A stretch of DNA of 64,000 nt from Clostridiales bacterium (GTDB taxonomy: Bacteria; Bacillota; Clostridia; Christensenellales; Aristaeellaceae), in the NCBI GenBank assembly GCA_015056325.1, contig SVGL01000003.1:82927-146926 (forward strand), written 5' to 3'. Of this stretch, positions 1-64,000 are shown one piece after another (position 1 is the stretch's first letter; the number at the start of each line of letters is the position of its first letter). Made by a program: the position numbers and the translations under genes. The notes under the pieces are model-generated. The model saw only the letters and a list, made by a program, of their open reading frames with translations, ran no database searches and had not been told where the DNA came from.

Positions 1-18
1 AAAGGAGTGACTTCCCTT

Positions 19-3000
19 ATGTTAGAGCTCAAAGGCATCAAGAAGGATTACCCGGCGGGCGACGGCATCGTCCATGCGCTCAAGGGCATTGACCTCCAGT
101 TCCGCAAGAGCGAGTTTGTGTCCATCCTCGGCCCCTCCGGCTGCGGCAAGACCACCATGCTCAACATCATCGGCGGCCTGGATCAGTATACCGAGGGTGA
201 CCTGGTGATCAACGGCACCTCCACCAAGCATTACAAGGATCGTGACTGGGACGCTTACCGCAACCATTCCATCGGCTTCGTGTTCCAGAGCTACAACCTG
301 ATTCCCCACCAGTCCGTGCTACAGAACGTTGAAATCGCCCTGACTCTTTCCGGCGTCAGCAAGGCAGAGCGCCGCAAGCGCGCCATCAAGGTGCTGCAGG
401 ATGTGGGCCTGGGAAATCAGCTGCGCAAGAAGCCTGCCCAGATGTCCGGCGGCCAGATGCAGCGCGTGGCCATCGCCCGTGCGCTGGTGAACAACCCCGA
501 CATCATCCTGGCGGACGAACCCACCGGCGCCCTGGACACCGAGACCAGCGTGCAGGTCATGGACATCCTCAAGGAGATCGCCAAGGATCGCCTGGTCATC
601 ATGGTCACCCACAACCCGGATATTGCGGAGAAGTACTCCACCCGCATCATCCGCATGCTGGACGGCGAGATCACCAGCGACTCCAAGCCTCTGACCGCCG
701 ATGAGCTGGAGGGGCTGGAAAAGCAGGCCCGCGACGCCCGCGTGGCCCGCAAAAGCGGCAAGGTGAAGAAGGAGCGCAAGCCCTCCATGTCCTGGGCGAC
801 GTCCTTTGGCTTGTCGCTCAAGAACCTGATCAGCAAGAAGTCCCGGACGCTGCTGACCTCCTTTGCCGGCTCCATCGGCATCATCGGCATCGCGCTGATC
901 TTCGCCGTGTCCAACGGCATGACCACCTACATCAACACCGTGCAGGAGGATACCCTGTCCTCCTACCCGCTGACGCTGCAGGCAAGCGACATGAACATGG
1001 GCTCTCTTCTGGCGACCTTCATTGGCAACGCCCTGTCCGGCGAGCCCCATGAGAACGACGCGGTCTACGAAAAGACCATGATCTATGATCTGGTCAATGC
1101 CCTGGGCGCGATGGAGGAGACCACCAACGACCTTAAATCCTTCAAGGTGCATCTGGATCAGATGGTGGCCGATCCGGAGAGTGAAATGCACGATGCCATC
1201 AACGGCGTGCAGTACACCTACCAGCTGCCTCTGACCGTCTACACCCAGAACGTGGACGGCGACATCATCCAGGCGGACTCCCAGGTGCTGATGCAGGAGC
1301 TGATGCTGGAATTCATGGGCATGGACCTCTCCGCCATGATGGACATCTCTGCCACCTACGGCATGGATCCTTCCAGCATGTCCATGATGCCCGGCAGCAT
1401 GAGCTCGTCCGTTGTGCTGTGGCAGGAGATGCTCACCGGCAAGAACGGCGAGATCATCAACCCCCTGCTGCTCAAGCAGTACGATCTGATCTACGGCTCC
1501 TGGCCCAACGACTACAACGAAGTGGTCGTGGTGGTGGACGAGAAGAACGAGATCGCCGACATGACCCTGTACGCCATGGGCCTCAAGCCCAAGAGCGAGA
1601 TCGAGGCGCTGGCCAATGCCGCCTTTGAGCAGAGCGGCGTGGAGGTCTCCGATGAGCGCTGGACGTACCAGGATATCTGCGGCCTGACCTTCCGCGTGGT
1701 GCTGCCTTCCAGCTGCTACGCGCAGGACGAGGTGACCGGCGCCTGGACCGATCTTCGGGAGACCCAGGCCGGATTGCGCTACCTGTACGACAACGGCCTT
1801 GACCTTAAGGTGGTGGGCATCATCCGCCCCAACGAGGAGGCCGTCTCCGGCATGCTCGGCGGCACCATCTGCTACACCGCTGGCCTGACCGAGCATCTCA
1901 TCGACGAAGCCGCTGAGGCCCCGGCTGTGCAGGCCCAGCAGGCCGATCCTGCTACGGACATCTTCACCGGTCTGCCCTTCCGGGAGACTACCGGCGCGAT
2001 GACCGAAGAGGAAAAGGCTGCCGAGTTTGCTGCCTACATCGCTACCCTCCCCGATGAGGAGAAGGCCGCCGCCTATGTGGAGATCATGTCCATCCCCACC
2101 CAGGAGCAGATCGACCAGATTGTCCAGCAGCAGCTGGGCATGATGACCCGCGCGGACATTGAAGCCGCGATGCTCCAGGCGGTGGAAGGCCAGATCAACG
2201 TCAGCGCCGAGGACATGCTGAAGTATGTCTCTGCCATGAGCGATGAAGACCTCTTCGCCCTGGTGGCCCAGATGATGGGCGAGCAGGTGGCGGTGCAGTA
2301 CGCCGAGCAGGTCAAGGCGCAGATGTCCGCGATGGACACTGCCACCCTGGTCATGGGCATGAACGTGTCCATGCCTGCCACCACGCCAGAGCAGGTGTCC
2401 GCGAAGGCTGCCATGTACGCCGCCTCCGCCGCAAATATCCCCCAGGAGCAGCTCGACATGCTCACCCGGCAGGCCCTTGCCGCCATGACCCGTGAGCAGC
2501 TGGAGGGCATGATCCTCCCCGCGATGGCAGCCCAGATGGGCATCCCGGCGGAAATGGCTGCGCCCATGCTGGCCGGCATGACCGACGAGCAGCTGCGGGA
2601 GCAGATCGCTCCTGCGGTTCAGGAGCAGATCAAGGCCGAGGCTGCCGCCAAGGTTGCTGCCATGTCCGAAGAGGAGATGTGCGCCGCCCTGGAGGCTATG
2701 CAGCCCCCCTTCACCACCGCTCAGATGGCCATGTACCACGATGCGGTGCTGCACTTCTCCGAGTCCACCTACGAGGACAACCTGATCGCCCTGGGCTGCG
2801 TCAGCCTCGATAGCCCGGCGACCATCAATATCTACGCCTCCTCCTTTGAGGACAAGGATCTGATTGAGGCGGAGATCAACGCCTACAATGCCTCCGTGGA
2901 TGAGCTACATCAGATCCGCTACACCGACTATGTGGGCCTGATGATGTCCTCTGTGACCTCCATCATCAACGCCATCACCTATGTGCTGATCGCATTCGTG

Positions 3001-3378
3001 GCCATCTCGCTGGTGGTGTCCTCCATCATGATCGGCGTCATCACCCTGATTTCCGTGCAGGAGCGCACCAAGGAGATCGGCATCCTGCGTGCCATCGGCG
3101 CCTCCAAGCGGAATGTGTCCAGCATGTTCAACGCCGAGACCATCATCATCGGCTTTGCGTCGGGCCTGATCGGCGTGGGCATGACTTGGATCTTGTGCAT
3201 CCCGATCAACGCCATCATCTTCCACCTGACCAACATTGCGGGCCTGGAGGCCTTCCTGCCCTGGGAGGTTGCGGCCATCCTGGTGGGTATCAGCGTGGTG
3301 CTGACCTCCTTCGCCGGCGTGATCCCTGCCAAGTCCGCCGCCAAGAAGGACCCCGTCGTCGCCCTTAGAACGGAATAA
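19..3378 (+). CDS. Fused ABC transporter ATPase + FtsX/MacB-type permease with a very large extracytoplasmic domain
   Basis: Track ORF 7..3378. The first ~230 aa carry Walker [10 protein letters not shown], signature [15 protein letters not shown] and Walker [12 protein letters not shown] helix lies near aa 285-305, followed by a ~700-aa non-membrane stretch and then 3 C-terminal TM helices (FtsX topology). AAGGAG at 2-7 favours the ATG at 19 over the GTG at 7. Confidence 0.88.
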
Positions 3379-3391
3379 ACGCCAACTTAAA

Positions 3392-3427
3392 GCGGCTCTC
3401 CCATTCGGGAGAGCCGCATCTTTGTTT
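3392..3427. terminator. Bidirectional rho-independent terminator between convergent genes
   Basis: GCGGCTCTCCC-attc-GGGAGAGCCGC perfect 11-bp stem, with A-rich sequence upstream and a T-rich tail downstream. Confidence 0.65.
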
Positions 3428-5843
3428 AGTGGAGCTGGCGCATGATCTCGTACAGGTGCGCGCCCAGGTTGGGGTACAAATCGGGGCGGCCGTTGAGGGG
3501 CCGCAGCTGCTCCGGCGGGAGCTTCACGGCGTCCTCCACGCACTTGAGCAGCATGGTCTTGGCGTCCTGCTCCATCTGCGCGCGGGTCAGGCAGTCGATG
3601 ACGCGGTCGCGCCAGTCGCGGTTGTCATGGATGAGGCCTTCTGCGTGGGTGACGGAGATCTCCACGGCATCGGCAGGGGAGATGGCCTCCAGGGTGACGA
3701 CGTAGGTGTTGCGTTCCGGGGTGTAGGCGGCGTTCACGGTTTCGCCGTTGACGGCGAAGTGGCAGCCCTTGCGCCAGCCGCGGAAGGCCACCGTCCAGCG
3801 GTGCTTCTCGGGCACAAGAGAGGTGTCGCCCTCCACGGGATGGATGGTGAAGGTGGCGGCCTTGTCCGCCCAGTCGAGGGACAGGGGCGTCTCGGCGTAT
3901 TTGCCCTGCTGGAAGTCCAGGGACACGCCGTCGTCCTCATACAGGCGGAAGGCGTTCGATGCGCCGGGAGCCACCACGACGTGCATGTTCTCCGCGCGGC
4001 CCAGCGCATTGCCCTGCAACTGGTGCGCCTGCAGGGGCAGGATGGCGCCGGCCTTGAGGAAGAGGGGCATCTCCTCCAGGCGGCGGGCGACGGTCAGACG
4101 CTGGTTACCCTTGTAGATGAAGCCGGTCATGGCGTCCGTCCACACGCCCTCGGGCAGCCAGACGTCCGCCGCTGCCAGGCCGGTAGCGTCCGCCGGGGCG
4201 GTGATGGGAGCTGCGATCATTTCGCTGCCGAACCAGTACTCGTTGCCCACCTGGTAGGCGTCCGTGCACTCGGGGTTCAGGTGGTACATGGGGCGCATCA
4301 GGGGCAGCAGCTCCGTGTGAGCGCGGCGGTTCATGGTGTACAGGTAGGGGAAAAGCTGGTGGCGCAGCCGCATGAAGCGGCTGATAACGGCCTCGGCACG
4401 GGGGTTGTAGGTCCAGGGCTCGCGGCTGGCGAAGAGGCTGTTGGTGGAGTGCAGCCGGAAAATGGGGGAGAACACGCCGAACTGCACCCAACGGGCGGTC
4501 AGCTCGTCATCCCGGAATCCGCCCATGTGGCCTCCGATGTCGTGGCTCCACCAGCCGTAGCCCACGTTGGAGGCCGTGGCGGTGAAGCAGGGCTGGAACG
4601 CCAAAGATGCCCAGGTGGTGGTGGAGTCCCCGGAGAAGCCGATGGGATAGCGCTGGCTGCCGTAGCCGGCAAAACGGGAGAAGATCATGCCGCGGCCTCC
4701 CTCGCGCCGGGAGGCCAGGGAATGCATGTGGTTGACCATCCACAACGGCTTGATGGACTCGATGGCGGAGGGCACATAGTCTGCGCCGGCGATGCTCTTG
4801 TAATCGCTGCCCTGCTGCCAGTCCATCCACCAGAAATCGACGCCGTCCTTTTCGTAGGGGAAGTGCAGCACCTCAAAGTAAGCCTTGAGGAAGTCGGGAT
4901 TCAGGCAGTTGAAGGGGATCTTCTTTTTTGTCGCGGGATCCTTGCCCAGAGCGGCGCACATGGCCTCGTACTGGTCATCCCAGTGGCGCACGCCGTCGCG
5001 GGGGTGGAGGTTGAGGGCGGTTTTGAGGCCGCGGTCGTGCAATCCACGCAGGAAGGCGCGGTAATCAGGGAAGAGCTCCCTGTTCCAGGTGTAGCCGGTC
5101 CAGCCGTCGCCGTTTTCCTTGTCGCCGACGCTAACCAGATGCCAGTCCATGTCCACGATGCCCACGGACAGCGGCACGTCGTGGGCGCGGAAGGCGTCCA
5201 TCAGGCCCAGGTACTCTTCGTCCGTGTAGGCGTGGTAGCGGCTCCACCAGTTGCCCAGGGCATAGGCGGGCAGCATGCCCGGCGCGCCGGTCAGCTTCTG
5301 ATAATCCTGCACGGCGGCGGTGTAGTCGTGGCCATAGCCGAAGAAGTACACGTCCGTGCACTTCTCCCGCCCAGCGAACCAGCCGTCCGCCGTCATGCGG
5401 ACAGACTGGCTGTCATCCAGAACCGCGTAGCCGTCGATGGAGCAGAGGCCGTCCTCCAGGGGGCAGGCGCCGTCCACGCAGTCCAGGGTGGAGGTGGTGC
5501 CGCCCAGGTTCTGTAGGGGCTTCTGGCCGTAACACCATTTGAAGGCAGGATGATAATTCGCGGAAATGGTCAGCGTCTCCAGGGGGCAACCGGCCTTGTA
5601 GTGCAGGTTGAGGTAGCCAGTGGAGATGAAAAGCTGCTCCTTGGCCTGCTGGATGATGCATTCCGTGGGATAGAAATCGCGGCAGATCACGACCTGGGTG
5701 GCCTCATCGGTGAAGGCGCCCTGCTCAATGCGGATCAGCCGGGGGGTAATGACGGTGATGCGCACATCGCCGATGGTGACGACATTTTTCGCGTTGGGGG
5801 AGGCATTCACCCGCATGCGCAGATATTCAGGAAGGTTGGACAT
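3426..5843 (-). CDS. Glycoside hydrolase family 31 (alpha-glucosidase/alpha-xylosidase-type)
   Basis: Track ORF 3426..6056 trimmed to MSNLPEYL, which is preceded by GAAGGAG. GH31-type motifs are GVDFWWMDWQQG and GYGSQRYPIGFSGD. Confidence 0.85.
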   Translation of the reverse strand: MSNLPEYLRMRVNASPNAKNVVTIGDVRITVITPRLIRIEQGAFTDEATQVVICRDFYPTECIIQQAKEQLFISTGYLNLHYKAGCPLETLTISANYHPAFKWCYGQKPLQNLGGTTSTLDCVDGACPLEDGLCSIDGYAVLDDSQSVRMTADGWFAGREKCTDVYFFGYGHDYTAAVQDYQKLTGAPGMLPAYALGNWWSRYHAYTDEEYLGLMDAFRAHDVPLSVGIVDMDWHLVSVGDKENGDGWTGYTWNRELFPDYRAFLRGLHDRGLKTALNLHPRDGVRHWDDQYEAMCAALGKDPATKKKIPFNCLNPDFLKAYFEVLHFPYEKDGVDFWWMDWQQGSDYKSIAGADYVPSAIESIKPLWMVNHMHSLASRREGGRGMIFSRFAGYGSQRYPIGFSGDSTTTWASLAFQPCFTATASNVGYGWWSHDIGGHMGGFRDDELTARWVQFGVFSPIFRLHSTNSLFASREPWTYNPRAEAVISRFMRLRHQLFPYLYTMNRRAHTELLPLMRPMYHLNPECTDAYQVGNEYWFGSEMIAAPITAPADATGLAAADVWLPEGVWTDAMTGFIYKGNQRLTVARRLEEMPLFLKAGAILPLQAHQLQGNALGRAENMHVVVAPGASNAFRLYEDDGVSLDFQQGKYAETPLSLDWADKAATFTIHPVEGDTSLVPEKHRWTVAFRGWRKGCHFAVNGETVNAAYTPERNTYVVTLEAISPADAVEISVTHAEGLIHDNRDWRDRVIDCLTRAQMEQDAKTMLLKCVEDAVKLPPEQLRPLNGRPDLYPNLGAHLYEIMRQLH

Positions 5844-5886
5844 ATGTTCAGCTCCTTCGTTTGTGATGAACGTTGGGTTTGGCTGC

Positions 5887-5897
5887 ATTATAGCACA
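5887..5897 (-). promoter_or_regulatory. Candidate extended -10 promoter for the GH31 gene
   Basis: The minus strand reads TGTGCTATAAT (TGnTATAAT) about 40 nt upstream of the ATG at 5843. The -35 is weak. Confidence 0.4.
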
Positions 5898-5981
5898 AGC
5901 ACGGGATGAAAACCAGCCCCAAAAGAAAAAGGGCCTCCTTGCGGAAGCCCAATTACTTCTCCAATACCGGACAACGCTGTT

Positions 5982-6113
5982 GCCCGCGCGAGGGTCTTCG
6001 ACCCGCTTAATGCGCGGAATGACAACTTTGCTACCCGACCCAAGCTGCACGCGCATGTACTCAAACCGAAGGAGCGCAACTCAATCGCGAGTTGGGTGCA
6101 GCGTCACGCTGCC
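5982..6113 (-). repeat. Family-1 structured repeat, copy D (GCAGCG-TGA-CGCTGC proximal hairpin; nested GGGTC hairpin in the distal loop)
   Basis: Hairpin 6098-6112 lies 1 nt after the gdhA stop (6114-6116). The CGCGATTGAGTTGCGCTCCTTCGG core and the distal CCGCGC...GCGCGG stem align by eye with copies A, B and E. Confidence 0.7.
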
Positions 6114-7460
6114 TTAGACAGCGCCCTGGGCGAGCATGGCGTCGGCAACCTTAAGGAAGCCGGCAATGTTCGCACCGGCGATCAGATCGCCCTCCATGCC
6201 ATAGTCCTTGGCAGCCTTGTAGGACTCCTCGTAGATGCCCTTCATGATCTGCTGCAGCTTGGCGTCGACTTCCTCGGCGGTCCAGCTGTAGTGCATGGCG
6301 TTCTGACTCATTTCCAGGCCGGAGACGGCAACGCCGCCCGCGTTGACAGCCTTGGAGGGCGCAACGACCACACCGTGCTCCTTGAAATACTCCACTGCAT
6401 CCAGGGTGGTGGGCATGTTGGAGACCTCAACGTAGTACTTGGTGCCGTTGGCAACGATGGCCTTGGCGTCCTCCAGTGCGACCTCGTTCTGGGTCGCGCA
6501 GGGCATGGCGATGTCCACCTTGACTTCCCAGGGCTTCTTGCCGGGGAAGAAGGGCACGCCGAACTTGTCAGCATAGTCCTGCACCTTGTCGCGGCAGGAG
6601 GCGCGCATCTCCAGCAGGTAGGCGATCTTCTCGGGGGTGTTGATGCCGTCCTCGTCGTAGATGTAGCCGTCGGGGCCGGAAAGGGTGACGACCTTGCCGC
6701 CCAGCTCGGTCACCTTCAGGCAGGTACCCCAGGCCACATTGCCGAAGCCAGACACAGCAAAGGTCTTGCCCTTGATATCCTCGCCGAAGGACTTGAGCAT
6801 CTCAACGGTGTAGTACACCGCGCCAAAGCCCGTGGCCTCGGGGCGGATCAGGGAGCCGCCGAAGGTACGGCCCTTGCCGGTGAGAACGCCGGTAAACTCA
6901 TTCTGCAGACGCTTGTACTGGCCGAAGAAGTAGCCGACCTCGCGGGCGCCAACGCCGATGTCGCCGGCGGGCACGTCGGTATCAGCGCCGATGTACTTGG
7001 CCAGCTCAGTCATGTAGCTCTGGCAGAAGCGCATGACTTCCATGTCGGACTTGCCCTTGGGGTCGAAGTCAGCGCCGCCCTTGCCGCCGCCCATGGGCAA
7101 TCCGGTCAGAGAGTTCTTGAGGGTTTGCTCAAAGCCCAGGAACTTCAGGATCGACTGGTTGACGCTGGGATGCAGGCGCAGGCCGCCCTTGTAGGGGCCG
7201 ATGGCGCTGTTGTACTGCACGCGGTAGCCGCGGTTGACGCGGATCACGCCCTGGTCATCGATCCACGGCACGCGGAAGGAGATGATACGCTCGGGCTCGA
7301 CGAAGCGCTCCAGCAGGCCGGCCTTCTCGTACTTCTCCTCATTGCGCTCCACAACGGGCTTGAGGTTGGTCAGGATTTCAGTAGCAGCCTGGAGGAACTC
7401 CGGCTCATGGGCATAGCGGACCTTCAGGTCTTCAAGAACACGCTCGGTATAACCAGCCAT
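6114..7460 (-). CDS. gdhA: NADP-specific glutamate dehydrogenase
   Basis: 448 aa with a canonical Glu/Leu/Phe/Val dehydrogenase N-terminus (FRVPWIDDQGVIRVNRGYRVQYNSAIGPYKGGLRLHPSV) and a GFGNV Rossmann motif. AAGGAG RBS. Confidence 0.95.
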   Translation of the reverse strand: MAGYTERVLEDLKVRYAHEPEFLQAATEILTNLKPVVERNEEKYEKAGLLERFVEPERIISFRVPWIDDQGVIRVNRGYRVQYNSAIGPYKGGLRLHPSVNQSILKFLGFEQTLKNSLTGLPMGGGKGGADFDPKGKSDMEVMRFCQSYMTELAKYIGADTDVPAGDIGVGAREVGYFFGQYKRLQNEFTGVLTGKGRTFGGSLIRPEATGFGAVYYTVEMLKSFGEDIKGKTFAVSGFGNVAWGTCLKVTELGGKVVTLSGPDGYIYDEDGINTPEKIAYLLEMRASCRDKVQDYADKFGVPFFPGKKPWEVKVDIAMPCATQNEVALEDAKAIVANGTKYYVEVSNMPTTLDAVEYFKEHGVVVAPSKAVNAGGVAVSGLEMSQNAMHYSWTAEEVDAKLQQIMKGIYEESYKAAKDYGMEGDLIAGANIAGFLKVADAMLAQGAV

Positions 7461-7672
7461 AATGGATATCTCCTTTCAGATGCAAGGCGGGTGGCCCGCC
7501 GTGGATTCATTGCAGTGAGAACATTTTACTCAGAATCTTGCAGGATTGCAATAGCTATCCTGCACTTACGATGTTTTTCTGCAGGTTTCCCTATGTATTT
7601 TTGCTGTATTTGCAGGAAAAGCGGGTGCGCTACAGGCAAATTGCCGCGGGGACTGCTCAGACGCTTTTCTGC

Positions 7673-7701
7673 TTGCACATTATGGTCAAGTGTGCTATAA
7701 T
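7673..7701 (+). promoter_or_regulatory. Sigma-70-type promoter for tRNA-Arg
   Basis: TTGCAC, 17 nt, TATAAT. The -10 ends 13 nt before the tRNA 5' end. Confidence 0.55.
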
Positions 7702-7714
7702 ACCCCATGCATCT

Positions 7715-7791
7715 GCACCCGTAGCTCAGCAGGATAGAGCGACCGCCTCCTAAGCGGTAGGCCGTGGGTTCGAATCCCGCCGGGTGTGCCA
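7715..7791 (+). tRNA. tRNA-Arg (anticodon CCT), CCA encoded
   Basis: The cloverleaf was folded by hand. Acceptor GCACCCG/CGGGTGT has one G-U pair. The D arm is GCTC/GAGC and the anticodon stem is ACCGC/GCGGT with loop CTCCTAA. The T arm is GTGGG-TTCGAAT-CCCGC, followed by discriminator G and CCA. Confidence 0.9.
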
Positions 7792-7793
7792 AC

Positions 7794-7823
7794 GCCGTGG
7801 ACGAGAAGGTCCGCGGCTTTTTT
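7794..7823 (+). terminator. Rho-independent terminator after tRNA-Arg; lies within copy 1 (7788-7822) of a 35-bp direct repeat
   Basis: GCCGTGGAC-gagaag-GTCCGCGGC followed by TTTTTT. The same 35 bp (1 mismatch) recurs at 17380-17414. Confidence 0.75.
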
Positions 7824-8152
7824 ATGCCGTCGCAGCGGTCAAGCAGCTATCAGGCGTCACCGCAATGGCAGCGCTTTTTGCTGATAAGGCTCGCGATATT
7901 TCCAGGTCTTTTAGGGAAGCCAGAAGCTTCAGGCGCGGGTTCGTATGCCGCCCGGTGCGTTGCGTGAACGTGAAAATAAAGAGAACCGAGCAAGGAAATG
8001 GCGATCCTGTGTAGAATTAGTACTTCATTGCTGGTTTGCACTGACAAGTGACAAATGTTTGACGCAAAGCACGATCAAGTAGAAGGAAAGTGCTTGCTGT
8101 GGAATGCCGCGATACGCAATTTGATAAGCAGGACGAAAGGGAGCGGATACAG

Positions 8153-11100
8153 ATGAAGAAGCTGCTGGTGGTTATCCTCGCGCTGATGATGGGATGGAGC
8201 ATGGCTTGTGCAGAGGAGCAGAATCAGGAATTGAGTGCACTGATGCAGCAGGCAGAGATGGGCGATCCCATCTATCAGTACAACCTGGGCGTGGAGTACT
8301 ATGTCGGCGGGCTGGTTGGCCAGGATTATACCCAGGCGGCAGCTTGGTTCCGTGCGTCGGCAGAGCAGGGCCACACGGAGGCGCAGTACTGGCTGGGCGA
8401 GTGCTATGAACATGGTCTTGGGCTGGCGCAGGATTACGCTCAGGCGGCCCAGTGGTATCAGCAGGCGGCAGAGCAGGGCCACACGGAGGCGCAGTTTAAA
8501 CTTGCCCAGCTTTTCTATCTCGGCAACGGCGTGCCGCAGGACGATGTGCAGGCGGCATATTGGTATGCGGCTGCGGCGGAACAGGGCGATGCTACAGCGC
8601 AGCATAACCTGGGCGTGTTCTATTTGAAGGGCATCGGTTTGAATCAGGATCCAACGCAGGCGGTGCAATGGTTCACTGCTGCGGCGGAACAGGGGTATGT
8701 CGATGCACAGATAGCGCTGGCGATGTGCTACTATCAGGGGGATGGCGCAGCGCAGGATTTTGCGCAGGCTGCTTATTGGTACCAGCGGGCTGCCGAGCAG
8801 GGCGACATGATTGCACAGTATAATACTGCAATATGCTATGCTAACGGGCGCGGTGTTGCGCAGGATGACGCTCAGGCGGCCTATTGGTATCAGCAGGCGG
8901 CGGAGCAGGGCTATGCGGAGGCACAATTCGACCTCGCGCTGTGCTGCTACAGGGGCGAAGGCGTCCCGCAGGACGATGTACAGGCCGTGTATTGGTATCG
9001 TCAGGCAGCGCAGCAGGGGCATATGAAGGCGCAGTTTGCATTGGGTATGTGCTGTATGCAGGGGCGTGGGACGGAGGAAAATGATGAGGAGGCAGTCTTC
9101 TGGTTTGCGGCTTCTGCGGAGCAGGGATATGCAGATGCACAGTATTATCTGGCGCTCTGTTATGCATATGGCAATGGCGTGTCCCAAAGCGACGAAATGG
9201 CAATATATTGGTGGACGAAGGCCGCCGAACAGGGCCATATGCAGTCCCAGGCCAATCTGGGCGCCTGGTACTCCACAGGTAAGCTTCCTGTGGAAGGGTA
9301 TAAAGGCGCAGGCGCGGCGGTGAATTATCCCGAAGCGGTCAAATGGTTCACGCTTGCGGCGGAGCAGGGGCATTTGCAGGCACAGGCGCTGCTGGCGTTC
9401 TGTTATTATGATGGAAAAGGCGTCGAAACGGATTATACAGAGGCGGTCAAATGGTTCAGACGCGGTGCGGAGCAGGGGTATATCGAGGCGCTGTATATGC
9501 TGGGGCAGTGTTATCACGAAGGAAAAGGCGTGCCCAAGGACAATGAGCAGGCTGCCTACTGGCTGCTGCGTGCAGCAGAACAGGGCGAGGCCTATGAAGC
9601 GCTGCCGGATCTGGAACGGACGGACGAGGAGGACGCCGGAGTCACAATTGTCTCCCTGTCCAAAGTGCCGACCACGCCTGCTGCCCAGAAGGAAATGGGT
9701 GACCGGTATTTCTTTGGCAAGGGTGCGGAGCAGAATTATGAAAAGGCGGTGGAAATGTATCGCATGGCAGCGGAAGCGGGCCATGTGAGGGCTGCCCATA
9801 TGCTGGGGCTTTGTTACTACTCTGGCTGGGGCGTGGAAAACGATGATGAGCTGGCGGTCAAGTGCTTCACCTATGCTGCTGAGCAGGGAGATGTAAACGC
9901 TTGGTATATGCTGGGGAAACTATACAGAACAGGTTCCGGCGTGGTGCAGGACTATGCCAAGGCCTTGAAGTGGCTGACTGCGGCAGCAGAAGAAGGGCAT
10001 CCCGATGCGCTGTACGAGCTGGGACAAATGTACAATGTTGGCAATGGCGTGGAACAGGATTACGAAAAGGCGGCAGCCTATTTCCAGGAAGCAGCGTTCA
10101 GCGCGGATCTGGAGGGAAAGTATTCCTTGGCGTTGTTCTACTATTATGGCGCCGGCATCGAAAGGGACCTCACAAAGGCAGTACAATGGATGCATTCGGT
10201 TGCCAATCAGGGCGTTGCGAAGGCGCAGTACTGCATGGGTGTATTCTATGCGTATGGTGAAGGCGTGGAGCAGGATTACGTGCAGGCCTTCGAATGGTAC
10301 AAAAAGGCTGCCGAGCAGGGAAATCCCGAGGCGATGAACAACCTCGGCGCATGCTATAGCGATGGTAAGGGCACCGAAACCGACGAAGAACAGGGATTTT
10401 TCTGGCATTTGAAGGCCGCTGAGGCAGGGCTGGATATTGCGCAGTGGAATGTCGCCCTGTGCTACGAAAATGGCGATGGCGTGGAAAGAAATCCGGAGCA
10501 AGCGCTCTACTGGTATACCCAGGCGGCGGAACAGGATTATGTGGAGGCACAGTATAAGCTGGGTGAGAGCTATCAGGAAGGCTTCTATTCGGTGTATGCA
10601 TCCGTGGGGGATATGCAGGAAAAAACGCTCATCCGCAGCGAGGGTATCGCCGAAGTGGATGACGAGAAGTCTGCCTACTGGTACGAACGGGCTGCCGAAC
10701 AGGGCCATATGGAGGCCCAGTACGAGACCGGCGTCTGCTATGACGAGGGCCGGGGCGTCGCACGGAATGCTGAACGGGCGATGTATTGGTATCAGCAGGC
10801 AGCCCAGCAGGTCCATGCGGAAGCGCAGTATCGTCTTGGCGTGATTTATTACTTTGGCGACGTCGTTGCCCAGGACACGGAACAGGCAGCTTACTGGTTT
10901 GCCCAGGCTGCCGGACAAGGCCATGAGGAATCGCAGTTCAACCTTGGCGTTCTTTATGCGAATGGTTATGGCGTGCCGCAGGATGACGTCCAGGCAGCAT
11001 ACTGGTACACCCAGGCTGCAGAGCAGGGCTATGTGCAGGCGCAATACTACCTTGGTACACGTTATGAAAACGGCAAAGGCGTTCCCCAGGATATGGAGAA

Positions 11101-11980
11101 GGCTGCGTATTGGTACACTCAGGCGGCGGAGCAGGGTCATATGGATGCACAACATGAGCTGTCGATGTATTGCTTAAAGGCATCTGACGCGGAAGGCGCT
11201 GCAAAATGGGCCGCTGCCGCAGCAGAGCAGGGGCATGCGACTGCGCAGTACAACCTCGCGCTGTTCTATGAGAATGGATATGGCGTGCCGCAGGATATAG
11301 AACAGGCAGTCTACTGGTATACCCGGTCTGCAGAGCAGGGCGATGCGGATGCGCAGTATGAGGTTGGAATGTATGCGTATATGGCAGAAAATGTGAAAAC
11401 AGCAGCAAAGTGGTTTGCTGCTGCTGCGGAGCAGGGTCATATGGAATCGCAGTTCAACCTTGGCGTGCTTTACGCAAACGGATATGGCGTGCCGCAGGAT
11501 GACGTCCGGGCAGCATACTGGTACACCCAGGCGGCAGAGCAGGGCCATGTGCAGGCGCAATACTACCTTGGTACGCGCTATGAAAACGGCATAGGCGTTC
11601 CCCAGGATGTGGAGAAGGCTGTGTATTGGTACAACCAGGCGGCGGAGCAAGGGCTGGCAGAAGCCCAGTACTATGCCGGAATGTATGCGTACATGGCAGA
11701 CGATATAGACACAGCGGTACGGTGGATGATGGCGGCTGCGGAACAGGGCGACATGGATGCGCAGTATATCATTGCTCGGTTGTACGAATATGGCGAGGGT
11801 GTGCCTGAGGACGATGCCCAGGCGGCTGTCTGGTATGCTCGGGCGGCGAAACAAGGGCATATGGAGGCTCAGTATGCCCTTGGCAGTTGCTACGACGAAG
11901 GACGGGGTGTTCCCCGGGATGCGGAGAAGGCGGCTTATTGGTATGCACAGGCTGCCGCCCAGGGGTACACCGGAGAATAA
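8153..11980 (+). CDS. Secreted Sel1-like repeat (SLR/TPR-family) protein, ~1275 aa
   Basis: Track ORF 8090..11980 trimmed to MKKLLVVILALMMGWSMACAEE, a signal peptide preceded by GAAAGGGAG. About 30 or more repeats of roughly 36 aa follow the pattern A..W...AAEQG...AQ..LG.CY..G.GV.QD. Confidence 0.9.
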   Translation: MKKLLVVILALMMGWSMACAEEQNQELSALMQQAEMGDPIYQYNLGVEYYVGGLVGQDYTQAAAWFRASAEQGHTEAQYWLGECYEHGLGLAQDYAQAAQWYQQAAEQGHTEAQFKLAQLFYLGNGVPQDDVQAAYWYAAAAEQGDATAQHNLGVFYLKGIGLNQDPTQAVQWFTAAAEQGYVDAQIALAMCYYQGDGAAQDFAQAAYWYQRAAEQGDMIAQYNTAICYANGRGVAQDDAQAAYWYQQAAEQGYAEAQFDLALCCYRGEGVPQDDVQAVYWYRQAAQQGHMKAQFALGMCCMQGRGTEENDEEAVFWFAASAEQGYADAQYYLALCYAYGNGVSQSDEMAIYWWTKAAEQGHMQSQANLGAWYSTGKLPVEGYKGAGAAVNYPEAVKWFTLAAEQGHLQAQALLAFCYYDGKGVETDYTEAVKWFRRGAEQGYIEALYMLGQCYHEGKGVPKDNEQAAYWLLRAAEQGEAYEALPDLERTDEEDAGVTIVSLSKVPTTPAAQKEMGDRYFFGKGAEQNYEKAVEMYRMAAEAGHVRAAHMLGLCYYSGWGVENDDELAVKCFTYAAEQGDVNAWYMLGKLYRTGSGVVQDYAKALKWLTAAAEEGHPDALYELGQMYNVGNGVEQDYEKAAAYFQEAAFSADLEGKYSLALFYYYGAGIERDLTKAVQWMHSVANQGVAKAQYCMGVFYAYGEGVEQDYVQAFEWYKKAAEQGNPEAMNNLGACYSDGKGTETDEEQGFFWHLKAAEAGLDIAQWNVALCYENGDGVERNPEQALYWYTQAAEQDYVEAQYKLGESYQEGFYSVYASVGDMQEKTLIRSEGIAEVDDEKSAYWYERAAEQGHMEAQYETGVCYDEGRGVARNAERAMYWYQQAAQQVHAEAQYRLGVIYYFGDVVAQDTEQAAYWFAQAAGQGHEESQFNLGVLYANGYGVPQDDVQAAYWYTQAAEQGYVQAQYYLGTRYENGKGVPQDMEKAAYWYTQAAEQGHMDAQHELSMYCLKASDAEGAAKWAAAAAEQGHATAQYNLALFYENGYGVPQDIEQAVYWYTRSAEQGDADAQYEVGMYAYMAENVKTAAKWFAAAAEQGHMESQFNLGVLYANGYGVPQDDVRAAYWYTQAAEQGHVQAQYYLGTRYENGIGVPQDVEKAVYWYNQAAEQGLAEAQYYAGMYAYMADDIDTAVRWMMAAAEQGDMDAQYIIARLYEYGEGVPEDDAQAAVWYARAAKQGHMEAQYALGSCYDEGRGVPRDAEKAAYWYAQAAAQGYTGE
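10922..11651 (+). repeat. Recent 516-bp (172-aa) tandem super-repeat inside the Sel1 gene
   Basis: 10922-11135 and 11438-11651 align colinearly. By hand count there are about 15 mismatches in the first ~197 nt, far closer than the other SLR units are to each other. Confidence 0.8.
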
Positions 11981-12067
11981 CGGGGGGATCAATCAATGAA
12001 GAAAGGCTGGGGCTGTTGGCGGGGCTGATGCTTTGCGTAGCGCTGGCGGAGGAGCTGGGGGTCGGCA

Positions 12068-12744
12068 TCAGCACCAGGCAGAAAAGAGGATGCTGTCATC
12101 GTCCGCATAGCACCAGGCAAAGGGTTCCAGCAGCTGCGCATTGGTAAGATATGTGCGGGAGATCGCCATGGTTTGTCCGTCAGCAGCCAGCAGAGCAGGA
12201 AGCCCAGCAACAGGCTCATGTAGAAGCGCGGATTCTTGCGCAGGGAGTACAGGTTTCATCCGGCGCAGACGAAGACTTCACGACCATGGCATAGCACAGG
12301 CACAGCGGCTCAAGGTGTGTAGCAGAGGTCGTCTCCGTCATCAAGGCAATCAGACAACCGACACCAGCCCCGATTCCGCCGCAGAGCATCCTGCGCAGCA
12401 TCACTGCCCAGACAGGTGCGAAATCCCCCATGGGGAATAGCTGCCCGGCATAGATCAGCATCATCAGATGGAATACCAGCAGCAAGCCGATTGCAGCCAC
12501 GACTTGAAGCAGCATTCCGCTGACAAAAGTGGACAGTAGCTTTCCAGCGATCCAGCTTTTACGACCTGCACGCAAGACCGCTGGTCGGATGGCTCTTGAA
12601 CTCCTGCAGTGCCTGGGCAGCAAAGGGCAGCGCAGAGCGTGCAGACAGGAACATCACGCCGAAGTCGCCCTGCATCCCCTGCGAAAGCAACAATGCAGCG
12701 TCCAGCCAGAGGCTGTCCTCATACATCTCAATTTCAGACAGCAT
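12068..12744 (-). pseudogene. Possible frameshifted remnant of a small multi-TM membrane protein gene
   Basis: Three consecutive minus-strand ORFs in different frames (12559..12744, 12216..12623, 12068..12259) read on from one another and are hydrophobic. There is no convincing RBS or start. Confidence 0.25.
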
Positions 12745-12749
12745 ATTGA

Positions 12750-13017
12750 TCAGATAGCATCCAGAAGATCAACCTGTTCTTCTGGCTTGAGGTAGGACAC
12801 CTCAACAGCCGGGTTAACGGCAATCTTGCGCTCGTCCACCATGTCCAGCAGGGGCGGTATAAGCTCGGTCAGTGAATATACCGATGCACCTGATTTCGAC
12901 TGTCACCAGTTTGCTGACCAACAATGTCAAGGGCTTGCGGCTACATCCCGATTTGGGATGAAGGGCGATTATGTTTTCCCCCTGATGCCGAATGGCATCC
13001 ACTGAGAGGATTAGCAA
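12750..13017 (-). pseudogene. ParB/Srx-like (mobile-element type) gene fragment
   Basis: The minus-strand frame reads SGASVYSLTELIPPLLDMVDERKIAVNPAVEVSYLKPEEQVDLLDAI*. This matches the RY(I/L)RL.EL.PELL.MVD...IA..PAVELSYL..EEQ motif of ICE/plasmid ParB-like proteins. It is bounded by stops, and the upstream part (GENIIALHPKSGC) is in another frame. Confidence 0.35.
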
Positions 13018-13223
13018 CAGAATCGCTCAATTACTGGGATTCATAGATGAGATTCCAATGGACTCTCAGGAATATGAGAGAATACAAAGAGAATTGGAGG
13101 AATTGGAGCGGCAGCACCGCAATTATCGGATTTTGAGAAAGGTTGGTACATAAAGGGGCTTTTTGTCTATTGCCCGTTTTTACTGGTTCGGTGCAATGAA
13201 GAAAAGTGGCTGCTTCTCCGTAT

Positions 13224-14915
13224 TCACTTATCCATACCGCAGGCATAAGCCGTTTCGATCAGCGCGCGGTCATTCATTACCGCATCGTAGAACCGGAAGC
13301 CCCCGGCAAAGTTATAGGCTTCGTAGCCGTTACCCTCCAGAATGCGGCTGGCAATGTAGCTTCTCAGACCGCTCTGGCAGATGACATAAACCGGCTTGCC
13401 TTTTTCAACCTCGTCCAGACGATCGCGCAGTTCGTCAACGGGGATGTTTTTGAATCCTTCGATGTGTCCCCGGGCGTATTCGCCTTCGGTTCTGGTGTCA
13501 AGCAGCGTTACGCTTCCATCGCGGGGAAGCCCTGCCGCATCTTCCAGCCGCCACTGCCTGAGGATTCCGTTGGCGATGTTCTCGATCATAAAGCCTGCCA
13601 TGTTCACAGGATCTTTAGCGGAAGAATAGGGCGGCGCATAGGCCAGATCCAGATCCTTCAGCTGGGTTGCCTTCAGACCTGCGTGAATGGCGGTGGCCAG
13701 CACGTCGATGCGCTTGTCTACACCTTCATATCCGACAATCTGAGCGCCAAGCAGACGATAGGTTCCTTTCTCAAAGACCACCTTCATCGTCATTACTTTG
13801 CCGCCCGGATAGTAGCTCGCATGACTCATGGGCGAAAGGATCACTGCTTCCGCATCCAGACCGGATTTGCGGGCATTGGTCTCGTTGATGCCGGTGCTGG
13901 CAGCGGTCAGATCGAACACCTTGAGCACGGAGCTTCCCTGACTGCCCGGATATCGGCTGTCGCCTCCGCAGATATTGTCCGCCGCGATACGGCCCTGCTT
14001 GTTTGCGGGACCTGCCAGCGCAATGAGTGCATCCTCACCGGTAACGTAGTGCTTTACCTGCACCGCATCGCCCACAGCGTAGATATCGGGGACGGAGGTC
14101 TCCATCCGGTCATTCACCAGAATGCTGCCCTTGAGGCCAAGCGCCAGTCCTGCATCTTTGGCGAGCGAGGCCTCAGGATTGATGCCGATGGCAAGCACCA
14201 CGAAATCCACGTGAAGGGGCGCAGCGTTTTCCAATAGCACATCCAAACCGTCCGCCTTTTCCTCAAAGCCTTTCACCATGTGCCCTAAAGCCAGCTTCAC
14301 ACCATGCTTGCGCATCTCGCTGTGGATGAAAGCTGCCATATCCGCATCAAAGGGGGAAAGGAGCTGCCTGCCCAGTTCAACAAGTGTCACATCGATTCCA
14401 GCATGACGAAGATTTTCAGCCAATTCCACACCGATGAAGCCTCCGCCTACCAGCACAGCTGATAGGGGCTGATGCTGATTGACATAGTTCCTGATTCGCA
14501 GTGTGTCTTCCACCGTGCGCAGGGTAAATACCTTGCTGCTGCTGATGCCTGGCAAATTGGGCCGGACGGGCTTTGCACCGGGAGACAGCAGGAGCTTGTC
14601 ATAGCTCTCTTCAAAGGATTCGCCTGTCTCCAGATTCTTCACAGCAACAGTCTTTCTGTCGGGGTGGATCGCCGTGACCTCATGATGCACCTTCATCTGT
14701 ATGCGAAAGCGGCTGAAAAAGCGCTCCGGGGTCTGCAGGGTCAATTCCTCAGGATCTTCGATGACGCCGCCGATATAATAAGGAAGACCGCAGTTGGCGT
14801 ATGAAATATATCCGGAACGTTCGAATACCACAATTTCCGCCTGCTCATCCAGTCTGCGGATTCTGGCTGCAGCAGTTGCTCCACCTGCTACGCCACCCAC
14901 GATCACAACCTTCAT
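13224..14915 (-). CDS. CoA-disulfide reductase / NADH oxidase-family flavoprotein with C-terminal rhodanese domain (CoADR-RHD)
   Basis: FAD motif VIVGGVAGGATAA, redox Cys in SYANCGLPYY, and a C-terminal rhodanese with catalytic loop CQSGLRS. Confidence 0.9.
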   Translation of the reverse strand: MKVVIVGGVAGGATAAARIRRLDEQAEIVVFERSGYISYANCGLPYYIGGVIEDPEELTLQTPERFFSRFRIQMKVHHEVTAIHPDRKTVAVKNLETGESFEESYDKLLLSPGAKPVRPNLPGISSSKVFTLRTVEDTLRIRNYVNQHQPLSAVLVGGGFIGVELAENLRHAGIDVTLVELGRQLLSPFDADMAAFIHSEMRKHGVKLALGHMVKGFEEKADGLDVLLENAAPLHVDFVVLAIGINPEASLAKDAGLALGLKGSILVNDRMETSVPDIYAVGDAVQVKHYVTGEDALIALAGPANKQGRIAADNICGGDSRYPGSQGSSVLKVFDLTAASTGINETNARKSGLDAEAVILSPMSHASYYPGGKVMTMKVVFEKGTYRLLGAQIVGYEGVDKRIDVLATAIHAGLKATQLKDLDLAYAPPYSSAKDPVNMAGFMIENIANGILRQWRLEDAAGLPRDGSVTLLDTRTEGEYARGHIEGFKNIPVDELRDRLDEVEKGKPVYVICQSGLRSYIASRILEGNGYEAYNFAGGFRFYDAVMNDRALIETAYACGMDK

Positions 14916-14916
14916 A

Positions 14917-15237
14917 TTATCGTTCCACCTTTCCAGTGTAGGCGGCGATGCCGCCGATGTTGTTCACATTCGTATAGCCCATCTGCTTAAGCAATCCGGT
15001 AGCCTGACGGCTCCGCGCACCGGACTGGCAGTATACATACAGTGCCGTATCTTTATTTTCCGCGACAGACGCTGCTTTGTCAATTGTCTGCAGCGGAACA
15101 TTTTTGCTTCCGGGGATATGCCCGCTCCGGTATTCCTCCGGAGTGCGTACGTCCAGCAGCACAGCGCCGGACGTTCTCTGATATTCCTTTACGCCCTGAT
15201 TCACATCAGGCTGCTTGAAAAAGTCGAAGAAACCCAT
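14917..15237 (-). CDS. Single-domain rhodanese (sulfurtransferase)
   Basis: Track ORF 14917..15339 trimmed to MGFFDFF, which is preceded by GGAGGTG. The longer form would overlap dfx. Active-site loop CQSGARS. Confidence 0.85.
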   Translation of the reverse strand: MGFFDFFKQPDVNQGVKEYQRTSGAVLLDVRTPEEYRSGHIPGSKNVPLQTIDKAASVAENKDTALYVYCQSGARSRQATGLLKQMGYTNVNNIGGIAAYTGKVER

Positions 15238-15320
15238 ATTCACACCTCCGTGTCTTCTTATGTACTTTTGTGATAAAAGAGCCTGACGGTGGATTGCCGA
15301 CAGGCTCTTGTCGGGTGAGG

Positions 15321-15698
15321 TTATACTTCCGTCTTCCACAGACCATGGAGATTGCAGTAGGCATATACGGCGACAGCTTTGTCATCGCCCAGACTGAAGG
15401 TCACGTTGGGTTCTTCGCCGGGCTTGAGGTACTTGCGCTGACCGCTGTTTTCGGTCTCGACATAGACCCATTCGATGTAATGCTCATCGACCATCGGATG
15501 ATTGACGCTGCCGACGTTGACATTGATCGCGCCGTCCTCAACGGTCACAGCGGGGAGGTGCTTCTCGTTGCTGGCTTCGACAGTATTGGGAACCAGCTCT
15601 TCCATCTTCTTGCCGCAGCAGACGACAGGGATGCCGGAATCATTGATCTTTTCGATGATATTTCCGCAGGTACGGCAGATATAAAACTTCGTATTCAT
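15321..15698 (-). CDS. dfx: Desulfoferrodoxin (2Fe superoxide reductase)
   Basis: 125 aa. The N-terminal desulforedoxin-like region has CxxC...CC (CRTCGN...VVCCG). The C-terminal SOR domain has the H...H...C..H ligand pattern (NHPMVDEHYIEW ... YCNLHGLW). AGGAGG RBS. Confidence 0.9.
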   Translation of the reverse strand: MNTKFYICRTCGNIIEKINDSGIPVVCCGKKMEELVPNTVEASNEKHLPAVTVEDGAINVNVGSVNHPMVDEHYIEWVYVETENSGQRKYLKPGEEPNVTFSLGDDKAVAVYAYCNLHGLWKTEV

Positions 15699-15728
15699 AA
15701 GGCGAACCTCCTGTTGTGTTGTTGTTTA

Positions 15729-15756
15729 GATTATACACCTGATTTGCGGATGTGAA
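15729..15756 (-). promoter_or_regulatory. Candidate promoter of the dfx-rhodanese-CoADR operon
   Basis: The minus strand reads TTTCAC, 16 nt, TATAAT about 30 nt upstream of the dfx ATG. Confidence 0.4.
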
Positions 15757-15936
15757 ACGCTGAACTGGGATTTTTAAGAGCAGGACGGGTTTGTCGGAGG
15801 TCATGACTTGATTCTGGAAATTGGATTTATTGATACTCATAAAGATCTGATTCATTGGTCGGATATCTGGGTAAGTAATTAGTGAACAGAAGATAATCCC
15901 GTATGAATGTCAGTACATTTGAAAGGGGTGCAGCGA

Positions 15937-16599
15937 ATGCAATATATCATCGCTTTTCTGGAAGGCATCATCACCTTCATTTCTCCGTGCCTTCTGCCCA
16001 TGCTGCCCATTTACATCTCTTACTTCGCGGGCGGCGGCGAGCGCAGCATGCGTAAAACGCTGACCAGCTCTTTGGGCTTCGTCACAGGGTTCAGCATCAT
16101 CTTCGTCATCCTGGGCGCTCTCGCCGGAACGGTAGGAAGTTTCCTGCGCGAACACCAGACTGCCGTGAACATCGTATCCGGCCTGATCGTGATCTTCTTC
16201 GGCTTGAACTTCCTGGGTGTGTTCCACATCAACCTGTTCAGGGGAAGCAAACGCAGCGTTGTGAAAGAAGACATGAATTTCTTTTCCGCCATGCTCTTTG
16301 GCGTGATCTTCTCTCTGGGCTGGACGCCCTGTGTGGGTGCGTTCCTCGGTTCCGCGCTGATGCTGGCTTCCCAGCAGGGACATGCGGTGCAGGGCATGCT
16401 GATGCTGCTGGCCTATTCGCTGGGCCTCGGCATCCCGTTCATTCTCAGCGCCGTGCTCATTGACTATCTCAAATCCGCATTCAACTGGATCAAGAAGAAC
16501 TATAAGGTCATCAACGCCGGCAGCGGCTGCCTGCTGATCCTGATCGGTATTCTGATGGCGACCGGTACTCTCGGACGACTGCTGAGCCTGCTCAGCTGA
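15937..16599 (+). CDS. ccdA: Cytochrome c biogenesis protein CcdA / DsbD-family thiol:disulfide electron transporter
   Basis: Track ORF trimmed to MQYIIAFLEG. Multi-TM protein with conserved Cys in ISPCLLPMLP and GWTPCVG. Confidence 0.85.
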   Translation: MQYIIAFLEGIITFISPCLLPMLPIYISYFAGGGERSMRKTLTSSLGFVTGFSIIFVILGALAGTVGSFLREHQTAVNIVSGLIVIFFGLNFLGVFHINLFRGSKRSVVKEDMNFFSAMLFGVIFSLGWTPCVGAFLGSALMLASQQGHAVQGMLMLLAYSLGLGIPFILSAVLIDYLKSAFNWIKKNYKVINAGSGCLLILIGILMATGTLGRLLSLLS

Positions 16600-16612
16600 T
16601 GAGGTGAGATTT

Positions 16613-17251
16613 ATGAAGAACAAAAAGACATTGCTAATGATCCTCCTGGTGTTCGTTCTCCTGATCGGCGGTGCATATGTGCTGTATGACAGGCTGGGCC
16701 AGGATGTGACCGCTGAACAGATGATTGTCCATGCCACACCCCAGCCCACTGCCGAACCCGCAGGGGAAGAAATGATTCCGGAAGGCGAATCAGCTGCAGT
16801 GGCAGACACGCCTGCGAATGAGGAACCCGAAGCTATCATTGCGCCCGACTTCCAGGTTATCGACAAAGACGGCAACCCCGTGAAGCTGAGCGACTTCTTC
16901 GGCAAGCCTATCGTGCTGAACTTCTGGGCAAGCTGGTGCGGACCGTGCCAGAGCGAAATGCCCGATTTCAATGAGAAGTATGCCGAGCTTGGCAGTGAGA
17001 TTCACTTCGTCATGGTCAACATGACAGACGGCAGACGCGAAACCATTGAAACAGCCTCTGCTTTCATCGAGAAAAACGGATATGATTTCCCTGTGCTGTT
17101 CGATACTCAATCTGACGCAGCTATGACCTATGGAGCCTATTCGCTTCCGACTTCCTTCTTCATCAACGCGGAAGGGCATGTGATCGCACAGGCGGTGGGA
17201 GCCATCGATGCAGCTACGCTCCAAAAAGGCATCAATATGATCACTAACTGA
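16613..17251 (+). CDS. Membrane-anchored TlpA/ResA-like thioredoxin-fold protein
   Basis: GAGGTGAG RBS before MKNKKTLL, an N-terminal TM anchor, and the thioredoxin active site WASWCGPC. Confidence 0.85.
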   Translation: MKNKKTLLMILLVFVLLIGGAYVLYDRLGQDVTAEQMIVHATPQPTAEPAGEEMIPEGESAAVADTPANEEPEAIIAPDFQVIDKDGNPVKLSDFFGKPIVLNFWASWCGPCQSEMPDFNEKYAELGSEIHFVMVNMTDGRRETIETASAFIEKNGYDFPVLFDTQSDAAMTYGAYSLPTSFFINAEGHVIAQAVGAIDAATLQKGINMITN

Positions 17252-17385
17252 GAAAACAGTGATTCCAACACTTCATATGGAAGAAGATGAATCGAATGAA
17301 TAGGAAACGCAAAAACGTACGCACCGGGATACTCTTGCTGCTTGTTGTCTTGCTGGGTGTATCATAATCAACCGGATTAGCCAAT

Positions 17386-17414
17386 GCCGTGGACGAGAAG
17401 GTCCGCGGCTTTTT
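17386..17414 (+). terminator. Rho-independent terminator after the ccdA-tlpA operon; lies within copy 2 (17380-17414) of the 35-bp direct repeat
   Basis: The hairpin GCCGTGGAC-gagaag-GTCCGCGGC plus TTTTT is identical to the one at 7794-7823. Confidence 0.7.
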
Positions 17415-17643
17415 GCCTGTGTGAAAGAATTTCACCCAGGGGGATGAAATCGCAGGGATTTGGAAAATTCATGTAGAATCTATACAAATTACAATGGTTT
17501 GAAACGAGATTTTTGATGCGGGAAGGAACATGCTGATGCTGCATTTGATTCTCGTTCTGACAGCTTTGCTGCTGTTGGAGTGCATCGGTGCAATGGCGGA
17601 GCAGGGCAATGCGGGAGAATAATACGGAAAGGAAACAGCCGCT

Positions 17644-19497
17644 ATGAAGAGGATGCTGGGATTATTGTTGGCATTGGTGATGCTTTGGGGTGCAGCCGCT
17701 GCACAGGAGCAGGAGGATAAAGTGCGCCGCTGGATGGAATTGGCGCAGCAGGGAGACGCGGTGGCCCAGTACAATCTGGCGGTCTGCTATTACTATGGGC
17801 GGGGTGTGGCGGTTGATCATCAGCAGGCGGTGTATTGGTACGAAAAGGCTGCCGCGCAGGGCGATCCGGATGCGATGAATAACCTCGGCATCCACTATTA
17901 CAACGGCGAAGGCGTGGCGGTGGATTACGGCAAGGCATTCTACTGGATCAGCCAGGCAGTAGAACATGGCGCCGCTGACGGGCAGTATAACCTGGCCCGG
18001 TGCTATGATGACGGCATTGGCGTTGAGGAGAATGCGGAGCTTGCGTTCTATTGGTACGAGAAGAGTGCTGCGCAGGGGAGCCTGAAGGCAGTATACATGG
18101 TGGGCTGCTGCTATTATGACGGTGAGGGCGTGGCGCAGGACTATGCGCAGGCGTTCCGCTGGTTCCAGACAGGAGCGGAGCAGGGGCACGGGCCAGCGCA
18201 GTATATGCTGGGCTTGTGTTACCTTGACGGACACGGCACAGCGAAAAACTACGAACAGGCAGCGCACTGGCTCATGCTTGCGTCGGATCAGGACGGGAAT
18301 CCTGCGGGCGAGGCGGACGAAGTATTTGCCGCAGCTTCTGCATCACTGGCAGAGGAGGACAACACGGTGGTCATCGTTTCGCTGAACAAAACGCCGACCA
18401 CCCCTGCTGCCCAGTATGAGATGGGCAGGCATTACTTCCTGGGGGAGGGCGTGCCAAAGGATTACCCAAAGGCGATCGGGCTTCTTCAGATGGCCGCGGA
18501 AGCAGGGCATCTGGAGGCTGCATACATGCTGGGCATATGCTATTCTTATCAGGCCGAGGGCCTTGAGCAGGATTTTCCGCAGGCGGTCCGCTGGTTTACT
18601 TTGGCTGCGGAGAAGGGGCATGCGCAGGCGCAGTACCTCTTGGGCTTTTTGTATCTGCGCGGTCTGGGGATAGAAAAGGATTATGTCCAGGCGCTGGCAT
18701 GGATCAGCGCCTCCGCAGAGCAGGGGCTTCCCCAGGCACTGTACCAACTGGGCACAATATACGCGGAAGGCCTCGGTGTGGAAAAGAACGAGGATCGGGC
18801 GGCGCAATACTACAGGGAGGCTGCATCCTGTGCCGATGAGGAGGGCAAGTACAGCCTGGGTATTGCGTATTACCGGGGCGATGGCGTGGAAAGGGACGTC
18901 CGAAAGGCTGCGCAGTGGATGCTGTCCGCTGCCAATCAGGGGCATGCAGAGGCACAGTACTTGCTGGGTATGATGTACTTCAGCGGCGAGGGCGTGGAGC
19001 AGGATGTTCAGCAGGCTGTCTACTGGCTTGGACAATCTGCCGAACAGAACGAGCCCAATGCGCAGTACAGATTGGGCCAGTGCTACTGGGATGGCCTGGG
19101 CGTCATCCAGAATGTTGAGCGGGCTTCCTACTGGTACACACTGGCTTCGCTGCAGGGTCATGCAGGGGCGCAATATGCCCTTGCGAGGTGCTTTGAGCTC
19201 GGATTTGGCATTGAGCAGGATCTTGAAATGGCTGCCCACTGGTACATACAAGCTGCAGAAGGCGGTCATAGCGAGGCGCAGTACACGCTGGCGATGTGCT
19301 ACGAGTTTGGCATCGGTGTGGAAGAGAATGCCCCAATGGCGCTGTACTGGTATACTGTATGTGCAGAGCAGGGAGACGTGAACGCTCAGCTCTGGGTGGC
19401 CACCTGCTATGAAAAGGGGATTGGCACGGAGCCTGATGCAGAGAAGGCGGCCTACTGGCGCGCCCGGGCGGCTGAAAACGACGATAGTGAAGAATAA
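17644..19497 (+). CDS. Secreted Sel1-like repeat protein, 617 aa (paralog of 8153..11980)
   Basis: Signal peptide MKRMLGLLLALVMLWGAAAAQEQ and SLR repeats throughout. It shares the non-SLR central segment IVSLNKTPTTPAAQYEMG with the larger paralog. Confidence 0.9.
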   Translation: MKRMLGLLLALVMLWGAAAAQEQEDKVRRWMELAQQGDAVAQYNLAVCYYYGRGVAVDHQQAVYWYEKAAAQGDPDAMNNLGIHYYNGEGVAVDYGKAFYWISQAVEHGAADGQYNLARCYDDGIGVEENAELAFYWYEKSAAQGSLKAVYMVGCCYYDGEGVAQDYAQAFRWFQTGAEQGHGPAQYMLGLCYLDGHGTAKNYEQAAHWLMLASDQDGNPAGEADEVFAAASASLAEEDNTVVIVSLNKTPTTPAAQYEMGRHYFLGEGVPKDYPKAIGLLQMAAEAGHLEAAYMLGICYSYQAEGLEQDFPQAVRWFTLAAEKGHAQAQYLLGFLYLRGLGIEKDYVQALAWISASAEQGLPQALYQLGTIYAEGLGVEKNEDRAAQYYREAASCADEEGKYSLGIAYYRGDGVERDVRKAAQWMLSAANQGHAEAQYLLGMMYFSGEGVEQDVQQAVYWLGQSAEQNEPNAQYRLGQCYWDGLGVIQNVERASYWYTLASLQGHAGAQYALARCFELGFGIEQDLEMAAHWYIQAAEGGHSEAQYTLAMCYEFGIGVEENAPMALYWYTVCAEQGDVNAQLWVATCYEKGIGTEPDAEKAAYWRARAAENDDSEE

Positions 19498-19502
19498 AAA
19501 GC

Positions 19503-19550
19503 AACAGCCATGGATGATCCGCACAGGAGGCGGGATCCATGGCTGTTTGT
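19503..19550. terminator. Bidirectional terminator between the Sel1 gene and the C11 peptidase gene
   Basis: AACAGCCATGGAT ... ATCCATGGCTGTT 13-bp perfect arms flanked by A-rich and T-rich runs. Confidence 0.7.
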
Positions 19551-19554
19551 GTCT

Positions 19555-21912
19555 TCAGTGGAAAAACGCGGCCAAAGTTCTGAGGTTGATGTTGGGGTTG
19601 AGGCTCAGTCCGCTGATGGTACCCAACAGCATGTTGCCCGCGTCGTTCAGCTCCAGGGAGAAGCTGCAGCTGCGCAGTTCGCTGCCGTATTTGGGGATGC
19701 TGTTCAGACCATAGGACAGATGGATGGAGCTCTTCTGACCCGCAGGAATCGACCAGGTGCCCGAGGCCGGGCTGGTGATGCTCCAGGCTTTGCCGTTGAC
19801 GCTGAGGTCGCACAGGCGGAAGGAATAGGCGTCCGCCGTGTGGTTTTCCAGTTCAATCAGCAGCCGGGCCTCATAATCGTTGACGGCGATGATGCGGCAG
19901 TGGATGTCAAGCCGCGGCTCAGGCAGCGAGAAGGTGCGCTGATAAAGGATGAGCTCCTCCAGCGGACGGATGGGCGTCAGCTCAGTGGTGAAAACATGGT
20001 TGAAGCTGTCCGTGATCTCAAAGGCGGCGTAGCGCTGTCCATGGGCTTCCTGCTTGAACTGGAAGGAAAGATTGCTGCCTGTGGGAACGGGGAAGTTTTC
20101 ATACAGGGTCTGATTGTCGGCCGTCTCAGCGCGCCACAGCTCGTAGGGCAGCAGGAGGTCATTCCTGCGGGTGGCAAGGCTGGGTCGGGTGACGAAGTGC
20201 AGGTACTGGTAGTTCTCGGGGGAGTCGTCCATACGGGAGGTGAAGGATTCCGTCATGGAATCGTAGCCCTGCACGGTGCTCAGGTGCATCAGGCCATTTT
20301 CATCTGGCGGGGAAAGGGTGATCTGCATCAGGTGGCTGACACCCGGCTCGTCATCCTTGGCGGAGGAGAGGTAGCCGGGTTTTATGTTGGCTGCCATGAC
20401 CTGTATGCGGTACTCGCCGGAGTCCAGCAGCATGAAGGGGATCGCATCGGAGAAGGTATCAACGCCGGTGTCGGTGGTATAGTTGATAATCATGCACTCG
20501 TCGTTGTAGGGCGCGGTGATGCGGCCGTCCTCGCTGATGGCGACATTGGTGGAGCCGTAAACACGGGAGTAGAAAGCATTGGTACTGTCGGGCATGCAGT
20601 TGGTTTCAAAGATCACAAGTTTGGCGGAAACCAGATTATCCTGCTGGTCCTGCGTCAGCTGCAGGGAGACCTCGAAACCCTCATCCTTGCGGGAAACAGC
20701 GGGCGTCAAGCCGCGCCAGTCGACGGCGGCGCCGCCAGTCATGTAGTCTTTGAAGTTCTGGATATAGGCTGTATACCCGGGGCAGAACTCCAGGGCATTG
20801 TACATGTCCAGGCCGCTGGCGGCATAGCTGCCCAGGTTGAAGTAGGGGAAGTACACGGACAGGCCGTAGGAATTGGCGTGGGTACTGCGGGAATAGACAA
20901 TGGCCTGCTGCAGGGCGCTGCGCAGATGCTGTCCGGAGGTCAGCTGATACTTATCGAAGGAATCCAGCAGGCTGGTCATGTCCACCAGATCGTAGTCAGC
21001 GGTCTCTTCCGCACGGAAGTCACGGCCAAAGCCCTGTGCGTAGTGGCGCAGGTTGGACATATCCAGGAACATGCGCTCATCCAGCAGCCCGTTCAGGTCG
21101 GTGAAGAACAGATTCATATGATGAACGACGTCCTGTATCTTGTCCAGGTCAATGCAGGAAAGCGTCAGGCTGTGGCCCTGGGACGGATCTGCAGAGTCGA
21201 TGTACAGATCAATGATGCGGCGGGCGGTGTCCACAGGGGCGGCGTCATATTCCAGCCCGCGCAGAAAATCGTAATGCCAGCCGCTGCCGGGCTCAGTTTC
21301 CTCGGAGGCAACCATGTAACGGGCGTATTCGGAGAGCTGCCAGGCGGTTTCCACCGAGCCCATCAGGCAGGCGTCGAAGCCGATGATGTCCAGCTTGCGT
21401 TCAGCAAAAGGACTCTGCTTCAGGCCTTCCACCATCTCGGGGATGGTCAGGGAGTCCTTGCTGTAGTTCTCGTCCCAGCATACGCCCTTGATCGGGCCGC
21501 CGCCGTGGTCCCAGAAGATGAGCATGTAGCGGTCCGTATGGAGCTTGGAATACACGGTATCCAGAAAGAAGCTCAGGGTGCTGCTGTCCGCCATGTTGCG
21601 GCTTTCGCCTTCCCACAGGGGGCTCAGGGTGTTGCCGCGCAGCTCGTAGATGCCGGAGGCTTCCGGGTTGATGCGGTGATCCAGCCATTGGGAGGAGCCG
21701 CCGGTCATCAGCACCACATTGGTGACGCGGGGGGTGAAGCTGGCCTGGACCATCTCGGTGATGTCACGGGTTGCCAGGCCGTACTGGCTTTCCAGATTGC
21801 TGCCGCACATATAGACCATCACCGTGGTGGTGCAGGGCGTGTCCGCATGTGCAGGAGAAAAAGGCAGGCAGAGGAACAGCGCGAAAAGAAGAGAAAGTAA
21901 GCGTCTGGTCAT
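19555..21912 (-). CDS. Secreted clostripain-family (MEROPS C11) cysteine peptidase with a long C-terminal extension
   Basis: Track ORF trimmed to MTRRLLSLLFALFLCLPFSPAHA (AAGGAG RBS). The catalytic His context is LIFWDHGGGP and the Cys context is IIGFDACLMGS. About 400 aa lie C-terminal to the protease domain. Confidence 0.85.
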   Translation of the reverse strand: MTRRLLSLLFALFLCLPFSPAHADTPCTTTVMVYMCGSNLESQYGLATRDITEMVQASFTPRVTNVVLMTGGSSQWLDHRINPEASGIYELRGNTLSPLWEGESRNMADSSTLSFFLDTVYSKLHTDRYMLIFWDHGGGPIKGVCWDENYSKDSLTIPEMVEGLKQSPFAERKLDIIGFDACLMGSVETAWQLSEYARYMVASEETEPGSGWHYDFLRGLEYDAAPVDTARRIIDLYIDSADPSQGHSLTLSCIDLDKIQDVVHHMNLFFTDLNGLLDERMFLDMSNLRHYAQGFGRDFRAEETADYDLVDMTSLLDSFDKYQLTSGQHLRSALQQAIVYSRSTHANSYGLSVYFPYFNLGSYAASGLDMYNALEFCPGYTAYIQNFKDYMTGGAAVDWRGLTPAVSRKDEGFEVSLQLTQDQQDNLVSAKLVIFETNCMPDSTNAFYSRVYGSTNVAISEDGRITAPYNDECMIINYTTDTGVDTFSDAIPFMLLDSGEYRIQVMAANIKPGYLSSAKDDEPGVSHLMQITLSPPDENGLMHLSTVQGYDSMTESFTSRMDDSPENYQYLHFVTRPSLATRRNDLLLPYELWRAETADNQTLYENFPVPTGSNLSFQFKQEAHGQRYAAFEITDSFNHVFTTELTPIRPLEELILYQRTFSLPEPRLDIHCRIIAVNDYEARLLIELENHTADAYSFRLCDLSVNGKAWSITSPASGTWSIPAGQKSSIHLSYGLNSIPKYGSELRSCSFSLELNDAGNMLLGTISGLSLNPNINLRTLAAFFH

Positions 21913-22043
21913 GGCGTGCTCCTTTGATGGGTGAAATTCAACGCTGCGGTATGGCTTGATTATAGCATGCTGGACCAGAAGCGTCAACGATAATCCTTCT
22001 CAGTCGATATAGTAATGAATCTGCAGGTTTTTTCGACGGGAGG

Positions 22044-22072
22044 TTGCAAAATAACATCAACTATGATATAAT
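22044..22072 (+). promoter_or_regulatory. Sigma-70-type promoter of the hydrogenase (hfs-like) cluster
   Basis: TTGCAA, 17 nt, TATAAT. The ~110-nt leader contains the hairpin ACGCCTG-cgggaa-CAGGCGT. Confidence 0.55.
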
Positions 22073-22181
22073 TTTAACGATGGTTAACCTGGAGATATAT
22101 GGGTTCTTGATCATCAGGAAGACTGGAAGCAGCATGACGCCTGCGGGAACAGGCGTGGAACAATAAGGGAGGACAAATGAC

Positions 22182-22421
22182 ATGAAGATTACGGTTTGCA
22201 TCGGCAGCTCCTGCCACATCAAGGGCTCCCGCCAGGTCGTTACCCAGCTGCAGAAGCTGATTGCGGAAAACAATATGGGCGACAAGGTCGAGCTGGGCGG
22301 TACCTTCTGCATGGGCAACTGCCAGAAGGGCGTGTGCGTCAAGGTGGACAATGATTTCCATTCCGTCTCCCCGGACATGGTGGAGGAGTTTTTCCTGAAG
22401 AACGTCAAGGAAAAGGTGTAA
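22182..22421 (+). CDS. Small thioredoxin-like [2Fe-2S] ferredoxin (NuoE/HndA fold), copy 1
   Basis: 79 aa with four Cys spaced CxxxxC ... CxxxC (VCIGSSCHIKG ... FCMGNCQ). GGGAGG RBS. Confidence 0.8.
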   Translation: MKITVCIGSSCHIKGSRQVVTQLQKLIAENNMGDKVELGGTFCMGNCQKGVCVKVDNDFHSVSPDMVEEFFLKNVKEKV

Positions 22422-22424
22422 GAC

Positions 22425-22673
22425 ATGATTATTCAGATTTGCGTGGGCAGTTCCTGTCATATCAAGGGCAGCGCTGAGATTGTGGAGCTGCTGCAATCTG
22501 CGGTGGCGGAGAATCATCTGGAAGGCGAAGTGACGCTGGCGGGCAGCTTCTGCATCGGCAAGTGCAACCGCATCGGCGTGACTGTGCAGGTGGATGACGA
22601 GGTTCACACCGGCGTGACGCCTGCGGGCTTCAGGGAGTTTTTCCAGGAGCATGTGCTGGCCAAACTGCGGTAA
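22425..22673 (+). CDS. Small thioredoxin-like [2Fe-2S] ferredoxin, copy 2 (tandem paralog)
   Basis: 82 aa with the same Cys pattern (ICVGSSCHIKG ... FCIGKCN). It starts 3 nt after the previous stop. Confidence 0.8.
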   Translation: MIIQICVGSSCHIKGSAEIVELLQSAVAENHLEGEVTLAGSFCIGKCNRIGVTVQVDDEVHTGVTPAGFREFFQEHVLAKLR

Positions 22674-22761
22674 GTGATGTTTTAAGTGGCAGATGGGTCC
22701 AAAGGGCTGCCGTCTGCGCCGCCATTTTTTGAACGAATGCAAGCGAAAGGAACAACAGACG

Positions 22762-24435
22762 ATGAATTGTCTGACGCTGAAGAAGTCCAACTGCATGAAC
22801 TGCTACAAGTGCATCCGCCACTGCCCGGTGAAGGCCATCCGCTTCTCCGGCGGCCAGGCGCACATCATCAACAATGAGTGCATCCTGTGCGGCGAGTGCT
22901 TTGTGGTGTGCCCTCAGAATGCCAAGGAGATCGTCAATGAGACGGAGAAGGTGCAGGTGCTTTTGCAAACCGGCGATCCCGTCGTCGTCAGCCTGGCCCC
23001 CTCCTTTGTGGCCAATTATCCCGGCGTTGGCATTGAGGCCATGACCCGTGCGCTGAAGAAGCTCGGCTTCTATGACGTGGAGGAGACCGCTGTGGGCGCC
23101 ACCATGGTCAAGAACGAGTACGAGCGCATGCTGCGCGAAGAGCCCCGTGATGTGGTGATCAGCTCCTGCTGCCACTCCATCAATCTGCTGATTCAGAAGT
23201 ACTTCCCCGAGGCGCTGGAGTACCTGGCGGATGTGGTCAGCCCCATGCAGGCCCACTGCCTGGATATCAAGAAGCGCATCCCCAATGCCAAGACCGTCTT
23301 CATCGGCCCCTGTGTGGCAAAGAAGGATGAGGCCGATCATTATGCCGGCATTGTGGATGCGGTGATGACCTTTGAAGAGCTGACCAACTGGCTGAAGAAG
23401 GAAGACATCCCGCTGGAAAAGATCATGGACGCCAAGGAAGAAAGCCGCGCCCGTTTCTTCCCCACCAGCGGCGGCGTTTTGAAGACCATGACCAACCGCC
23501 ATCCGGATTTCTCCTACCTGGCGCTGGACGGTGTGGAGAACTGCATGGCGGCTCTCAAGGAGATCGTGGCCGGCAAGGTGCACAAGTGCTTTATCGAGAT
23601 GAACGCCTGCGTGGGCGGCTGCGTGGGCGGCCCGATTATGGAGAAGTACTCCGCTGCCCGCATCCAGGATTACCTGGCTGTTGCAGCCTTTGCAGGCAAG
23701 AAGGACTTTCCTGTTGATCAGCCCGATAGCCTGGAACTGAAGAAGGGCTTCTCTTCGATCGCGCCCAAGGCAGTGGAACCCACTGAAGCTGAGATCTACA
23801 GCGTGCTGCGCCAGATGGGCAAGTTCCGCCCCGAGCAGGAGCTCAACTGCGGTTCCTGCGGCTACAACACCTGCCGCGAGAAGGCTATCGCCATCTGCCA
23901 GGGCAAGGCGGAGATATCGATGTGCCTGCCCTACCTCAAGGACAAGGCGGAATCCTTCTCCGACACCATCGTGGAGAACACCCCCAACGGCCTGATCGTG
24001 CTGAACGAGAAGCTGGAGGTCCAGCAGATCAACGGTGCAGCCCGCAGGCTCATGAACATCCGCTCCGCCTCCGATGTGATGGGCGCCCATGTGGCCCGCA
24101 TCCTGGACCCGGAAGTATTCCTGACCGTGCTCAATACCCGCCGCAATATCCTCAGCCACCGCGTTTATCTGGCAGAGTACAAGCGTTATGTGGATTTCTC
24201 CGTCATGTATGACTTTGACTCCCGCCTGCTCATCGGCATCATGCGCGATGTGACCGATGAGGAAACCGCCCGCGAGCGCAAGGAGGACATCAGCCAGAAG
24301 ACCATCGAAGTAGCCGATCGGGTGGTCGAAAAGCAGATGCGCATCGTGCAGGAGATCGCCTCCCTGCTGGGTGAAACCGCAGCGGAAACCAAGATCGCCC
24401 TGACCAAGCTGAAGGAGTCCATCATCAATGAATGA
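22762..24435 (+). CDS. Sensory-type [FeFe]-hydrogenase-like protein with C-terminal PAS domain (HydS / group C-like; hfsB-like)
   Basis: Track ORF trimmed to MNCLTLKK. It has two 4Fe-4S ferredoxin motifs (CMNCYKCIRHCP, CILCGECFVVCP), H-cluster-type motifs ISSCCHS, IGPCVAKKDE and EMNACVGGCVGGP, an extra CGSCGYNTC motif, and then a PAS-like C-terminus. Confidence 0.8.
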   Translation: MNCLTLKKSNCMNCYKCIRHCPVKAIRFSGGQAHIINNECILCGECFVVCPQNAKEIVNETEKVQVLLQTGDPVVVSLAPSFVANYPGVGIEAMTRALKKLGFYDVEETAVGATMVKNEYERMLREEPRDVVISSCCHSINLLIQKYFPEALEYLADVVSPMQAHCLDIKKRIPNAKTVFIGPCVAKKDEADHYAGIVDAVMTFEELTNWLKKEDIPLEKIMDAKEESRARFFPTSGGVLKTMTNRHPDFSYLALDGVENCMAALKEIVAGKVHKCFIEMNACVGGCVGGPIMEKYSAARIQDYLAVAAFAGKKDFPVDQPDSLELKKGFSSIAPKAVEPTEAEIYSVLRQMGKFRPEQELNCGSCGYNTCREKAIAICQGKAEISMCLPYLKDKAESFSDTIVENTPNGLIVLNEKLEVQQINGAARRLMNIRSASDVMGAHVARILDPEVFLTVLNTRRNILSHRVYLAEYKRYVDFSVMYDFDSRLLIGIMRDVTDEETARERKEDISQKTIEVADRVVEKQMRIVQEIASLLGETAAETKIALTKLKESIINE

Positions 24436-25597
24436 CCTTTGCGCGGATATCGGCTACAAAAGCATCAATCACGTCGGCGAGCAGCTCTGCGGCGACCATG
24501 TGGACATTGTGGAGCCGGACGAGAACTCCACGGTGATCGTTCTTTCTGACGGTCTGGGCAGCGGCGTGAAGGCGTCGATCCTTTCCACCCTGACCTCCAA
24601 GATCTTCTCCACCATGCTGGCTGCAGGCCTCCCCCTGGAGGAGTGCGTGGAGGCTGTCGCCCAGACGCTGCCGGTCTGTTCCGTGCGCGGCGTGGCGTAC
24701 TCCACCTTTACCATCATCCACCTCAAGGATAACGAGACTGCGGAGATCATCCAGTATGACAACCCGCAGGTCATCCTCATCCGCAACGAGAAGAATTTCG
24801 ACTACGCCAAGATCGAGATGAACATCGGCGGCAAGAAGATCCTCAAGTCCGTCATCAACCTGCGCGAGGGCGACCAGTTCATCGCCATGTCTGACGGCTG
24901 CCCCCATGCGGGCATCGGCATGGCCTATAACTTCGGCTGGAAGCGGGAGGACATCATCGACTTCATGGAATCCCTTGCGCCTGTGGGCTACACCGCCAAA
25001 ACCCTGGCAACCATGCTGGTGGACGAGTGCGACAAGCTCTACGGACATGCGCCCGGCGATGACGCCACTGCCTGCGTGGTGCGCATCCGCAAGCGCGAGC
25101 CCATGAACCTGCTCTTCGGCCCGCCCTTCAACCGTGACGACGCGGACCGTATGATGTCCCTCTTCTTCTCCAAGGAGGGCAAGCACATCATCTGCGGCGG
25201 TACGACTTCCTCCATCGCGGCCAAGTACCTGGGCAAGCCCCTGCGCGCCAAGCTGGACTTCACCTCCGACCTGCCACCCACGGCCGAGATCGAGGGCGTT
25301 GACCTGGTGACCGAGGGCGTCATCACCATGAACAAGGTGGTGGAGTATGCCAAGGACTACCTGGGGGAGAACAGCTTCTACGAGGAGTGGAGCTTCAAGC
25401 GGGACGGCGCGTCCCAGATCAGCCGCCTCCTCTTTGAGGAAGCCACGGACATCAACTTCTACGTCGGCCGCGCGATCAATCCGGCCCATCAGAACCCTGA
25501 ATTGCCCATCAACTTCAACATCAAGATGAACCTGGTGGAGGAGCTCTCGAAATGCCTGCGCCTGATGGGCAAGCGCATCAAGGTAAGCTACTTCTGA
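24428..25597 (+). CDS. PP2C/SpoIIE-family serine phosphatase
   Basis: Motifs GEQLCGDHVDIV and VIVLSDGLGSGVKAS. The ATG overlaps the HydS stop (ATGAATGA), which suggests translational coupling. Confidence 0.85.
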   Translation: MNDLCADIGYKSINHVGEQLCGDHVDIVEPDENSTVIVLSDGLGSGVKASILSTLTSKIFSTMLAAGLPLEECVEAVAQTLPVCSVRGVAYSTFTIIHLKDNETAEIIQYDNPQVILIRNEKNFDYAKIEMNIGGKKILKSVINLREGDQFIAMSDGCPHAGIGMAYNFGWKREDIIDFMESLAPVGYTAKTLATMLVDECDKLYGHAPGDDATACVVRIRKREPMNLLFGPPFNRDDADRMMSLFFSKEGKHIICGGTTSSIAAKYLGKPLRAKLDFTSDLPPTAEIEGVDLVTEGVITMNKVVEYAKDYLGENSFYEEWSFKRDGASQISRLLFEEATDINFYVGRAINPAHQNPELPINFNIKMNLVEELSKCLRLMGKRIKVSYF

Positions 25598-25640
25598 GCA
25601 TGTTTCCAAGCGTCGTATGTATATCTAAGGAGAATGTGCA

Positions 25641-27077
25641 ATGAGAAAGTTTGATACAAAGGTACAGTATCTGAAATACAAGGTGCTGCGCGAAGTGGCC
25701 CGCCGTGCCTGGGACGGTCTGACTGCCGAGGAGGTGCTGGATATCCCCAAGGTGATCGTCCCCGGTAAGGAGCCTACCATGCGCTGCTGCGTGTACAAGG
25801 AGCGTGCTATCCTCGGCGAGCGCGTCAAGCTGGCCATGGGCGGCAACCGCGGGGGCAACATCATCCAGGTGATCGATATCGCCTGCGATGAGTGCCCCGC
25901 TGCAGGCTATGAGGTGACCGGCTCCTGCCGCGGCTGCCTGGCCAACCGCTGTGAGGACGTGTGCAAGCGCAAGGCCATCTCCTTTGACCACAACCATGTG
26001 GCCCACATCAACAAGGCCCTGTGCGTGGAGTGCGGCCAGTGCGCCAAGGTCTGTCCCTTCGGCGCCATCGTCAACCGCAAGCGGCCCTGCCAGAACGCCT
26101 GCAAGATCAAGGCCATCGATATCCGTGAGGACGGCGCGGCCCAGATCAATGATGACAAGTGCATTCAGTGCGGCGCCTGCGTGTACCAGTGCCCCTTCGG
26201 CGCTATCAGCGACCGCAGCTTCATCATGGATGTTATCGACATCATCAACAAGTCTGAGGGCAATAAGGCCTACAAGGTCTACGCCATTGTGGCGCCGGCC
26301 TTCTCCAGCCAGTTCAGCCACGCCAGCGTCGGCCAGGCCATCACCGGCCTGAAGCAGCTGGGCTTCCACACCGTCATCGAGGCGGCGCTGGGCGCGGATA
26401 TGGTGGCCATGTCCGAATCCCGCGAGCTGGTGGAAAAGGTCGCCGAGAAGGGCGCCATGACCTCCTCCTGCTGCCCCGCCTTCGTGCGCTACATCAAGAC
26501 CGCCTTCCCCGCGCTGGCGGACTTCGTCAGCCACAATATGAGCCCCATGGCGGCCCTGGCCAAGTACATCAAGTCCACCGACAAGACCGCCAAGGTCGTC
26601 TTTGTCGGCCCCTGCACCGCGAAAAAGGCCGAGCGCGAGCTGGAGGGCGTGAAGGAGTATGTGGATGCGGTGCTGACCTTCGAGGAGCTGCAGGCCCTGT
26701 TTGACTCCAAGGAGATCGAGCTGACCGAGCTCACCGAGGACGTGCTGGACAACGCCTCCTACTTCGGCCGTATCTTCGCCCGCTCCGGCGGCCTGAGCGA
26801 GGCCGTGGCCCAGGCCCTGAAGGAGCAGAACATCGACTTCGAGGCCAAGCCCGTGATCTGCAGCGGCATCGAGGAGTGCCGCATGGCCCTGCTGAAGCTC
26901 TCGAAGAACCCCAAGATCCTGGGCGGCAACTTCATCGAGGGCATGGCCTGCCTGGGCGGCTGCATCAACGGCGCCGGCTGCCTGACCCACGGGGAGAAGA
27001 ACAAGAACGACGTGGACAAGTACGGCCGCGAGGCGATGGAGAAGACCATCTCCGACGCGGTGTCCATCCTGCAGTAA
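25641..27077 (+). CDS. [FeFe]-hydrogenase catalytic-type subunit (group B-like; hfsD-like)
   Basis: Several Cys clusters (CVECGQCAKVCP, CIQCGACVYQCP) and H-cluster motifs TSSCCPAFV, FVGPCTAKKAE and EGMACLGGCINGAG. AAGGAG RBS. Confidence 0.85.
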   Translation: MRKFDTKVQYLKYKVLREVARRAWDGLTAEEVLDIPKVIVPGKEPTMRCCVYKERAILGERVKLAMGGNRGGNIIQVIDIACDECPAAGYEVTGSCRGCLANRCEDVCKRKAISFDHNHVAHINKALCVECGQCAKVCPFGAIVNRKRPCQNACKIKAIDIREDGAAQINDDKCIQCGACVYQCPFGAISDRSFIMDVIDIINKSEGNKAYKVYAIVAPAFSSQFSHASVGQAITGLKQLGFHTVIEAALGADMVAMSESRELVEKVAEKGAMTSSCCPAFVRYIKTAFPALADFVSHNMSPMAALAKYIKSTDKTAKVVFVGPCTAKKAERELEGVKEYVDAVLTFEELQALFDSKEIELTELTEDVLDNASYFGRIFARSGGLSEAVAQALKEQNIDFEAKPVICSGIEECRMALLKLSKNPKILGGNFIEGMACLGGCINGAGCLTHGEKNKNDVDKYGREAMEKTISDAVSILQ

Positions 27078-27090
27078 AAGAGCATTAGCA

Positions 27091-27123
27091 AAGGCGGTAC
27101 GACGAAAATCGTACCGCCTGTTT
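27091..27123. terminator. Bidirectional terminator between the hydrogenase and DegV genes
   Basis: AGGCGGTACGA-cgaaaa-TCGTACCGCCT followed by GTTT, with an A-run upstream. Confidence 0.65.
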
Positions 27124-27134
27124 ATGTGCGTAAA

Positions 27135-27971
27135 TCAGATTTCCTTGACGACCTGGATGGCTACGCAGCCGGGGCCGCCTTGGGTGGTGAAGACGGGAGT
27201 CAGGGGGAGGATCTCCAGCGTAGCCTCGGGGAAGGCCTCGATCAGTTGGGCGCGGGCGGATTCCGCCAGCCCGGGCGCGGCGGCGTGCACCACATAGATG
27301 CGCCAGCCCTTCTCCACACCCCAGGCGTGAAGCTCCTTGGCAACGTGCTTGATCGCCAGTTTGAAGGAGCGGCTGACGGTGCTCATCACCAGCTGACGGC
27401 CGTCCTTGGATTGCGTCAGCACCGGGGCCAGCTTGATGGTCTTGCCTACCAGGGAGACCAGAGGGCTCAGGCGGCCGCCGCGGCGCAGGTAGTCAAAGTC
27501 GGAGGGGATCAGGAAGGAGAGGTCGGTGTCCATCAGGGCGTGCACCCTGTTCAGGATCTCCTGCTTGGTGGCGCCGGCGTGGGCCATCTTTGTGGCGACT
27601 TCCACCATGTAGCGGTGGGGGCCGCAGAGGGTGCCGGTGTTGACGACGTCGATCTTGTCGTTTTCCACGTTCTGCACCGCAGCTACAGCGGTGGAGTAGG
27701 TGCCACTCAGGCCATCCGCCATGGAGAGGTTGATGACCTCATCGTTGCCGCAGCCCTCGTACATGGCGATGACGTCCCCCAAAGCAGGCTGGCTGGACAC
27801 GGGCATGTGGCCCTGGCCGATGATGCGGACGAACTCGTCCAGCTGGATCTCGTCCAGCTCCTTGTAGCTCTTGCCGGCGATGGTGACGGACAGGGGCGCC
27901 ACATCAAACCCGGCCTCGCGGGCCTGGGCGGTGGAATACATGGTGGAGGTATCTGCAACGATGCGAACCAT
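27135..27971 (-). CDS. DegV-family fatty-acid-binding protein (FakB-like)
   Basis: Track ORF trimmed to MVRIVADTSTMYS (AAGGAGAG RBS). Typical DegV N-terminus and length (278 aa). Confidence 0.88.
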   Translation of the reverse strand: MVRIVADTSTMYSTAQAREAGFDVAPLSVTIAGKSYKELDEIQLDEFVRIIGQGHMPVSSQPALGDVIAMYEGCGNDEVINLSMADGLSGTYSTAVAAVQNVENDKIDVVNTGTLCGPHRYMVEVATKMAHAGATKQEILNRVHALMDTDLSFLIPSDFDYLRRGGRLSPLVSLVGKTIKLAPVLTQSKDGRQLVMSTVSRSFKLAIKHVAKELHAWGVEKGWRIYVVHAAAPGLAESARAQLIEAFPEATLEILPLTPVFTTQGGPGCVAIQVVKEI

Positions 27972-28222
27972 GGAGACTCTCCTTATATATATGCAGAGTG
28001 GCATGCTGTGGGAAATGCAACGGGTTCCGAAAAACCGCAACATGGGATATGATAAACCATAACTTGCGCTATTGTCAAGCGAATTATATCAACTCTGCGT
28101 GAATTATGTTTGAACAGATCGGAAAATGTCGGAAGATATCGGCGGAAAATGCGGGGAAGATTGCATTTCCCCAGCAGAACGCGTATAATGAACGTGTTAT
28201 TTCTGCGAAAGAAGGTGCCCTC

Positions 28223-28981
28223 ATGAGCATTCTGGACCAGCTTTCCTCTGCGCCGCTGTATCTGATCACCGGCGCGATCATCCTCTACGTCGCGGCGATG
28301 AGCGTATTCTTCCTCGTTCGCGCGTGGAAGGCGGGCGTCGCCATCGGCATGGACAAGGTGAAGCTCCGCCGCGCGGTGACCTCCTCGGTGACGTTCTCCA
28401 TCCTGCCCAGCGTGTCGATTCTGCTGGGTGTGATTGCCCTGTCCGGCAGCCTGGGCATTCCGCTGCCGTGGCTGCGTTTGTCGGTGGTCGGCGCGCTGCA
28501 CTATGAGACCAGCGTGGCGGACATTGCTGCCAAGGCCATCGGCCTCAGCGGCCTGAGCGCGGCGGAGATGACACTTCGCGCATTCACCACCATCGCGCTG
28601 CTGATGACGGTGGGTATCATCTGGGGCGTGGTGTGCGTGGCCCTCTTCGGCAAGCGCTACACAAAAAAGCTCCAGGGCACGGGAGAGAAGAAGTCCGGCG
28701 GCGCGAATTTCGGCGATATGGCCATGACGGCCATGTTCATCGGCCTGATTACGGCCTACATGGGCAGCTACATCGGTCAGCTGATTCAGCTGCAAGCCGG
28801 TGCGCTGGTGGTGACCGGCCAGTACCTGCAGCTGGTGGCGATGGCCTTCTCTGCCCTGGCGATGGCGGTGTTCACCCACTTTGCCGAGACGAAGAAGATG
28901 GCCTGGCTGGACAATTTCTCCATCGCCGGCAGCATGCTGGTGGGTATGGCCGCGGCTGTCCTCTGCGGACTGATCTTTTAA
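28223..28981 (+). CDS. Multi-TM membrane protein (DUF5058-like, from memory)
   Basis: Track ORF trimmed to MSILDQLSS. About 6 predicted TM helices and the motif GIPLPWLRLSVVGALHYE. Confidence 0.65.
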   Translation: MSILDQLSSAPLYLITGAIILYVAAMSVFFLVRAWKAGVAIGMDKVKLRRAVTSSVTFSILPSVSILLGVIALSGSLGIPLPWLRLSVVGALHYETSVADIAAKAIGLSGLSAAEMTLRAFTTIALLMTVGIIWGVVCVALFGKRYTKKLQGTGEKKSGGANFGDMAMTAMFIGLITAYMGSYIGQLIQLQAGALVVTGQYLQLVAMAFSALAMAVFTHFAETKKMAWLDNFSIAGSMLVGMAAAVLCGLIF

Positions 28982-28993
28982 GGAGGTGCGACC

Positions 28994-29674
28994 ATGGAAC
29001 AGAATCGTGAAGCCTACCTGGCCAAATACAACGACAGAACCCATCTCTACGGCCGCATCGGGCTGTGGATCGGCATCGTGCTGCTCTTTGCTGCGCCTTT
29101 CCTCTTCGGCGTGAGTCTCAACGCCATGCCCGACATGGGCGCCTTCGCCAAGGGCCTTGCCCAGATCGCCATCATCTACATCCCCTCCTGCATCGTGGAG
29201 TTCCTCATTTATACGCCCATGCTGGGCGCCGGCGGCAGCTATCTGGCCTTCATTACCGGCAACCTGATCAATATGAAGATCCCCTGCGCCCTCAACGCCC
29301 GCGACATCGTGGGCACCGAGGCTGGCACGACGGAGAACGAGATCGTCTCCACGCTGTCGGTGGCTGCGTCCTCCCTGGTGACGACGGTGGTCATCGCCCT
29401 GGGCGTGCTGCTGCTGATCCCCCTGCGCCCTGTGCTGGAGAATCCGGCGCTGCAGCCCGCCTTTGATAACGTGGTGCCCGCGCTCTTCGGCGCGATGGCC
29501 TACAAGTACTTCCGCCGGGGCAAGAAGCTGGTCGCCCTGCCGCTGATCGTGATGATCGTGCTCTTTGTGTGCGTGCCCAGCCTGATCGGCAGCGTGGGCT
29601 TCCTGATGCTCATCTCCGGCGCGATCGCCATTGCCCAGGCGTTCTATGCCTTCAAGAAGGGAGCTGCTGTATGA
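28994..29674 (+). CDS. Multi-TM membrane protein of unknown function
   Basis: AAGGAGGTG RBS, 226 aa, about 5-6 TM helices. The stop overlaps the next ATG (ATGA). Confidence 0.7.
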   Translation: MEQNREAYLAKYNDRTHLYGRIGLWIGIVLLFAAPFLFGVSLNAMPDMGAFAKGLAQIAIIYIPSCIVEFLIYTPMLGAGGSYLAFITGNLINMKIPCALNARDIVGTEAGTTENEIVSTLSVAASSLVTTVVIALGVLLLIPLRPVLENPALQPAFDNVVPALFGAMAYKYFRRGKKLVALPLIVMIVLFVCVPSLIGSVGFLMLISGAIAIAQAFYAFKKGAAV

Positions 29675-31116
29675 TCGTTCTCTACATCATTCTTGCCCTG
29701 CTGGCGCTGTTGGTTGCCGCGCTGCTGGCGGCTGTCGTCCGCACCCTGGCGATGCCCCATAAGCAGACCAGTTACGTCCCCTCCACGGATGAAAAGCGCA
29801 TCAATGAATACGCGCAGAAGCTCTCCCGCATGGTGCAGGTGGAGACCATCTCCGACCGCAGCAAGGCGGAAGTGAAGAAGTTCCGCGGCTTCCACACGCT
29901 GATGCGGGAGCTGTTCCCGAAGGTCTTCGCGAATTGCGAGGAAGTCGAGATCGACGGCAACCTCTTGCTGAAATGGAAGGGCAAAACCTCCAAGCAGCCC
30001 ATCCTCCTCATGAGCCACATGGACGTGGTGGAGGCCACCGGTGAGTGGACGCATGCGCCCTTCTCCGGCGACATCGCGGACGGCAAGGTCTGGGGCCGCG
30101 GCGCGGCGGACACCAAGTGCAGCCTGATGGCCTTCTTCCAGTCGGTTGAAGAAATGATCGCCGACGGCTACGTGCCTGAATGTGACGTGTACCTGGCCTC
30201 CTCCTGCACGGAGGAGATCGGCGGCAGCGGCGCGCCCAAACTGGCGGGCTGGCTCAAGGAGCATGGCGTGAAGCTGTTCATGCTCTGTGACGAGGGCGGC
30301 TCCATCATCCAGAATCCCCTGGGCGGCGTGAACGGCCACTACGCGGCGGTGGGCATCTTCGAGAAGGGCTACGGCGACGTGAAGTTCATCGCCCGCAGCA
30401 AGGGCGGCCATGCCAGCGCGCCGGGCCGCAACACGCCCATCCCCCGCCTGGCGAAGTTCATCGCGGCGGTGGAGAAGAAGTCCCCCTTCAAGGTTCAATT
30501 CTCCCCGGCGGTGGAGGCCATGTTTGAGCGGCTCGCGCCCTATGCCGGCCCCTTCTACCTGCGGCTGGTGATGCACAACCTGTGGCTGTTCAAGCCGGTG
30601 CTGGGCAAGGTCATGCCCCTCATTTCCGCCCAGGCCGCCGCGATGCTCAAGACCACCATCGCCTTCACCATGCAGGAGGGCAGCCGCGGCTACAATGTGC
30701 TGCCCCAGGAGGCCAGCGTCTGCGCGAACCTGCGGTTCATCCCCCATCAGGGCACGGAGGAGAGCCTCGCCGTCATCACCGACATGGCATCGAAATTCGG
30801 CCTGGAGACTGAGGTCATCTACAAGGGCTATCCGTCGAAGTCCCTGGACCTCAAGGGCGAGGCCTTCGCCATCGTGCAGAACACGATCAACGCCGTCTTC
30901 CCCGACGTGTGCGTGATGCCCTATGTGGTCACCGGCGGCACGGACGCCCGCTTCTACGGCGAGGTCTGCGACAGCTGCGTGCGCTTCAGCCCGGTGCTCT
31001 ACGGCCCCGAGCAGATGGCGGGCATGCACGGCCTGAACGAGAACATAGAGGCCAACTGCCTGCCCCCGGCGGTGGACTACTACAAGGCCATCATCAAGGC
31101 ACAGGAGACCAGGTAA
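29671..31116 (+). CDS. Membrane-anchored M20/M25/M40-family metallopeptidase
   Basis: Track ORF trimmed to MIVLYIILALLALLV, an N-terminal TM helix. M20 motifs are SHMDVVEATGEWTHAPFSG, WGRGAADTKC and the Glu pair in CTEEIGG. Confidence 0.85.
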   Translation: MIVLYIILALLALLVAALLAAVVRTLAMPHKQTSYVPSTDEKRINEYAQKLSRMVQVETISDRSKAEVKKFRGFHTLMRELFPKVFANCEEVEIDGNLLLKWKGKTSKQPILLMSHMDVVEATGEWTHAPFSGDIADGKVWGRGAADTKCSLMAFFQSVEEMIADGYVPECDVYLASSCTEEIGGSGAPKLAGWLKEHGVKLFMLCDEGGSIIQNPLGGVNGHYAAVGIFEKGYGDVKFIARSKGGHASAPGRNTPIPRLAKFIAAVEKKSPFKVQFSPAVEAMFERLAPYAGPFYLRLVMHNLWLFKPVLGKVMPLISAQAAAMLKTTIAFTMQEGSRGYNVLPQEASVCANLRFIPHQGTEESLAVITDMASKFGLETEVIYKGYPSKSLDLKGEAFAIVQNTINAVFPDVCVMPYVVTGGTDARFYGEVCDSCVRFSPVLYGPEQMAGMHGLNENIEANCLPPAVDYYKAIIKAQETR

Positions 31117-31144
31117 CTCCTCCGACATTTGTGACAGTACGATA

Positions 31145-31253
31145 ATCTTGAATTTGTTGCAGACCTCCTTCGTATCTCCAAGCCGCTGCGGCTGCTGCTC
31201 AACCTGCAAGGAAGCAATGCGGCGACTTTGCAGAGGATAGCTTCCGCTGCAAG
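31145..31253 (+). repeat. Family-2 intergenic repeat, copy in the 31.1-31.5 kb spacer (tentative)
   Basis: Colinear blocks are shared with 37280-37451: ATCTTGA..TTTTGCA, CAAGCC, (G/C)AAGGAAGC and TGCAGAGGATAGC..CTGCAAG. The last block also occurs inverted at 7537-7564. Confidence 0.35.
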
Positions 31254-31481
31254 TGGAAATTCAGGCAATCCTCTGCAACCGGAGCCGCCTCGCAAATGCA
31301 GCCGCTCGCTCAACTCCACAGGGGTCAGAGGGGAGGTCCGGGGGAAGCATTGTTTATGTTTCCCCCGGCGGCTTTGCGCAGCTTTCGACGCGCGAAAGCG
31401 GCCCCCTGCTGCAAACAAACCCTAAATTGAAGAAAACGCACATCCCAAACTAACAAATCTCAATTTAGCGCTTAACAAAAG

Positions 31482-31519
31482 AACGCGCCATCCCCGGCAT
31501 GTGGGATGGCGCGTTTTTG
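31482..31519. terminator. Bidirectional terminator
   Basis: AACGCGCCATCCC-cggcatgt-GGGATGGCGCGTT 13-bp stem followed by TTTT, with AAAAG upstream. Confidence 0.7.
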
Positions 31520-31524
31520 TGGAC

Positions 31525-32355
31525 TCAATCTTTGCTTGAGGCAACCTCAGCCAGACGGATCAGCAGCCGCTCGCCCACAAAGGGCAGCAGGTCAGAGATG
31601 CTGCGGCCCTGCTGCAGGCGGGTCAGGGCGATGTCGTCCAGCGTTTTTTCGCTCATGAAGGGACGGAGGGCGTCGATGGATTGTCCCGCTGCGTCCAGCT
31701 GGCGGGCCAGGGCATCCACAGAATCCTCGTACAGGAAGGGCAGCAGGTCAAAAAAGCTGTGTCCGGCGGCGGCGCGGCTGCGGGCGATCTCGTCCACGCA
31801 GTCTTCGCTCATGAAGGGGGTGATCTCCTGGATGGATTTGCCCTGCTTTTCCAGGGTGCGGGCAGCTTCGTCCACGGCGCCGGTGCTGGCAAAGAAGGCA
31901 CATTCCCTCAGCGGTCTGCCCGCTTCCACGCGCTGCTGGAGCAGTACATCCACCTTTGAGGTGGGCAGAAGGTGCATGAGTTCCGAGATGTCCGGCAGAT
32001 TCGGCAGTTCCATGAGCCGGTCTGCCAGGGCGTCCATTTGGCGGGGCGGCAAGAGGGGCGCGGCATCGGCGACCTCCTCCACGGTGAGGGCGGGCAGCTC
32101 GTCCAGCTTGTCCTCGACGGCTTTCACGATCAGCGGCGAGTGATGTCCCAGCAGCTCGTCGATGGTGGTGCCAAAGAGTTCCGCCAGCTCCGGCAGCTTG
32201 GAGATGTCGGGCATGGACTGGCCCCGCTCCCAGTTGCTCACCGCCTGGAAGGATACGCCCATCGCATCCGCCAGGGCCATCTGGGTCATGTTGCGTTTCC
32301 GGCGCAGACGGGCGATGGTCTGCCCGATGCGGTGCATGTCAAAAGGAAAAGGCAT
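31525..32355 (-). CDS. XRE-family HTH regulator with a C-terminal array of 26-aa repeats
   Basis: Track ORF trimmed to MPFPFDMHRIG (GAGGAG RBS). HTH_3 motif MTQMALADAMGVSFQAVSNWERG, followed by six or seven 26-aa units such as IQEITPFMSEDCVDEIARSRAAAGHS. Confidence 0.85.
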   Translation of the reverse strand: MPFPFDMHRIGQTIARLRRKRNMTQMALADAMGVSFQAVSNWERGQSMPDISKLPELAELFGTTIDELLGHHSPLIVKAVEDKLDELPALTVEEVADAAPLLPPRQMDALADRLMELPNLPDISELMHLLPTSKVDVLLQQRVEAGRPLRECAFFASTGAVDEAARTLEKQGKSIQEITPFMSEDCVDEIARSRAAAGHSFFDLLPFLYEDSVDALARQLDAAGQSIDALRPFMSEKTLDDIALTRLQQGRSISDLLPFVGERLLIRLAEVASSKD

Positions 32356-32450
32356 AAAAACAGCTCCTCTGTGTTTGATCACCGGTGTAAGCCAATGATA
32401 GCACAGAGGAGCTGCCTTTGTCCATCAAGGGATGATTGAAACGCTGCGAG

Positions 32451-33338
32451 TTACCCTTCCCCCTGGCCGTTCCGGGTGGACTTGCGGTATGCCGAGGGCG
32501 ACATGCCCGCCAGTTTGGTGAAGGAGCGCAGGAAGCTGGAATAGTCGTTGAAGCCGCACTGGTAGGCTACCTCGCCCAGGGGCATGGCGGAGTTGATCAT
32601 CTCCTTGGCCTGCAGCACCCGGCGGTGCAGCACATAATCATATACGCTGCGGCCGGTGTACTTGACAAACTCGTGGGAGAGGAAGGACACGCTCACGCCG
32701 AACTGGCGGGCCAGGGCTTCCAGCTTGATGGGGCTGGTGTAGTGCTGGTTGATATAGGCCAGTACCTCCTGCATGGCCTCGTTGACCACGATGGGCTCCA
32801 CCACTTCGCTGGAACGGCTCATGACCTGGCAAAGGATGGACATGAACTGCACAAGCTTGGCGTAATTGTCAAAGCGCACCAGGGGGGAGTTGCTGTCCTG
32901 TGTGAGCTGCAGCTCATCCAGCAGCCGGCGGCATTGCTGGGCTTCCTCCTCCGTCATGCGGAACTGGCAGACGCCGCGCTGGGTGTGCTGGGTGATAAAG
33001 GCCTCCAGATCCAGCTGCTGAGCGCCGCAGCTCTTGAGCATGCCGGGGGAGATATAGAGGAAACAGCGGTCGTAGTTCTGCAGCACATGATCGCCGATGA
33101 GGCCGTGCATACGGAAGGGCGGGATGATCATCAGGTGATTGGCGTCGATGGGGTAAACCTTGTTGTCGATGCAATAATGCTTTGCGCCCCGGAAGTGAAT
33201 GTAGAGCTCGTAAAAATCGTGGCAGTGGAGCCCGTACATGCCCCATTCTTCACTGAAGGTGCAGCATGCCTCATAGTCATGGCGGTTGTTGCCCATGGCA
33301 GAATAGGCGGTTCGGGAGAGGGCGTCTGACGCGGGCAT
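32451..33338 (-). CDS. AraC-family transcriptional regulator (cupin sensor + HTH)
   Basis: C-terminal AraC HTH (GEVAYQCGFNDYSSFLRSFTKLAGMSPSAYRK) and a GGAGGTG RBS. Divergent from the sugar ABC operon. Confidence 0.9.
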   Translation of the reverse strand: MPASDALSRTAYSAMGNNRHDYEACCTFSEEWGMYGLHCHDFYELYIHFRGAKHYCIDNKVYPIDANHLMIIPPFRMHGLIGDHVLQNYDRCFLYISPGMLKSCGAQQLDLEAFITQHTQRGVCQFRMTEEEAQQCRRLLDELQLTQDSNSPLVRFDNYAKLVQFMSILCQVMSRSSEVVEPIVVNEAMQEVLAYINQHYTSPIKLEALARQFGVSVSFLSHEFVKYTGRSVYDYVLHRRVLQAKEMINSAMPLGEVAYQCGFNDYSSFLRSFTKLAGMSPSAYRKSTRNGQGEG

Positions 33339-33563
33339 GCTGCTTCACCTCCATGACTTAGGATGTTATGTTTTCCTAATTTCACGAAAAAAACAGTTTT
33401 CCTTCACCATGGATGTCGATGTGCAGGATGTGCATAAAAACAAGCAGCATTTGCGTGGAAAGCGAACATCTTGGAACCGTATAATGTTCATATAAGGCGA
33501 AGATGTGAATATTGGAAAAGAGTTCACCTGATGCTACAGCATCACATAAGGAGGAATGTACCG

Positions 33564-34493
33564 ATGAGTACCCTGAAGGCGCCGCGCCGCCATGTCAACT
33601 GGTTCAAGCGTGACTGGCGCTTGTATGCAATGCTGGCAATCCCTGTCATCTGGTATCTGCTGTTCTGCTACAAGCCGATGATCGGCGTGATCATCGCTTT
33701 CCAGAAGTACAGCCTGGTCAAGGGTATGTGGGGCAGCCGCTGGGTCGGCCTGGACAACTTCGAGTTTGTTATGGGCCTGCGCGATTTCCCGCTGGCGCTG
33801 AAGAATACCCTCTACCTGAACCTGCTGGGCCTGATTGTGGGCTTCCCGGTGCCCATCATTCTGGCCATCATGCTCAATGAGATCCAGCACAAGGGCGTCA
33901 AGCGCGTCTCCCAGACGCTGCTGTACCTGCCGCACTTCCTGAGCTGGATCATCATCGGCGGTATGGTGCTGAAGATCTTCGCCCCCACCACCGGCGTTAT
34001 CAATCAGACGCTGCTCAAGTGGGGCTGGATTGACAAGAACGTTCCCTTCCTGACGGACGGCCCGACCTGGCAGATCACCTACACGCTGGTTGGCGTGTGG
34101 CAGAACATGGGCTGGGGCACCATCCTCTACCTGTCTGCCATCACCGGCATCAACATGGAGCTCTTCGAGGCTGCCAAGATCGACGGCGCCAACAAGCTGC
34201 AGCAGATCTGGCACGTCACCCTGCCCGGCATCCGCTCCACCATCGTGGTGCTGCTGATCCTCAATGTCGGCCAGATGATGAACATCTCCTTCGACCGTCC
34301 CTACGTGCTGGGCAATACCCTGGTGCAGGACTACTGCGACGTGCTTTCCACCTTCGTGTACCGCACCGGCATTACCAATGCCAAGTTTGACCGTGCTACC
34401 GCCATCGGCCTGTTCCAGTCCGTGGTTGGCCTGATTCTGATTTCTGGCGCCAACTTCATCACCAAGAAGATGGGCGAAGAAGGTATCTGGTAA
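33564..34493 (+). CDS. Sugar ABC transporter permease (LplB-type)
   Basis: Track ORF trimmed to MSTLKAPRRHVNWFKRDWRLY (AAGGAGGA RBS). Binding-protein-dependent transport permease with the EAA-like loop EAAKIDGANKLQ. Confidence 0.88.
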   Translation: MSTLKAPRRHVNWFKRDWRLYAMLAIPVIWYLLFCYKPMIGVIIAFQKYSLVKGMWGSRWVGLDNFEFVMGLRDFPLALKNTLYLNLLGLIVGFPVPIILAIMLNEIQHKGVKRVSQTLLYLPHFLSWIIIGGMVLKIFAPTTGVINQTLLKWGWIDKNVPFLTDGPTWQITYTLVGVWQNMGWGTILYLSAITGINMELFEAAKIDGANKLQQIWHVTLPGIRSTIVVLLILNVGQMMNISFDRPYVLGNTLVQDYCDVLSTFVYRTGITNAKFDRATAIGLFQSVVGLILISGANFITKKMGEEGIW

Positions 34494-34509
34494 GAAAGGA
34501 GGAGAAAAA

Positions 34510-35424
34510 ATGACAGCTGTGACTTACAACGCCAATCCTACCCCCAAGAAAAAGAAGAGCACCTGGACATTCGGCCAGATCATTCTGGTTGCGGTCATTT
34601 TCGTCTTCGTTCTTACCTGCGTGATGCCCTTCCTGAACGTGATCGCCATCTCGTTCAGCTCCAAGTCCGCTATTCTGCGCGGCGCCGTCTCCTTCTGGCC
34701 GGTGGAGTTTGAAACCAAGGCCTATGAGATCCTCTTTGCTGACAAGAGCATGATCAACTGCCTGTTCTACACGGTGGAGCTGACAGTCATCTATACGGCG
34801 ATCGCCATGGTGCTGACCATCCTCATGGCTTACCCGCTGACCAAGAAGCGCCTGCGCGGCCGCCAGTTCTTCTCTTTCCTGGCGCTGTTCACCATGTACT
34901 TCTCCGGCGGCACCATCCCGATCTACCTGAACGTGAAGGACTTCGGCCTGCTGGACTCCATGTGGTCGCTGATCATCCCCGGTGTTCTGTCCACCTACAA
35001 CATGATCATTATGAAGAGCTTCTTCGCCTCCCTGCCTCAGGAGCTGGAGGAAGCGGCCACCATCGACGGTGCGAATGACTTCCAGATTCTGATCCAGGTC
35101 TTCCTGCCTCTGTCCCTGGCTTCCATTGCCACGCTGACCCTGTTCTACGCCGTGGGCAAGTGGAACTCCTTCGCGGACGCCAAGTACTACATCCAGACCA
35201 AGGCCCTGCAGCCCCTGCAGCTGCGCCTGTACAACATCATCAAGGGCTCTACCGCCGTGGACGTCACCGCCATCGAGGGTAATGCCAACAGCAACGCCCA
35301 GAACGTTTCCGAGTCCATCGAATCCGCCACCATTATCTTCGCGACCCTGCCCATCCTGGTGGTGTATCCCTTCGTGCAGCGCTACTTCGTCACCGGCGTG
35401 ACCATCGGCGCTGTCAAGGGTTAA
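34510..35424 (+). CDS. Sugar ABC transporter permease (LplC-type)
   Basis: AAGGAGGAG RBS and EAA loop EEAATIDGANDFQ. Confidence 0.88.
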   Translation: MTAVTYNANPTPKKKKSTWTFGQIILVAVIFVFVLTCVMPFLNVIAISFSSKSAILRGAVSFWPVEFETKAYEILFADKSMINCLFYTVELTVIYTAIAMVLTILMAYPLTKKRLRGRQFFSFLALFTMYFSGGTIPIYLNVKDFGLLDSMWSLIIPGVLSTYNMIIMKSFFASLPQELEEAATIDGANDFQILIQVFLPLSLASIATLTLFYAVGKWNSFADAKYYIQTKALQPLQLRLYNIIKGSTAVDVTAIEGNANSNAQNVSESIESATIIFATLPILVVYPFVQRYFVTGVTIGAVKG

Positions 35425-35589
35425 GCCAACGCCTGCGAATGTCCGCTGCGGCTGACGGTCGAATCTGCACCATCCGCGTTGCGCAGCCATCTCGATTTAC
35501 CTCCAGTCGGCTCAAGTCGACATCGTCTTACTGTTTCCGTTGTATTTAGCCGCTGAGATGCGGTGAAATAAGAAAAGGAGAGTGGAACC

Positions 35590-37182
35590 ATGAAGAAGAT
35601 CCTGTCCCTGGTTATGGTGCTCGCGCTGGTCCTCAGCTGCCTGTGCCTCCCTGCCTCTGCTGACGTGAAGTATGACGTCACCCTGCGCGTGGAAGTGTTT
35701 GATCGTTCCATCGCCGGCCTGAACCTGGAAGATTGCTGGCAGCTGCGTTATGCGCAGGAGCATTTCGGCGATCCCAACGGCATCAAGCTGCAGTTCGTGC
35801 CCGTCTCCCGCTGGGAGGAAGGCGACATCCTGACCACCCAGATCTCCGGCGAGACCGCTGCTGACATCTGCATCACCTACAACGGCGACCTGGTCAATTC
35901 CCTGATCGCTGACGAAGGTCTGGTTGCGCTGGATGAGCTGATTGCCGAGTACGGCCAGAACATCAAGGCCTTCCTGGGCGAGAACCTGCTGAGCTACGGC
36001 GCGTTCGATCCCGATGAGGACGGCGAGAAGACCCAGTACACCATCCCCGCCCGTCGTATCTCCGTCGTGAACCAGGGCGCCTTCATCCGCGCTGACTGGC
36101 TCAAGGCCCTGAACATGGAAGAGCCCAAGACCATCGCTGAGCTGGAAGCTTACCTGTACGCTGCCAAGGAAGCCAACCTGGGCGGCAACATGACCATCCC
36201 CTTCAACTACGCGATCTTCACCTCCAACCCCATGTTCGCGATGCGCTACTACATGAGCGCCTTCATCGACTTCGCCAACATCACCGAGGAAGACTGGGTC
36301 GCCCATAAGGACAACCCCGAAATGCTGCCCGGCGCCAAGGAGGCCCTGCGCCTGTTCAACAAGTGGTACCATGACGGCATCCTGTACGAGAACTTCGCGG
36401 TTGATACCGACAGCACCATCGGCGATACCTACATGACCGTTGGTAACTTCGGCTACTTCCTGCAGCAGTACGACCAGCCCTGGCGTACCGACAAGAACTA
36501 CCAGGCTGAAATGGCCAAGAACGTCCCCGGCGCTGAGTGGATCCCCGTCAATGCTTGGGCCAACCTGTACAACGGCAAGACCTACCACGACAACTACGAC
36601 GCTGCCGGCCTGACCATCTTCATCCCCTACTGGGTCAAGAAGGACGTCGCCAAGGCCGCCATCCAGTACCTGGATTGGATGTGCATCCCCGAGAACATGT
36701 TTGCCATGCAGAACGGCGTGGACGGCATCAACTACTTCGGCGTGGACGAGAATGGCCTGCCCCTGAACGCTGCTCCCACCGAGCAGGTTCCGGACGAGTA
36801 CAAGATGCACGTTGGTGACGTTGTGTTCATCTCCAACGGCTACAACTTCGGCGACGACGCCAAGAACGCTGCCTACGTGGCCCGTTCCTTCCCCGGCTAC
36901 GAAGATGTTGTTGCCCAGTCCGTGCTGTACTCCAACACTGACGCCTGGACTCAGCTGAGCTTCACCGTTCCGATCGAGGCTGCCACTGACTACTCCGGCG
37001 CTGTGATGCTGAAGCAGAACGAGCTGATCGCTCAGACCATCGCTTGCGATCCCGCTGAGTTCGACAAGGTTTGGGACGAGTACATCCAGGCCATCAAGGA
37101 CGCCGGCGCTGATAAGGTCATCGAGGCCTACCGTCAGGCTTACAAGGATGGCAACTTCCGCGGCACCTTCCCCACTCCGTAA
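35590..37182 (+). CDS. Large extracellular solute-binding lipoprotein (LplA-type, family 1)
   Basis: Signal/lipobox-like N-terminus MKKILSLVMVLALVLSCLC. 530 aa, the typical size of LplA-type polysaccharide-fragment binding proteins. Confidence 0.85.
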   Translation: MKKILSLVMVLALVLSCLCLPASADVKYDVTLRVEVFDRSIAGLNLEDCWQLRYAQEHFGDPNGIKLQFVPVSRWEEGDILTTQISGETAADICITYNGDLVNSLIADEGLVALDELIAEYGQNIKAFLGENLLSYGAFDPDEDGEKTQYTIPARRISVVNQGAFIRADWLKALNMEEPKTIAELEAYLYAAKEANLGGNMTIPFNYAIFTSNPMFAMRYYMSAFIDFANITEEDWVAHKDNPEMLPGAKEALRLFNKWYHDGILYENFAVDTDSTIGDTYMTVGNFGYFLQQYDQPWRTDKNYQAEMAKNVPGAEWIPVNAWANLYNGKTYHDNYDAAGLTIFIPYWVKKDVAKAAIQYLDWMCIPENMFAMQNGVDGINYFGVDENGLPLNAAPTEQVPDEYKMHVGDVVFISNGYNFGDDAKNAAYVARSFPGYEDVVAQSVLYSNTDAWTQLSFTVPIEAATDYSGAVMLKQNELIAQTIACDPAEFDKVWDEYIQAIKDAGADKVIEAYRQAYKDGNFRGTFPTP

Positions 37183-37225
37183 TTGAAGGTTCGTAACGGA
37201 AAATCCATCACCAAGTGAATCCCCT

Positions 37226-37254
37226 GGGAGCTGCTGAAAGGCAGCTCCCTTTTG
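37226..37254 (+). terminator. Rho-independent terminator of the sugar ABC operon
   Basis: GGGAGCTGC-tgaaag-GCAGCTCCC followed by TTTT. Confidence 0.75.
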
Positions 37255-37279
37255 GTGTCAAGAAAGTGGCAATGCCATT

Positions 37280-37451
37280 ATCTTGAGGTTTTGCACTCAC
37301 TCACTGGTCGGATGGCAAGCCATTCTCACGGCCGTTCGCTCGTGTAAGGAAGCTTTCCTAACGGAAAGCACGAAAATCGCCGCGCATGTCGCCGATTTTC
37401 GATTTGCACTCTGCCGACGGCGGGTTGCTGCACAGATGGATAGCCTGCAAG
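37280..37451 (+). repeat. Family-2 intergenic repeat, copy in the 37.2-37.5 kb spacer (tentative)
   Basis: See 31145-31253. It also contains the palindrome CGAAAATCG-N13-CGATTTTCG. Confidence 0.35.
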
Positions 37452-37467
37452 AGGGCTTAATGGCATC

Positions 37468-37500
37468 AAAAAGCGCGCTCCGTATCGCTGCGGAGCGCGC
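37468..37500 (-). terminator. Rho-independent terminator of the GDPD/MFS operon
   Basis: The minus strand reads GCGCGCTCCG-cagcgata-CGGAGCGCGC followed by TTTTT. Confidence 0.75.
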
Positions 37501-37517
37501 CCTGTGTTTGTATGGTG

Positions 37518-38360
37518 TTACTTGCGGGCCTCAAACTTCTCGAAGATCTGCAGATCCCACTGCTTGCGGTACTTATCCATATCCTCCTGGGAGCGCACCG
37601 TCCAGGCCACGAACCAGGGCTTCATCAGCCGCAGCAGGTGGATGGGGAGGCTGTGCCACTTGACGGACTTGGCTTCAAAGGCGATGAAATCGGGGCGGGA
37701 GGCGAAATTTTGAAGCATGGAGGCGATGCCGATGTTCCGCCAGAACAGGAATGCGGTCTTGCCCTTGCCGGCAGAATCAAAGGCCAGCTGGCCGCGGATG
37801 ACCTCCGGGGCATTCAGACGGAACCACTTGACGGCGTTGGGGCTGAAGCTCTCCAGGCACCAGGGGCCGCTGTAGCGCTTCATGCGGTCATACACCGCGC
37901 GGGCGAGGAGGGCGTGGTTGCCGTCCTCCACCTTGACCTCAACGATCAGGGGGACGCGGCCTGCCAAGGTTTTGAGCACCTCGTCGAAGGTGGGGACGGA
38001 CTCGCCGTTGGGCAGCTTGCAGGCGCGGACTTCCTTGAGGGTGCTCCGGGCGGTGCGGATGTCCTTGCCGGTCAGGCGTTTGAGGCTGTCGTCATGGTGG
38101 ACGACCAGGGCGCCGTCGCGGGTGCGGTGCACGTCCAGCTCGATGCCGTAGCCCTTTTCCACCGCAGCCCGGAAGGCTGCCAGGCTATTCTCAGGCCGGT
38201 TCGTTTCGCCGGGGTCGTTGGTGTTCCACAAGCCGCGGTGGGCGTAGTCAACGCCCAGCAAAGGCGTGATGTCCCGCTTGGGGAGGTTGGGATGGATGGC
38301 CCAGGCGTAGGCCAGCAGAAGAACCAGCAGGGCAATGATCAGCCAGAGAATCCACATCAT
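37518..38360 (-). CDS. Membrane-anchored glycerophosphodiester phosphodiesterase (GDPD family)
   Basis: N-terminal TM helix and GDPD motifs AHRG, ENSLAAFRAAVEKGYGIELDVH and VVHHDDSL. Confidence 0.88.
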   Translation of the reverse strand: MMWILWLIIALLVLLLAYAWAIHPNLPKRDITPLLGVDYAHRGLWNTNDPGETNRPENSLAAFRAAVEKGYGIELDVHRTRDGALVVHHDDSLKRLTGKDIRTARSTLKEVRACKLPNGESVPTFDEVLKTLAGRVPLIVEVKVEDGNHALLARAVYDRMKRYSGPWCLESFSPNAVKWFRLNAPEVIRGQLAFDSAGKGKTAFLFWRNIGIASMLQNFASRPDFIAFEAKSVKWHSLPIHLLRLMKPWFVAWTVRSQEDMDKYRKQWDLQIFEKFEARK

Positions 38361-38374
38361 CGTTCAACCTCCGG

Positions 38375-39679
38375 TCAGTCGTCCACGTCCAGGGCCTCGA
38401 TGCCCTTCTTGGCCTCGGGCTTGCTGTCGCCGTGCCTGACGCGGCTCATGGTCAGCATCGCCAGGGTCAGCATGATGAAGGCGTAGGGGAAGAGCGTCCA
38501 GTAGCCCACATGCTCCAGCAGCGCGCCGGAGAGGATGGGGGTCAGCACCTGCGCCGCCATGGAGAAGGTGTAGTAGTAGCCGGTGTACTTGCCCACGTCG
38601 CTGCCGGAGGCAAGCTCCACGACCATGGGGTAGCTGTTGACGCCGATGGACGCCCAGCCCATGCCCACCAGGGCAAAGAGGATGAACGCCACAAAGGTCA
38701 GCTCCTTGAGCAATCCAGCGCCCAGGAAGGCGATCATCAGCAGGGCAATGCCGCCCATGATCATCTTCTTGCGGCCGATCTTGGAGGATAGCACGCCCAC
38801 GGGCCAGTAGCTGAGGATGGCCACCACCGTGCCCACCAGCAGACAGTTGGCGGCGGTGCTCTTTTCCACCTCAAAGACGGCGATGGCGTACTTGCTGAAG
38901 GCGGTGGTGACGGCGTTGTAGCCCATGAACCACAGGCTCACAGAGGCCAGGATCAGCACCAGGGAGACCAGCTCTGCCTTTTGAAGCTTGCGGGCGGGGG
39001 TGTTTGCCACGGGTGCGGCAGGCTTCTCCGCGTCCAGGCGGCGGTTGATCTCATCGGTCTCCGCGGCCAGACGGCGCTCGGGGATTACGCCGCGGATCAC
39101 CAGCATCGCGGCCATCAGCAGGAAGGCCACAGTCATGAACAGGTAGGTGTAATCGCTCACGGCATTGCCCGCCTCGTCCACGTATTCCCGCAGGAGGATG
39201 TTGGTCAGGGCCAGCATCAGCGCGCCGCCGATGGCGCCCATCAGGTTGATAATGGCGTTGGCCTTGGAACGCAGCGGCTTGGGGGTGACGTCGGGCATCA
39301 GGGCCACAGTGGGGGAGCGGAAGGTCGCCATGACGATCAGCAGCGCCGCCAGCAGCGCCAGGAACACCGGCAGGCTGGCGAACTTCGTCGCGCCGGGGAC
39401 GCACAGCGCCAGCACAGCCGCCAGGAATCCGCCAAAGAGCATGAAGGGCATGCGGCGGCCCATCTTCATCGTGCACTTGTCGCTCAGCGCGCCGAACAGC
39501 GGCAGCAGGAACAGCGCCACGATGTTGTCCATCGCCATGACGGCGCCGGAAGCGGTGTCGCCCAGCTGGTAGGTGTCCTTGAGGATCAGCGGGACGGAGA
39601 AGTCGTAGAGCTGCCAGAATGCGCTGATGGCCATGAAGGCCAGGCCGACCAGGGCGGTGCGTTTGACGTTGAGCTTCAT
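38375..39679 (-). CDS. MFS transporter
   Basis: 12-TM-type hydrophobic profile and the MFS loop motif GALSDKCTMKMGRRMPF. An AGGAGGT sits between two in-frame ATGs, so the second (MKLNVKRT, 39679) is preferred over 39703. Confidence 0.8.
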   Translation of the reverse strand: MKLNVKRTALVGLAFMAISAFWQLYDFSVPLILKDTYQLGDTASGAVMAMDNIVALFLLPLFGALSDKCTMKMGRRMPFMLFGGFLAAVLALCVPGATKFASLPVFLALLAALLIVMATFRSPTVALMPDVTPKPLRSKANAIINLMGAIGGALMLALTNILLREYVDEAGNAVSDYTYLFMTVAFLLMAAMLVIRGVIPERRLAAETDEINRRLDAEKPAAPVANTPARKLQKAELVSLVLILASVSLWFMGYNAVTTAFSKYAIAVFEVEKSTAANCLLVGTVVAILSYWPVGVLSSKIGRKKMIMGGIALLMIAFLGAGLLKELTFVAFILFALVGMGWASIGVNSYPMVVELASGSDVGKYTGYYYTFSMAAQVLTPILSGALLEHVGYWTLFPYAFIMLTLAMLTMSRVRHGDSKPEAKKGIEALDVDD

Positions 39680-39715
39680 GGGGGGGAATACCTCCTGTTT
39701 CATTGGTGGCGGGTT

Positions 39716-40174
39716 TCAAAGCTTCCGCACGGGGAAGCACATGTACGATTTGCCTGTGGCGGGATCGGTGAAGTCGTGGACTGCGCCGGCAAGGCAGAGG
39801 CCCTCGGCAGCGATCATCTCCAGCGTGCGGGGGAAGGCATCGGGGGCGTCACATGCCACGCGGATGTACTCAAAGCCGGGAATATCCCAGCGGGTCCAGC
39901 CTTCAGGCGGCTGGGCGTCATCGCGGACCTCCACGCCGGCCAGGTACAGGCCTTTTGTGAAGCCCTCCTCCCAGGGGCGGAAGGCACGGCTCATGTCGGT
40001 CATCGCGCCCCAGATGCCGCAGAGGGAGCCGTCCTCGTTGGTTTTCGCCAGAGGAGCTACCTCGGAGAAGCGGCTGTTGGCCTTCTCCCACAGGGCCGGG
40101 ATGAAGCCGGGGCCATCCGCCGTGGAACCCTCCATGCCGATGACGGTGAAGGCAGGCTTGATGATGCGTTCCAT
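39716..40174 (-). CDS. GyrI-like small-molecule-binding domain protein
   Basis: 152 aa with the pattern PAFTVIGMEG ... LYLAGVEV ... GW....IP...Y, typical of AraC-effector-binding/GyrI-like domains. Confidence 0.6.
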   Translation of the reverse strand: MERIIKPAFTVIGMEGSTADGPGFIPALWEKANSRFSEVAPLAKTNEDGSLCGIWGAMTDMSRAFRPWEEGFTKGLYLAGVEVRDDAQPPEGWTRWDIPGFEYIRVACDAPDAFPRTLEMIAAEGLCLAGAVHDFTDPATGKSYMCFPVRKL

Positions 40175-40177
40175 CGG

Positions 40178-41245
40178 TCAGTCCTCCTCAATCAGCTTGG
40201 CGAAGGCCATGCGGCCTGCGCTGGTCTGCAGCACGCTGGTGACGGTGACTTCCACCCTGCCGCCGATGTGCTCGCTGCCGCCCTCGACCACCAGCATCGT
40301 GCCGTCCTCCAGGTAGCCCACACCCTGGTGGGGCTCCTTGCCGGGCTTGCTCAGCCGCACGGTGAGCACATCGCCGGCGGCGGTCACGGTGCGCAGGGCC
40401 ACGGCCAGGTCGTTCAGGTTGACGGTAGGGACGCCAGCCACCCGCGCGGCCTTGTGCATCAGGCTGTCAGCGGTGAGGAGGGTCGCATGCTTCTCCCGGG
40501 CGAGAGCCATCAGGGCCACGTCGGTCTCCGCGGGGGCGGGGCCATCGGTGGATTCAATGCGCAGATTCGGCAGGGCCTTCACCGTATCCAGGCCGCGCTG
40601 GCCGCGCACACGCTTTGCTGCATCGGGGGAGGCAGTCATCTCCTGCAATTCTGCGAGGATGAAATCCGCCGTGGCGATCTCGCCGTCGATTACGCCGGTA
40701 CGATGGACGGCGGCAATCCGGCCATCCGTCAGCGCGGAGGTATCCAGCAGCTTCATCGTGGCGCCGGTTTCCTTGCGGACGCGGCCCTCCGCCATCAGGG
40801 AGGCCATGTCCTCCGCTCGGTGGGCGCCGATGGTCAGCCCCAGCACGCCCAGCACCACGTAGAGGATTGCCGACACGGACATGGTGAAGATGGACTCGCC
40901 CAGGAAGTGCAATATCTGCGTCAGGAGCGAAGCCATCAGCAGACCGCCCAGCAGCCAGATCACCATGGAGATCAGCTGGGTGGTGGTGAGGGTATCGGTG
41001 CGTTTCTCCAGCGCGGACATCATGTCCGTCCAGCCGGAGACGATCTTCGGGGCGGTCAGGTGGGCCGCCAGCATACCCAGCGCGCCCATGCCGCCATAGA
41101 GCAGGATCAGCAGCACCAGGGACAGGGGCTCATCGCTGGTCATGTCGTGCACCTGCACGCACAGGAATGCCAGCACCGAGCCTGCGCCCGCGCCCGCCGC
41201 ATACAGCAGCACGCGCAGGAGGTTCTTCAATACTTTGGATTTCAT
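40178..41245 (-). CDS. PIN + TRAM domain membrane protein (YacL-like)
   Basis: N-terminal TM helices, a PIN segment LLDTSALTDGRI, and a C-terminal TRAM-like GGRVEVTVTSVLQTSAGRMAFAKL. It lies next to radA, as in many Firmicutes. Confidence 0.8.
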   Translation of the reverse strand: MKSKVLKNLLRVLLYAAGAGAGSVLAFLCVQVHDMTSDEPLSLVLLILLYGGMGALGMLAAHLTAPKIVSGWTDMMSALEKRTDTLTTTQLISMVIWLLGGLLMASLLTQILHFLGESIFTMSVSAILYVVLGVLGLTIGAHRAEDMASLMAEGRVRKETGATMKLLDTSALTDGRIAAVHRTGVIDGEIATADFILAELQEMTASPDAAKRVRGQRGLDTVKALPNLRIESTDGPAPAETDVALMALAREKHATLLTADSLMHKAARVAGVPTVNLNDLAVALRTVTAAGDVLTVRLSKPGKEPHQGVGYLEDGTMLVVEGGSEHIGGRVEVTVTSVLQTSAGRMAFAKLIEED

Positions 41246-41269
41246 AAAGGTATTTCTCCCGATAATCGC

Positions 41270-42646
41270 TTAGAACAAGACGCTGATGGCCTGCATCACC
41301 GTGTCCACGCCCATGAATTTAATGCCCTCGGGTGTAGCAAGCCGCTTCAGGTTCTCCCTGGGCAGTACGATGGTGGTGAAGCCCAGACGCTGGCATTCGG
41401 CCACGCGGCGGTCACACTGGGGGATGGCTCGCACCTCGCCCGCCAGGCCGACTTCGCCCATGACGGCCACATCCGCGCCAATGGGCATGTCCTTCAGGGA
41501 GGACACCACCGCCATGCACAGCGCCAGATCCGCCGCCGGCTCAGACAATTCCAGGCCGCCGGCCACGTTGATGTACACGTCCTGGTTGTAGGTTTTCTGG
41601 CCCGCGCGCTTCTCCAGCACCGCCAGCAGCAGCGCCACGCGGGAGGCGTCCGCGCCGCCGACCGTCCTTCGGGGTGCGCCGAAGTAGCTGGTGCTGGCCA
41701 GGGCCTGCACGTCGCACAGGAGCGGCCGCGAGCCCTCCAGCCCGCAGAACACCACCGATCCGCTGGCACCCTTGGCCCGGCGGGAAAGCAGCTGCTCGGA
41801 GGGGTTTGTGACCACCTGCATGCCCTTGTCGGTCATCTGGAACACGCCCAGCTCATTCACCGAGCCAAAACGGTTCTTCACCGCGCGCAGCAGGCGGTAT
41901 TCCTGCATCTTGTCTCCCTCAAAGTAGAGCACCACGTCCACCATGTGCTCAAGCATGCGGGGGCCGGCGATGGCGCCGTCCTTGGTGACGTGGCCGACGA
42001 GGAAGATTGCCGTGCCACTCTCCTTGCACAGGCGCATGATGAGGCTGGTGCACTCCCGCACCTGGCTGACGGAGCCGGGAGCAGAGGCCATCTCCGGGCG
42101 GTACATGGTCTGCACGGAGTCGATGACGGCCACGTCCGGCTGGAGCTGGTTCAGCTTTTCTTCCACCGCGTCCAGGGCGTTTTCCGCCAGCACATAGAGC
42201 TGTTCCTCGCGGATGCCCAGGCGGTTGGCGCGGAGCTTCAACTGCTTGGCGCTTTCCTCGCCGGAGACATACAGCACCCGCTTGCCGGCGCGGGCGAGGT
42301 TTGCGCACACCTGCAGCAGCAGCGTCGATTTGCCCACGCCCGGATCGCCGCCGATGAGCATCAGCGCACCCTCGACAATACCGCCGCCCAGCACCCGATC
42401 CAGCTCGGATACGCCGGTGGATGTGCGGACGGTCACGTCCTCGGGGATATCCTTGAGGAGCATCGCTGCCGCACCGGTGCCGGGGCGCTGCTTTGGTGCA
42501 ACTTTCTTTCCGGTGCTTTTAGAAAATGGGTCGAAGACCCCCTCTTCCATGGTGTTCCATGCGCCGCAGCCGGGGCATTTGCCCGTCCACTTGGCGGTCT
42601 CAAACCCGCAGGCGGTGCAGGCAAAGAGCGTTTTTTCCTTGGCCAT
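41270..42646 (-). CDS. radA: DNA repair protein RadA
   Basis: N-terminal zinc finger CTACGFETAKWTGKCPGCGAW, Walker A GGDPGVGKST, KNRFG motif and a Lon-like C-terminus. Confidence 0.95.
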   Translation of the reverse strand: MAKEKTLFACTACGFETAKWTGKCPGCGAWNTMEEGVFDPFSKSTGKKVAPKQRPGTGAAAMLLKDIPEDVTVRTSTGVSELDRVLGGGIVEGALMLIGGDPGVGKSTLLLQVCANLARAGKRVLYVSGEESAKQLKLRANRLGIREEQLYVLAENALDAVEEKLNQLQPDVAVIDSVQTMYRPEMASAPGSVSQVRECTSLIMRLCKESGTAIFLVGHVTKDGAIAGPRMLEHMVDVVLYFEGDKMQEYRLLRAVKNRFGSVNELGVFQMTDKGMQVVTNPSEQLLSRRAKGASGSVVFCGLEGSRPLLCDVQALASTSYFGAPRRTVGGADASRVALLLAVLEKRAGQKTYNQDVYINVAGGLELSEPAADLALCMAVVSSLKDMPIGADVAVMGEVGLAGEVRAIPQCDRRVAECQRLGFTTIVLPRENLKRLATPEGIKFMGVDTVMQAISVLF

Positions 42647-42740
42647 ATGGGGCCTCCTTGATTACGAGCAATTCATATCCTATTTATTATAGCACAGATT
42701 TCGGGCAAAGAAAAGCCCCCCGCCGGAGCGGAGGCGAGGT

Positions 42741-43679
42741 TCATGAATCGTACTCGTAATAGATGAACAGCCCGGTATCCGGGTCGAAGAGGGCGATGAG
42801 CCAGTTGCCTGCCGGGCGGGCTCCGGCTGCCCGCATCACGGCGGGGAAGTCGCTGTTGTCCGGGGTGTATTCAGATACAAAGTCTGGGTGGTCACGGGTG
42901 TAGGTGTTCACGTAGCACCACCAGTCAAAGATAACGTCGTCCGCCGGGTAGAGCTCCGGCAGACTGTAAAACTCATGGTCATGCAGCTGAACGTACTCTG
43001 CATGGGTGACAGCCCCGGCATGCCAGTCGCCGTGGGCGGACAGGGTTGCTTCCAGTGTGGTGCGCTTTTCTTCCGGTACGATCAGCGCCTGATAGGTGGT
43101 GCCGTCCCCCAGGAGGCCGCCGTGGGTCTCCATGGTGTATACATATCCGTCGTGGGGAACGGCCAGCTTGTCTGCGCGGATGGTGCCTGACTTGGGTGCT
43201 TCGCCCTCGCGAAGGTGGACGAACAGACCACTCTCCTGGTCGAAGAATGCCATGTCTTCTGCTGATTCAAACCATGCATCGAATGTCACATCCGGCAGGA
43301 GGAAGGCTGCTCCTGCGGGAATGCGGGCGGCGTAGTCGGCGGCGGAGACGGCTTCAACATGCCAGCCGTCTGTCCCAGCGGCGAGCGCCATAAGGCCCGC
43401 GCGGAGGTCGGTGTTGTCCACGTGGTTGTCGTATTTGGGCATGACGAAGGCCGTCAGCGTGCCATCAATGGTCAGGTCGTGCCATGTGGCATATTCGGTG
43501 TAGGCCGTCAGACCGGTTTCACGCAGGGCAGCTTCTGCATGGTCATCCATGGCGGCGTGCTCGCTTTCCAGCCCGAAGACCATCAGCAGCCCCAGCAGAA
43601 AGGGAATTCCAAAGAACATCATCGTCCCAAGGCCAAGGTATGCGGCGGTGATGCCAATCCATTGCAGCACTTTCTTCAT
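42741..43679 (-). CDS. Membrane-anchored hypothetical protein with an internal domain duplication
   Basis: Track ORF trimmed to MKKVLQWIG (GAAGGAGG RBS). One TM helix and two similar halves ending in FFDQESGLFVHL and LFDPDTGLFIYY. Confidence 0.65.
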   Translation of the reverse strand: MKKVLQWIGITAAYLGLGTMMFFGIPFLLGLLMVFGLESEHAAMDDHAEAALRETGLTAYTEYATWHDLTIDGTLTAFVMPKYDNHVDNTDLRAGLMALAAGTDGWHVEAVSAADYAARIPAGAAFLLPDVTFDAWFESAEDMAFFDQESGLFVHLREGEAPKSGTIRADKLAVPHDGYVYTMETHGGLLGDGTTYQALIVPEEKRTTLEATLSAHGDWHAGAVTHAEYVQLHDHEFYSLPELYPADDVIFDWWCYVNTYTRDHPDFVSEYTPDNSDFPAVMRAAGARPAGNWLIALFDPDTGLFIYYEYDS

Positions 43680-43766
43680 GATAGGACCTCCTTCAGGGTA
43701 CACGAAACACACCTCCCGGAGGGGCGTTTTTGTTCCGGTAGTCAGGCGTTTTCAATTTGCCATATA

Positions 43767-43982
43767 TCAGACTTCGTCGCCCGACTCTTCGTAAATCAGA
43801 ATATCCCCCGGCTGGCACCTGAGCGCCTTGCAGATAGCCTCCAGCGTAGACATGCGCACCGCCTTGGCGTGGCCGTTCTTGAGGATGGAGAGGTTCGCCA
43901 TGGTGATGCCCACCTTCTGGCTCAGCTCCGTCAGGGACATCTTGCGCCGGGCCATCATCACGTCCAGATCAACACGGATCAT
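43767..43982 (-). CDS. Small XRE/Cro-family HTH regulator (YozG-like)
   Basis: 71 aa with MSLTELSQKVGITMANLSILKNGHAKAVRMSTLEAICKAL. The ATG overlaps the upstream stop (ATGA). Confidence 0.88.
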   Translation of the reverse strand: MIRVDLDVMMARRKMSLTELSQKVGITMANLSILKNGHAKAVRMSTLEAICKALRCQPGDILIYEESGDEV

Positions 43983-44428
43983 ACAACGCCCTCCTGTTCC
44001 TTTTCGATAGCCATGGCGTGGCGCAGCAGGCCCCGCAGGATCTCCGCCACAACGGCGACCGCCAGGAAGAAGCCCGGCAGCAGGACCCGTTCAATCAGCA
44101 GGAAGCCCTCGGCGCGGCTGCCGGCCACAAGGGCGCTGACCAGGGAGATGATCGCAAGGCATGCCATGCATCCGCCGATGACGGACAGGGCGTTTCCGAC
44201 GGCAGGGGTGAAGGCAGACTTTCCCCGGCGCAGACGCACGCACAGGGCGAAGAACTCGCCCCAGGCCACGCTCCACAGCACAAAGCCGACGGCAGGCAGG
44301 AGGCGGAGCTTGCCTTCCATGGGGGCGCCCAGGACGATGCCCAGGTACACGCCGACGCCGATGGCAGCCACCGAGGCGACCATCAGCAGCGTGAAGAGAA
44401 ATTTCAAACTGGGGAAGGGCTTTTTCAT
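43979..44428 (-). CDS. DUF2975-family membrane protein, copy 2
   Basis: 149 aa, 4 TM helices. Positioned directly upstream of a YozG-like HTH gene, which is the usual DUF2975 context. Confidence 0.7.
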   Translation of the reverse strand: MKKPFPSLKFLFTLLMVASVAAIGVGVYLGIVLGAPMEGKLRLLPAVGFVLWSVAWGEFFALCVRLRRGKSAFTPAVGNALSVIGGCMACLAIISLVSALVAGSRAEGFLLIERVLLPGFFLAVAVVAEILRGLLRHAMAIEKEQEGVV

Positions 44429-44440
44429 AGGGACGCCTCC

Positions 44441-44959
44441 TCACACGGTCAGGTCGTTCTCGGTCTGCATGGTCAGGGCGCGGCGCATCAGTAGCTGCAC
44501 GGCGCGCACCATGGCCGCCAGGGTCAGCAGCAGGAAGGGCAGCAGCAGGCGCTCCACGATGGGGGAGATGGCCGGCAGGTCCGTCAGCAGGAAGGGCACC
44601 ACGCTGTCGCCGAAGAGCAGCGCGATCAAACCTGCCAGCAGCATGCCCAGGGTAATGCGGCCCAGGCTCTTTTCGTTCTTCTCGCAGAAGGCAGAGGCCT
44701 TCTTTACCCGGCCGCAGATGCCGATGGCCTCCATGCCCACGCAGACCAGACAGGCGCCGATGGCTGCATCCCGCAGACAGAGCAGGGTGGAGGGGCTCAG
44801 CAGGGCAAAGGTGCTGTCCTGGAGCATGTCCGCCTGCTCGGCGTAGGTGAAGAGCACAAAGGCGGGCGTGAAGAAGAAGAACAGCACGACCGCAATGGTC
44901 AGCAGACACAGCAGCTGTGCCAGGGTGAGCAGCGCCTTGGGACGCTTGGGGGTCTTCAT
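44441..44959 (-). CDS. DUF2975-family membrane protein, copy 1
   Basis: 172 aa, 4 TM helices, and a characteristic C-terminal tail ending ENDLTV. Confidence 0.7.
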   Translation of the reverse strand: MKTPKRPKALLTLAQLLCLLTIAVVLFFFFTPAFVLFTYAEQADMLQDSTFALLSPSTLLCLRDAAIGACLVCVGMEAIGICGRVKKASAFCEKNEKSLGRITLGMLLAGLIALLFGDSVVPFLLTDLPAISPIVERLLLPFLLLTLAAMVRAVQLLMRRALTMQTENDLTV

Positions 44960-44995
44960 GGAGGATGCCTCCCTTCGGAGTGGTTCATTGCTGAT

Positions 44996-45024
44996 AGTGT
45001 AGCACGGCCGGTGGCGAATGTCAA
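44996..45024 (-). promoter_or_regulatory. Candidate promoter of the DUF2975-DUF2975-XRE operon
   Basis: The minus strand reads TTGACA, 17 nt, TACACT about 35 nt upstream of the ATG at 44959. Confidence 0.5.
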
Positions 45025-45069
45025 TGCGGAATTATTGAGGAACGATAACAGATCGTCCGGCTGGGCAGC

Positions 45070-45094
45070 AAAAAGGAGCGGGCAGAGCCGCTCC
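45070..45094 (-). terminator. Rho-independent terminator
   Basis: The minus strand reads GGAGCGG-ctctgc-CCGCTCC followed by TTTTT, downstream of the 45111 stop. Confidence 0.6.
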
Positions 45095-45110
45095 GATAAC
45101 AAAGGCGTTC

Positions 45111-45524
45111 TTATTCTGCCGGGGGCAGCAGGCTCCACAGCAGATGGAAGGGCAGCAGCACCGCCGGGTAGAATTGCAGCTGCCCGAAGGAAACCTCGAT
45201 CACTTCGTCCGCGGTGTGCAGCGTCTGCACGCCCGTGGCGGCGGCCAGCAGGGTCAGCAGCAGGAAGAGGGGCCAGCTCCAGAACTTATTCCGCAGGCGG
45301 AGGAAGGACAAAAGCGCAGCCCCTGCGCAGCCTGCCGCACCGATGAACAGCACCAGGCTTTCCAGCAGGAACGGTTCACCAATGAGGGGCCGCATCGCGA
45401 CGGACAGCAGTGTGATGCAAACCGCCGGCACATACAGCAGCCCTGCGCCGGTGAGGATGTACAGCACACATTCCGTGACGGCAGAAGCTGCGGCATGGAT
45501 CCGGCTGGCGATTGTGCGTTTCAT
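45111..45524 (-). CDS. Small 4-TM membrane protein, unknown function
   Basis: AAGGAGGG RBS, 137 aa, hydrophobic. Confidence 0.6.
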   Translation of the reverse strand: MKRTIASRIHAAASAVTECVLYILTGAGLLYVPAVCITLLSVAMRPLIGEPFLLESLVLFIGAAGCAGAALLSFLRLRNKFWSWPLFLLLTLLAAATGVQTLHTADEVIEVSFGQLQFYPAVLLPFHLLWSLLPPAE

Positions 45525-45620
45525 ACTGTCACCCTCCTTGTGGATACAAAAACGCCCTCATGCTGCTTACAGGATAGCATGAGGGCGCTGCAAAGTCAAA
45601 TGAGAAAAGGATGAGGGAAT

Positions 45621-45667
45621 GGTCGAAGAAGGAAACGGGTCGAAGAAGGAGGTGGGTCGAAGACCCC
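45621..45667 (-). repeat. Family-1 hairpin (GGGGTC-TTC-GACCC) abutting the GNAT stop, plus two 17-nt-period partial copies
   Basis: GGTCGAAGA occurs at 45621, 45638 and 45655. The last copy forms the hairpin at 45654-45667, directly next to the stop at 45668-45670. Confidence 0.7.
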
Positions 45668-46468
45668 TTACAGATCCAGACTGGGGAACATCAGCGTCTG
45701 ATCCAGCAGCTCGGCGCCAAAGTTGCGCACCAGGCGCACCTGGGGCTGGCTGGCGCTCATGATGCGGGCCTTCACCTCGCTGACGCCCTCCTGACCCACG
45801 ATGCCCAGCGCCCGCTTGAGCAGGTGCTTGCCCAGGCCCCGGCGCTGGAACTCCGGCACGATGTACATGCCCACCAGCTCCGCCGCATCGCTGCGGCCGG
45901 CGATGATGCATTCGCCCACCAGGTTCTGCCCATACAGCAGACCCCAGACGTGGAACACGGGGCTCACTTGCAGGGCCTGCAGGTGCTGAACCGTGATGTG
46001 GCCCAGGCCGTTGAGGCGCAGGCGTTCCACCAGGCCGACCATCTCCTGCTGGGTGTTCAGGGGCAGGGGGATGATGGAGCAGTTGAACATGTCCGCGCCG
46101 GCGTCGCCCGGGACGTGGAGCTTCACCAGATCCTCAGTGTTGCCCATGGTCAGGCCGTTGTGCTCCAGGAAGGAGAGCTTGCGGGCGTCGGTCGGGGCGA
46201 CGGAGGTGTACATGCGGGCGGGTACGCCGGGGTTCTGCTCGCGCAGCTGACGGGCACGGGCCACCAGCGCGCCGAAGAGCAGGTACTCCGCCTCGGGGGC
46301 GCAGTCCATGGTGAAGAAGATGTTGACCGGGCGGTCAGGGTACACACTGGGCTGGAACTGGTACATCACATAACCATAGCCCAGCTGGACGCCATAATCA
46401 TTCACGGCGACGAACACGTCCTCCGTGGGGAGATTCATAAAGGGTTCCTGCGGATGGGTGACCTGCAT
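45668..46468 (-). CDS. GNAT-family N-acetyltransferase (two-domain)
   Basis: Acetyl-CoA binding motif YIVPEFQRRGLGKHLL in the C-terminal half. Confidence 0.8.
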   Translation of the reverse strand: MQVTHPQEPFMNLPTEDVFVAVNDYGVQLGYGYVMYQFQPSVYPDRPVNIFFTMDCAPEAEYLLFGALVARARQLREQNPGVPARMYTSVAPTDARKLSFLEHNGLTMGNTEDLVKLHVPGDAGADMFNCSIIPLPLNTQQEMVGLVERLRLNGLGHITVQHLQALQVSPVFHVWGLLYGQNLVGECIIAGRSDAAELVGMYIVPEFQRRGLGKHLLKRALGIVGQEGVSEVKARIMSASQPQVRLVRNFGAELLDQTLMFPSLDL

Positions 46469-46559
46469 AGCATTGTTCCTTTCTATCCTGCAAGCCCGGC
46501 AGACCGGGCGGTTGGGGCATATCTAACCATTTTCCATTATACCCGATTTTTCCAACTTG

Positions 46560-47387
46560 TCAACATAGCAGCCACATCATCCCCAGGGCCAGGAGGAAGG
46601 AAATTCCCCCGTGCACGGCCTGCCACAGCACCTGCTTCCCCAGGGGGAGGAAGCCTGCCGGGTATACGGCCCGGTTCTGCATCAGGATGGCCATGCCCCC
46701 AAACCCCGTCGCCCCGGCGATGAGCGCCGTCTTCATCGCGAGCGGCAGCGGCAGATGGGCGATTTCCACCGCGCCGGTGGTGACCTCCAGGAGCGTGGTG
46801 ACGGGCAGGATCAGCGCATGGGGCAGCGCCTCCGCCGCCAGAGCCGCGAACACCCGCAGCATCACCATGGTCCCGCAGACGAGGAGCATCGTCCGGGCGG
46901 AGGCTTCCACCGCCGAGCCGAAGGAGAGGGGGGCAAATTCCGCATGCAGGGCAGGTGCAGCAGCATCTTCCCGGCAGAACCAGCCTGAAATCAGCCCGGC
47001 TGCCCATCCCCCGGCGATGACGCTGCCCAGCACCACCACCCCTGCAAGCTGCGAACTCAGCCATCCGCCCACTGTGCCAAGCAGGAACATGGGGCTCATC
47101 GTGGCGCAGGAGACGGCCAGGCGGACTTGCTCCCGCCGGCTGAGAGACGCACACAGGGGCAGCAGCCGTGCGCCCGTGGGGGAACCGCCGCCCCAGCCCA
47201 GGAGCATCAGCAGCAGGGGATTCATCCGCCGTGCCCGGCTGACCGCCATCAGCGACAGCACCATATAGGGGAAGAGCCCCGGCATTACCGCCGTCACGAA
47301 CAGGCGGCAGGCGGCGGAGGCGGCATTCATCGTCACGTCGGCGCGCAGGAGGAGGCAGAGCATCAGCATCAGCAGGGAGACGAGCAT
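46560..47387 (-). CDS. Nucleoside-recognition (Gate) domain membrane protein, YlbJ-like
   Basis: Multi-TM protein with N-terminal AASAACRLFVTAVMPGLFPYMVL, resembling YlbJ/SpoVAD-neighbour gate-domain proteins. GAGGTG RBS. Confidence 0.5.
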   Translation of the reverse strand: MLVSLLMLMLCLLLRADVTMNAASAACRLFVTAVMPGLFPYMVLSLMAVSRARRMNPLLLMLLGWGGGSPTGARLLPLCASLSRREQVRLAVSCATMSPMFLLGTVGGWLSSQLAGVVVLGSVIAGGWAAGLISGWFCREDAAAPALHAEFAPLSFGSAVEASARTMLLVCGTMVMLRVFAALAAEALPHALILPVTTLLEVTTGAVEIAHLPLPLAMKTALIAGATGFGGMAILMQNRAVYPAGFLPLGKQVLWQAVHGGISFLLALGMMWLLC

Positions 47388-47473
47388 GGGGGCACACCTC
47401 GCAGAGCAGGATGTATCACCCTATGCGGCGGCGCATGAAAAGAGGACAGCCATGCGGGCTGTCCCCTGAAATA

Positions 47474-48193
47474 TCAGAACTTGTTTTTTTGACGCTCTTC
47501 CCGCTTGACCAGCAGACGGATGATGGGCTTCTTGAAGAGGATCATCAGCGGGAGTATGAGAAGGACAGAGGCGAACGCCAGGAAGGACCAGCCTGCATAG
47601 ACGACTTCCTCCTGCACGATGGCCAGGACAAACAGCACAATGGCGGCTGTCACCGAGAGGATGCTCATCGTCGTTACAGCAGGATTGGTGAAGTTGCCCC
47701 ACAGCCATTCCTCATGCTTATCCTTTTGATACTTCGCCTGCTCCTCGGGGGTCATCTGGCTGAGCTTTTCCTGCTCGATCCGTTCATCTGTCTCCCGGAG
47801 ATCCTGCCAGGGGTTGCGGGCGGTGCCGGTCAGGGCTTCGTCGCGGCGCAGCACGTTCTCCAGATCCGCCGGCAGAGGGATCACTGCCTTGGGATAGGCG
47901 GCCAGCACCTTCCACATGTTGTTCTCCTGGGGTTCCAGCACCAGGTAGAACAGCTCGCCCACCTTGGTCAGCGAGGAATGATAGGTGGTGTAGTTGGTCT
48001 CCAGCTGGTAATAGCAATGCATCGCCTGATACACAGTCTGATCTTCAGAGATCCTCCGGTAGGCATTGAAGGTCAGCTCGTAGGTGATGGGGTCATCGTC
48101 GTTGTACATGGAATACTTGCTGTTCAGCGGATTCAACACCAGGCGGTACTTACCGGAAAGCAAATCATCGCGGTAATCTTCCAGCATCTTCAT
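47474..48193 (-). CDS. Hypothetical protein with a soluble N-domain and two C-terminal TM helices
   Basis: GAAGGAG RBS, 239 aa, no family recognised. Confidence 0.6.
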   Translation of the reverse strand: MKMLEDYRDDLLSGKYRLVLNPLNSKYSMYNDDDPITYELTFNAYRRISEDQTVYQAMHCYYQLETNYTTYHSSLTKVGELFYLVLEPQENNMWKVLAAYPKAVIPLPADLENVLRRDEALTGTARNPWQDLRETDERIEQEKLSQMTPEEQAKYQKDKHEEWLWGNFTNPAVTTMSILSVTAAIVLFVLAIVQEEVVYAGWSFLAFASVLLILPLMILFKKPIIRLLVKREERQKNKF

Positions 48194-48330
48194 GGGCGTT
48201 TTCTCCTTCGTATGGTTGCTGCCCTGATTATATCAGCTGAATAGGGACGGTGTCAACCGAAATTCCCCCTTTAACCAGACCGCAAAACGTGGTATACTAC
48301 CATCAGACTATTCACCCAGGAGGTCCCCCT

Positions 48331-50922
48331 ATGCAGAAGGACACCTTCCTCATCGTTGACGGCAACAGCCTGATGCACCGCGCCTACCACGCGCTTCCGC
48401 TGATGGACGCCGATGGAATCTACACCAACGCCATTTACGGCTTTCTAAACATGCTCCTCAAGGTCATCAAGGAGGAGAATGTGCGCTATATCGCCGTGTG
48501 CTTTGACGAGCACGGCCCCACCTTCCGCCACACCGCATACCCGGATTACAAGGCCGGACGCTCCGCCACCCCCGATGAACTCCGCCAGCAGTTCCGCACC
48601 ATCCGCGAGCTGCTGACCGACATCGGCGTGAAGTGGTACACTCTTATGGGCTGGGAGGCGGATGACCTCCTGGGCACCCTGTCCCTCAAGGCGGAGGAGG
48701 ATGCGAGGCCCCTGCTGCTCACCGGTGACCGGGACGCGCTTCAACTTGTGGACGGCAAGACTGAGCTGATGTTCACCCGCAAGGGCATCTCGGAGACCAT
48801 CCTGTTTACCCCGGCCAGGGTGCACGAGGAGTACGGCTTCAGCCCTGAGCAGGTCACCGACTGGAAGGGCCTGGCCGGCGACAGCAGCGACAACATCTCC
48901 GGCATCCCCGGCGTGGGCGACAAGACCGCCGTGAAGCTGCTGCAGAAGTACGGCACCCTCGAAAACATCCTCGCATCCACCGCCCAGGAGAAGGGCAAGC
49001 TCCGCGAGAAGCTGGAGACCTGGCCCGATCAGGCCCGCATGTGCAAGGAGCTGGCCACCATCCGCCGGGATGCGCCGGTGGACTTCAAACTCGCAGACTG
49101 CAGGCTGCCCGACCTGAAGCAGGCCATCCCCGCGCTGAAGAAGCTGCGGCTCAACGCGCTGATCAAGCGCATCTCCGGGGAGGGGAGCGCGACGCAGGCC
49201 ACGGCTTCCGCGCCCGAAACCGCCGAGGTCGCTCCGCTGACCCTGCTGCCCTTCGCGGACTTTGTCCAGGTGGATACGGCAGACGGCCTCACAAACTGGC
49301 TTTCTGCCCTTGCAGACAATGCATACCCCATCGCCCTCCACATGGGCGACATCAGCATGTCCATCGCCGCGCAGGACGGCTCCTGCTGCATGGTCAACCT
49401 CGGCGGCGATCTGCTCATGCCCGGCCTTGATCCGGTGGAGGTGCTGACCGCGCTGGCTCCCGTGATTGGCCAGCATCCGTGCATCGTCCACGACGGCAAG
49501 CGGCTGTGGCACCAGCTTGACAGACTTCGTCTGCCTCTACCAGATGCATTTGATTGGGACACCATGCTGGGCGCGTACCTCATCAACCCCCAGGAGAAGA
49601 GCTACACCTGGGCAGCCCTGCGCGGCGAGATGCCCGACGACGCAAGGGGCGCGATGTCCCTGGCTGCGTGGCAGAAGCGCAAGATCGAGGCCGACCAGAT
49701 GTCCCACCTCATGCAGGAGGTCGAGATGCCCCTGAGCCGCGTGCTGTTCAACATGGAGCAGGTCGGCTTCACCGTGGACACCGCCTTCCTCAAGACCCTG
49801 GGCGAGCGCTACACGGCCCAGATTGAAGAGGCCAGGTCCGCCGTCTTCAAGGCGTGTGGGGTGAAACCCTTCAACCTCAACAGCACCCAGCAGCTGGGCG
49901 AGGTGCTCTTTGACCAGCTGGGGCTCCCCCACGGCAAGAAGACCTCCCGCGGCTATTCCACCTCTGCGGAAGTGCTGGAAAACCTGCGCGACATCGCCCC
50001 GGAGATCATCGATCCCCTCCTGCGCTACCGCCAGCTGACCAAGCTGAACAGCACCTACATCGAGGGCCTGCTGCGCCTGACCGAACCCAACGGCCGGGTG
50101 CACTCTACCTTTGACCAGGTCGCCACGGCGACGGGCCGCATCTCCTCCTCCGAGCCCAACCTGCAGAATATCCCCGTCCGCACTTCCGAGGGCCGCGAGA
50201 TCCGCCAGGCCTTCCTGCCCCGCGAGGGCTGGGTGCTCCTGGACGCGGACTACTCCCAGATTGAGCTGCGGCTGATGGCCCATTTCTCCGGCGACGAAAA
50301 CATGCTGGATGCCTTCCGCACCGGCCAGGACGTGCACGCCCGCACCGCCAGCGAGATCTTTGACGTGCCGCTGGACCAGGTGGATTCGACCCTGCGCAGC
50401 AACGCCAAGGCGGTCAACTTCGGCATCATCTACGGCATCAGCGGCTTTGGCCTGAGCCGCAACACCGGTGTCAGCCAGCAGGAAGCGCGGTCCTTCATCA
50501 GCCGGTACTTCGCCAAGTACCCGGGCGTGAAGCGCTTCATGGACACCGCCGTGGCCGACGGCCAGCAGAACGGCTACGCCCTGACCCTCATGGGCAGACG
50601 GCGCTATCTCCCTGAGCTCACCGCGTCCAACGCCATGGTGCGCGAATTCGGCAAGCGCGCCGCGATGAACACCCCCGTCCAGGGCACTGCGGCGGACATC
50701 ATCAAGCTGGCCATGGTCCGCGTGGACGAAGCCCTTCGCCGGGAGAAGCTGCAAAGCCGCCTGATCCTCCAGGTGCACGACGAGCTGCTGCTGGAGTGCC
50801 CGCCGGAGGAGGTCGAAACCGCATCCCGCATCCTGCAGGAGGCCATGGAGGGCGTCATCAGCCTATCCGTGCCGCTGTCGGCCGAAGTCCATCAGGGCGT
50901 CAACTGGGCGGAAGCACACTGA
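48331..50922 (+). CDS. polA: DNA polymerase I
   Basis: Track ORF trimmed to MQKDTFLIVDGNSLMHRAYHA (AGGAGG RBS). It has a 5'-nuclease domain and polymerase motifs A (LLDADYSQIELR), B (RSNAKAVNFGIIYG) and C (QVHDELLLE). Confidence 0.95.
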   Translation: MQKDTFLIVDGNSLMHRAYHALPLMDADGIYTNAIYGFLNMLLKVIKEENVRYIAVCFDEHGPTFRHTAYPDYKAGRSATPDELRQQFRTIRELLTDIGVKWYTLMGWEADDLLGTLSLKAEEDARPLLLTGDRDALQLVDGKTELMFTRKGISETILFTPARVHEEYGFSPEQVTDWKGLAGDSSDNISGIPGVGDKTAVKLLQKYGTLENILASTAQEKGKLREKLETWPDQARMCKELATIRRDAPVDFKLADCRLPDLKQAIPALKKLRLNALIKRISGEGSATQATASAPETAEVAPLTLLPFADFVQVDTADGLTNWLSALADNAYPIALHMGDISMSIAAQDGSCCMVNLGGDLLMPGLDPVEVLTALAPVIGQHPCIVHDGKRLWHQLDRLRLPLPDAFDWDTMLGAYLINPQEKSYTWAALRGEMPDDARGAMSLAAWQKRKIEADQMSHLMQEVEMPLSRVLFNMEQVGFTVDTAFLKTLGERYTAQIEEARSAVFKACGVKPFNLNSTQQLGEVLFDQLGLPHGKKTSRGYSTSAEVLENLRDIAPEIIDPLLRYRQLTKLNSTYIEGLLRLTEPNGRVHSTFDQVATATGRISSSEPNLQNIPVRTSEGREIRQAFLPREGWVLLDADYSQIELRLMAHFSGDENMLDAFRTGQDVHARTASEIFDVPLDQVDSTLRSNAKAVNFGIIYGISGFGLSRNTGVSQQEARSFISRYFAKYPGVKRFMDTAVADGQQNGYALTLMGRRRYLPELTASNAMVREFGKRAAMNTPVQGTAADIIKLAMVRVDEALRREKLQSRLILQVHDELLLECPPEEVETASRILQEAMEGVISLSVPLSAEVHQGVNWAEAH

Positions 50923-51036
50923 GGGGTCTTCGACCCCGTTTTCACGCGATTGGGTTGAGCGCCTTCGGTTCGGCTGTTCCCGCGTGTTTATCGGGCCTTG
51001 ACTGAAAGCTGTCGTCCGCGCGCTCATCGCGCGGGC
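50923..51036 (+). repeat. Family-1 structured repeat, copy A
   Basis: GGGGTC-TTC-GACCCC begins at the nucleotide after the polA TGA. It is followed by GTTTTC, the CGCGATTGGGTTGAGCGCCTTCGG core and the distal hairpin CCGCGCG-ctcat-CGCGCGG (51016-51034). Confidence 0.8.
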
Positions 51037-51143
51037 CATCAGGCGGACTTTCCGTACAAAATGCACCTTGGCAAGCAGGACTTTTCCAACTCCCTGTTGA
51101 ACAATACAAGGAAACCCCAAACACAAGCAAAGGAGCATTACAT

Positions 51144-51404
51144 ATGTCTGAAATTCTTGAGTTCAAGTTTGACACCCAGCTGCTGATCGAGGGCCACGAC
51201 CTGGATGAGGACGAAATCTTCGACTACATCACCGAGCACTTCGAGGGCGACTGCCTCCTTGCCGTGGGCGACGATGAGCTGATCAAGATCCACTTCCACA
51301 CCAACAAGCCCTGGGAGGTGCTTGAGTACTGCGCGACCCTGGGCGAGATCCACGACATCGTGGTGGAGAACATGCAGCTGCAGAGTGAAGGCATGCACGG
51401 TTGA
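51144..51404 (+). CDS. Small acidic protein resembling the central domain of FakA/YloV (DAK2-fusion) proteins
   Basis: 86 aa, AAAGGAG RBS. The motif GDCLLAVGDDELIKIHFHTNKPWEVLEY ... IVVENMQLQ resembles the GDSL.VV.D...KVHVHTN.P..VL ... I.NM..Q segment of YloV-type proteins (from memory). Confidence 0.55.
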   Translation: MSEILEFKFDTQLLIEGHDLDEDEIFDYITEHFEGDCLLAVGDDELIKIHFHTNKPWEVLEYCATLGEIHDIVVENMQLQSEGMHG

Positions 51405-51428
51405 TGCAAACTGAATCACACCAATTGA

Positions 51429-51464
51429 AAGAGCTGCGACATCAGTGTGTCGCAGCTCTTTTTG
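51429..51464 (+). terminator. Rho-independent terminator of the 86-aa gene
   Basis: AAGAGCTGCGAC-atcagtgt-GTCGCAGCTCTT followed by TTT. Confidence 0.75.
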
Positions 51465-51486
51465 TGTGGTACAGACCTTCTGTGCA

Positions 51487-51602
51487 GCCCGCGCGATAGC
51501 GAGCGCGGACGCTCAGCTATGGTCAAAGCCGCAAGCTCCACGCGGAAGCAGCCAGACCGAAGGCGCTCAGCTCAATCGCGCGAAAATGGGGTCGAAGACC
51601 CC
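51487..51602 (-). repeat. Family-1 structured repeat, copy B (inverted relative to A)
   Basis: The reverse complement aligns with copy A over its full length. Hairpin 51588-51602 touches the TAA (51603-51605) of the ABC exporter gene. Confidence 0.8.
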
Positions 51603-53438
51603 TTAGGCAAGTTGGAGTTGATACAGCTTCTTGTAAATGCCGTCCTGCTCCAGCAGCTCCTGGTGGGTGCCGGACTCGCGGATCTTGCCGTGGTGCATGA
51701 CGATGATGCGGTCGCAGTGCTGGATCGTGGACAGGCGGTGCGCCACCATGATCGACGTGCGGCCCTCCATCAGGGTCTTGACCGCGTCCTGAATCCACTG
51801 CTCGGTCTCGGTGTCGATGTTGGCGGTGGCTTCGTCCAGGATGAGGATGGTCGGGTCGTAGGCCAGAGTCCTTGCAAAGGAGATCAGCTGCCGCTGGCCC
51901 GCGGAGAAGGTCGAGCCGCGCTCCGTCACCCGCTCGTCATACTGGTTGGGCAACCGCTCGATGAAGTGGCTGGCGTTGGTGTTCACTGCGGCCTGGCGGA
52001 TGGTCTCGTCGGAGATGGAATCATCCCGCAGGCGGATGTTCTGCTTGATGTCGCCGGTGAAGAGGAACACGTCCTGCTGCACCTGGCCGATGGCGGCGCG
52101 GATCTGCTCGCGGCTCATGTCCCGGATGTCGATGCCGTCGATGCGGATGGCGCCCTTCTGGATGTCATAATAGCGGCCGATCAGGTTCAGGATGGAGGAC
52201 TTGCCAGCGCCCGTCGCACCCACGAAGGCCACCTTCTGACCGGGCTCGATGACGAAGCTCACGTCCCGCAATACCCAATTTTCATTGCCGGCGTTGGCTT
52301 CCGTGGGGGTCTCGCCGTCCTTGGTTTCGTAGGCAAACCAGACGTGATCAAACTCAATCCTGCCGCGGATGCCCTCGGGGCGGACGGGGTCAGCCTTCTC
52401 CTTCACGATGGGCTCCACGTCCATGAGGGTGAAGATCTTCTCCGCCGAGGCAATGGCGCTCTGCAGGGTCGTGAACATCTCCGCCAGCTCCTGGATGGGC
52501 TGGAACAGCTGGCTGATGTACTGGGTGAACATGTACAGCGTGCCGATGGAGATGACCCCGGTCAGCACCTGGCTGCTGCCGCCGCCCAGGATGATGGCGG
52601 TCGCCATGATGCTGCTCAGGTAAATCAGCGGGCGGAAGATGCCGAAGATCATCAGCTCGCGGAAGCCCGCGTCGTACAGCTGCTTGTTCTTGACCTCAAA
52701 CTCGTCGCACTTTTCCTTCTCCCGGTGGAAGATCTGGATCACGCGCATGCCGCTCAGGTGCTCACTCAGGAAGGTGTTCAGGGCTGTGATGCGGCTCTTC
52801 ACCACCTGGTAGCACTTGCGGCTCAGGCGCCGGAAGATGAACGTCAGCCCGGCCACCACAGGTACCATCACCAGGGACAGGAGCGCCATCTTCACGTCCA
52901 GGGCGAACATGACCACCATCAGGCCGATCACCTTGATCACATTGCGGAACAGACGCACGATGATGTTGGAGTACAGATCGTTGATGGCCTCGGTGTCGTT
53001 GGTGATGCGGGTGACGATGCGGCCCACGGGGGTCGTGTCAAAGAAGCGCATCGACAGGCTCTGTACGTGGGCCATCAGCTCCATGCGCAGGGTGTAGACG
53101 ATCTTCTGGCCCATCTCCTGGATCATCAGGTACTGGGCGCGGTTGCACATGAAGGACATCACCATGACCACGATGTACACGCCTGCGGTCTTCACCAGAC
53201 CCATCCAGCGCTCGTCGGGGGTGAGCGTGGAGTCTCCGGCGGTGATGAACAGGTCGATGGCGTTGCCGGTGAGCATGGGGCGGTACAGCTCCAGGGCGGT
53301 GAGGATCAGCACCAGCACGAAGCAGATGATGACCGTCCTGATGTAGGGCTTCAGATAGCCCATCAGCCGCAGGAAGGCATTGCCGTTGTACTGCAGGTCG
53401 TTTTCCTTGTCCTTCAGGCCCTTGACGAACTCAGACAT
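51603..53438 (-). CDS. ABC exporter, fused TMD-NBD half transporter (heterodimer partner 2)
   Basis: Track ORF trimmed to MSEFVKGL, whose ATG overlaps the upstream stop (AATGTCTGA). Six TM helices, Walker A GATGAGKSS, signature FSAGQRQLISFAR and Walker B ILILDEAT. Confidence 0.88.
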   Translation of the reverse strand: MSEFVKGLKDKENDLQYNGNAFLRLMGYLKPYIRTVIICFVLVLILTALELYRPMLTGNAIDLFITAGDSTLTPDERWMGLVKTAGVYIVVMVMSFMCNRAQYLMIQEMGQKIVYTLRMELMAHVQSLSMRFFDTTPVGRIVTRITNDTEAINDLYSNIIVRLFRNVIKVIGLMVVMFALDVKMALLSLVMVPVVAGLTFIFRRLSRKCYQVVKSRITALNTFLSEHLSGMRVIQIFHREKEKCDEFEVKNKQLYDAGFRELMIFGIFRPLIYLSSIMATAIILGGGSSQVLTGVISIGTLYMFTQYISQLFQPIQELAEMFTTLQSAIASAEKIFTLMDVEPIVKEKADPVRPEGIRGRIEFDHVWFAYETKDGETPTEANAGNENWVLRDVSFVIEPGQKVAFVGATGAGKSSILNLIGRYYDIQKGAIRIDGIDIRDMSREQIRAAIGQVQQDVFLFTGDIKQNIRLRDDSISDETIRQAAVNTNASHFIERLPNQYDERVTERGSTFSAGQRQLISFARTLAYDPTILILDEATANIDTETEQWIQDAVKTLMEGRTSIMVAHRLSTIQHCDRIIVMHHGKIRESGTHQELLEQDGIYKKLYQLQLA

Positions 53439-55302
53439 TGCCTTCACCACCTTCCTCGTGGTCTTCATGGAGCTGCTTTTCCAGCTGCTGCTTGTCAAAC
53501 AGGGACTTGTACAGGCCTTCGTTCTTCAGCAGCTCCTCATGGGTGCCGTATTCAGCCACCTTGCCGTCGGAGAGCACCAGGATGTGATCCGCGTCCTGAA
53601 TGGTGGAGATGCGGTGGGCGACGATGATGGTCGTCCTTTCAGCAGACCTCACGGACTTCAAATTGTCCAGGATCTTGCGCTCGGTGTCGGTGTCCACGGC
53701 GGAGAGGGCGTCGTCCAGGATGAGGATGGGGGAGTCCTTCATCAATGCGCGGGCGATGGAAGAGCGCTGCTTCTGTCCGCCGGAGAGGGTGACGCCGCGC
53801 TCGCCCACGACGGTGGCATACTGCTCGGGGAAGGCTGCGATGTTGTCGTGGATGCAGGCCAGCTCCGCTGCGTGGATGACAGATTCGATGGTCTTGTCAG
53901 CAGAGCCGTTGAGGTCAGGCTTTGCCTGACTAGCGGGATGCTTTGCTTGCAATGCGCCCGCGTAGCTCTCGGCAGACTTGCTCTGACGAGAGCCGAATGC
54001 GATATTGTTCTGCAGCGTGTCGGAGAAGAGGAAGTTGTCCTGGGGGACGCAGGCGATATTCTCACGCAGCACGCCCAGGGGGATGGACTTCAAATCATGG
54101 CCGTCGATGGTGATCATGCCGTCCGCGACGTCGTAGAGGCGCACCAGCAAACTCGGCACCGTGGACTTGCCAGATCCGGTTCTTCCCAGGATGGCCAGGG
54201 TCTCGCCGGGCCTGACGGTCACGGAGACATCATCCAGCACCGTTACCTCCGGCATGTCCGGGTAGGCGAAGGTCAGGTGGTTCAGGCGGATCTCGCCCTT
54301 GAGGCTGGTCACGTCATGGTTGGTCTGCGCGCCGTCCACGATCTCGGGCTCCTCCTCAAAGATGTGGTGGATGCGCCCCAGGGACGCCAGGCCCTGACTG
54401 ATCGACGTGATGCACTCGCCCACGGCCATCATCGGCCAGACCAGCATGCCCACATAGCTGTTGAAGGCCACAAACTGACCCACCGTGATCTCCCCGTGGA
54501 TGGCCAGGTATCCGCCGTAGAGCAGCGTCAGCAGCGTGGAGGTACCGATGATCAGGTCCATCACGGGCATCATCAGCGCGTGCAGACGCACCACGTTCAG
54601 GTTCTTTTCCTTGGCGTTGCCGGCGGAGGCTGCGAAGGCGTAGAGCTCCTTGCGCTCCTGCACGAAGGCCTTGATCACCCGGATGCCGCTGATGGACTCC
54701 TGCACCTGGTCAGTGAGGGAGGAGAAGGCCTCCTGGCGCGCCTTGAAGCGCTTGTGCATGATCTTGCCGTAGAAGAAGTCGCCCACGGTAATGATCAGCA
54801 GGGGGATGATGGCCACCACCGTCAGCTTGGGGCTGACATACTGGATCATGTTCAGCAGCACCAGCACCAGCATGACCGTTGCGTCAAAGGCGGTGATGAC
54901 CGTCATGCCCAGGAGCTGCCGCACACTCATCAGGTCATTGGTGAAGTGGGCCATCAGGTCGCCGGTCTTGTGCTGGTTGAAGTAGCGCATGGAGAGCTTC
55001 GACAGGTGACCGTACATGTCTCCGCGGACCTCGCGCTCAATGCTTCTCGCTGCGCCGAAGATGAAGAAGCGCCACCCGAACCGTCCCAGGGCGATGGCGA
55101 GGCCCATCCCGGCGATCATCCACACGATCTTCATCGCGCCCTGCATATCCAGGCTGCCGCCCTCCAGGCCGTCGATGATCCGCCCGGTGAACTCAGGCAC
55201 ATACACATTCACCCAGTCCACCATGTACAGCGCCGCGATGCCCAGCACGTACTGCCACCAGTGCCGCGCGATGTAGCGGAGCGCAAACTTGAATTGCTTC
55301 AT
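53431..55302 (-). CDS. ABC exporter, fused TMD-NBD half transporter (heterodimer partner 1)
   Basis: GGAGGAAAG RBS, Walker A GRTGSGKST, signature LSGGQKQRSSIARAL and Walker B ILILDDALS. It carries an unusual ~30-aa insert between the Q-loop region and the signature motif. Confidence 0.88.
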   Translation of the reverse strand: MKQFKFALRYIARHWWQYVLGIAALYMVDWVNVYVPEFTGRIIDGLEGGSLDMQGAMKIVWMIAGMGLAIALGRFGWRFFIFGAARSIEREVRGDMYGHLSKLSMRYFNQHKTGDLMAHFTNDLMSVRQLLGMTVITAFDATVMLVLVLLNMIQYVSPKLTVVAIIPLLIITVGDFFYGKIMHKRFKARQEAFSSLTDQVQESISGIRVIKAFVQERKELYAFAASAGNAKEKNLNVVRLHALMMPVMDLIIGTSTLLTLLYGGYLAIHGEITVGQFVAFNSYVGMLVWPMMAVGECITSISQGLASLGRIHHIFEEEPEIVDGAQTNHDVTSLKGEIRLNHLTFAYPDMPEVTVLDDVSVTVRPGETLAILGRTGSGKSTVPSLLVRLYDVADGMITIDGHDLKSIPLGVLRENIACVPQDNFLFSDTLQNNIAFGSRQSKSAESYAGALQAKHPASQAKPDLNGSADKTIESVIHAAELACIHDNIAAFPEQYATVVGERGVTLSGGQKQRSSIARALMKDSPILILDDALSAVDTDTERKILDNLKSVRSAERTTIIVAHRISTIQDADHILVLSDGKVAEYGTHEELLKNEGLYKSLFDKQQLEKQLHEDHEEGGEGNV

Positions 55303-55403
55303 ACACTTTCCTCCGTAACGAGATGCATATCCTCATCAGTATAGCACACCTTTTCGGATTTTCATAGCGAAAAGAGGGGATTTGGTTTGTACTTGTTGTG
55401 TAT

Positions 55404-55446
55404 GGGGTCTTCGACCCTTTTATCGCGATTGAGTTGGTCTGTTCCC
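55404..55446 (+). repeat. Family-1 repeat, truncated copy C
   Basis: GGGGTCTTCGACCC, TTTTAT, CGCGATTGAGTTG, then GTCTGTTCCC. It matches the first part of copy A with an internal deletion. Confidence 0.6.
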
Positions 55447-55448
55447 TT

Positions 55449-55595
55449 GCAGATCAGATCTGTTCAGGTCTTTATCAGGTCTTTATCAGATCTGTTCAGG
55501 TCTTGATCAGATCGGGGGAAGGATGTGCTTCAATCCAACCTTCGATTTGCTTTGGAGGGAGATCTGTACCTGGAGGATCTGCAGATCTGATCTGC
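55449..55595. repeat. GATC-rich block: 21-bp direct repeats plus a 14-bp perfect inverted repeat
   Basis: ATCAGATCTGTTCAGGTCTT(T/G) occurs at 55453-55473 and 55485-55505, with the partial ATCAGGTCTTT at 55474-55484. GCAGATCAGATCTG (55449-55462) is the reverse complement of CAGATCTGATCTGC (55582-55595). There are 10 GATC sites in 172 bp. Confidence 0.8.
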
Positions 55596-55702
55596 CCCCC
55601 TTACCCCCCATCCACGGGGGATCATGATGGTATTATAGCACATATGTTCGCGTTTGTCAACGGGTTTTACGAAATTATGCGAACAAAAGTTTGTGTTCCC
55701 CC

Positions 55703-55731
55703 TTGACAAAACGAACAGAGTATGCTATAAT
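55703..55731 (+). promoter_or_regulatory. Consensus sigma-70 promoter of the CHC2 zinc-finger gene
   Basis: TTGACA, exactly 17 nt, TATAAT. Confidence 0.7.
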
Positions 55732-55745
55732 GGGTCTCACGAACA

Positions 55746-55759
55746 CGAACAGATGTTCT
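55746..55759 (+). promoter_or_regulatory. LexA (Cheo/DinR-type) SOS box overlapping the transcription start region
   Basis: CGAACAGATGTTCT fits the Firmicute LexA consensus CGAAC-N4-GTTCN exactly in both half-sites. Two near-boxes lie upstream: CGAACAAAAGTTTG (55680-55693) and AGCACATATGTTCG (55638-55651). Confidence 0.6.
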
Positions 55760-55776
55760 GAAAGGAAAGGAGCAGC

Positions 55777-56490
55777 ATGACGGTATTCGAAGCGGTAAAG
55801 CAGATCAGCTGCAACGATGCGGCGGAGCGTCTGGGCCTTCGCGGCAAGCGCACCAGCGCGACCCAGGGCCGTTGGCGCTGCCCCTTCCACGATGACCACC
55901 ACCCCAGCATGGCCTGCTATGACAGCACCAACCGCTTCTACTGCTTCACCTGCCACGCCTCCGGCGACGCTGCCAACCTGTTCGCGAGGGTTCGCGGTCT
56001 GTCCCCGGTGGAGGCTGCCAAGGCGGCCCTGACGGAGTTCGGGCTGGAGATCCCCGGGGGGTGCGATCGTCCCCGGAGAGATGAAGTGATCATCCGCCAG
56101 GACGTGGTGAAGCGCTGTGCGGGTCTGATCCGGGAGGAGTACCGCGAGGGGATGGCGCTGCTGCTCTCGGCCCAGGCGGAGGGGATGACCGCGGCCATGG
56201 AAAAGGCGCCCGACACGGAGGGCTGGCTCTGGGGCCACGCGCTGCAAAGGGCCTGCAGGGTACAGGAGGAGTCCGCCCGGTGGCAGGGTATGGCCGATGA
56301 GGATGTGCAGCAGGAGATCACCCAGGCGCTCAAAGCCGGGAATCCGCCCCACTGGGGCGAGGGTCTGCCCGCGCCGGGCCGGGTGCTGTTCAGAGCCATC
56401 ATGGACGACCTGGAACGCCGCAGCGGCACCTTCCCTAAGCTGAACCTGAGTGAGCAGAAAGCCGTGCTGAATATGCTGTGCGCGGCATAG
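55777..56490 (+). CDS. CHC2 (DnaG/primase-type) zinc-finger protein without a TOPRIM domain
   Basis: AAAGGAAAGGAG RBS. Zinc-finger motif CPFHDDHHPSMACYDSTNRFYCFTCHASGD. The C-terminal 150 aa are not recognised. Confidence 0.8.
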   Translation: MTVFEAVKQISCNDAAERLGLRGKRTSATQGRWRCPFHDDHHPSMACYDSTNRFYCFTCHASGDAANLFARVRGLSPVEAAKAALTEFGLEIPGGCDRPRRDEVIIRQDVVKRCAGLIREEYREGMALLLSAQAEGMTAAMEKAPDTEGWLWGHALQRACRVQEESARWQGMADEDVQQEITQALKAGNPPHWGEGLPAPGRVLFRAIMDDLERRSGTFPKLNLSEQKAVLNMLCAA

Positions 56491-56497
56491 AAAAAGA

Positions 56498-56510
56498 GGG
56501 TCGAAGACCC
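56498..56510. repeat. Family-1 hairpin-only copy (GGGTC-GAA-GACCC)
   Basis: 7 nt after the TAG of the CHC2 gene. Confidence 0.55.
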
Positions 56511-56533
56511 CCGCAACGAGGAGTGCTAAAAGC

Positions 56534-56564
56534 AAAAAAGCCAGGAGGTTTGCACCCTCCCAGC
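56534..56564 (-). terminator. Rho-independent terminator of the SGNH hydrolase gene
   Basis: The minus strand reads CTGGGAGG-gtgcaaa-CCTCCTGG (two G-U pairs) followed by CTTTTTT. Confidence 0.55.
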
Positions 56565-56595
56565 ACCTTGAAAACTGGATATGGTTTGAGTTTGA

Positions 56596-57264
56596 TTACC
56601 GAAGGATCTCCGCCTTCACCGCCGGCCAGATGGCCCGGTAGCCTGCCTCGAAGATGTGCATGCCCTCGATGGTGAAGTCCGCGCGGAGACGGCCCTGATC
56701 ATCCATGAGCGGCGCGTTGACGTCGATGAAGCGGTGTCCGAGGCGGTCCGCCAGGGCTTGCACGGCGGCGTTGGCCTCCCGGATGCGCCCGTTGGTGCGG
56801 ATGCGAAGATTGGCCCGCATGCCCTCGTCCACGGCCGCGTCGTAGTTGATGGGATAGTAGGCCATGAGGGTGATCTCCACCGAAGGCACGGCCGCCGTGA
56901 TGCGGGTGAGGATCTGCTCGTAGCGGCCCATCAGCGCGTCGATGGTGACGGATGCGTCGGACAGATCATTGGTGCCGATATTGATGAAGACTCTGCGGGG
57001 CTGGAGGCTGATGACCATCTCGTCCAGGCAGATGAGCATGTCCTGGGTCGTGAAGCCGCCCACGCCGCGGTTGTACACGATGGGGAAGTTTGCTCCCTCC
57101 TCGCGGGAGAATTGCTCCACCGGGAACATCTCCATCAGCGACGAGCCGGTGAAGACGATTTGCCCCTTGCGGCAGCTGCGGTTGAGGGTCTGCCAGGATT
57201 CCACCATCTGGTACTTGGCCTTCTTCCAGTCGGGGAGATTCTGGGGGATGGTCAGCATAGTCAC
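56596..57264 (-). CDS. SGNH/GDSL-family hydrolase
   Basis: Blocks IVFTGSSLME (block I Ser), NRGVGGFT (block II) and INIGTNDL (block III). AAGGAGGAG RBS. Confidence 0.85.
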   Translation of the reverse strand: MTMLTIPQNLPDWKKAKYQMVESWQTLNRSCRKGQIVFTGSSLMEMFPVEQFSREEGANFPIVYNRGVGGFTTQDMLICLDEMVISLQPRRVFINIGTNDLSDASVTIDALMGRYEQILTRITAAVPSVEITLMAYYPINYDAAVDEGMRANLRIRTNGRIREANAAVQALADRLGHRFIDVNAPLMDDQGRLRADFTIEGMHIFEAGYRAIWPAVKAEILR

Positions 57265-57291
57265 TCCTCCTTGGGGAAAGACGAGCGGATA

Positions 57292-57405
57292 GCCCGCGCG
57301 ATGAGCGCGCGGACAGTGGACACGGCGAAAGACCCAAGCAGCACGCAGCAGGTCTATGATATGGGGGATCAGCTGGATTGCGAGCCGGGTGCAGCGTCAC
57401 GCTGC
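57292..57405 (-). repeat. Family-1 structured repeat, copy E (overlaps the 3' end of rlmD)
   Basis: Distal GCCCGCGCGATGAGCGCGCGGAC, a central ...CCCAAGCAGCACGC... block and the proximal hairpin GCAGCG-TCA-CGCTGC at 57391-57405. Colinear with copy D. Confidence 0.7.
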
Positions 57406-58616
57406 AACAGCATCACGCACTCGCAGTGCTCCGTGTGGGGGAACATGTCCACAGGAACAGCCTTGACGGCGGTGTAGTGGCCCTTCACCAGGAACCTGGC
57501 GTCCCTTGCGAGGGTTTCGGGGTTGCAGGAGACGTAGACGATGGTCTTGGGGCCGCTGGTCAGGACAGAGCGCAGGAATCGCTCGTCCGAGCCGGAACGG
57601 GGCGGGTCCATGATGAGCACGTCGGGGGTGCGGCCCTCCTTTGCGAGCCTGACCATGAAGCGGCCAGCGTCCTCGCAGATGAAGTCCGCATTGGTGACGC
57701 GGTTGAGCTTGGCATTGACCTTGGCGTCCCGCACGGCGTCAGCGTTGAGCTCCACGCCGATGAGGCGCTGCACCCTGTCCGACGCGCAAAGGCCGATGGT
57801 GCCCGTGCCGCAGTAGGCGTCCAGGAGGGTCTCCTTGCCGGTGAGGTTTGCAAGGTCGATGGCGGTCTGGTACAGCACTTCAGTCTGCCTTGCGTTGACC
57901 TGATAGAAGCTCTGCGGACTGATGCGGAAGCGCTTGCCCAGCAGCTCGTCCTCCATATAGCCGGGGCCGAAGAGGGCATAATCGCGGCTGCCGAGGACCA
58001 TGGACGTCTCCTTCTGGTTGACGTTGAGGACGACGGTGGTGATCTCGGGATGCTTCTCCGTCAGCTCCGCGACGAAGGCCTTGCCCCCGGGGAACTCGCT
58101 GGCCGTGGCCACGAGGATGACCATGATCTGCCCCGTATGATGCCCGGTGCGCACCATGACATGCCGCAGGAAGCCACGATGGGTGTTCTCGTTGTAGATG
58201 CGCAGCTTGTACCGGGGGATCATGCCCACGATGGTCTGGATGATGCGGTCAGCGCGCGGGTCCTCAATGAGGCAGCCCTGCACGGGCACGACGCGGTGCG
58301 TCCCCCGCTGATACACGCCGGACACGGGCTGCTTGGTCTTGAAGTCGGTGCCGATGACGGCATGCACCTTGCTGCGGTAGTGCCAGGGGTCGGACATGCC
58401 GAGGATGGGCTCCACCTTGCAGATGCCGGAAAGCAGCTTCTCCACCGCGGATTGCTTGCGCTTCAGCTGCTCCCCGTAGGGGATGTGCACCTGGGTGCAG
58501 CCGCCGCAGCGGGAGGAGAACTCGCAGGGGGTCTTCGACCCATTTTCATTGGACACGGATCCCTTGGTGGTAGGCTTCTGAGGAACAGGCCTGGGCCTGG
58601 GTTTGCGGTCAGTCAT
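57369..58616 (-). CDS. rlmD: 23S rRNA (uracil-C5)-methyltransferase, RumA/RlmD (TrmA family)
   Basis: Track ORF trimmed to MTDRKPRP (GAAGGAG RBS). Fe-S Cys cluster CEFSSRCGGC, SAM motif LLDAYCGTGTIGL, DPPRSG, and catalytic Cys in YVSCNP. Confidence 0.88.
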   Translation of the reverse strand: MTDRKPRPRPVPQKPTTKGSVSNENGSKTPCEFSSRCGGCTQVHIPYGEQLKRKQSAVEKLLSGICKVEPILGMSDPWHYRSKVHAVIGTDFKTKQPVSGVYQRGTHRVVPVQGCLIEDPRADRIIQTIVGMIPRYKLRIYNENTHRGFLRHVMVRTGHHTGQIMVILVATASEFPGGKAFVAELTEKHPEITTVVLNVNQKETSMVLGSRDYALFGPGYMEDELLGKRFRISPQSFYQVNARQTEVLYQTAIDLANLTGKETLLDAYCGTGTIGLCASDRVQRLIGVELNADAVRDAKVNAKLNRVTNADFICEDAGRFMVRLAKEGRTPDVLIMDPPRSGSDERFLRSVLTSGPKTIVYVSCNPETLARDARFLVKGHYTAVKAVPVDMFPHTEHCECVMLLQRDAAPGSQSS

Positions 58617-58747
58617 GGTGAGCTCCTTCAAAGACAAACAGATTGTGCCGAAGGTTTCCAAAGGGCGATCGGAAAGCCCTTTGGTCGCCTCCGCAGAGGC
58701 GAAACCCTGGTTTGATGATAACACGGTTGTCGAGTGGAGTCAATGTG

Positions 58748-58756
58748 TGGTATAAT
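58748..58756 (+). promoter_or_regulatory. Extended -10 promoter element upstream of addB
   Basis: TGGTATAAT (TGnTATAAT) lies 32 nt upstream of the ATG at 58789. Confidence 0.5.
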
Positions 58757-58788
58757 GGGTATAAGAAATTTTGAAGGGAGGGGCATGC

Positions 58789-61700
58789 ATGCAAGTGAAG
58801 ATCATCGGCGGACGGGCCGGAAGGCTGCTGCCCCATATCCTGCCGCAGATTGACAGGGCGCGCAAGGCGGGCACGCGGGTGATCCTGCTGGTGCCGGAGC
58901 AGTACACGCTGCAGGCGGAGCGGGAGATCATCGCAGGTCTGAATCTGCCGGGCCTGCTGGACATCGAAGTCCTGTCTCCCCGCAGGCTGACGCGGCGCAT
59001 CCGCGAGAGCGGCGGACGCTCCCCCCTGGCCCCGCTGGACGCAAGTGGCAGGAGCATGGCCATCGCCCAGGCGCTGACTGCGAGCCAGGATGAATTGGCC
59101 TACTACAAGCGGGTGGCGCTGACGCCGGGACTTCCGGACAAAATGAGCGTCCTGATGGCGGACATGCAGCGTGCAGGCCTGACCCCGGAGGCCCTCTCCG
59201 CCCATGCGGAAGCCCTGAAGCCCGGCGCGCTGAAGGCCAAGGAAAGCGATGTGGCCAAGGTCTGGAGCGCCTACCTGGACGTGATCGAAGGCCGCTTTGC
59301 CGACGAGACCATGCAGCAGCAGGATATCCGGGGCAGGCTGATCCCCTCAGGGGTCATGCAGGACGCAGCGGTGTTCGTGTACGGCTTCGACGTGCTGCCG
59401 GGGCCGATGGTGGAGCTGCTGACGGAGTCTGCGAAGGTGTGCGAAAGCCTCACCGTCACCATGACCATGGACGCTGCCGACGCCCCCGACGGGCGGATCT
59501 TCCTCACCCAGCGATCAAGCGCAGCGCAGCTGATGAAGCGCCTGCAGGAGGCGGAAATCCCGGTGGAATGGCGGTATCTGCCCATCAGGGAGGAAGGTCT
59601 GACCGCCCTTGAATACCTGGAAAAGAACCTGTTCAATCGCCAGGCGGAGCCGTTCGGCGGGTCTTGCGAGGGCATTGCGATCCACGCAGCAGCCACGCCC
59701 TACGCTGAGGCCGCCCACATCGCAAAATGTCTGAAAGCCTGGCATGAAGCGGGGATCCCCTGGCAGCGCATGGCCGTCGCCATGGCGGATGAAAGCGGCA
59801 TGTCCGGGATCCTCGCCACGACGCTAAGCGCGGCTGGCGTGCCCCACTACATCGCCCGCAAGGATAGTGCCCTCCGCCACGGCCTCGTGCGGATGCTGCT
59901 GGGCGCCCTGCGCGCCGCCACCGGCGGATATGCCACGCCGGACGTGCTCCACATGATGAAGAGCGGCTTCAGCCCCCTGACGATGGACGAGGCCCACTTC
60001 CTGGAGAACTACGCGCTGGAAAACGGCATTGACCATGGTCGCTGGCGCAAGGCCTTCACCCGCGGTGACAAGGCCGATCTGGCGGAAAGTCTGCGTGTGC
60101 GGCTCATTGCCCCGGTGGAAAGTCTGCACGACCGGCTGAAGGATGCGAAGTCTGCCGCCCAGTCCGTGGAGGCGGTGTTCCGCCTGCTGGAGGACGTGAA
60201 TGCCTACCAGACCCTGCTGCACCGCGAAGAGGAGCTGCTCCGCCGGAACATGGGCGCTGAGGCGGCCTCCAACCGGCAGGTGTGGCAGATGGTGATGGAC
60301 CTGCTGGATCAGCTCCATGCCCTCCTGGGTGAAAGGCGCGCCAGCATGAAGGACATCGCCAGGTTTGTGACCAGCGGCCTCACCGGCGCGAGCATTGCCA
60401 GTCTGCCGCCCCAGCCGGAGGCGGTCATGATCGGCGAGGCGGGGCACCTGCTCACCGGGCGCATCGACGCTTTAGTGCTCTGCGGCATGCAGGACGGCGC
60501 GATGGGATCCAGCCAGGACAGTCTGCTGACCGAGGTGGAACGCCGGGCTCTCTCCGAGGGTCATGAGCGCCCCATCGGCCTGACAAGGCAGGAAACGGCG
60601 GCCCTGCGCCAGTCTGACTTCTACCGCACCATCGCCCTGCCCCAGAGGCAGCTGCTGATCACCTTCGCCCAGGGCAGCCAGGACGGCACGGCCCTGCGTC
60701 CGGCCAGTCTGGTGGAGGATGTGCGCAGCCTGTTCCCGGATCTCACGGTGAGTGGCGGCGTCACGGCGGACGGCAGCGATGATCTGCCCCTGTCGCCCCA
60801 GCTGGCGCTGGACGCGCTGGCCCCGCGGCTGCGTGCCCTGAGCGATGGCCTCACGGATGCGCTGGAGCCCGCCTGGGCGAATGCTTTGCGGTGGCTGTGG
60901 CAGTCTGAAACCTGGCATGAGCGCACGAAGCAGGTGCTGAACGCGGCGGTGGCGGGGAGCCCTGATGGGCGTCTTCCCCTGGAAATGACCCGAAGGGTCT
61001 TTACGCAGGACACGGTGTCCATCAGTCGGCTGGAGAAGTTTGCCAGCTGCCCCTATCAGCACTTTGTGGACTACGGCCTCAAGCCCGTGGAGCGGGAAGC
61101 CTGGGCCTTTGAGGCGGACGACGCGGGCGAGTTCTACCACGCGGCATTGCAGGGGTTTGCCCATGCGGCGCTGAATCACCCGAACTGGCCCGACCTGCCG
61201 GAGGAGGAGATCGACGCCCTGATGGAGGAAGTCCTGGCTCCCCTGACCGCCCAGTGGCAGGACGGCCCCCTGACCGACACCCCGGCCATGAAGCTCCAGG
61301 GGGAAAAGTACGTCCGCACGGTGAAGCGCGCAGCCTGGCTGTTCACGAGGCATGCCAGAGCCAGCCGCTTCCGCACCGTCGGCGAGGAGGTCGAGTTTGG
61401 CACGGAGGGCGGTCTGCCGCCGGTGGTGCTGACGCTGAAGGACGGCCGCCGCATCGCATTGCGGGGCAAGATCGACCGCATTGACCGCTGGGACGGCGAC
61501 GACGGCATGTACCTGCGGGTCATCGACTACAAGTCTGCCCGTAAGGACATCGACCCCACCCGGCTCTACCATGGCCTGCAGCTGCAGCTGATGCTCTACC
61601 TCCAGGCGGCGGCCCAGGGGATGCAGGGCAATGCGGCAGGCGCGTTCTACTTCCGGGTGAACGATCCCCTGGTGGAAGCCGAGGACGTGAAGTCCGCCGC

Positions 61701-62118
61701 GGAAGCCGCCATCGCCAAGACGCTGCAATTGAAGGGCGTGGTGCTCTCGGAGGTGAGCGTGGTCTCTGCCATGGACGCGGAGGGCGACGCCCTGGGCAAG
61801 ATCTTCAACAAGAATGGCTCGGTGGCGTCCAGCGCCAATGCCTACTCCCGGGAGGAAATGCAAATCCTGCTCAGCCACACGCAGCAGAAGGCTGCTGACC
61901 TGGCCGACGGCATCCGGGAGGGCGATATCTCCGTCAGCCCTGCGGAAATGAAGGGCTGGAATGCCTGTGAGTGGTGCAGTTATGCCGCCGTCTGCGGGTT
62001 TGATCCCTCGATGCCCCATTGTACAAAGCGTGTACTTCCTTCGCTCACCAGGCAGGAATTGCTGGACAGGATGGCGAATGATAACGATACAGCCCCTCAA
62101 AATGGGAAGAACGAATGA
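58789..62118 (+). CDS. addB: ATP-dependent helicase/nuclease subunit B (AddB/RexB)
   Basis: Track ORF trimmed to MQVKIIGG (GAAGGGAGG RBS). C-terminal PD-(D/E)XK nuclease with Fe-S Cys (SCPYQHF ... GKIDRIDRW ... RVIDYKS ... CEWCSYAAVC). The N-terminal Walker A is degenerate (GGRAGRLL). Confidence 0.88.
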   Translation: MQVKIIGGRAGRLLPHILPQIDRARKAGTRVILLVPEQYTLQAEREIIAGLNLPGLLDIEVLSPRRLTRRIRESGGRSPLAPLDASGRSMAIAQALTASQDELAYYKRVALTPGLPDKMSVLMADMQRAGLTPEALSAHAEALKPGALKAKESDVAKVWSAYLDVIEGRFADETMQQQDIRGRLIPSGVMQDAAVFVYGFDVLPGPMVELLTESAKVCESLTVTMTMDAADAPDGRIFLTQRSSAAQLMKRLQEAEIPVEWRYLPIREEGLTALEYLEKNLFNRQAEPFGGSCEGIAIHAAATPYAEAAHIAKCLKAWHEAGIPWQRMAVAMADESGMSGILATTLSAAGVPHYIARKDSALRHGLVRMLLGALRAATGGYATPDVLHMMKSGFSPLTMDEAHFLENYALENGIDHGRWRKAFTRGDKADLAESLRVRLIAPVESLHDRLKDAKSAAQSVEAVFRLLEDVNAYQTLLHREEELLRRNMGAEAASNRQVWQMVMDLLDQLHALLGERRASMKDIARFVTSGLTGASIASLPPQPEAVMIGEAGHLLTGRIDALVLCGMQDGAMGSSQDSLLTEVERRALSEGHERPIGLTRQETAALRQSDFYRTIALPQRQLLITFAQGSQDGTALRPASLVEDVRSLFPDLTVSGGVTADGSDDLPLSPQLALDALAPRLRALSDGLTDALEPAWANALRWLWQSETWHERTKQVLNAAVAGSPDGRLPLEMTRRVFTQDTVSISRLEKFASCPYQHFVDYGLKPVEREAWAFEADDAGEFYHAALQGFAHAALNHPNWPDLPEEEIDALMEEVLAPLTAQWQDGPLTDTPAMKLQGEKYVRTVKRAAWLFTRHARASRFRTVGEEVEFGTEGGLPPVVLTLKDGRRIALRGKIDRIDRWDGDDGMYLRVIDYKSARKDIDPTRLYHGLQLQLMLYLQAAAQGMQGNAAGAFYFRVNDPLVEAEDVKSAAEAAIAKTLQLKGVVLSEVSVVSAMDAEGDALGKIFNKNGSVASSANAYSREEMQILLSHTQQKAADLADGIREGDISVSPAEMKGWNACEWCSYAAVCGFDPSMPHCTKRVLPSLTRQELLDRMANDNDTAPQNGKNE

Positions 62119-62155
62119 AAAACAATCCGTTTTGCAGGAATCTTCCCCGGAGGGA

Positions 62156-62184
62156 TTGCATCTTTGGCAAAAATGGTTTATAAT
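62156..62184 (+). promoter_or_regulatory. Promoter of the small P-loop gene
   Basis: TTGCAT, 17 nt, TATAAT in the 106-bp addB-downstream spacer. Confidence 0.55.
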
Positions 62185-62224
62185 CGTATCAAGAGTATTA
62201 TCTCTATTGAAGGAGGCGTTTCCA

Positions 62225-62635
62225 ATGATTAAGATCATCGCAGGCAACAAGGGCTCCGGCAAGACCAAGCGGCTCATCGATATGACCAATGATACCGCCA
62301 AGACTGCTGCCGGCAACGTTGTGTTCCTGGATAAGGACAACAGCTACATGTACGAGATCGACCGTGCGGTCCGTTTCGTGAACGTGAACGATTATCACGT
62401 GTCCTCCGCCGAAATGTTCCTGGGCTTCCTGGGCGGCATGCTGGCCAGCAACTACGACATCTCCACCATCTTTGTGGATGCGTTCCTCAAGCTGGTCAAG
62501 GTCGATCTGGCTGACGCCGGCTGGTTCTTCGAGAGCCTGGAGGCCTATGGCAAGAAGCATGACGTGACCTTCGTTCTGTCCGTCAGCGCCGATCCCGAGG
62601 CTATGCCCGAGTTCTGCAAGGCCTACGTCATCTAA
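62225..62635 (+). CDS. Minimal (136-aa) P-loop NTPase-like protein, unknown function
   Basis: Internal start of track ORF 61961..62635 with a GAAGGAGG RBS. Walker A AGNKGSGKTK at aa 6-15 and a Walker-B-like TIFVDAF. Confidence 0.7.
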   Translation: MIKIIAGNKGSGKTKRLIDMTNDTAKTAAGNVVFLDKDNSYMYEIDRAVRFVNVNDYHVSSAEMFLGFLGGMLASNYDISTIFVDAFLKLVKVDLADAGWFFESLEAYGKKHDVTFVLSVSADPEAMPEFCKAYVI

Positions 62636-62646
62636 TCAAAACACGT

Positions 62647-62689
62647 CAGGGCGGTGGTGAGAGTGCTGCCGCCCTGTTCCTTTGCTTTT
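62647..62689 (+). terminator. Rho-independent terminator
   Basis: CAGGGCGG ... CCGCCCTG stem followed by the T-rich TTCCTTTGCTTTT. Confidence 0.6.
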
Positions 62690-62797
62690 GAGGGATGGAT
62701 TGTATACAGAAGGCTGCTTCTCAACAGGACGTACATGGTTTGCGTCCTGCTCAGAATCAGTCATGCATCATCAATATAGATTTGGAGTGTGATTCCC

Positions 62798-64000
62798 ATG
62801 TCTTTCTTCTCCACCCGAGGCGGCGCGGCGGTCACCGCATCCCAGGCGATCCTGTATGGTCTGGCCCCCGACGGCGGTCTGTATGTGCCGGCCATGTTCC
62901 CGCCCATCAGCCTGAAGAAGATCGGCGAACTGGCGGATATGAACTATCGTCAGCGTGCCTGCGCCATTTTGAAGACTTATCTGGAGGACTTCACCATCCC
63001 GGAGATCGAGGCGGCCCTGTCGGCAGCCTATGACGAGAGGAAGTTTGACGATCCCGCCATCGCCCCGATGAAGAAGATCGAGGACGACACCTGGGTGCTG
63101 GAGCTGTTCCACGGCCCGACCCTGGCCTTCAAGGATATGGCGCTGCAGCTGCTGCCCCACCTGACCACCCTCTCCGCGAAGAAGAACGGCGAGGAGCGCG
63201 AGGTGTCCATCCTGGTGGCGACCTCCGGCGATACCGGCAAGGCGGCCCTGGAGGGCTTCAAGGATGTGAAGGGTACCTCCTGCACCGTGTTCTACCCCTC
63301 CGATGGCGTCAGCGACGTGCAGAAGCTGCAGATGACCACTACCGGCGGCGACAACACTCATGTTATCGGCATCCAGGGCAATTTCGACGATGCCCAGACC
63401 GGCGTGAAGAACCTGTTTGCCTCTGCGGCCTTCAACGCCCAGGTCAACGCCAAGGGGAAGGTGCTCTCCAGCGCCAACTCCATCAACTTCGGCCGCCTGG
63501 TGCCCCAGATTGTGTACTACTTCTCCGCCTATGCGGATCTGCTTCAGGCGGGCGCCATCGCCCTGGGCGACCCGGTGAACTTCGTCGTGCCGACCGGCAA
63601 TTTCGGCAACATCCTGGCGGCCTACTATGCCCGCAACATGGGCCTGCCGGTGGGCAAGCTGATCTGCGCGTCCAACCGCAACAACGTCCTGACCGACTTC
63701 TTCCGGAGCGGCGTCTACGACACCCGCCGCACCTTCTTCAAGACCACCTCCCCCTCCATGGACATCCTGCTCTCCTCCAACCTGGAGCGCCTGCTGTATG
63801 AGTGTGCCGACCGCGACGGCGAACTGGTCGCCACCTGGATGAAGCAGCTCAAGGAGTGCTACACCTACGCCATCGGCGAGCAGCGTCAGGAGTGGATGCG
63901 CGACGTGTTCGACGCCGGCTACTGCGACGATATGCAGTGCGCCCAGGAGATCCGCGCCCGCTTTGAAACCGATCACTACCTGATGGACACCCACACCGCC
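62798..64000 (+). CDS. thrC: Threonine synthase (5' part; runs off the window end)
   Basis: Not in the ORF track because no stop is reached. Hand translation from the ATG at 62798 gives MSFFSTRGGAAVTASQAILYGLAPDGGLYVP ... ELFHGPTLAFKDMALQLL (PLP-Lys motif) ... ATSGDTGKAA ... SANSINFGRL. It stays open through 64000. Confidence 0.88.
   Translation, partial: MSFFSTRGGAAVTASQAILYGLAPDGGLYVPAMFPPISLKKIGELADMNYRQRACAILKTYLEDFTIPEIEAALSAAYDERKFDDPAIAPMKKIEDDTWVLELFHGPTLAFKDMALQLLPHLTTLSAKKNGEEREVSILVATSGDTGKAALEGFKDVKGTSCTVFYPSDGVSDVQKLQMTTTGGDNTHVIGIQGNFDDAQTGVKNLFASAAFNAQVNAKGKVLSSANSINFGRLVPQIVYYFSAYADLLQAGAIALGDPVNFVVPTGNFGNILAAYYARNMGLPVGKLICASNRNNVLTDFFRSGVYDTRRTFFKTTSPSMDILLSSNLERLLYECADRDGELVATWMKQLKECYTYAIGEQRQEWMRDVFDAGYCDDMQCAQEIRARFETDHYLMDTHTA

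Follow-up and report, generated by a model that had tools for sequence, protein, structure and literature searches.

A modular hairpin-and-core repeat family that frequently abuts stop codons in uncultured gut Clostridia

What kind of element recurs as structured copies of about 115 bp within a single stretch of clostridial DNA, and why do these copies abut stop codons? The window analyzed here, a stretch of 64,000 nucleotides, had been described beforehand as holding four such copies (A, B, D and E) that could be aligned from end to end. To avoid circularity, we built a profile HMM exclusively from non-window copies (n = 12, from other genomes). This profile recovered all four copies in the 64-kb window, with E-values of 2.2e-22 for A, 1.5e-20 for B, 2e-15 for D and 5.4e-11 for E, and its sole extra match there was one truncated copy at 55405-55438. 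The existence of four copies is thus supported both by an independent profile and by an end-to-end alignment with a mean column identity of 67%, and the positions first given for them hold to within a few nucleotides. The four copies genuinely belong to a modular repeat family that has not been described before and that is carried by uncultured, Christensenellales-like gut Clostridia. Pfam identified the flanking genes as polA, two ABC exporters, gdhA, an rlmD-like methyltransferase gene and genes for a GNAT protein, a CHC2 protein and a GDSL lipase, in agreement with the gene names proposed earlier. The copies and their parts are located as follows.

50923-51036, plus strand: copy A, a full element, 0 nt behind the polA stop (TGA 50920-50922)
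50923-50937, plus strand: proximal hairpin of copy A, GGGGTC-ttc-GACCCC
50938-50944, plus strand: linker of copy A, GTTTTCA
50945-50968, plus strand: core of copy A
50980-50986, plus strand: CCGCGTG of copy A
51016-51034, plus strand: distal hairpin of copy A, CCGCGCG-ctcat-CGCGCGG
51483-51602, minus strand: copy B, a full element, 0 nt behind the ABC-exporter stop (TAA 51603-51605)
51588-51602, 51557-51580 and 51539-51545, minus strand: hairpin, core and CCGCGTG of copy B, respectively
51483-51508, minus strand: distal hairpin and right end (GGGCTGCA) of copy B
5978-6112, minus strand: copy D, 1 nt behind the gdhA stop (TAA 6114-6116)
6098-6112, minus strand: hairpin of copy D, GCAGCG-tga-CGCTGC
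6066-6089, 6048-6054 and 5978-6017, minus strand: core, GCGCGTG and distal hairpin of copy D, respectively
5991-6005, plus strand: hairpin module AGGGTCTTCGACCCG, reversed and nested in the loop of the distal hairpin of copy D
57292-57405, minus strand: copy E, of a subfamily with a diverged core
57391-57405, minus strand: hairpin of copy E, overlapping the last rlmD-like codons
57359-57382, minus strand: diverged core of copy E, containing the ORF-ending TGA 57369-57371
57292-57312, minus strand: distal hairpin of copy E, identical to that of copy A
55404-55436, plus strand: truncated copy, in which hairpin GGGGTCTTCGACCCT and linker TTTAT are followed by the initial 13 nt of the core

The unit comprises three modules: a hairpin with its linker (H), a 24-nt core (C) and a hairpin-rich tail. 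The proximal hairpin is perfect and GC-rich, 13-17 nt long, with a stem of 4-11 bp and a loop of mostly 3 nt, and it brings its own linker. T-rich linkers of the TTTTCG type accompany GGGGYttcRCCCC hairpins, and other hairpins carry linkers of the ACCCGGCT or GGGGCGGCT type. The core, CGCGATTGRGTTGNGCGCCTTCGG, is almost invariant over its 24 nt and is followed by about 12 variable nucleotides and then by CGCGTG. In the lineage of the window, the tail terminates in GCGCGGGCTGCA, CCGCGCG-ctcat-CGCGCGG-GCTGCA. Compensatory changes, which the preliminary description had proposed to look for, were found in both terminal hairpins. Among 62 distinct proximal hairpin sequences, 83% of stem positions were Watson-Crick paired, as compared to 46% when the arms were re-partnered at random, and GC, CG, AT and TA pairs were all seen at each position of the stem. 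More than 20 proximal stem sequences occur in the clade and at least two forms in the window. Covariation extends to the distal hairpin, whose arms read CCGCGCG/CGCGCGG, CCGCGCC/GGCGCGG or CCGGCCG/CGGCCGG around a constant CTCAT loop; its Aristaeellaceae forms are CGGCGCGC, CGGCTCGC and CGGCGCAC with their complements. RNAalifold and mutual information detected no covarying pairs in the core and the stretch leading to CGCGTG, where the only pairs are invariant CGCG ones, and no covariation in the tail. The core is a primary-sequence signal, unchanged even between genomes that share only 74% identity in their polA DNA. Predicted folds consist of three independent local hairpins, and the two ends of the element do not pair. 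The stability of single-sequence folds was not significantly higher than that of shuffled sequences (z from -0.9 to -2.3). G.T and A.C mismatches, compared with respect to RNA versus DNA folding, were roughly equal in number among the few informative mismatches.

The proximal hairpin also exists in the window as a hairpin-only module of about 21 nt, made up of the hairpin and a short T-run. With two or fewer mismatches, the hairpin GGGGTCTTCGACCC occurs 8 times in the window, against an expected 0.13. The modules that lie apart from the copies above are the following.

45653-45667, minus strand: hairpin-only module, 0 nt behind the GNAT stop (TAA 45668-45670)
56497-56511, minus strand: hairpin-only module plus CTTTTT, its T-run side facing the CHC2 stop (TAG 56488-56490)
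42527-42541, minus strand: hairpin module plus ATTTTC within the radA linker, reading GVFDPFS in frame
58528-58542, plus strand: hairpin module plus ATTTTC, antisense, in the N-terminal region of the rlmD-like gene

The module previously reported directly at the GNAT stop was found there at 0 nt, and two half-copies, CTTCTTCGACC(C), come after it at about 45621-45648. A module near the CHC2 gene is present as reported, but its orientation is minus, opposite to the gene, and 6 nt rather than 7 separate stop and hairpin; it is convergent with the CHC2 gene and sits downstream of the GDSL gene's own terminator. As a separate observation, hairpin-only copies beyond those listed earlier lie inside radA, antisense in the rlmD-like gene and reversed within the loop of copy D. 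The radA module lies in a 48-nt patch unlike that of orthologs that are otherwise 95-97% identical. A clean 21-nt insertion was rejected at this site, where the orthologs show an equal-length replacement of 48 nt. The radA module therefore replaces sequence of a hypervariable linker, the patch differing wholly from such near-identical orthologs.

An over-representation of 8 copies against 0.13, with the motif lying in or next to the DNA-repair genes radA and polA, raises the question of whether the hairpins are inverted pairs of a genome-wide DNA signal of the DUS/USS or Chi kind. Neisseria DUS occur in and next to DNA-repair genes. The hairpin sequence, however, is not constant within a genome (the window alone has at least two forms, and the clade has more than 20), and the element's constant part, the core, is found only behind a hairpin and in intergenic positions. 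Of all readings weighed here, we consider this one the most improbable.

The placement of the four copies agreed with the earlier account, in which they lie 0-1 nt behind polA, the ABC exporter and gdhA and overlap the end of rlmD. By coordinates, the offset is 0 nt for A (after TGA) and B (after TAA) and 1 nt for D (after TAA). In copy E, the methyltransferase Pfam model stops at ...LLQR, and the last 9 residues and the TGA come from the element. The truncated copy has no same-strand gene ahead of it. Because the ordinary terminators of other genes in the window begin 8-17 nt past the stop, zero-distance placement is a property of the family and not of the genome.

The hairpin together with TTTTC had been proposed to form a minimal intrinsic terminator. 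A terminator scan called neither A nor B. Runs of T are rare: at least 5 T in the next 8 nt were found in 3 of 87 distinct hairpin-linker modules, and 54 of the 87 have one T or none. Terminators were located at two positions downstream of the elements.

5931-5950: canonical terminator downstream of copy D
51431-51458: real bidirectional terminator downstream of copy B

The presence of these canonical terminators places the elements inside the transcript, between stop and terminator. Copies A and E lie between co-directional genes, and the ribosome-binding site of the next gene follows within about 20 nt of the end of E. Could the elements nevertheless be plain intrinsic terminators of their upstream genes, with a conserved appendix? 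The TTTTC or TTTCG that follows hairpins of the GGGGYttcRCCCC class would fit, as would the location directly behind genes. Against it stand the scan and the scarcity of T-runs, the terminators that come after D and B, the co-directional genes around A and E, and the spacing of 8-17 nt at which ordinary terminators of the window start. We therefore regard the terminator proposal as not supported for the minimal hairpin and as very improbable for the element as a whole. A promoter reading was rejected, as none was predicted.

A search of related genomes, also suggested in the preliminary description, revealed how far the family extends. The core CGCGATTGNGNTGNGCNCCTTCGG was scanned against one genome per species and gave 62 loci, 8 of which are chance matches in unrelated phyla without a hairpin. 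About 54 core loci lie in 13-14 uncultured gut MAGs labeled Christensenellales, Aristaeellaceae or 'Clostridia', originating from human, sheep, goat and roe-deer gut. At least 7 contigs, as read from match positions, end in or beside an element, as expected of an assembly-breaking repeat. A 304-kb JGI metagenome contig matches the window, whose closest named relatives are GCA_045591175.1 and GCA_045132495.1; RadA homologs carry the same taxonomic labels. Viral contigs gave a single match, by chance and inside coding-like sequence, and a metagenome scan for the hairpin plus T-run gave 19 loci, most of them unrelated. Units may stand alone and often form tandem arrays, in which up to 8 of them point the same way at a period of 42, 61, 74, 78 or 268 nt. 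Hairpin cassettes may differ inside one array (loci L003, L013 and L022). Because tails are identical inside an array and different between arrays, the arrays must grow through local duplication.

There were 64 arrays in total, about 59 of which could be assessed for docking. In about 31 of these 59, the stop of a long, coding-like ORF on the same strand lies no more than 1 nt ahead of a hairpin module, a count that takes in chains of hairpin modules and stops forming part of the stem (TAAGGGGCtctGCCCCTTA). The remaining arrays comprise a few at 3-7 nt, a few after a normal terminator and about 10 in other contexts. After manual correction, about 44 of 54 arrays were co-oriented with the upstream gene (binomial p = 3e-6); the other 10 or so have no co-oriented gene ahead. 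The enrichment at gene 3' ends and the orientation bias anticipated earlier are thus both seen in relatives. Placement at stops is frequent, with about half of the 59 arrays docked, but it is not strict, as shown by the roughly 10 of 54 arrays located elsewhere and by the hairpin-only copies inside genes. Tail-first docking was found in one case, L026.

Several simple causes of this placement were considered and set aside. Docked stops are enriched in TAA (20 TAA, 9 TGA and 0 TAG, versus 83, 111 and 10 elsewhere; p = 0.01), and 5' junctions are variable (TAA, TGA, TCG, GTG, GCG, AAA and others). The stop codon (TRA) as a target motif was ruled out, as non-docked junctions are not TRA. Selection against intragenic insertion predicts a flat spread over the 9-16-nt spacer and not a spike at 0. 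Duplication of the 3' end of a gene across the element was seen once (L026) and is not general among 44 docked arrays and the window copies.

Ten loci encoding an identical small FakA-like protein (51144-51404 in the window) provide filled and empty sites for comparison. At the polA stop, element A is present only in the species of the window; the site is empty in L065, L068 and L072 and is followed by unrelated repeats or hairpins in L066, L067 and L071. At the ABC-exporter stop, B is found in the window and, as an orthologous copy, in L067. The two copies of B keep the hairpin, core, CGCGTG and distal hairpin, and their 12-nt variable segment is wholly different. The same stop bears a different hairpin with a related body in L068 and a hairpin chain without a core in L066; it is empty in L071 and L072, where a terminator lies 9-16 nt past the stop. 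At the stop of the small gene, the window lacks an element, TGA|TGCAAACTG, and L067 and L071 carry one, TAA|element...GCTGCATCG|TGCAAACTG, with body and right junction common to both loci and with different hairpin cassettes; three Aristaeellaceae genomes also carry an element at this stop. Three different hairpins occupy the gdhA stop (window, L022 and L027), and two occupy the stop of a gene ending in ...LTDTPW (L021 versus L092). Cassettes swapped on the same body were observed for L067 versus L071, in L022, in L013 and for L021 versus L092.

None of these filled/empty comparisons showed a change in the native C-terminus or in where the stop lies; the element is therefore placed precisely at the border of the native stop and the old downstream sequence. 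A stop supplied by the element was ruled out in this way: polA, gdhA, the ABC exporter and the small gene each have the same C-terminus and stop, whether the site is filled or empty. Neither target-site duplications nor inverted ends were detected at filled versus empty sites. Presence/absence polymorphism within a species was not seen, L064, L069 and L073 being identical to the window. The comparison of orthologous sites thus shows that units have been gained or lost and that H cassettes are exchanged on a constant body. The earlier proposal of an interchangeable proximal hairpin is upheld by these swaps, with the qualification that its two forms have grown to more than 20 stems.

Are these units maintained by their hosts? 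A host-selected, cis-acting RNA module of the 3' UTR, whose spread is secondary, is in our estimate a possible but doubtful explanation. The processing or stability of mRNA 3' ends would be set jointly by a stop-anchored hairpin, an exposed, conserved, AU-richer core (AUUGAGUUGA) and additional hairpins, or these parts would couple translation termination to downstream events. Some 80% of arrays are sense-oriented behind genes, upstream of real terminators where these were located, and exact adjacency to a stop is 'known' only to the translation machinery. The orthologous stops of gdhA, the small gene and the ABC exporter each keep perfect hairpins that differ in sequence, and the orthologous copies of B retain all their structured parts and the core around a scrambled 12-nt segment. 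The variety of hairpins at one stop, with a core that is constant at 74% polA identity, could equally mean host selection. This explanation would account better than DNA-level spread for stop adjacency, for different hairpins at the same stops and for conservation in orthologous copies. By contrast, it does not accommodate hairpin copies that are intragenic, antisense or nested in reverse, nor the roughly 10 arrays in other contexts. Close relatives have empty sites with no visible substitute, and a functional reason for as many as 8 units in tandem is hard to see. Core and tail lack covariation, an excess of G.U pairs is not seen, and Rfam holds no relative.

A related suggestion is that the arrays are small RNA genes, or give rise to 3'-UTR-derived sRNAs, with the core as seed and each unit ending at the next hairpin. 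Many 3'-UTR sRNAs start at the stop codon, as these units do. The conserved and apparently unpaired 24-nt core would suit a seed, and units of 42-78 nt are bounded by hairpins, some with short T-runs. However, most hairpins lack T-runs, promoters would have no room and were not predicted, and copy number and insertion polymorphism fit a repeat and not a regulator gene. We consider this suggestion highly unlikely.

The account that we prefer, with a probability of roughly 0.55, is a lineage-wide, non-autonomous, mosaic intergenic repeat residing in 3' UTRs, REP/BIME-like but built differently. It would spread by DNA-level copying, because the intragenic, antisense and reverse-nested hairpin copies are inexplicable by RNA function. 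Copying would proceed in two layers: H cassettes would be pasted beside stops and 5' of cores, and C bodies would always come behind an H. It would probably be performed by a putative trans-acting enzyme that reads the invariant core and a generic hairpin, for which a single-strand HUH/Y1-type enzyme is the best precedent; none was found in the window and the flanks searched. Searches with IS200 and IS608 TnpA (approximate query sequences) gave no tblastn match in the window plus about 450 kb of flanks, and clustering of the ORFs in these flanks (about 450 kb) yielded no recurrent ORF family, a weak negative result given this coverage. Gene-conversion-like replacement between copies would probably keep the hairpins perfect. 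Because they lie between a stop and a real terminator or the next gene, the elements would be transcribed as 3' UTR or intercistronic RNA. By analogy with REPs, stop-abutting hairpins probably act there as barriers to 3' exonucleases and as insulators, which would account for tolerance, or mild favor, of the sense orientation.

A bolder reading holds that placement at stops is no by-product. The hairpin cassettes would then belong to a new kind of mobile element, its insertion or replacement aimed at the 3' edge of stops, or the unit would be a host-selected 3'-UTR RNA device tied to translation termination, common to a whole order of gut Clostridia. We rate this as rather unlikely.

Short interspersed repeats have been well studied in Proteobacteria (REP/BIME, ERIC and Correia elements), pneumococci and mycobacteria. 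To our knowledge, little such work has addressed Christensenellales-like Clostridia, which are abundant and uncultured inhabitants of the human and ruminant gut. Because neither a target sequence nor simple selection readily explains base-exact docking on housekeeping stops, this docking points to a mechanism that inserts or converts copies there, or else to an RNA function linked with translation termination. In practical terms, the elements appear to break metagenome assemblies, several contigs ending there, and they alter C-termini, as in rlmD here. They may find use as strain-typing markers, and the 24-nt core offers a search handle for the mobilizing enzyme.

Which known system does the family resemble? 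The preliminary description had recognized no named family, and our searches likewise returned none. At the gathering threshold, Rfam 15 identified one tRNA only in the window; permissive thresholds, applied to the A/B region and the L013 array, yielded chance-level matches only, and six element strings had no match in a literature search covering 8 million full texts. A classical MITE was rejected, as the ends GGGGTC... and ...GCGGGCTGCA are not inverted repeats and target-site duplications are absent, and a CRISPR array was rejected, as units abut and there are no spacers.

Integron attC sites, including the Vibrio cholerae repeats (VCR), are structured repeats of about 120 bp situated at or over the stop of the preceding ORF and oriented with it, their structure being better conserved than their sequence. 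Length, start at the stop, orientation and a structure conserved despite varying sequence are shared with the present family. Membership was rejected, as the 5' and 3' ends of the elements are not complementary and R''/R' core sites are absent; moreover, the docked genes are housekeeping genes in conserved synteny (polA, gdhA, ABC and rlmD) and not cassettes, and no integrase was seen. BOX elements of Streptococcus pneumoniae, boxA-boxB(n)-boxC, are modular, with a variable number of internal modules and stem-loop potential, and lie in transcribed intergenic regions. They resemble the family in these respects and in their Gram-positive host, but boxA and boxC resemble terminal inverted repeats, and BOX shows neither stop docking nor an exchangeable hairpin nor a sequence match. 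PATEs derived from IS200/IS605 have no terminal inverted repeats or target-site duplications, carry a hairpin near each end and insert strand-specifically (PMC6006769, and in part general background). These features are common to the present family. In PATEs, however, the hairpin lies about 10-20 nt inside the element, whereas here it is 0 nt from the junction; neither the hairpin sequences nor a target tetra- or pentanucleotide is constant here, and no TnpA was found in the flanks.

MIRUs are reportedly direct tandem units of 40-100 bp, intergenic within operons, oriented with transcription and touching or overlapping the upstream stop (Supply et al.). The likeness lies in arrangement only, that is, direct tandem units along transcription that abut an upstream stop. 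Unlike the present units, MIRUs lack a leading hairpin, an invariant core and a distal hairpin, and the two are dissimilar in sequence. Small ORFs in MIRUs are thought to maintain translational coupling. In the arrays, no such coupling ORF emerged, the periods not being consistently multiples of 3 and no start being conserved.

REP/BIME elements, which RAYT (TnpA-REP) transposases mobilize in E. coli and Pseudomonas, for example, and whose Y1 (HUH) RAYT gene usually has REPs on its flanks, are likewise close in arrangement. They too are short, GC-rich extragenic hairpins found mostly at gene 3' ends inside transcripts, with several hairpin families per genome and covarying stems; BIME-2 forms mosaic, often tandem arrays with other conserved motifs; and these elements can adjoin stops and lack classical terminal inverted repeats or target-site duplications. 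The basic unit of REP/BIME (REPIN), however, consists of two REPs in inverted orientation (PMC6006769), whereas the units of the present family are all direct, in all arrays. Nor is there a conserved GTAG-type tetranucleotide at the hairpin foot: a linker of the TTTTC or ACCC type lies 3' of the hairpin, and the sequence 5' of it is unrelated. On inverted doublets and the conserved tetranucleotide, the family falls outside REP/BIME as defined. Its hairpins are shorter (13-17 nt) and far more diverse, the invariant part being the unpaired 24-nt core; its first hairpin lies 0-1 nt from the stop; and its hosts are uncultured Christensenellales-like Clostridia, with no RAYT found in the window and the flanks searched. 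Cumulatively, the arrangement of the family is closest to those of REP/BIME and MIRU, and its architecture is distinct from both: 1) an exchangeable leading hairpin; 2) an invariant unpaired core; 3) strict head-to-tail polarity; and 4) base-exact docking on native stops.

Across all loci, the stop codons behind which an element (hairpin, core and tail) directly starts comprised 20 TAA and 9 TGA with no TAG, and the other stops comprised 83 TAA, 111 TGA and 10 TAG. TAA is over-represented among docked stops and TAG is absent from them (Fisher p = 0.01; all loci). Among the near relatives of the window, the small FakA-like gene (window 51144-51404) ends in TAA when its site is filled; when the site is empty, the gene ends in TGA.

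An element in the opposite orientation was found in L026, a compared locus from outside the window. At 5150-5400 it is docked tail-first, at a distance of 0 nt, on the stop codon of a gene that is encoded on the minus strand and ends ...SHPPLSERIAAIEKA*. The last ~44 nt of this gene are present again beyond the element, differing only by synonymous changes and in the last codon. This second gene-end copy is followed by a mini-element and then by a third copy, which is partial. A sequence resembling the element core, GCGATTGAG, is present in the gene end. When 44 other arrays were tested, gene-end duplication of the L026 kind was found not to be general.

Short repeats accompany a hairpin module (proximal hairpin lacking core and tail) and the truncated copy (55404-55436, +) within the window:

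45621-45648 (-), two extra half-copies CTTCTTCGACC(C) at 16-17 nt spacing, right behind the GNAT-stop hairpin module
55440-55540 (+), short interleaved repeats (GATCAGATCTGTTCAGGTCTTTATCAGGTC...) after the truncated copy

The half-copies look as if they were slippage products. For intergenic DNA compared between these genomes, the 85% conservation of positions 55476-55708 in L026 is unusually high. Another hairpin module lies in a 48-nt patch of the radA linker (42494-42541) that is wholly unlike the equally long segment of two orthologs; outside this patch, the same two orthologs are 95-97% identical. The RadA linker is hypervariable among close homologs.

Several Aristaeellaceae/Eubacteriales loci (L018, L025, L034, L036, L043 and L059) share a second family of repeats, GGGGGACGCTGGGGCTYCTCG...CCCCAGACCCTCGCC, often directly 5' of a hairpin module. 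The DNA immediately 3' of the polA stop is a hot spot, with unrelated insertions in L066, L067, L070 and L071. The features concerned in these compared loci are as follows:

L036, around 192-270, minus strand, example of the second repeat family
L082, 9600-9700 (-), hairpin-only module plus ~55 nt, bounded by the 14-nt direct repeat GGACCCGAACGGAG
L066/L070, 2811-3000, and L071, 2886-3000, AT-rich tandem repeats after the polA stop
L066/L070, repeat unit (GAATTAGGAATGAT)n after the polA stop
L067, 2850-3000, other hairpins after the polA stop

The direct repeat in L082 may have arisen by target duplication or be a local repeat.

A tRNA gene (7715-7788, +) is the sole Rfam match in the window, and two long ORFs consist almost wholly of 108-nt tandem repeats (36 residues, Sel1-like), present in dozens of copies with 60-80% identity:

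8090-11980 (+), Sel1-like repeat ORF
17644-19497 (+), Sel1-like repeat ORF
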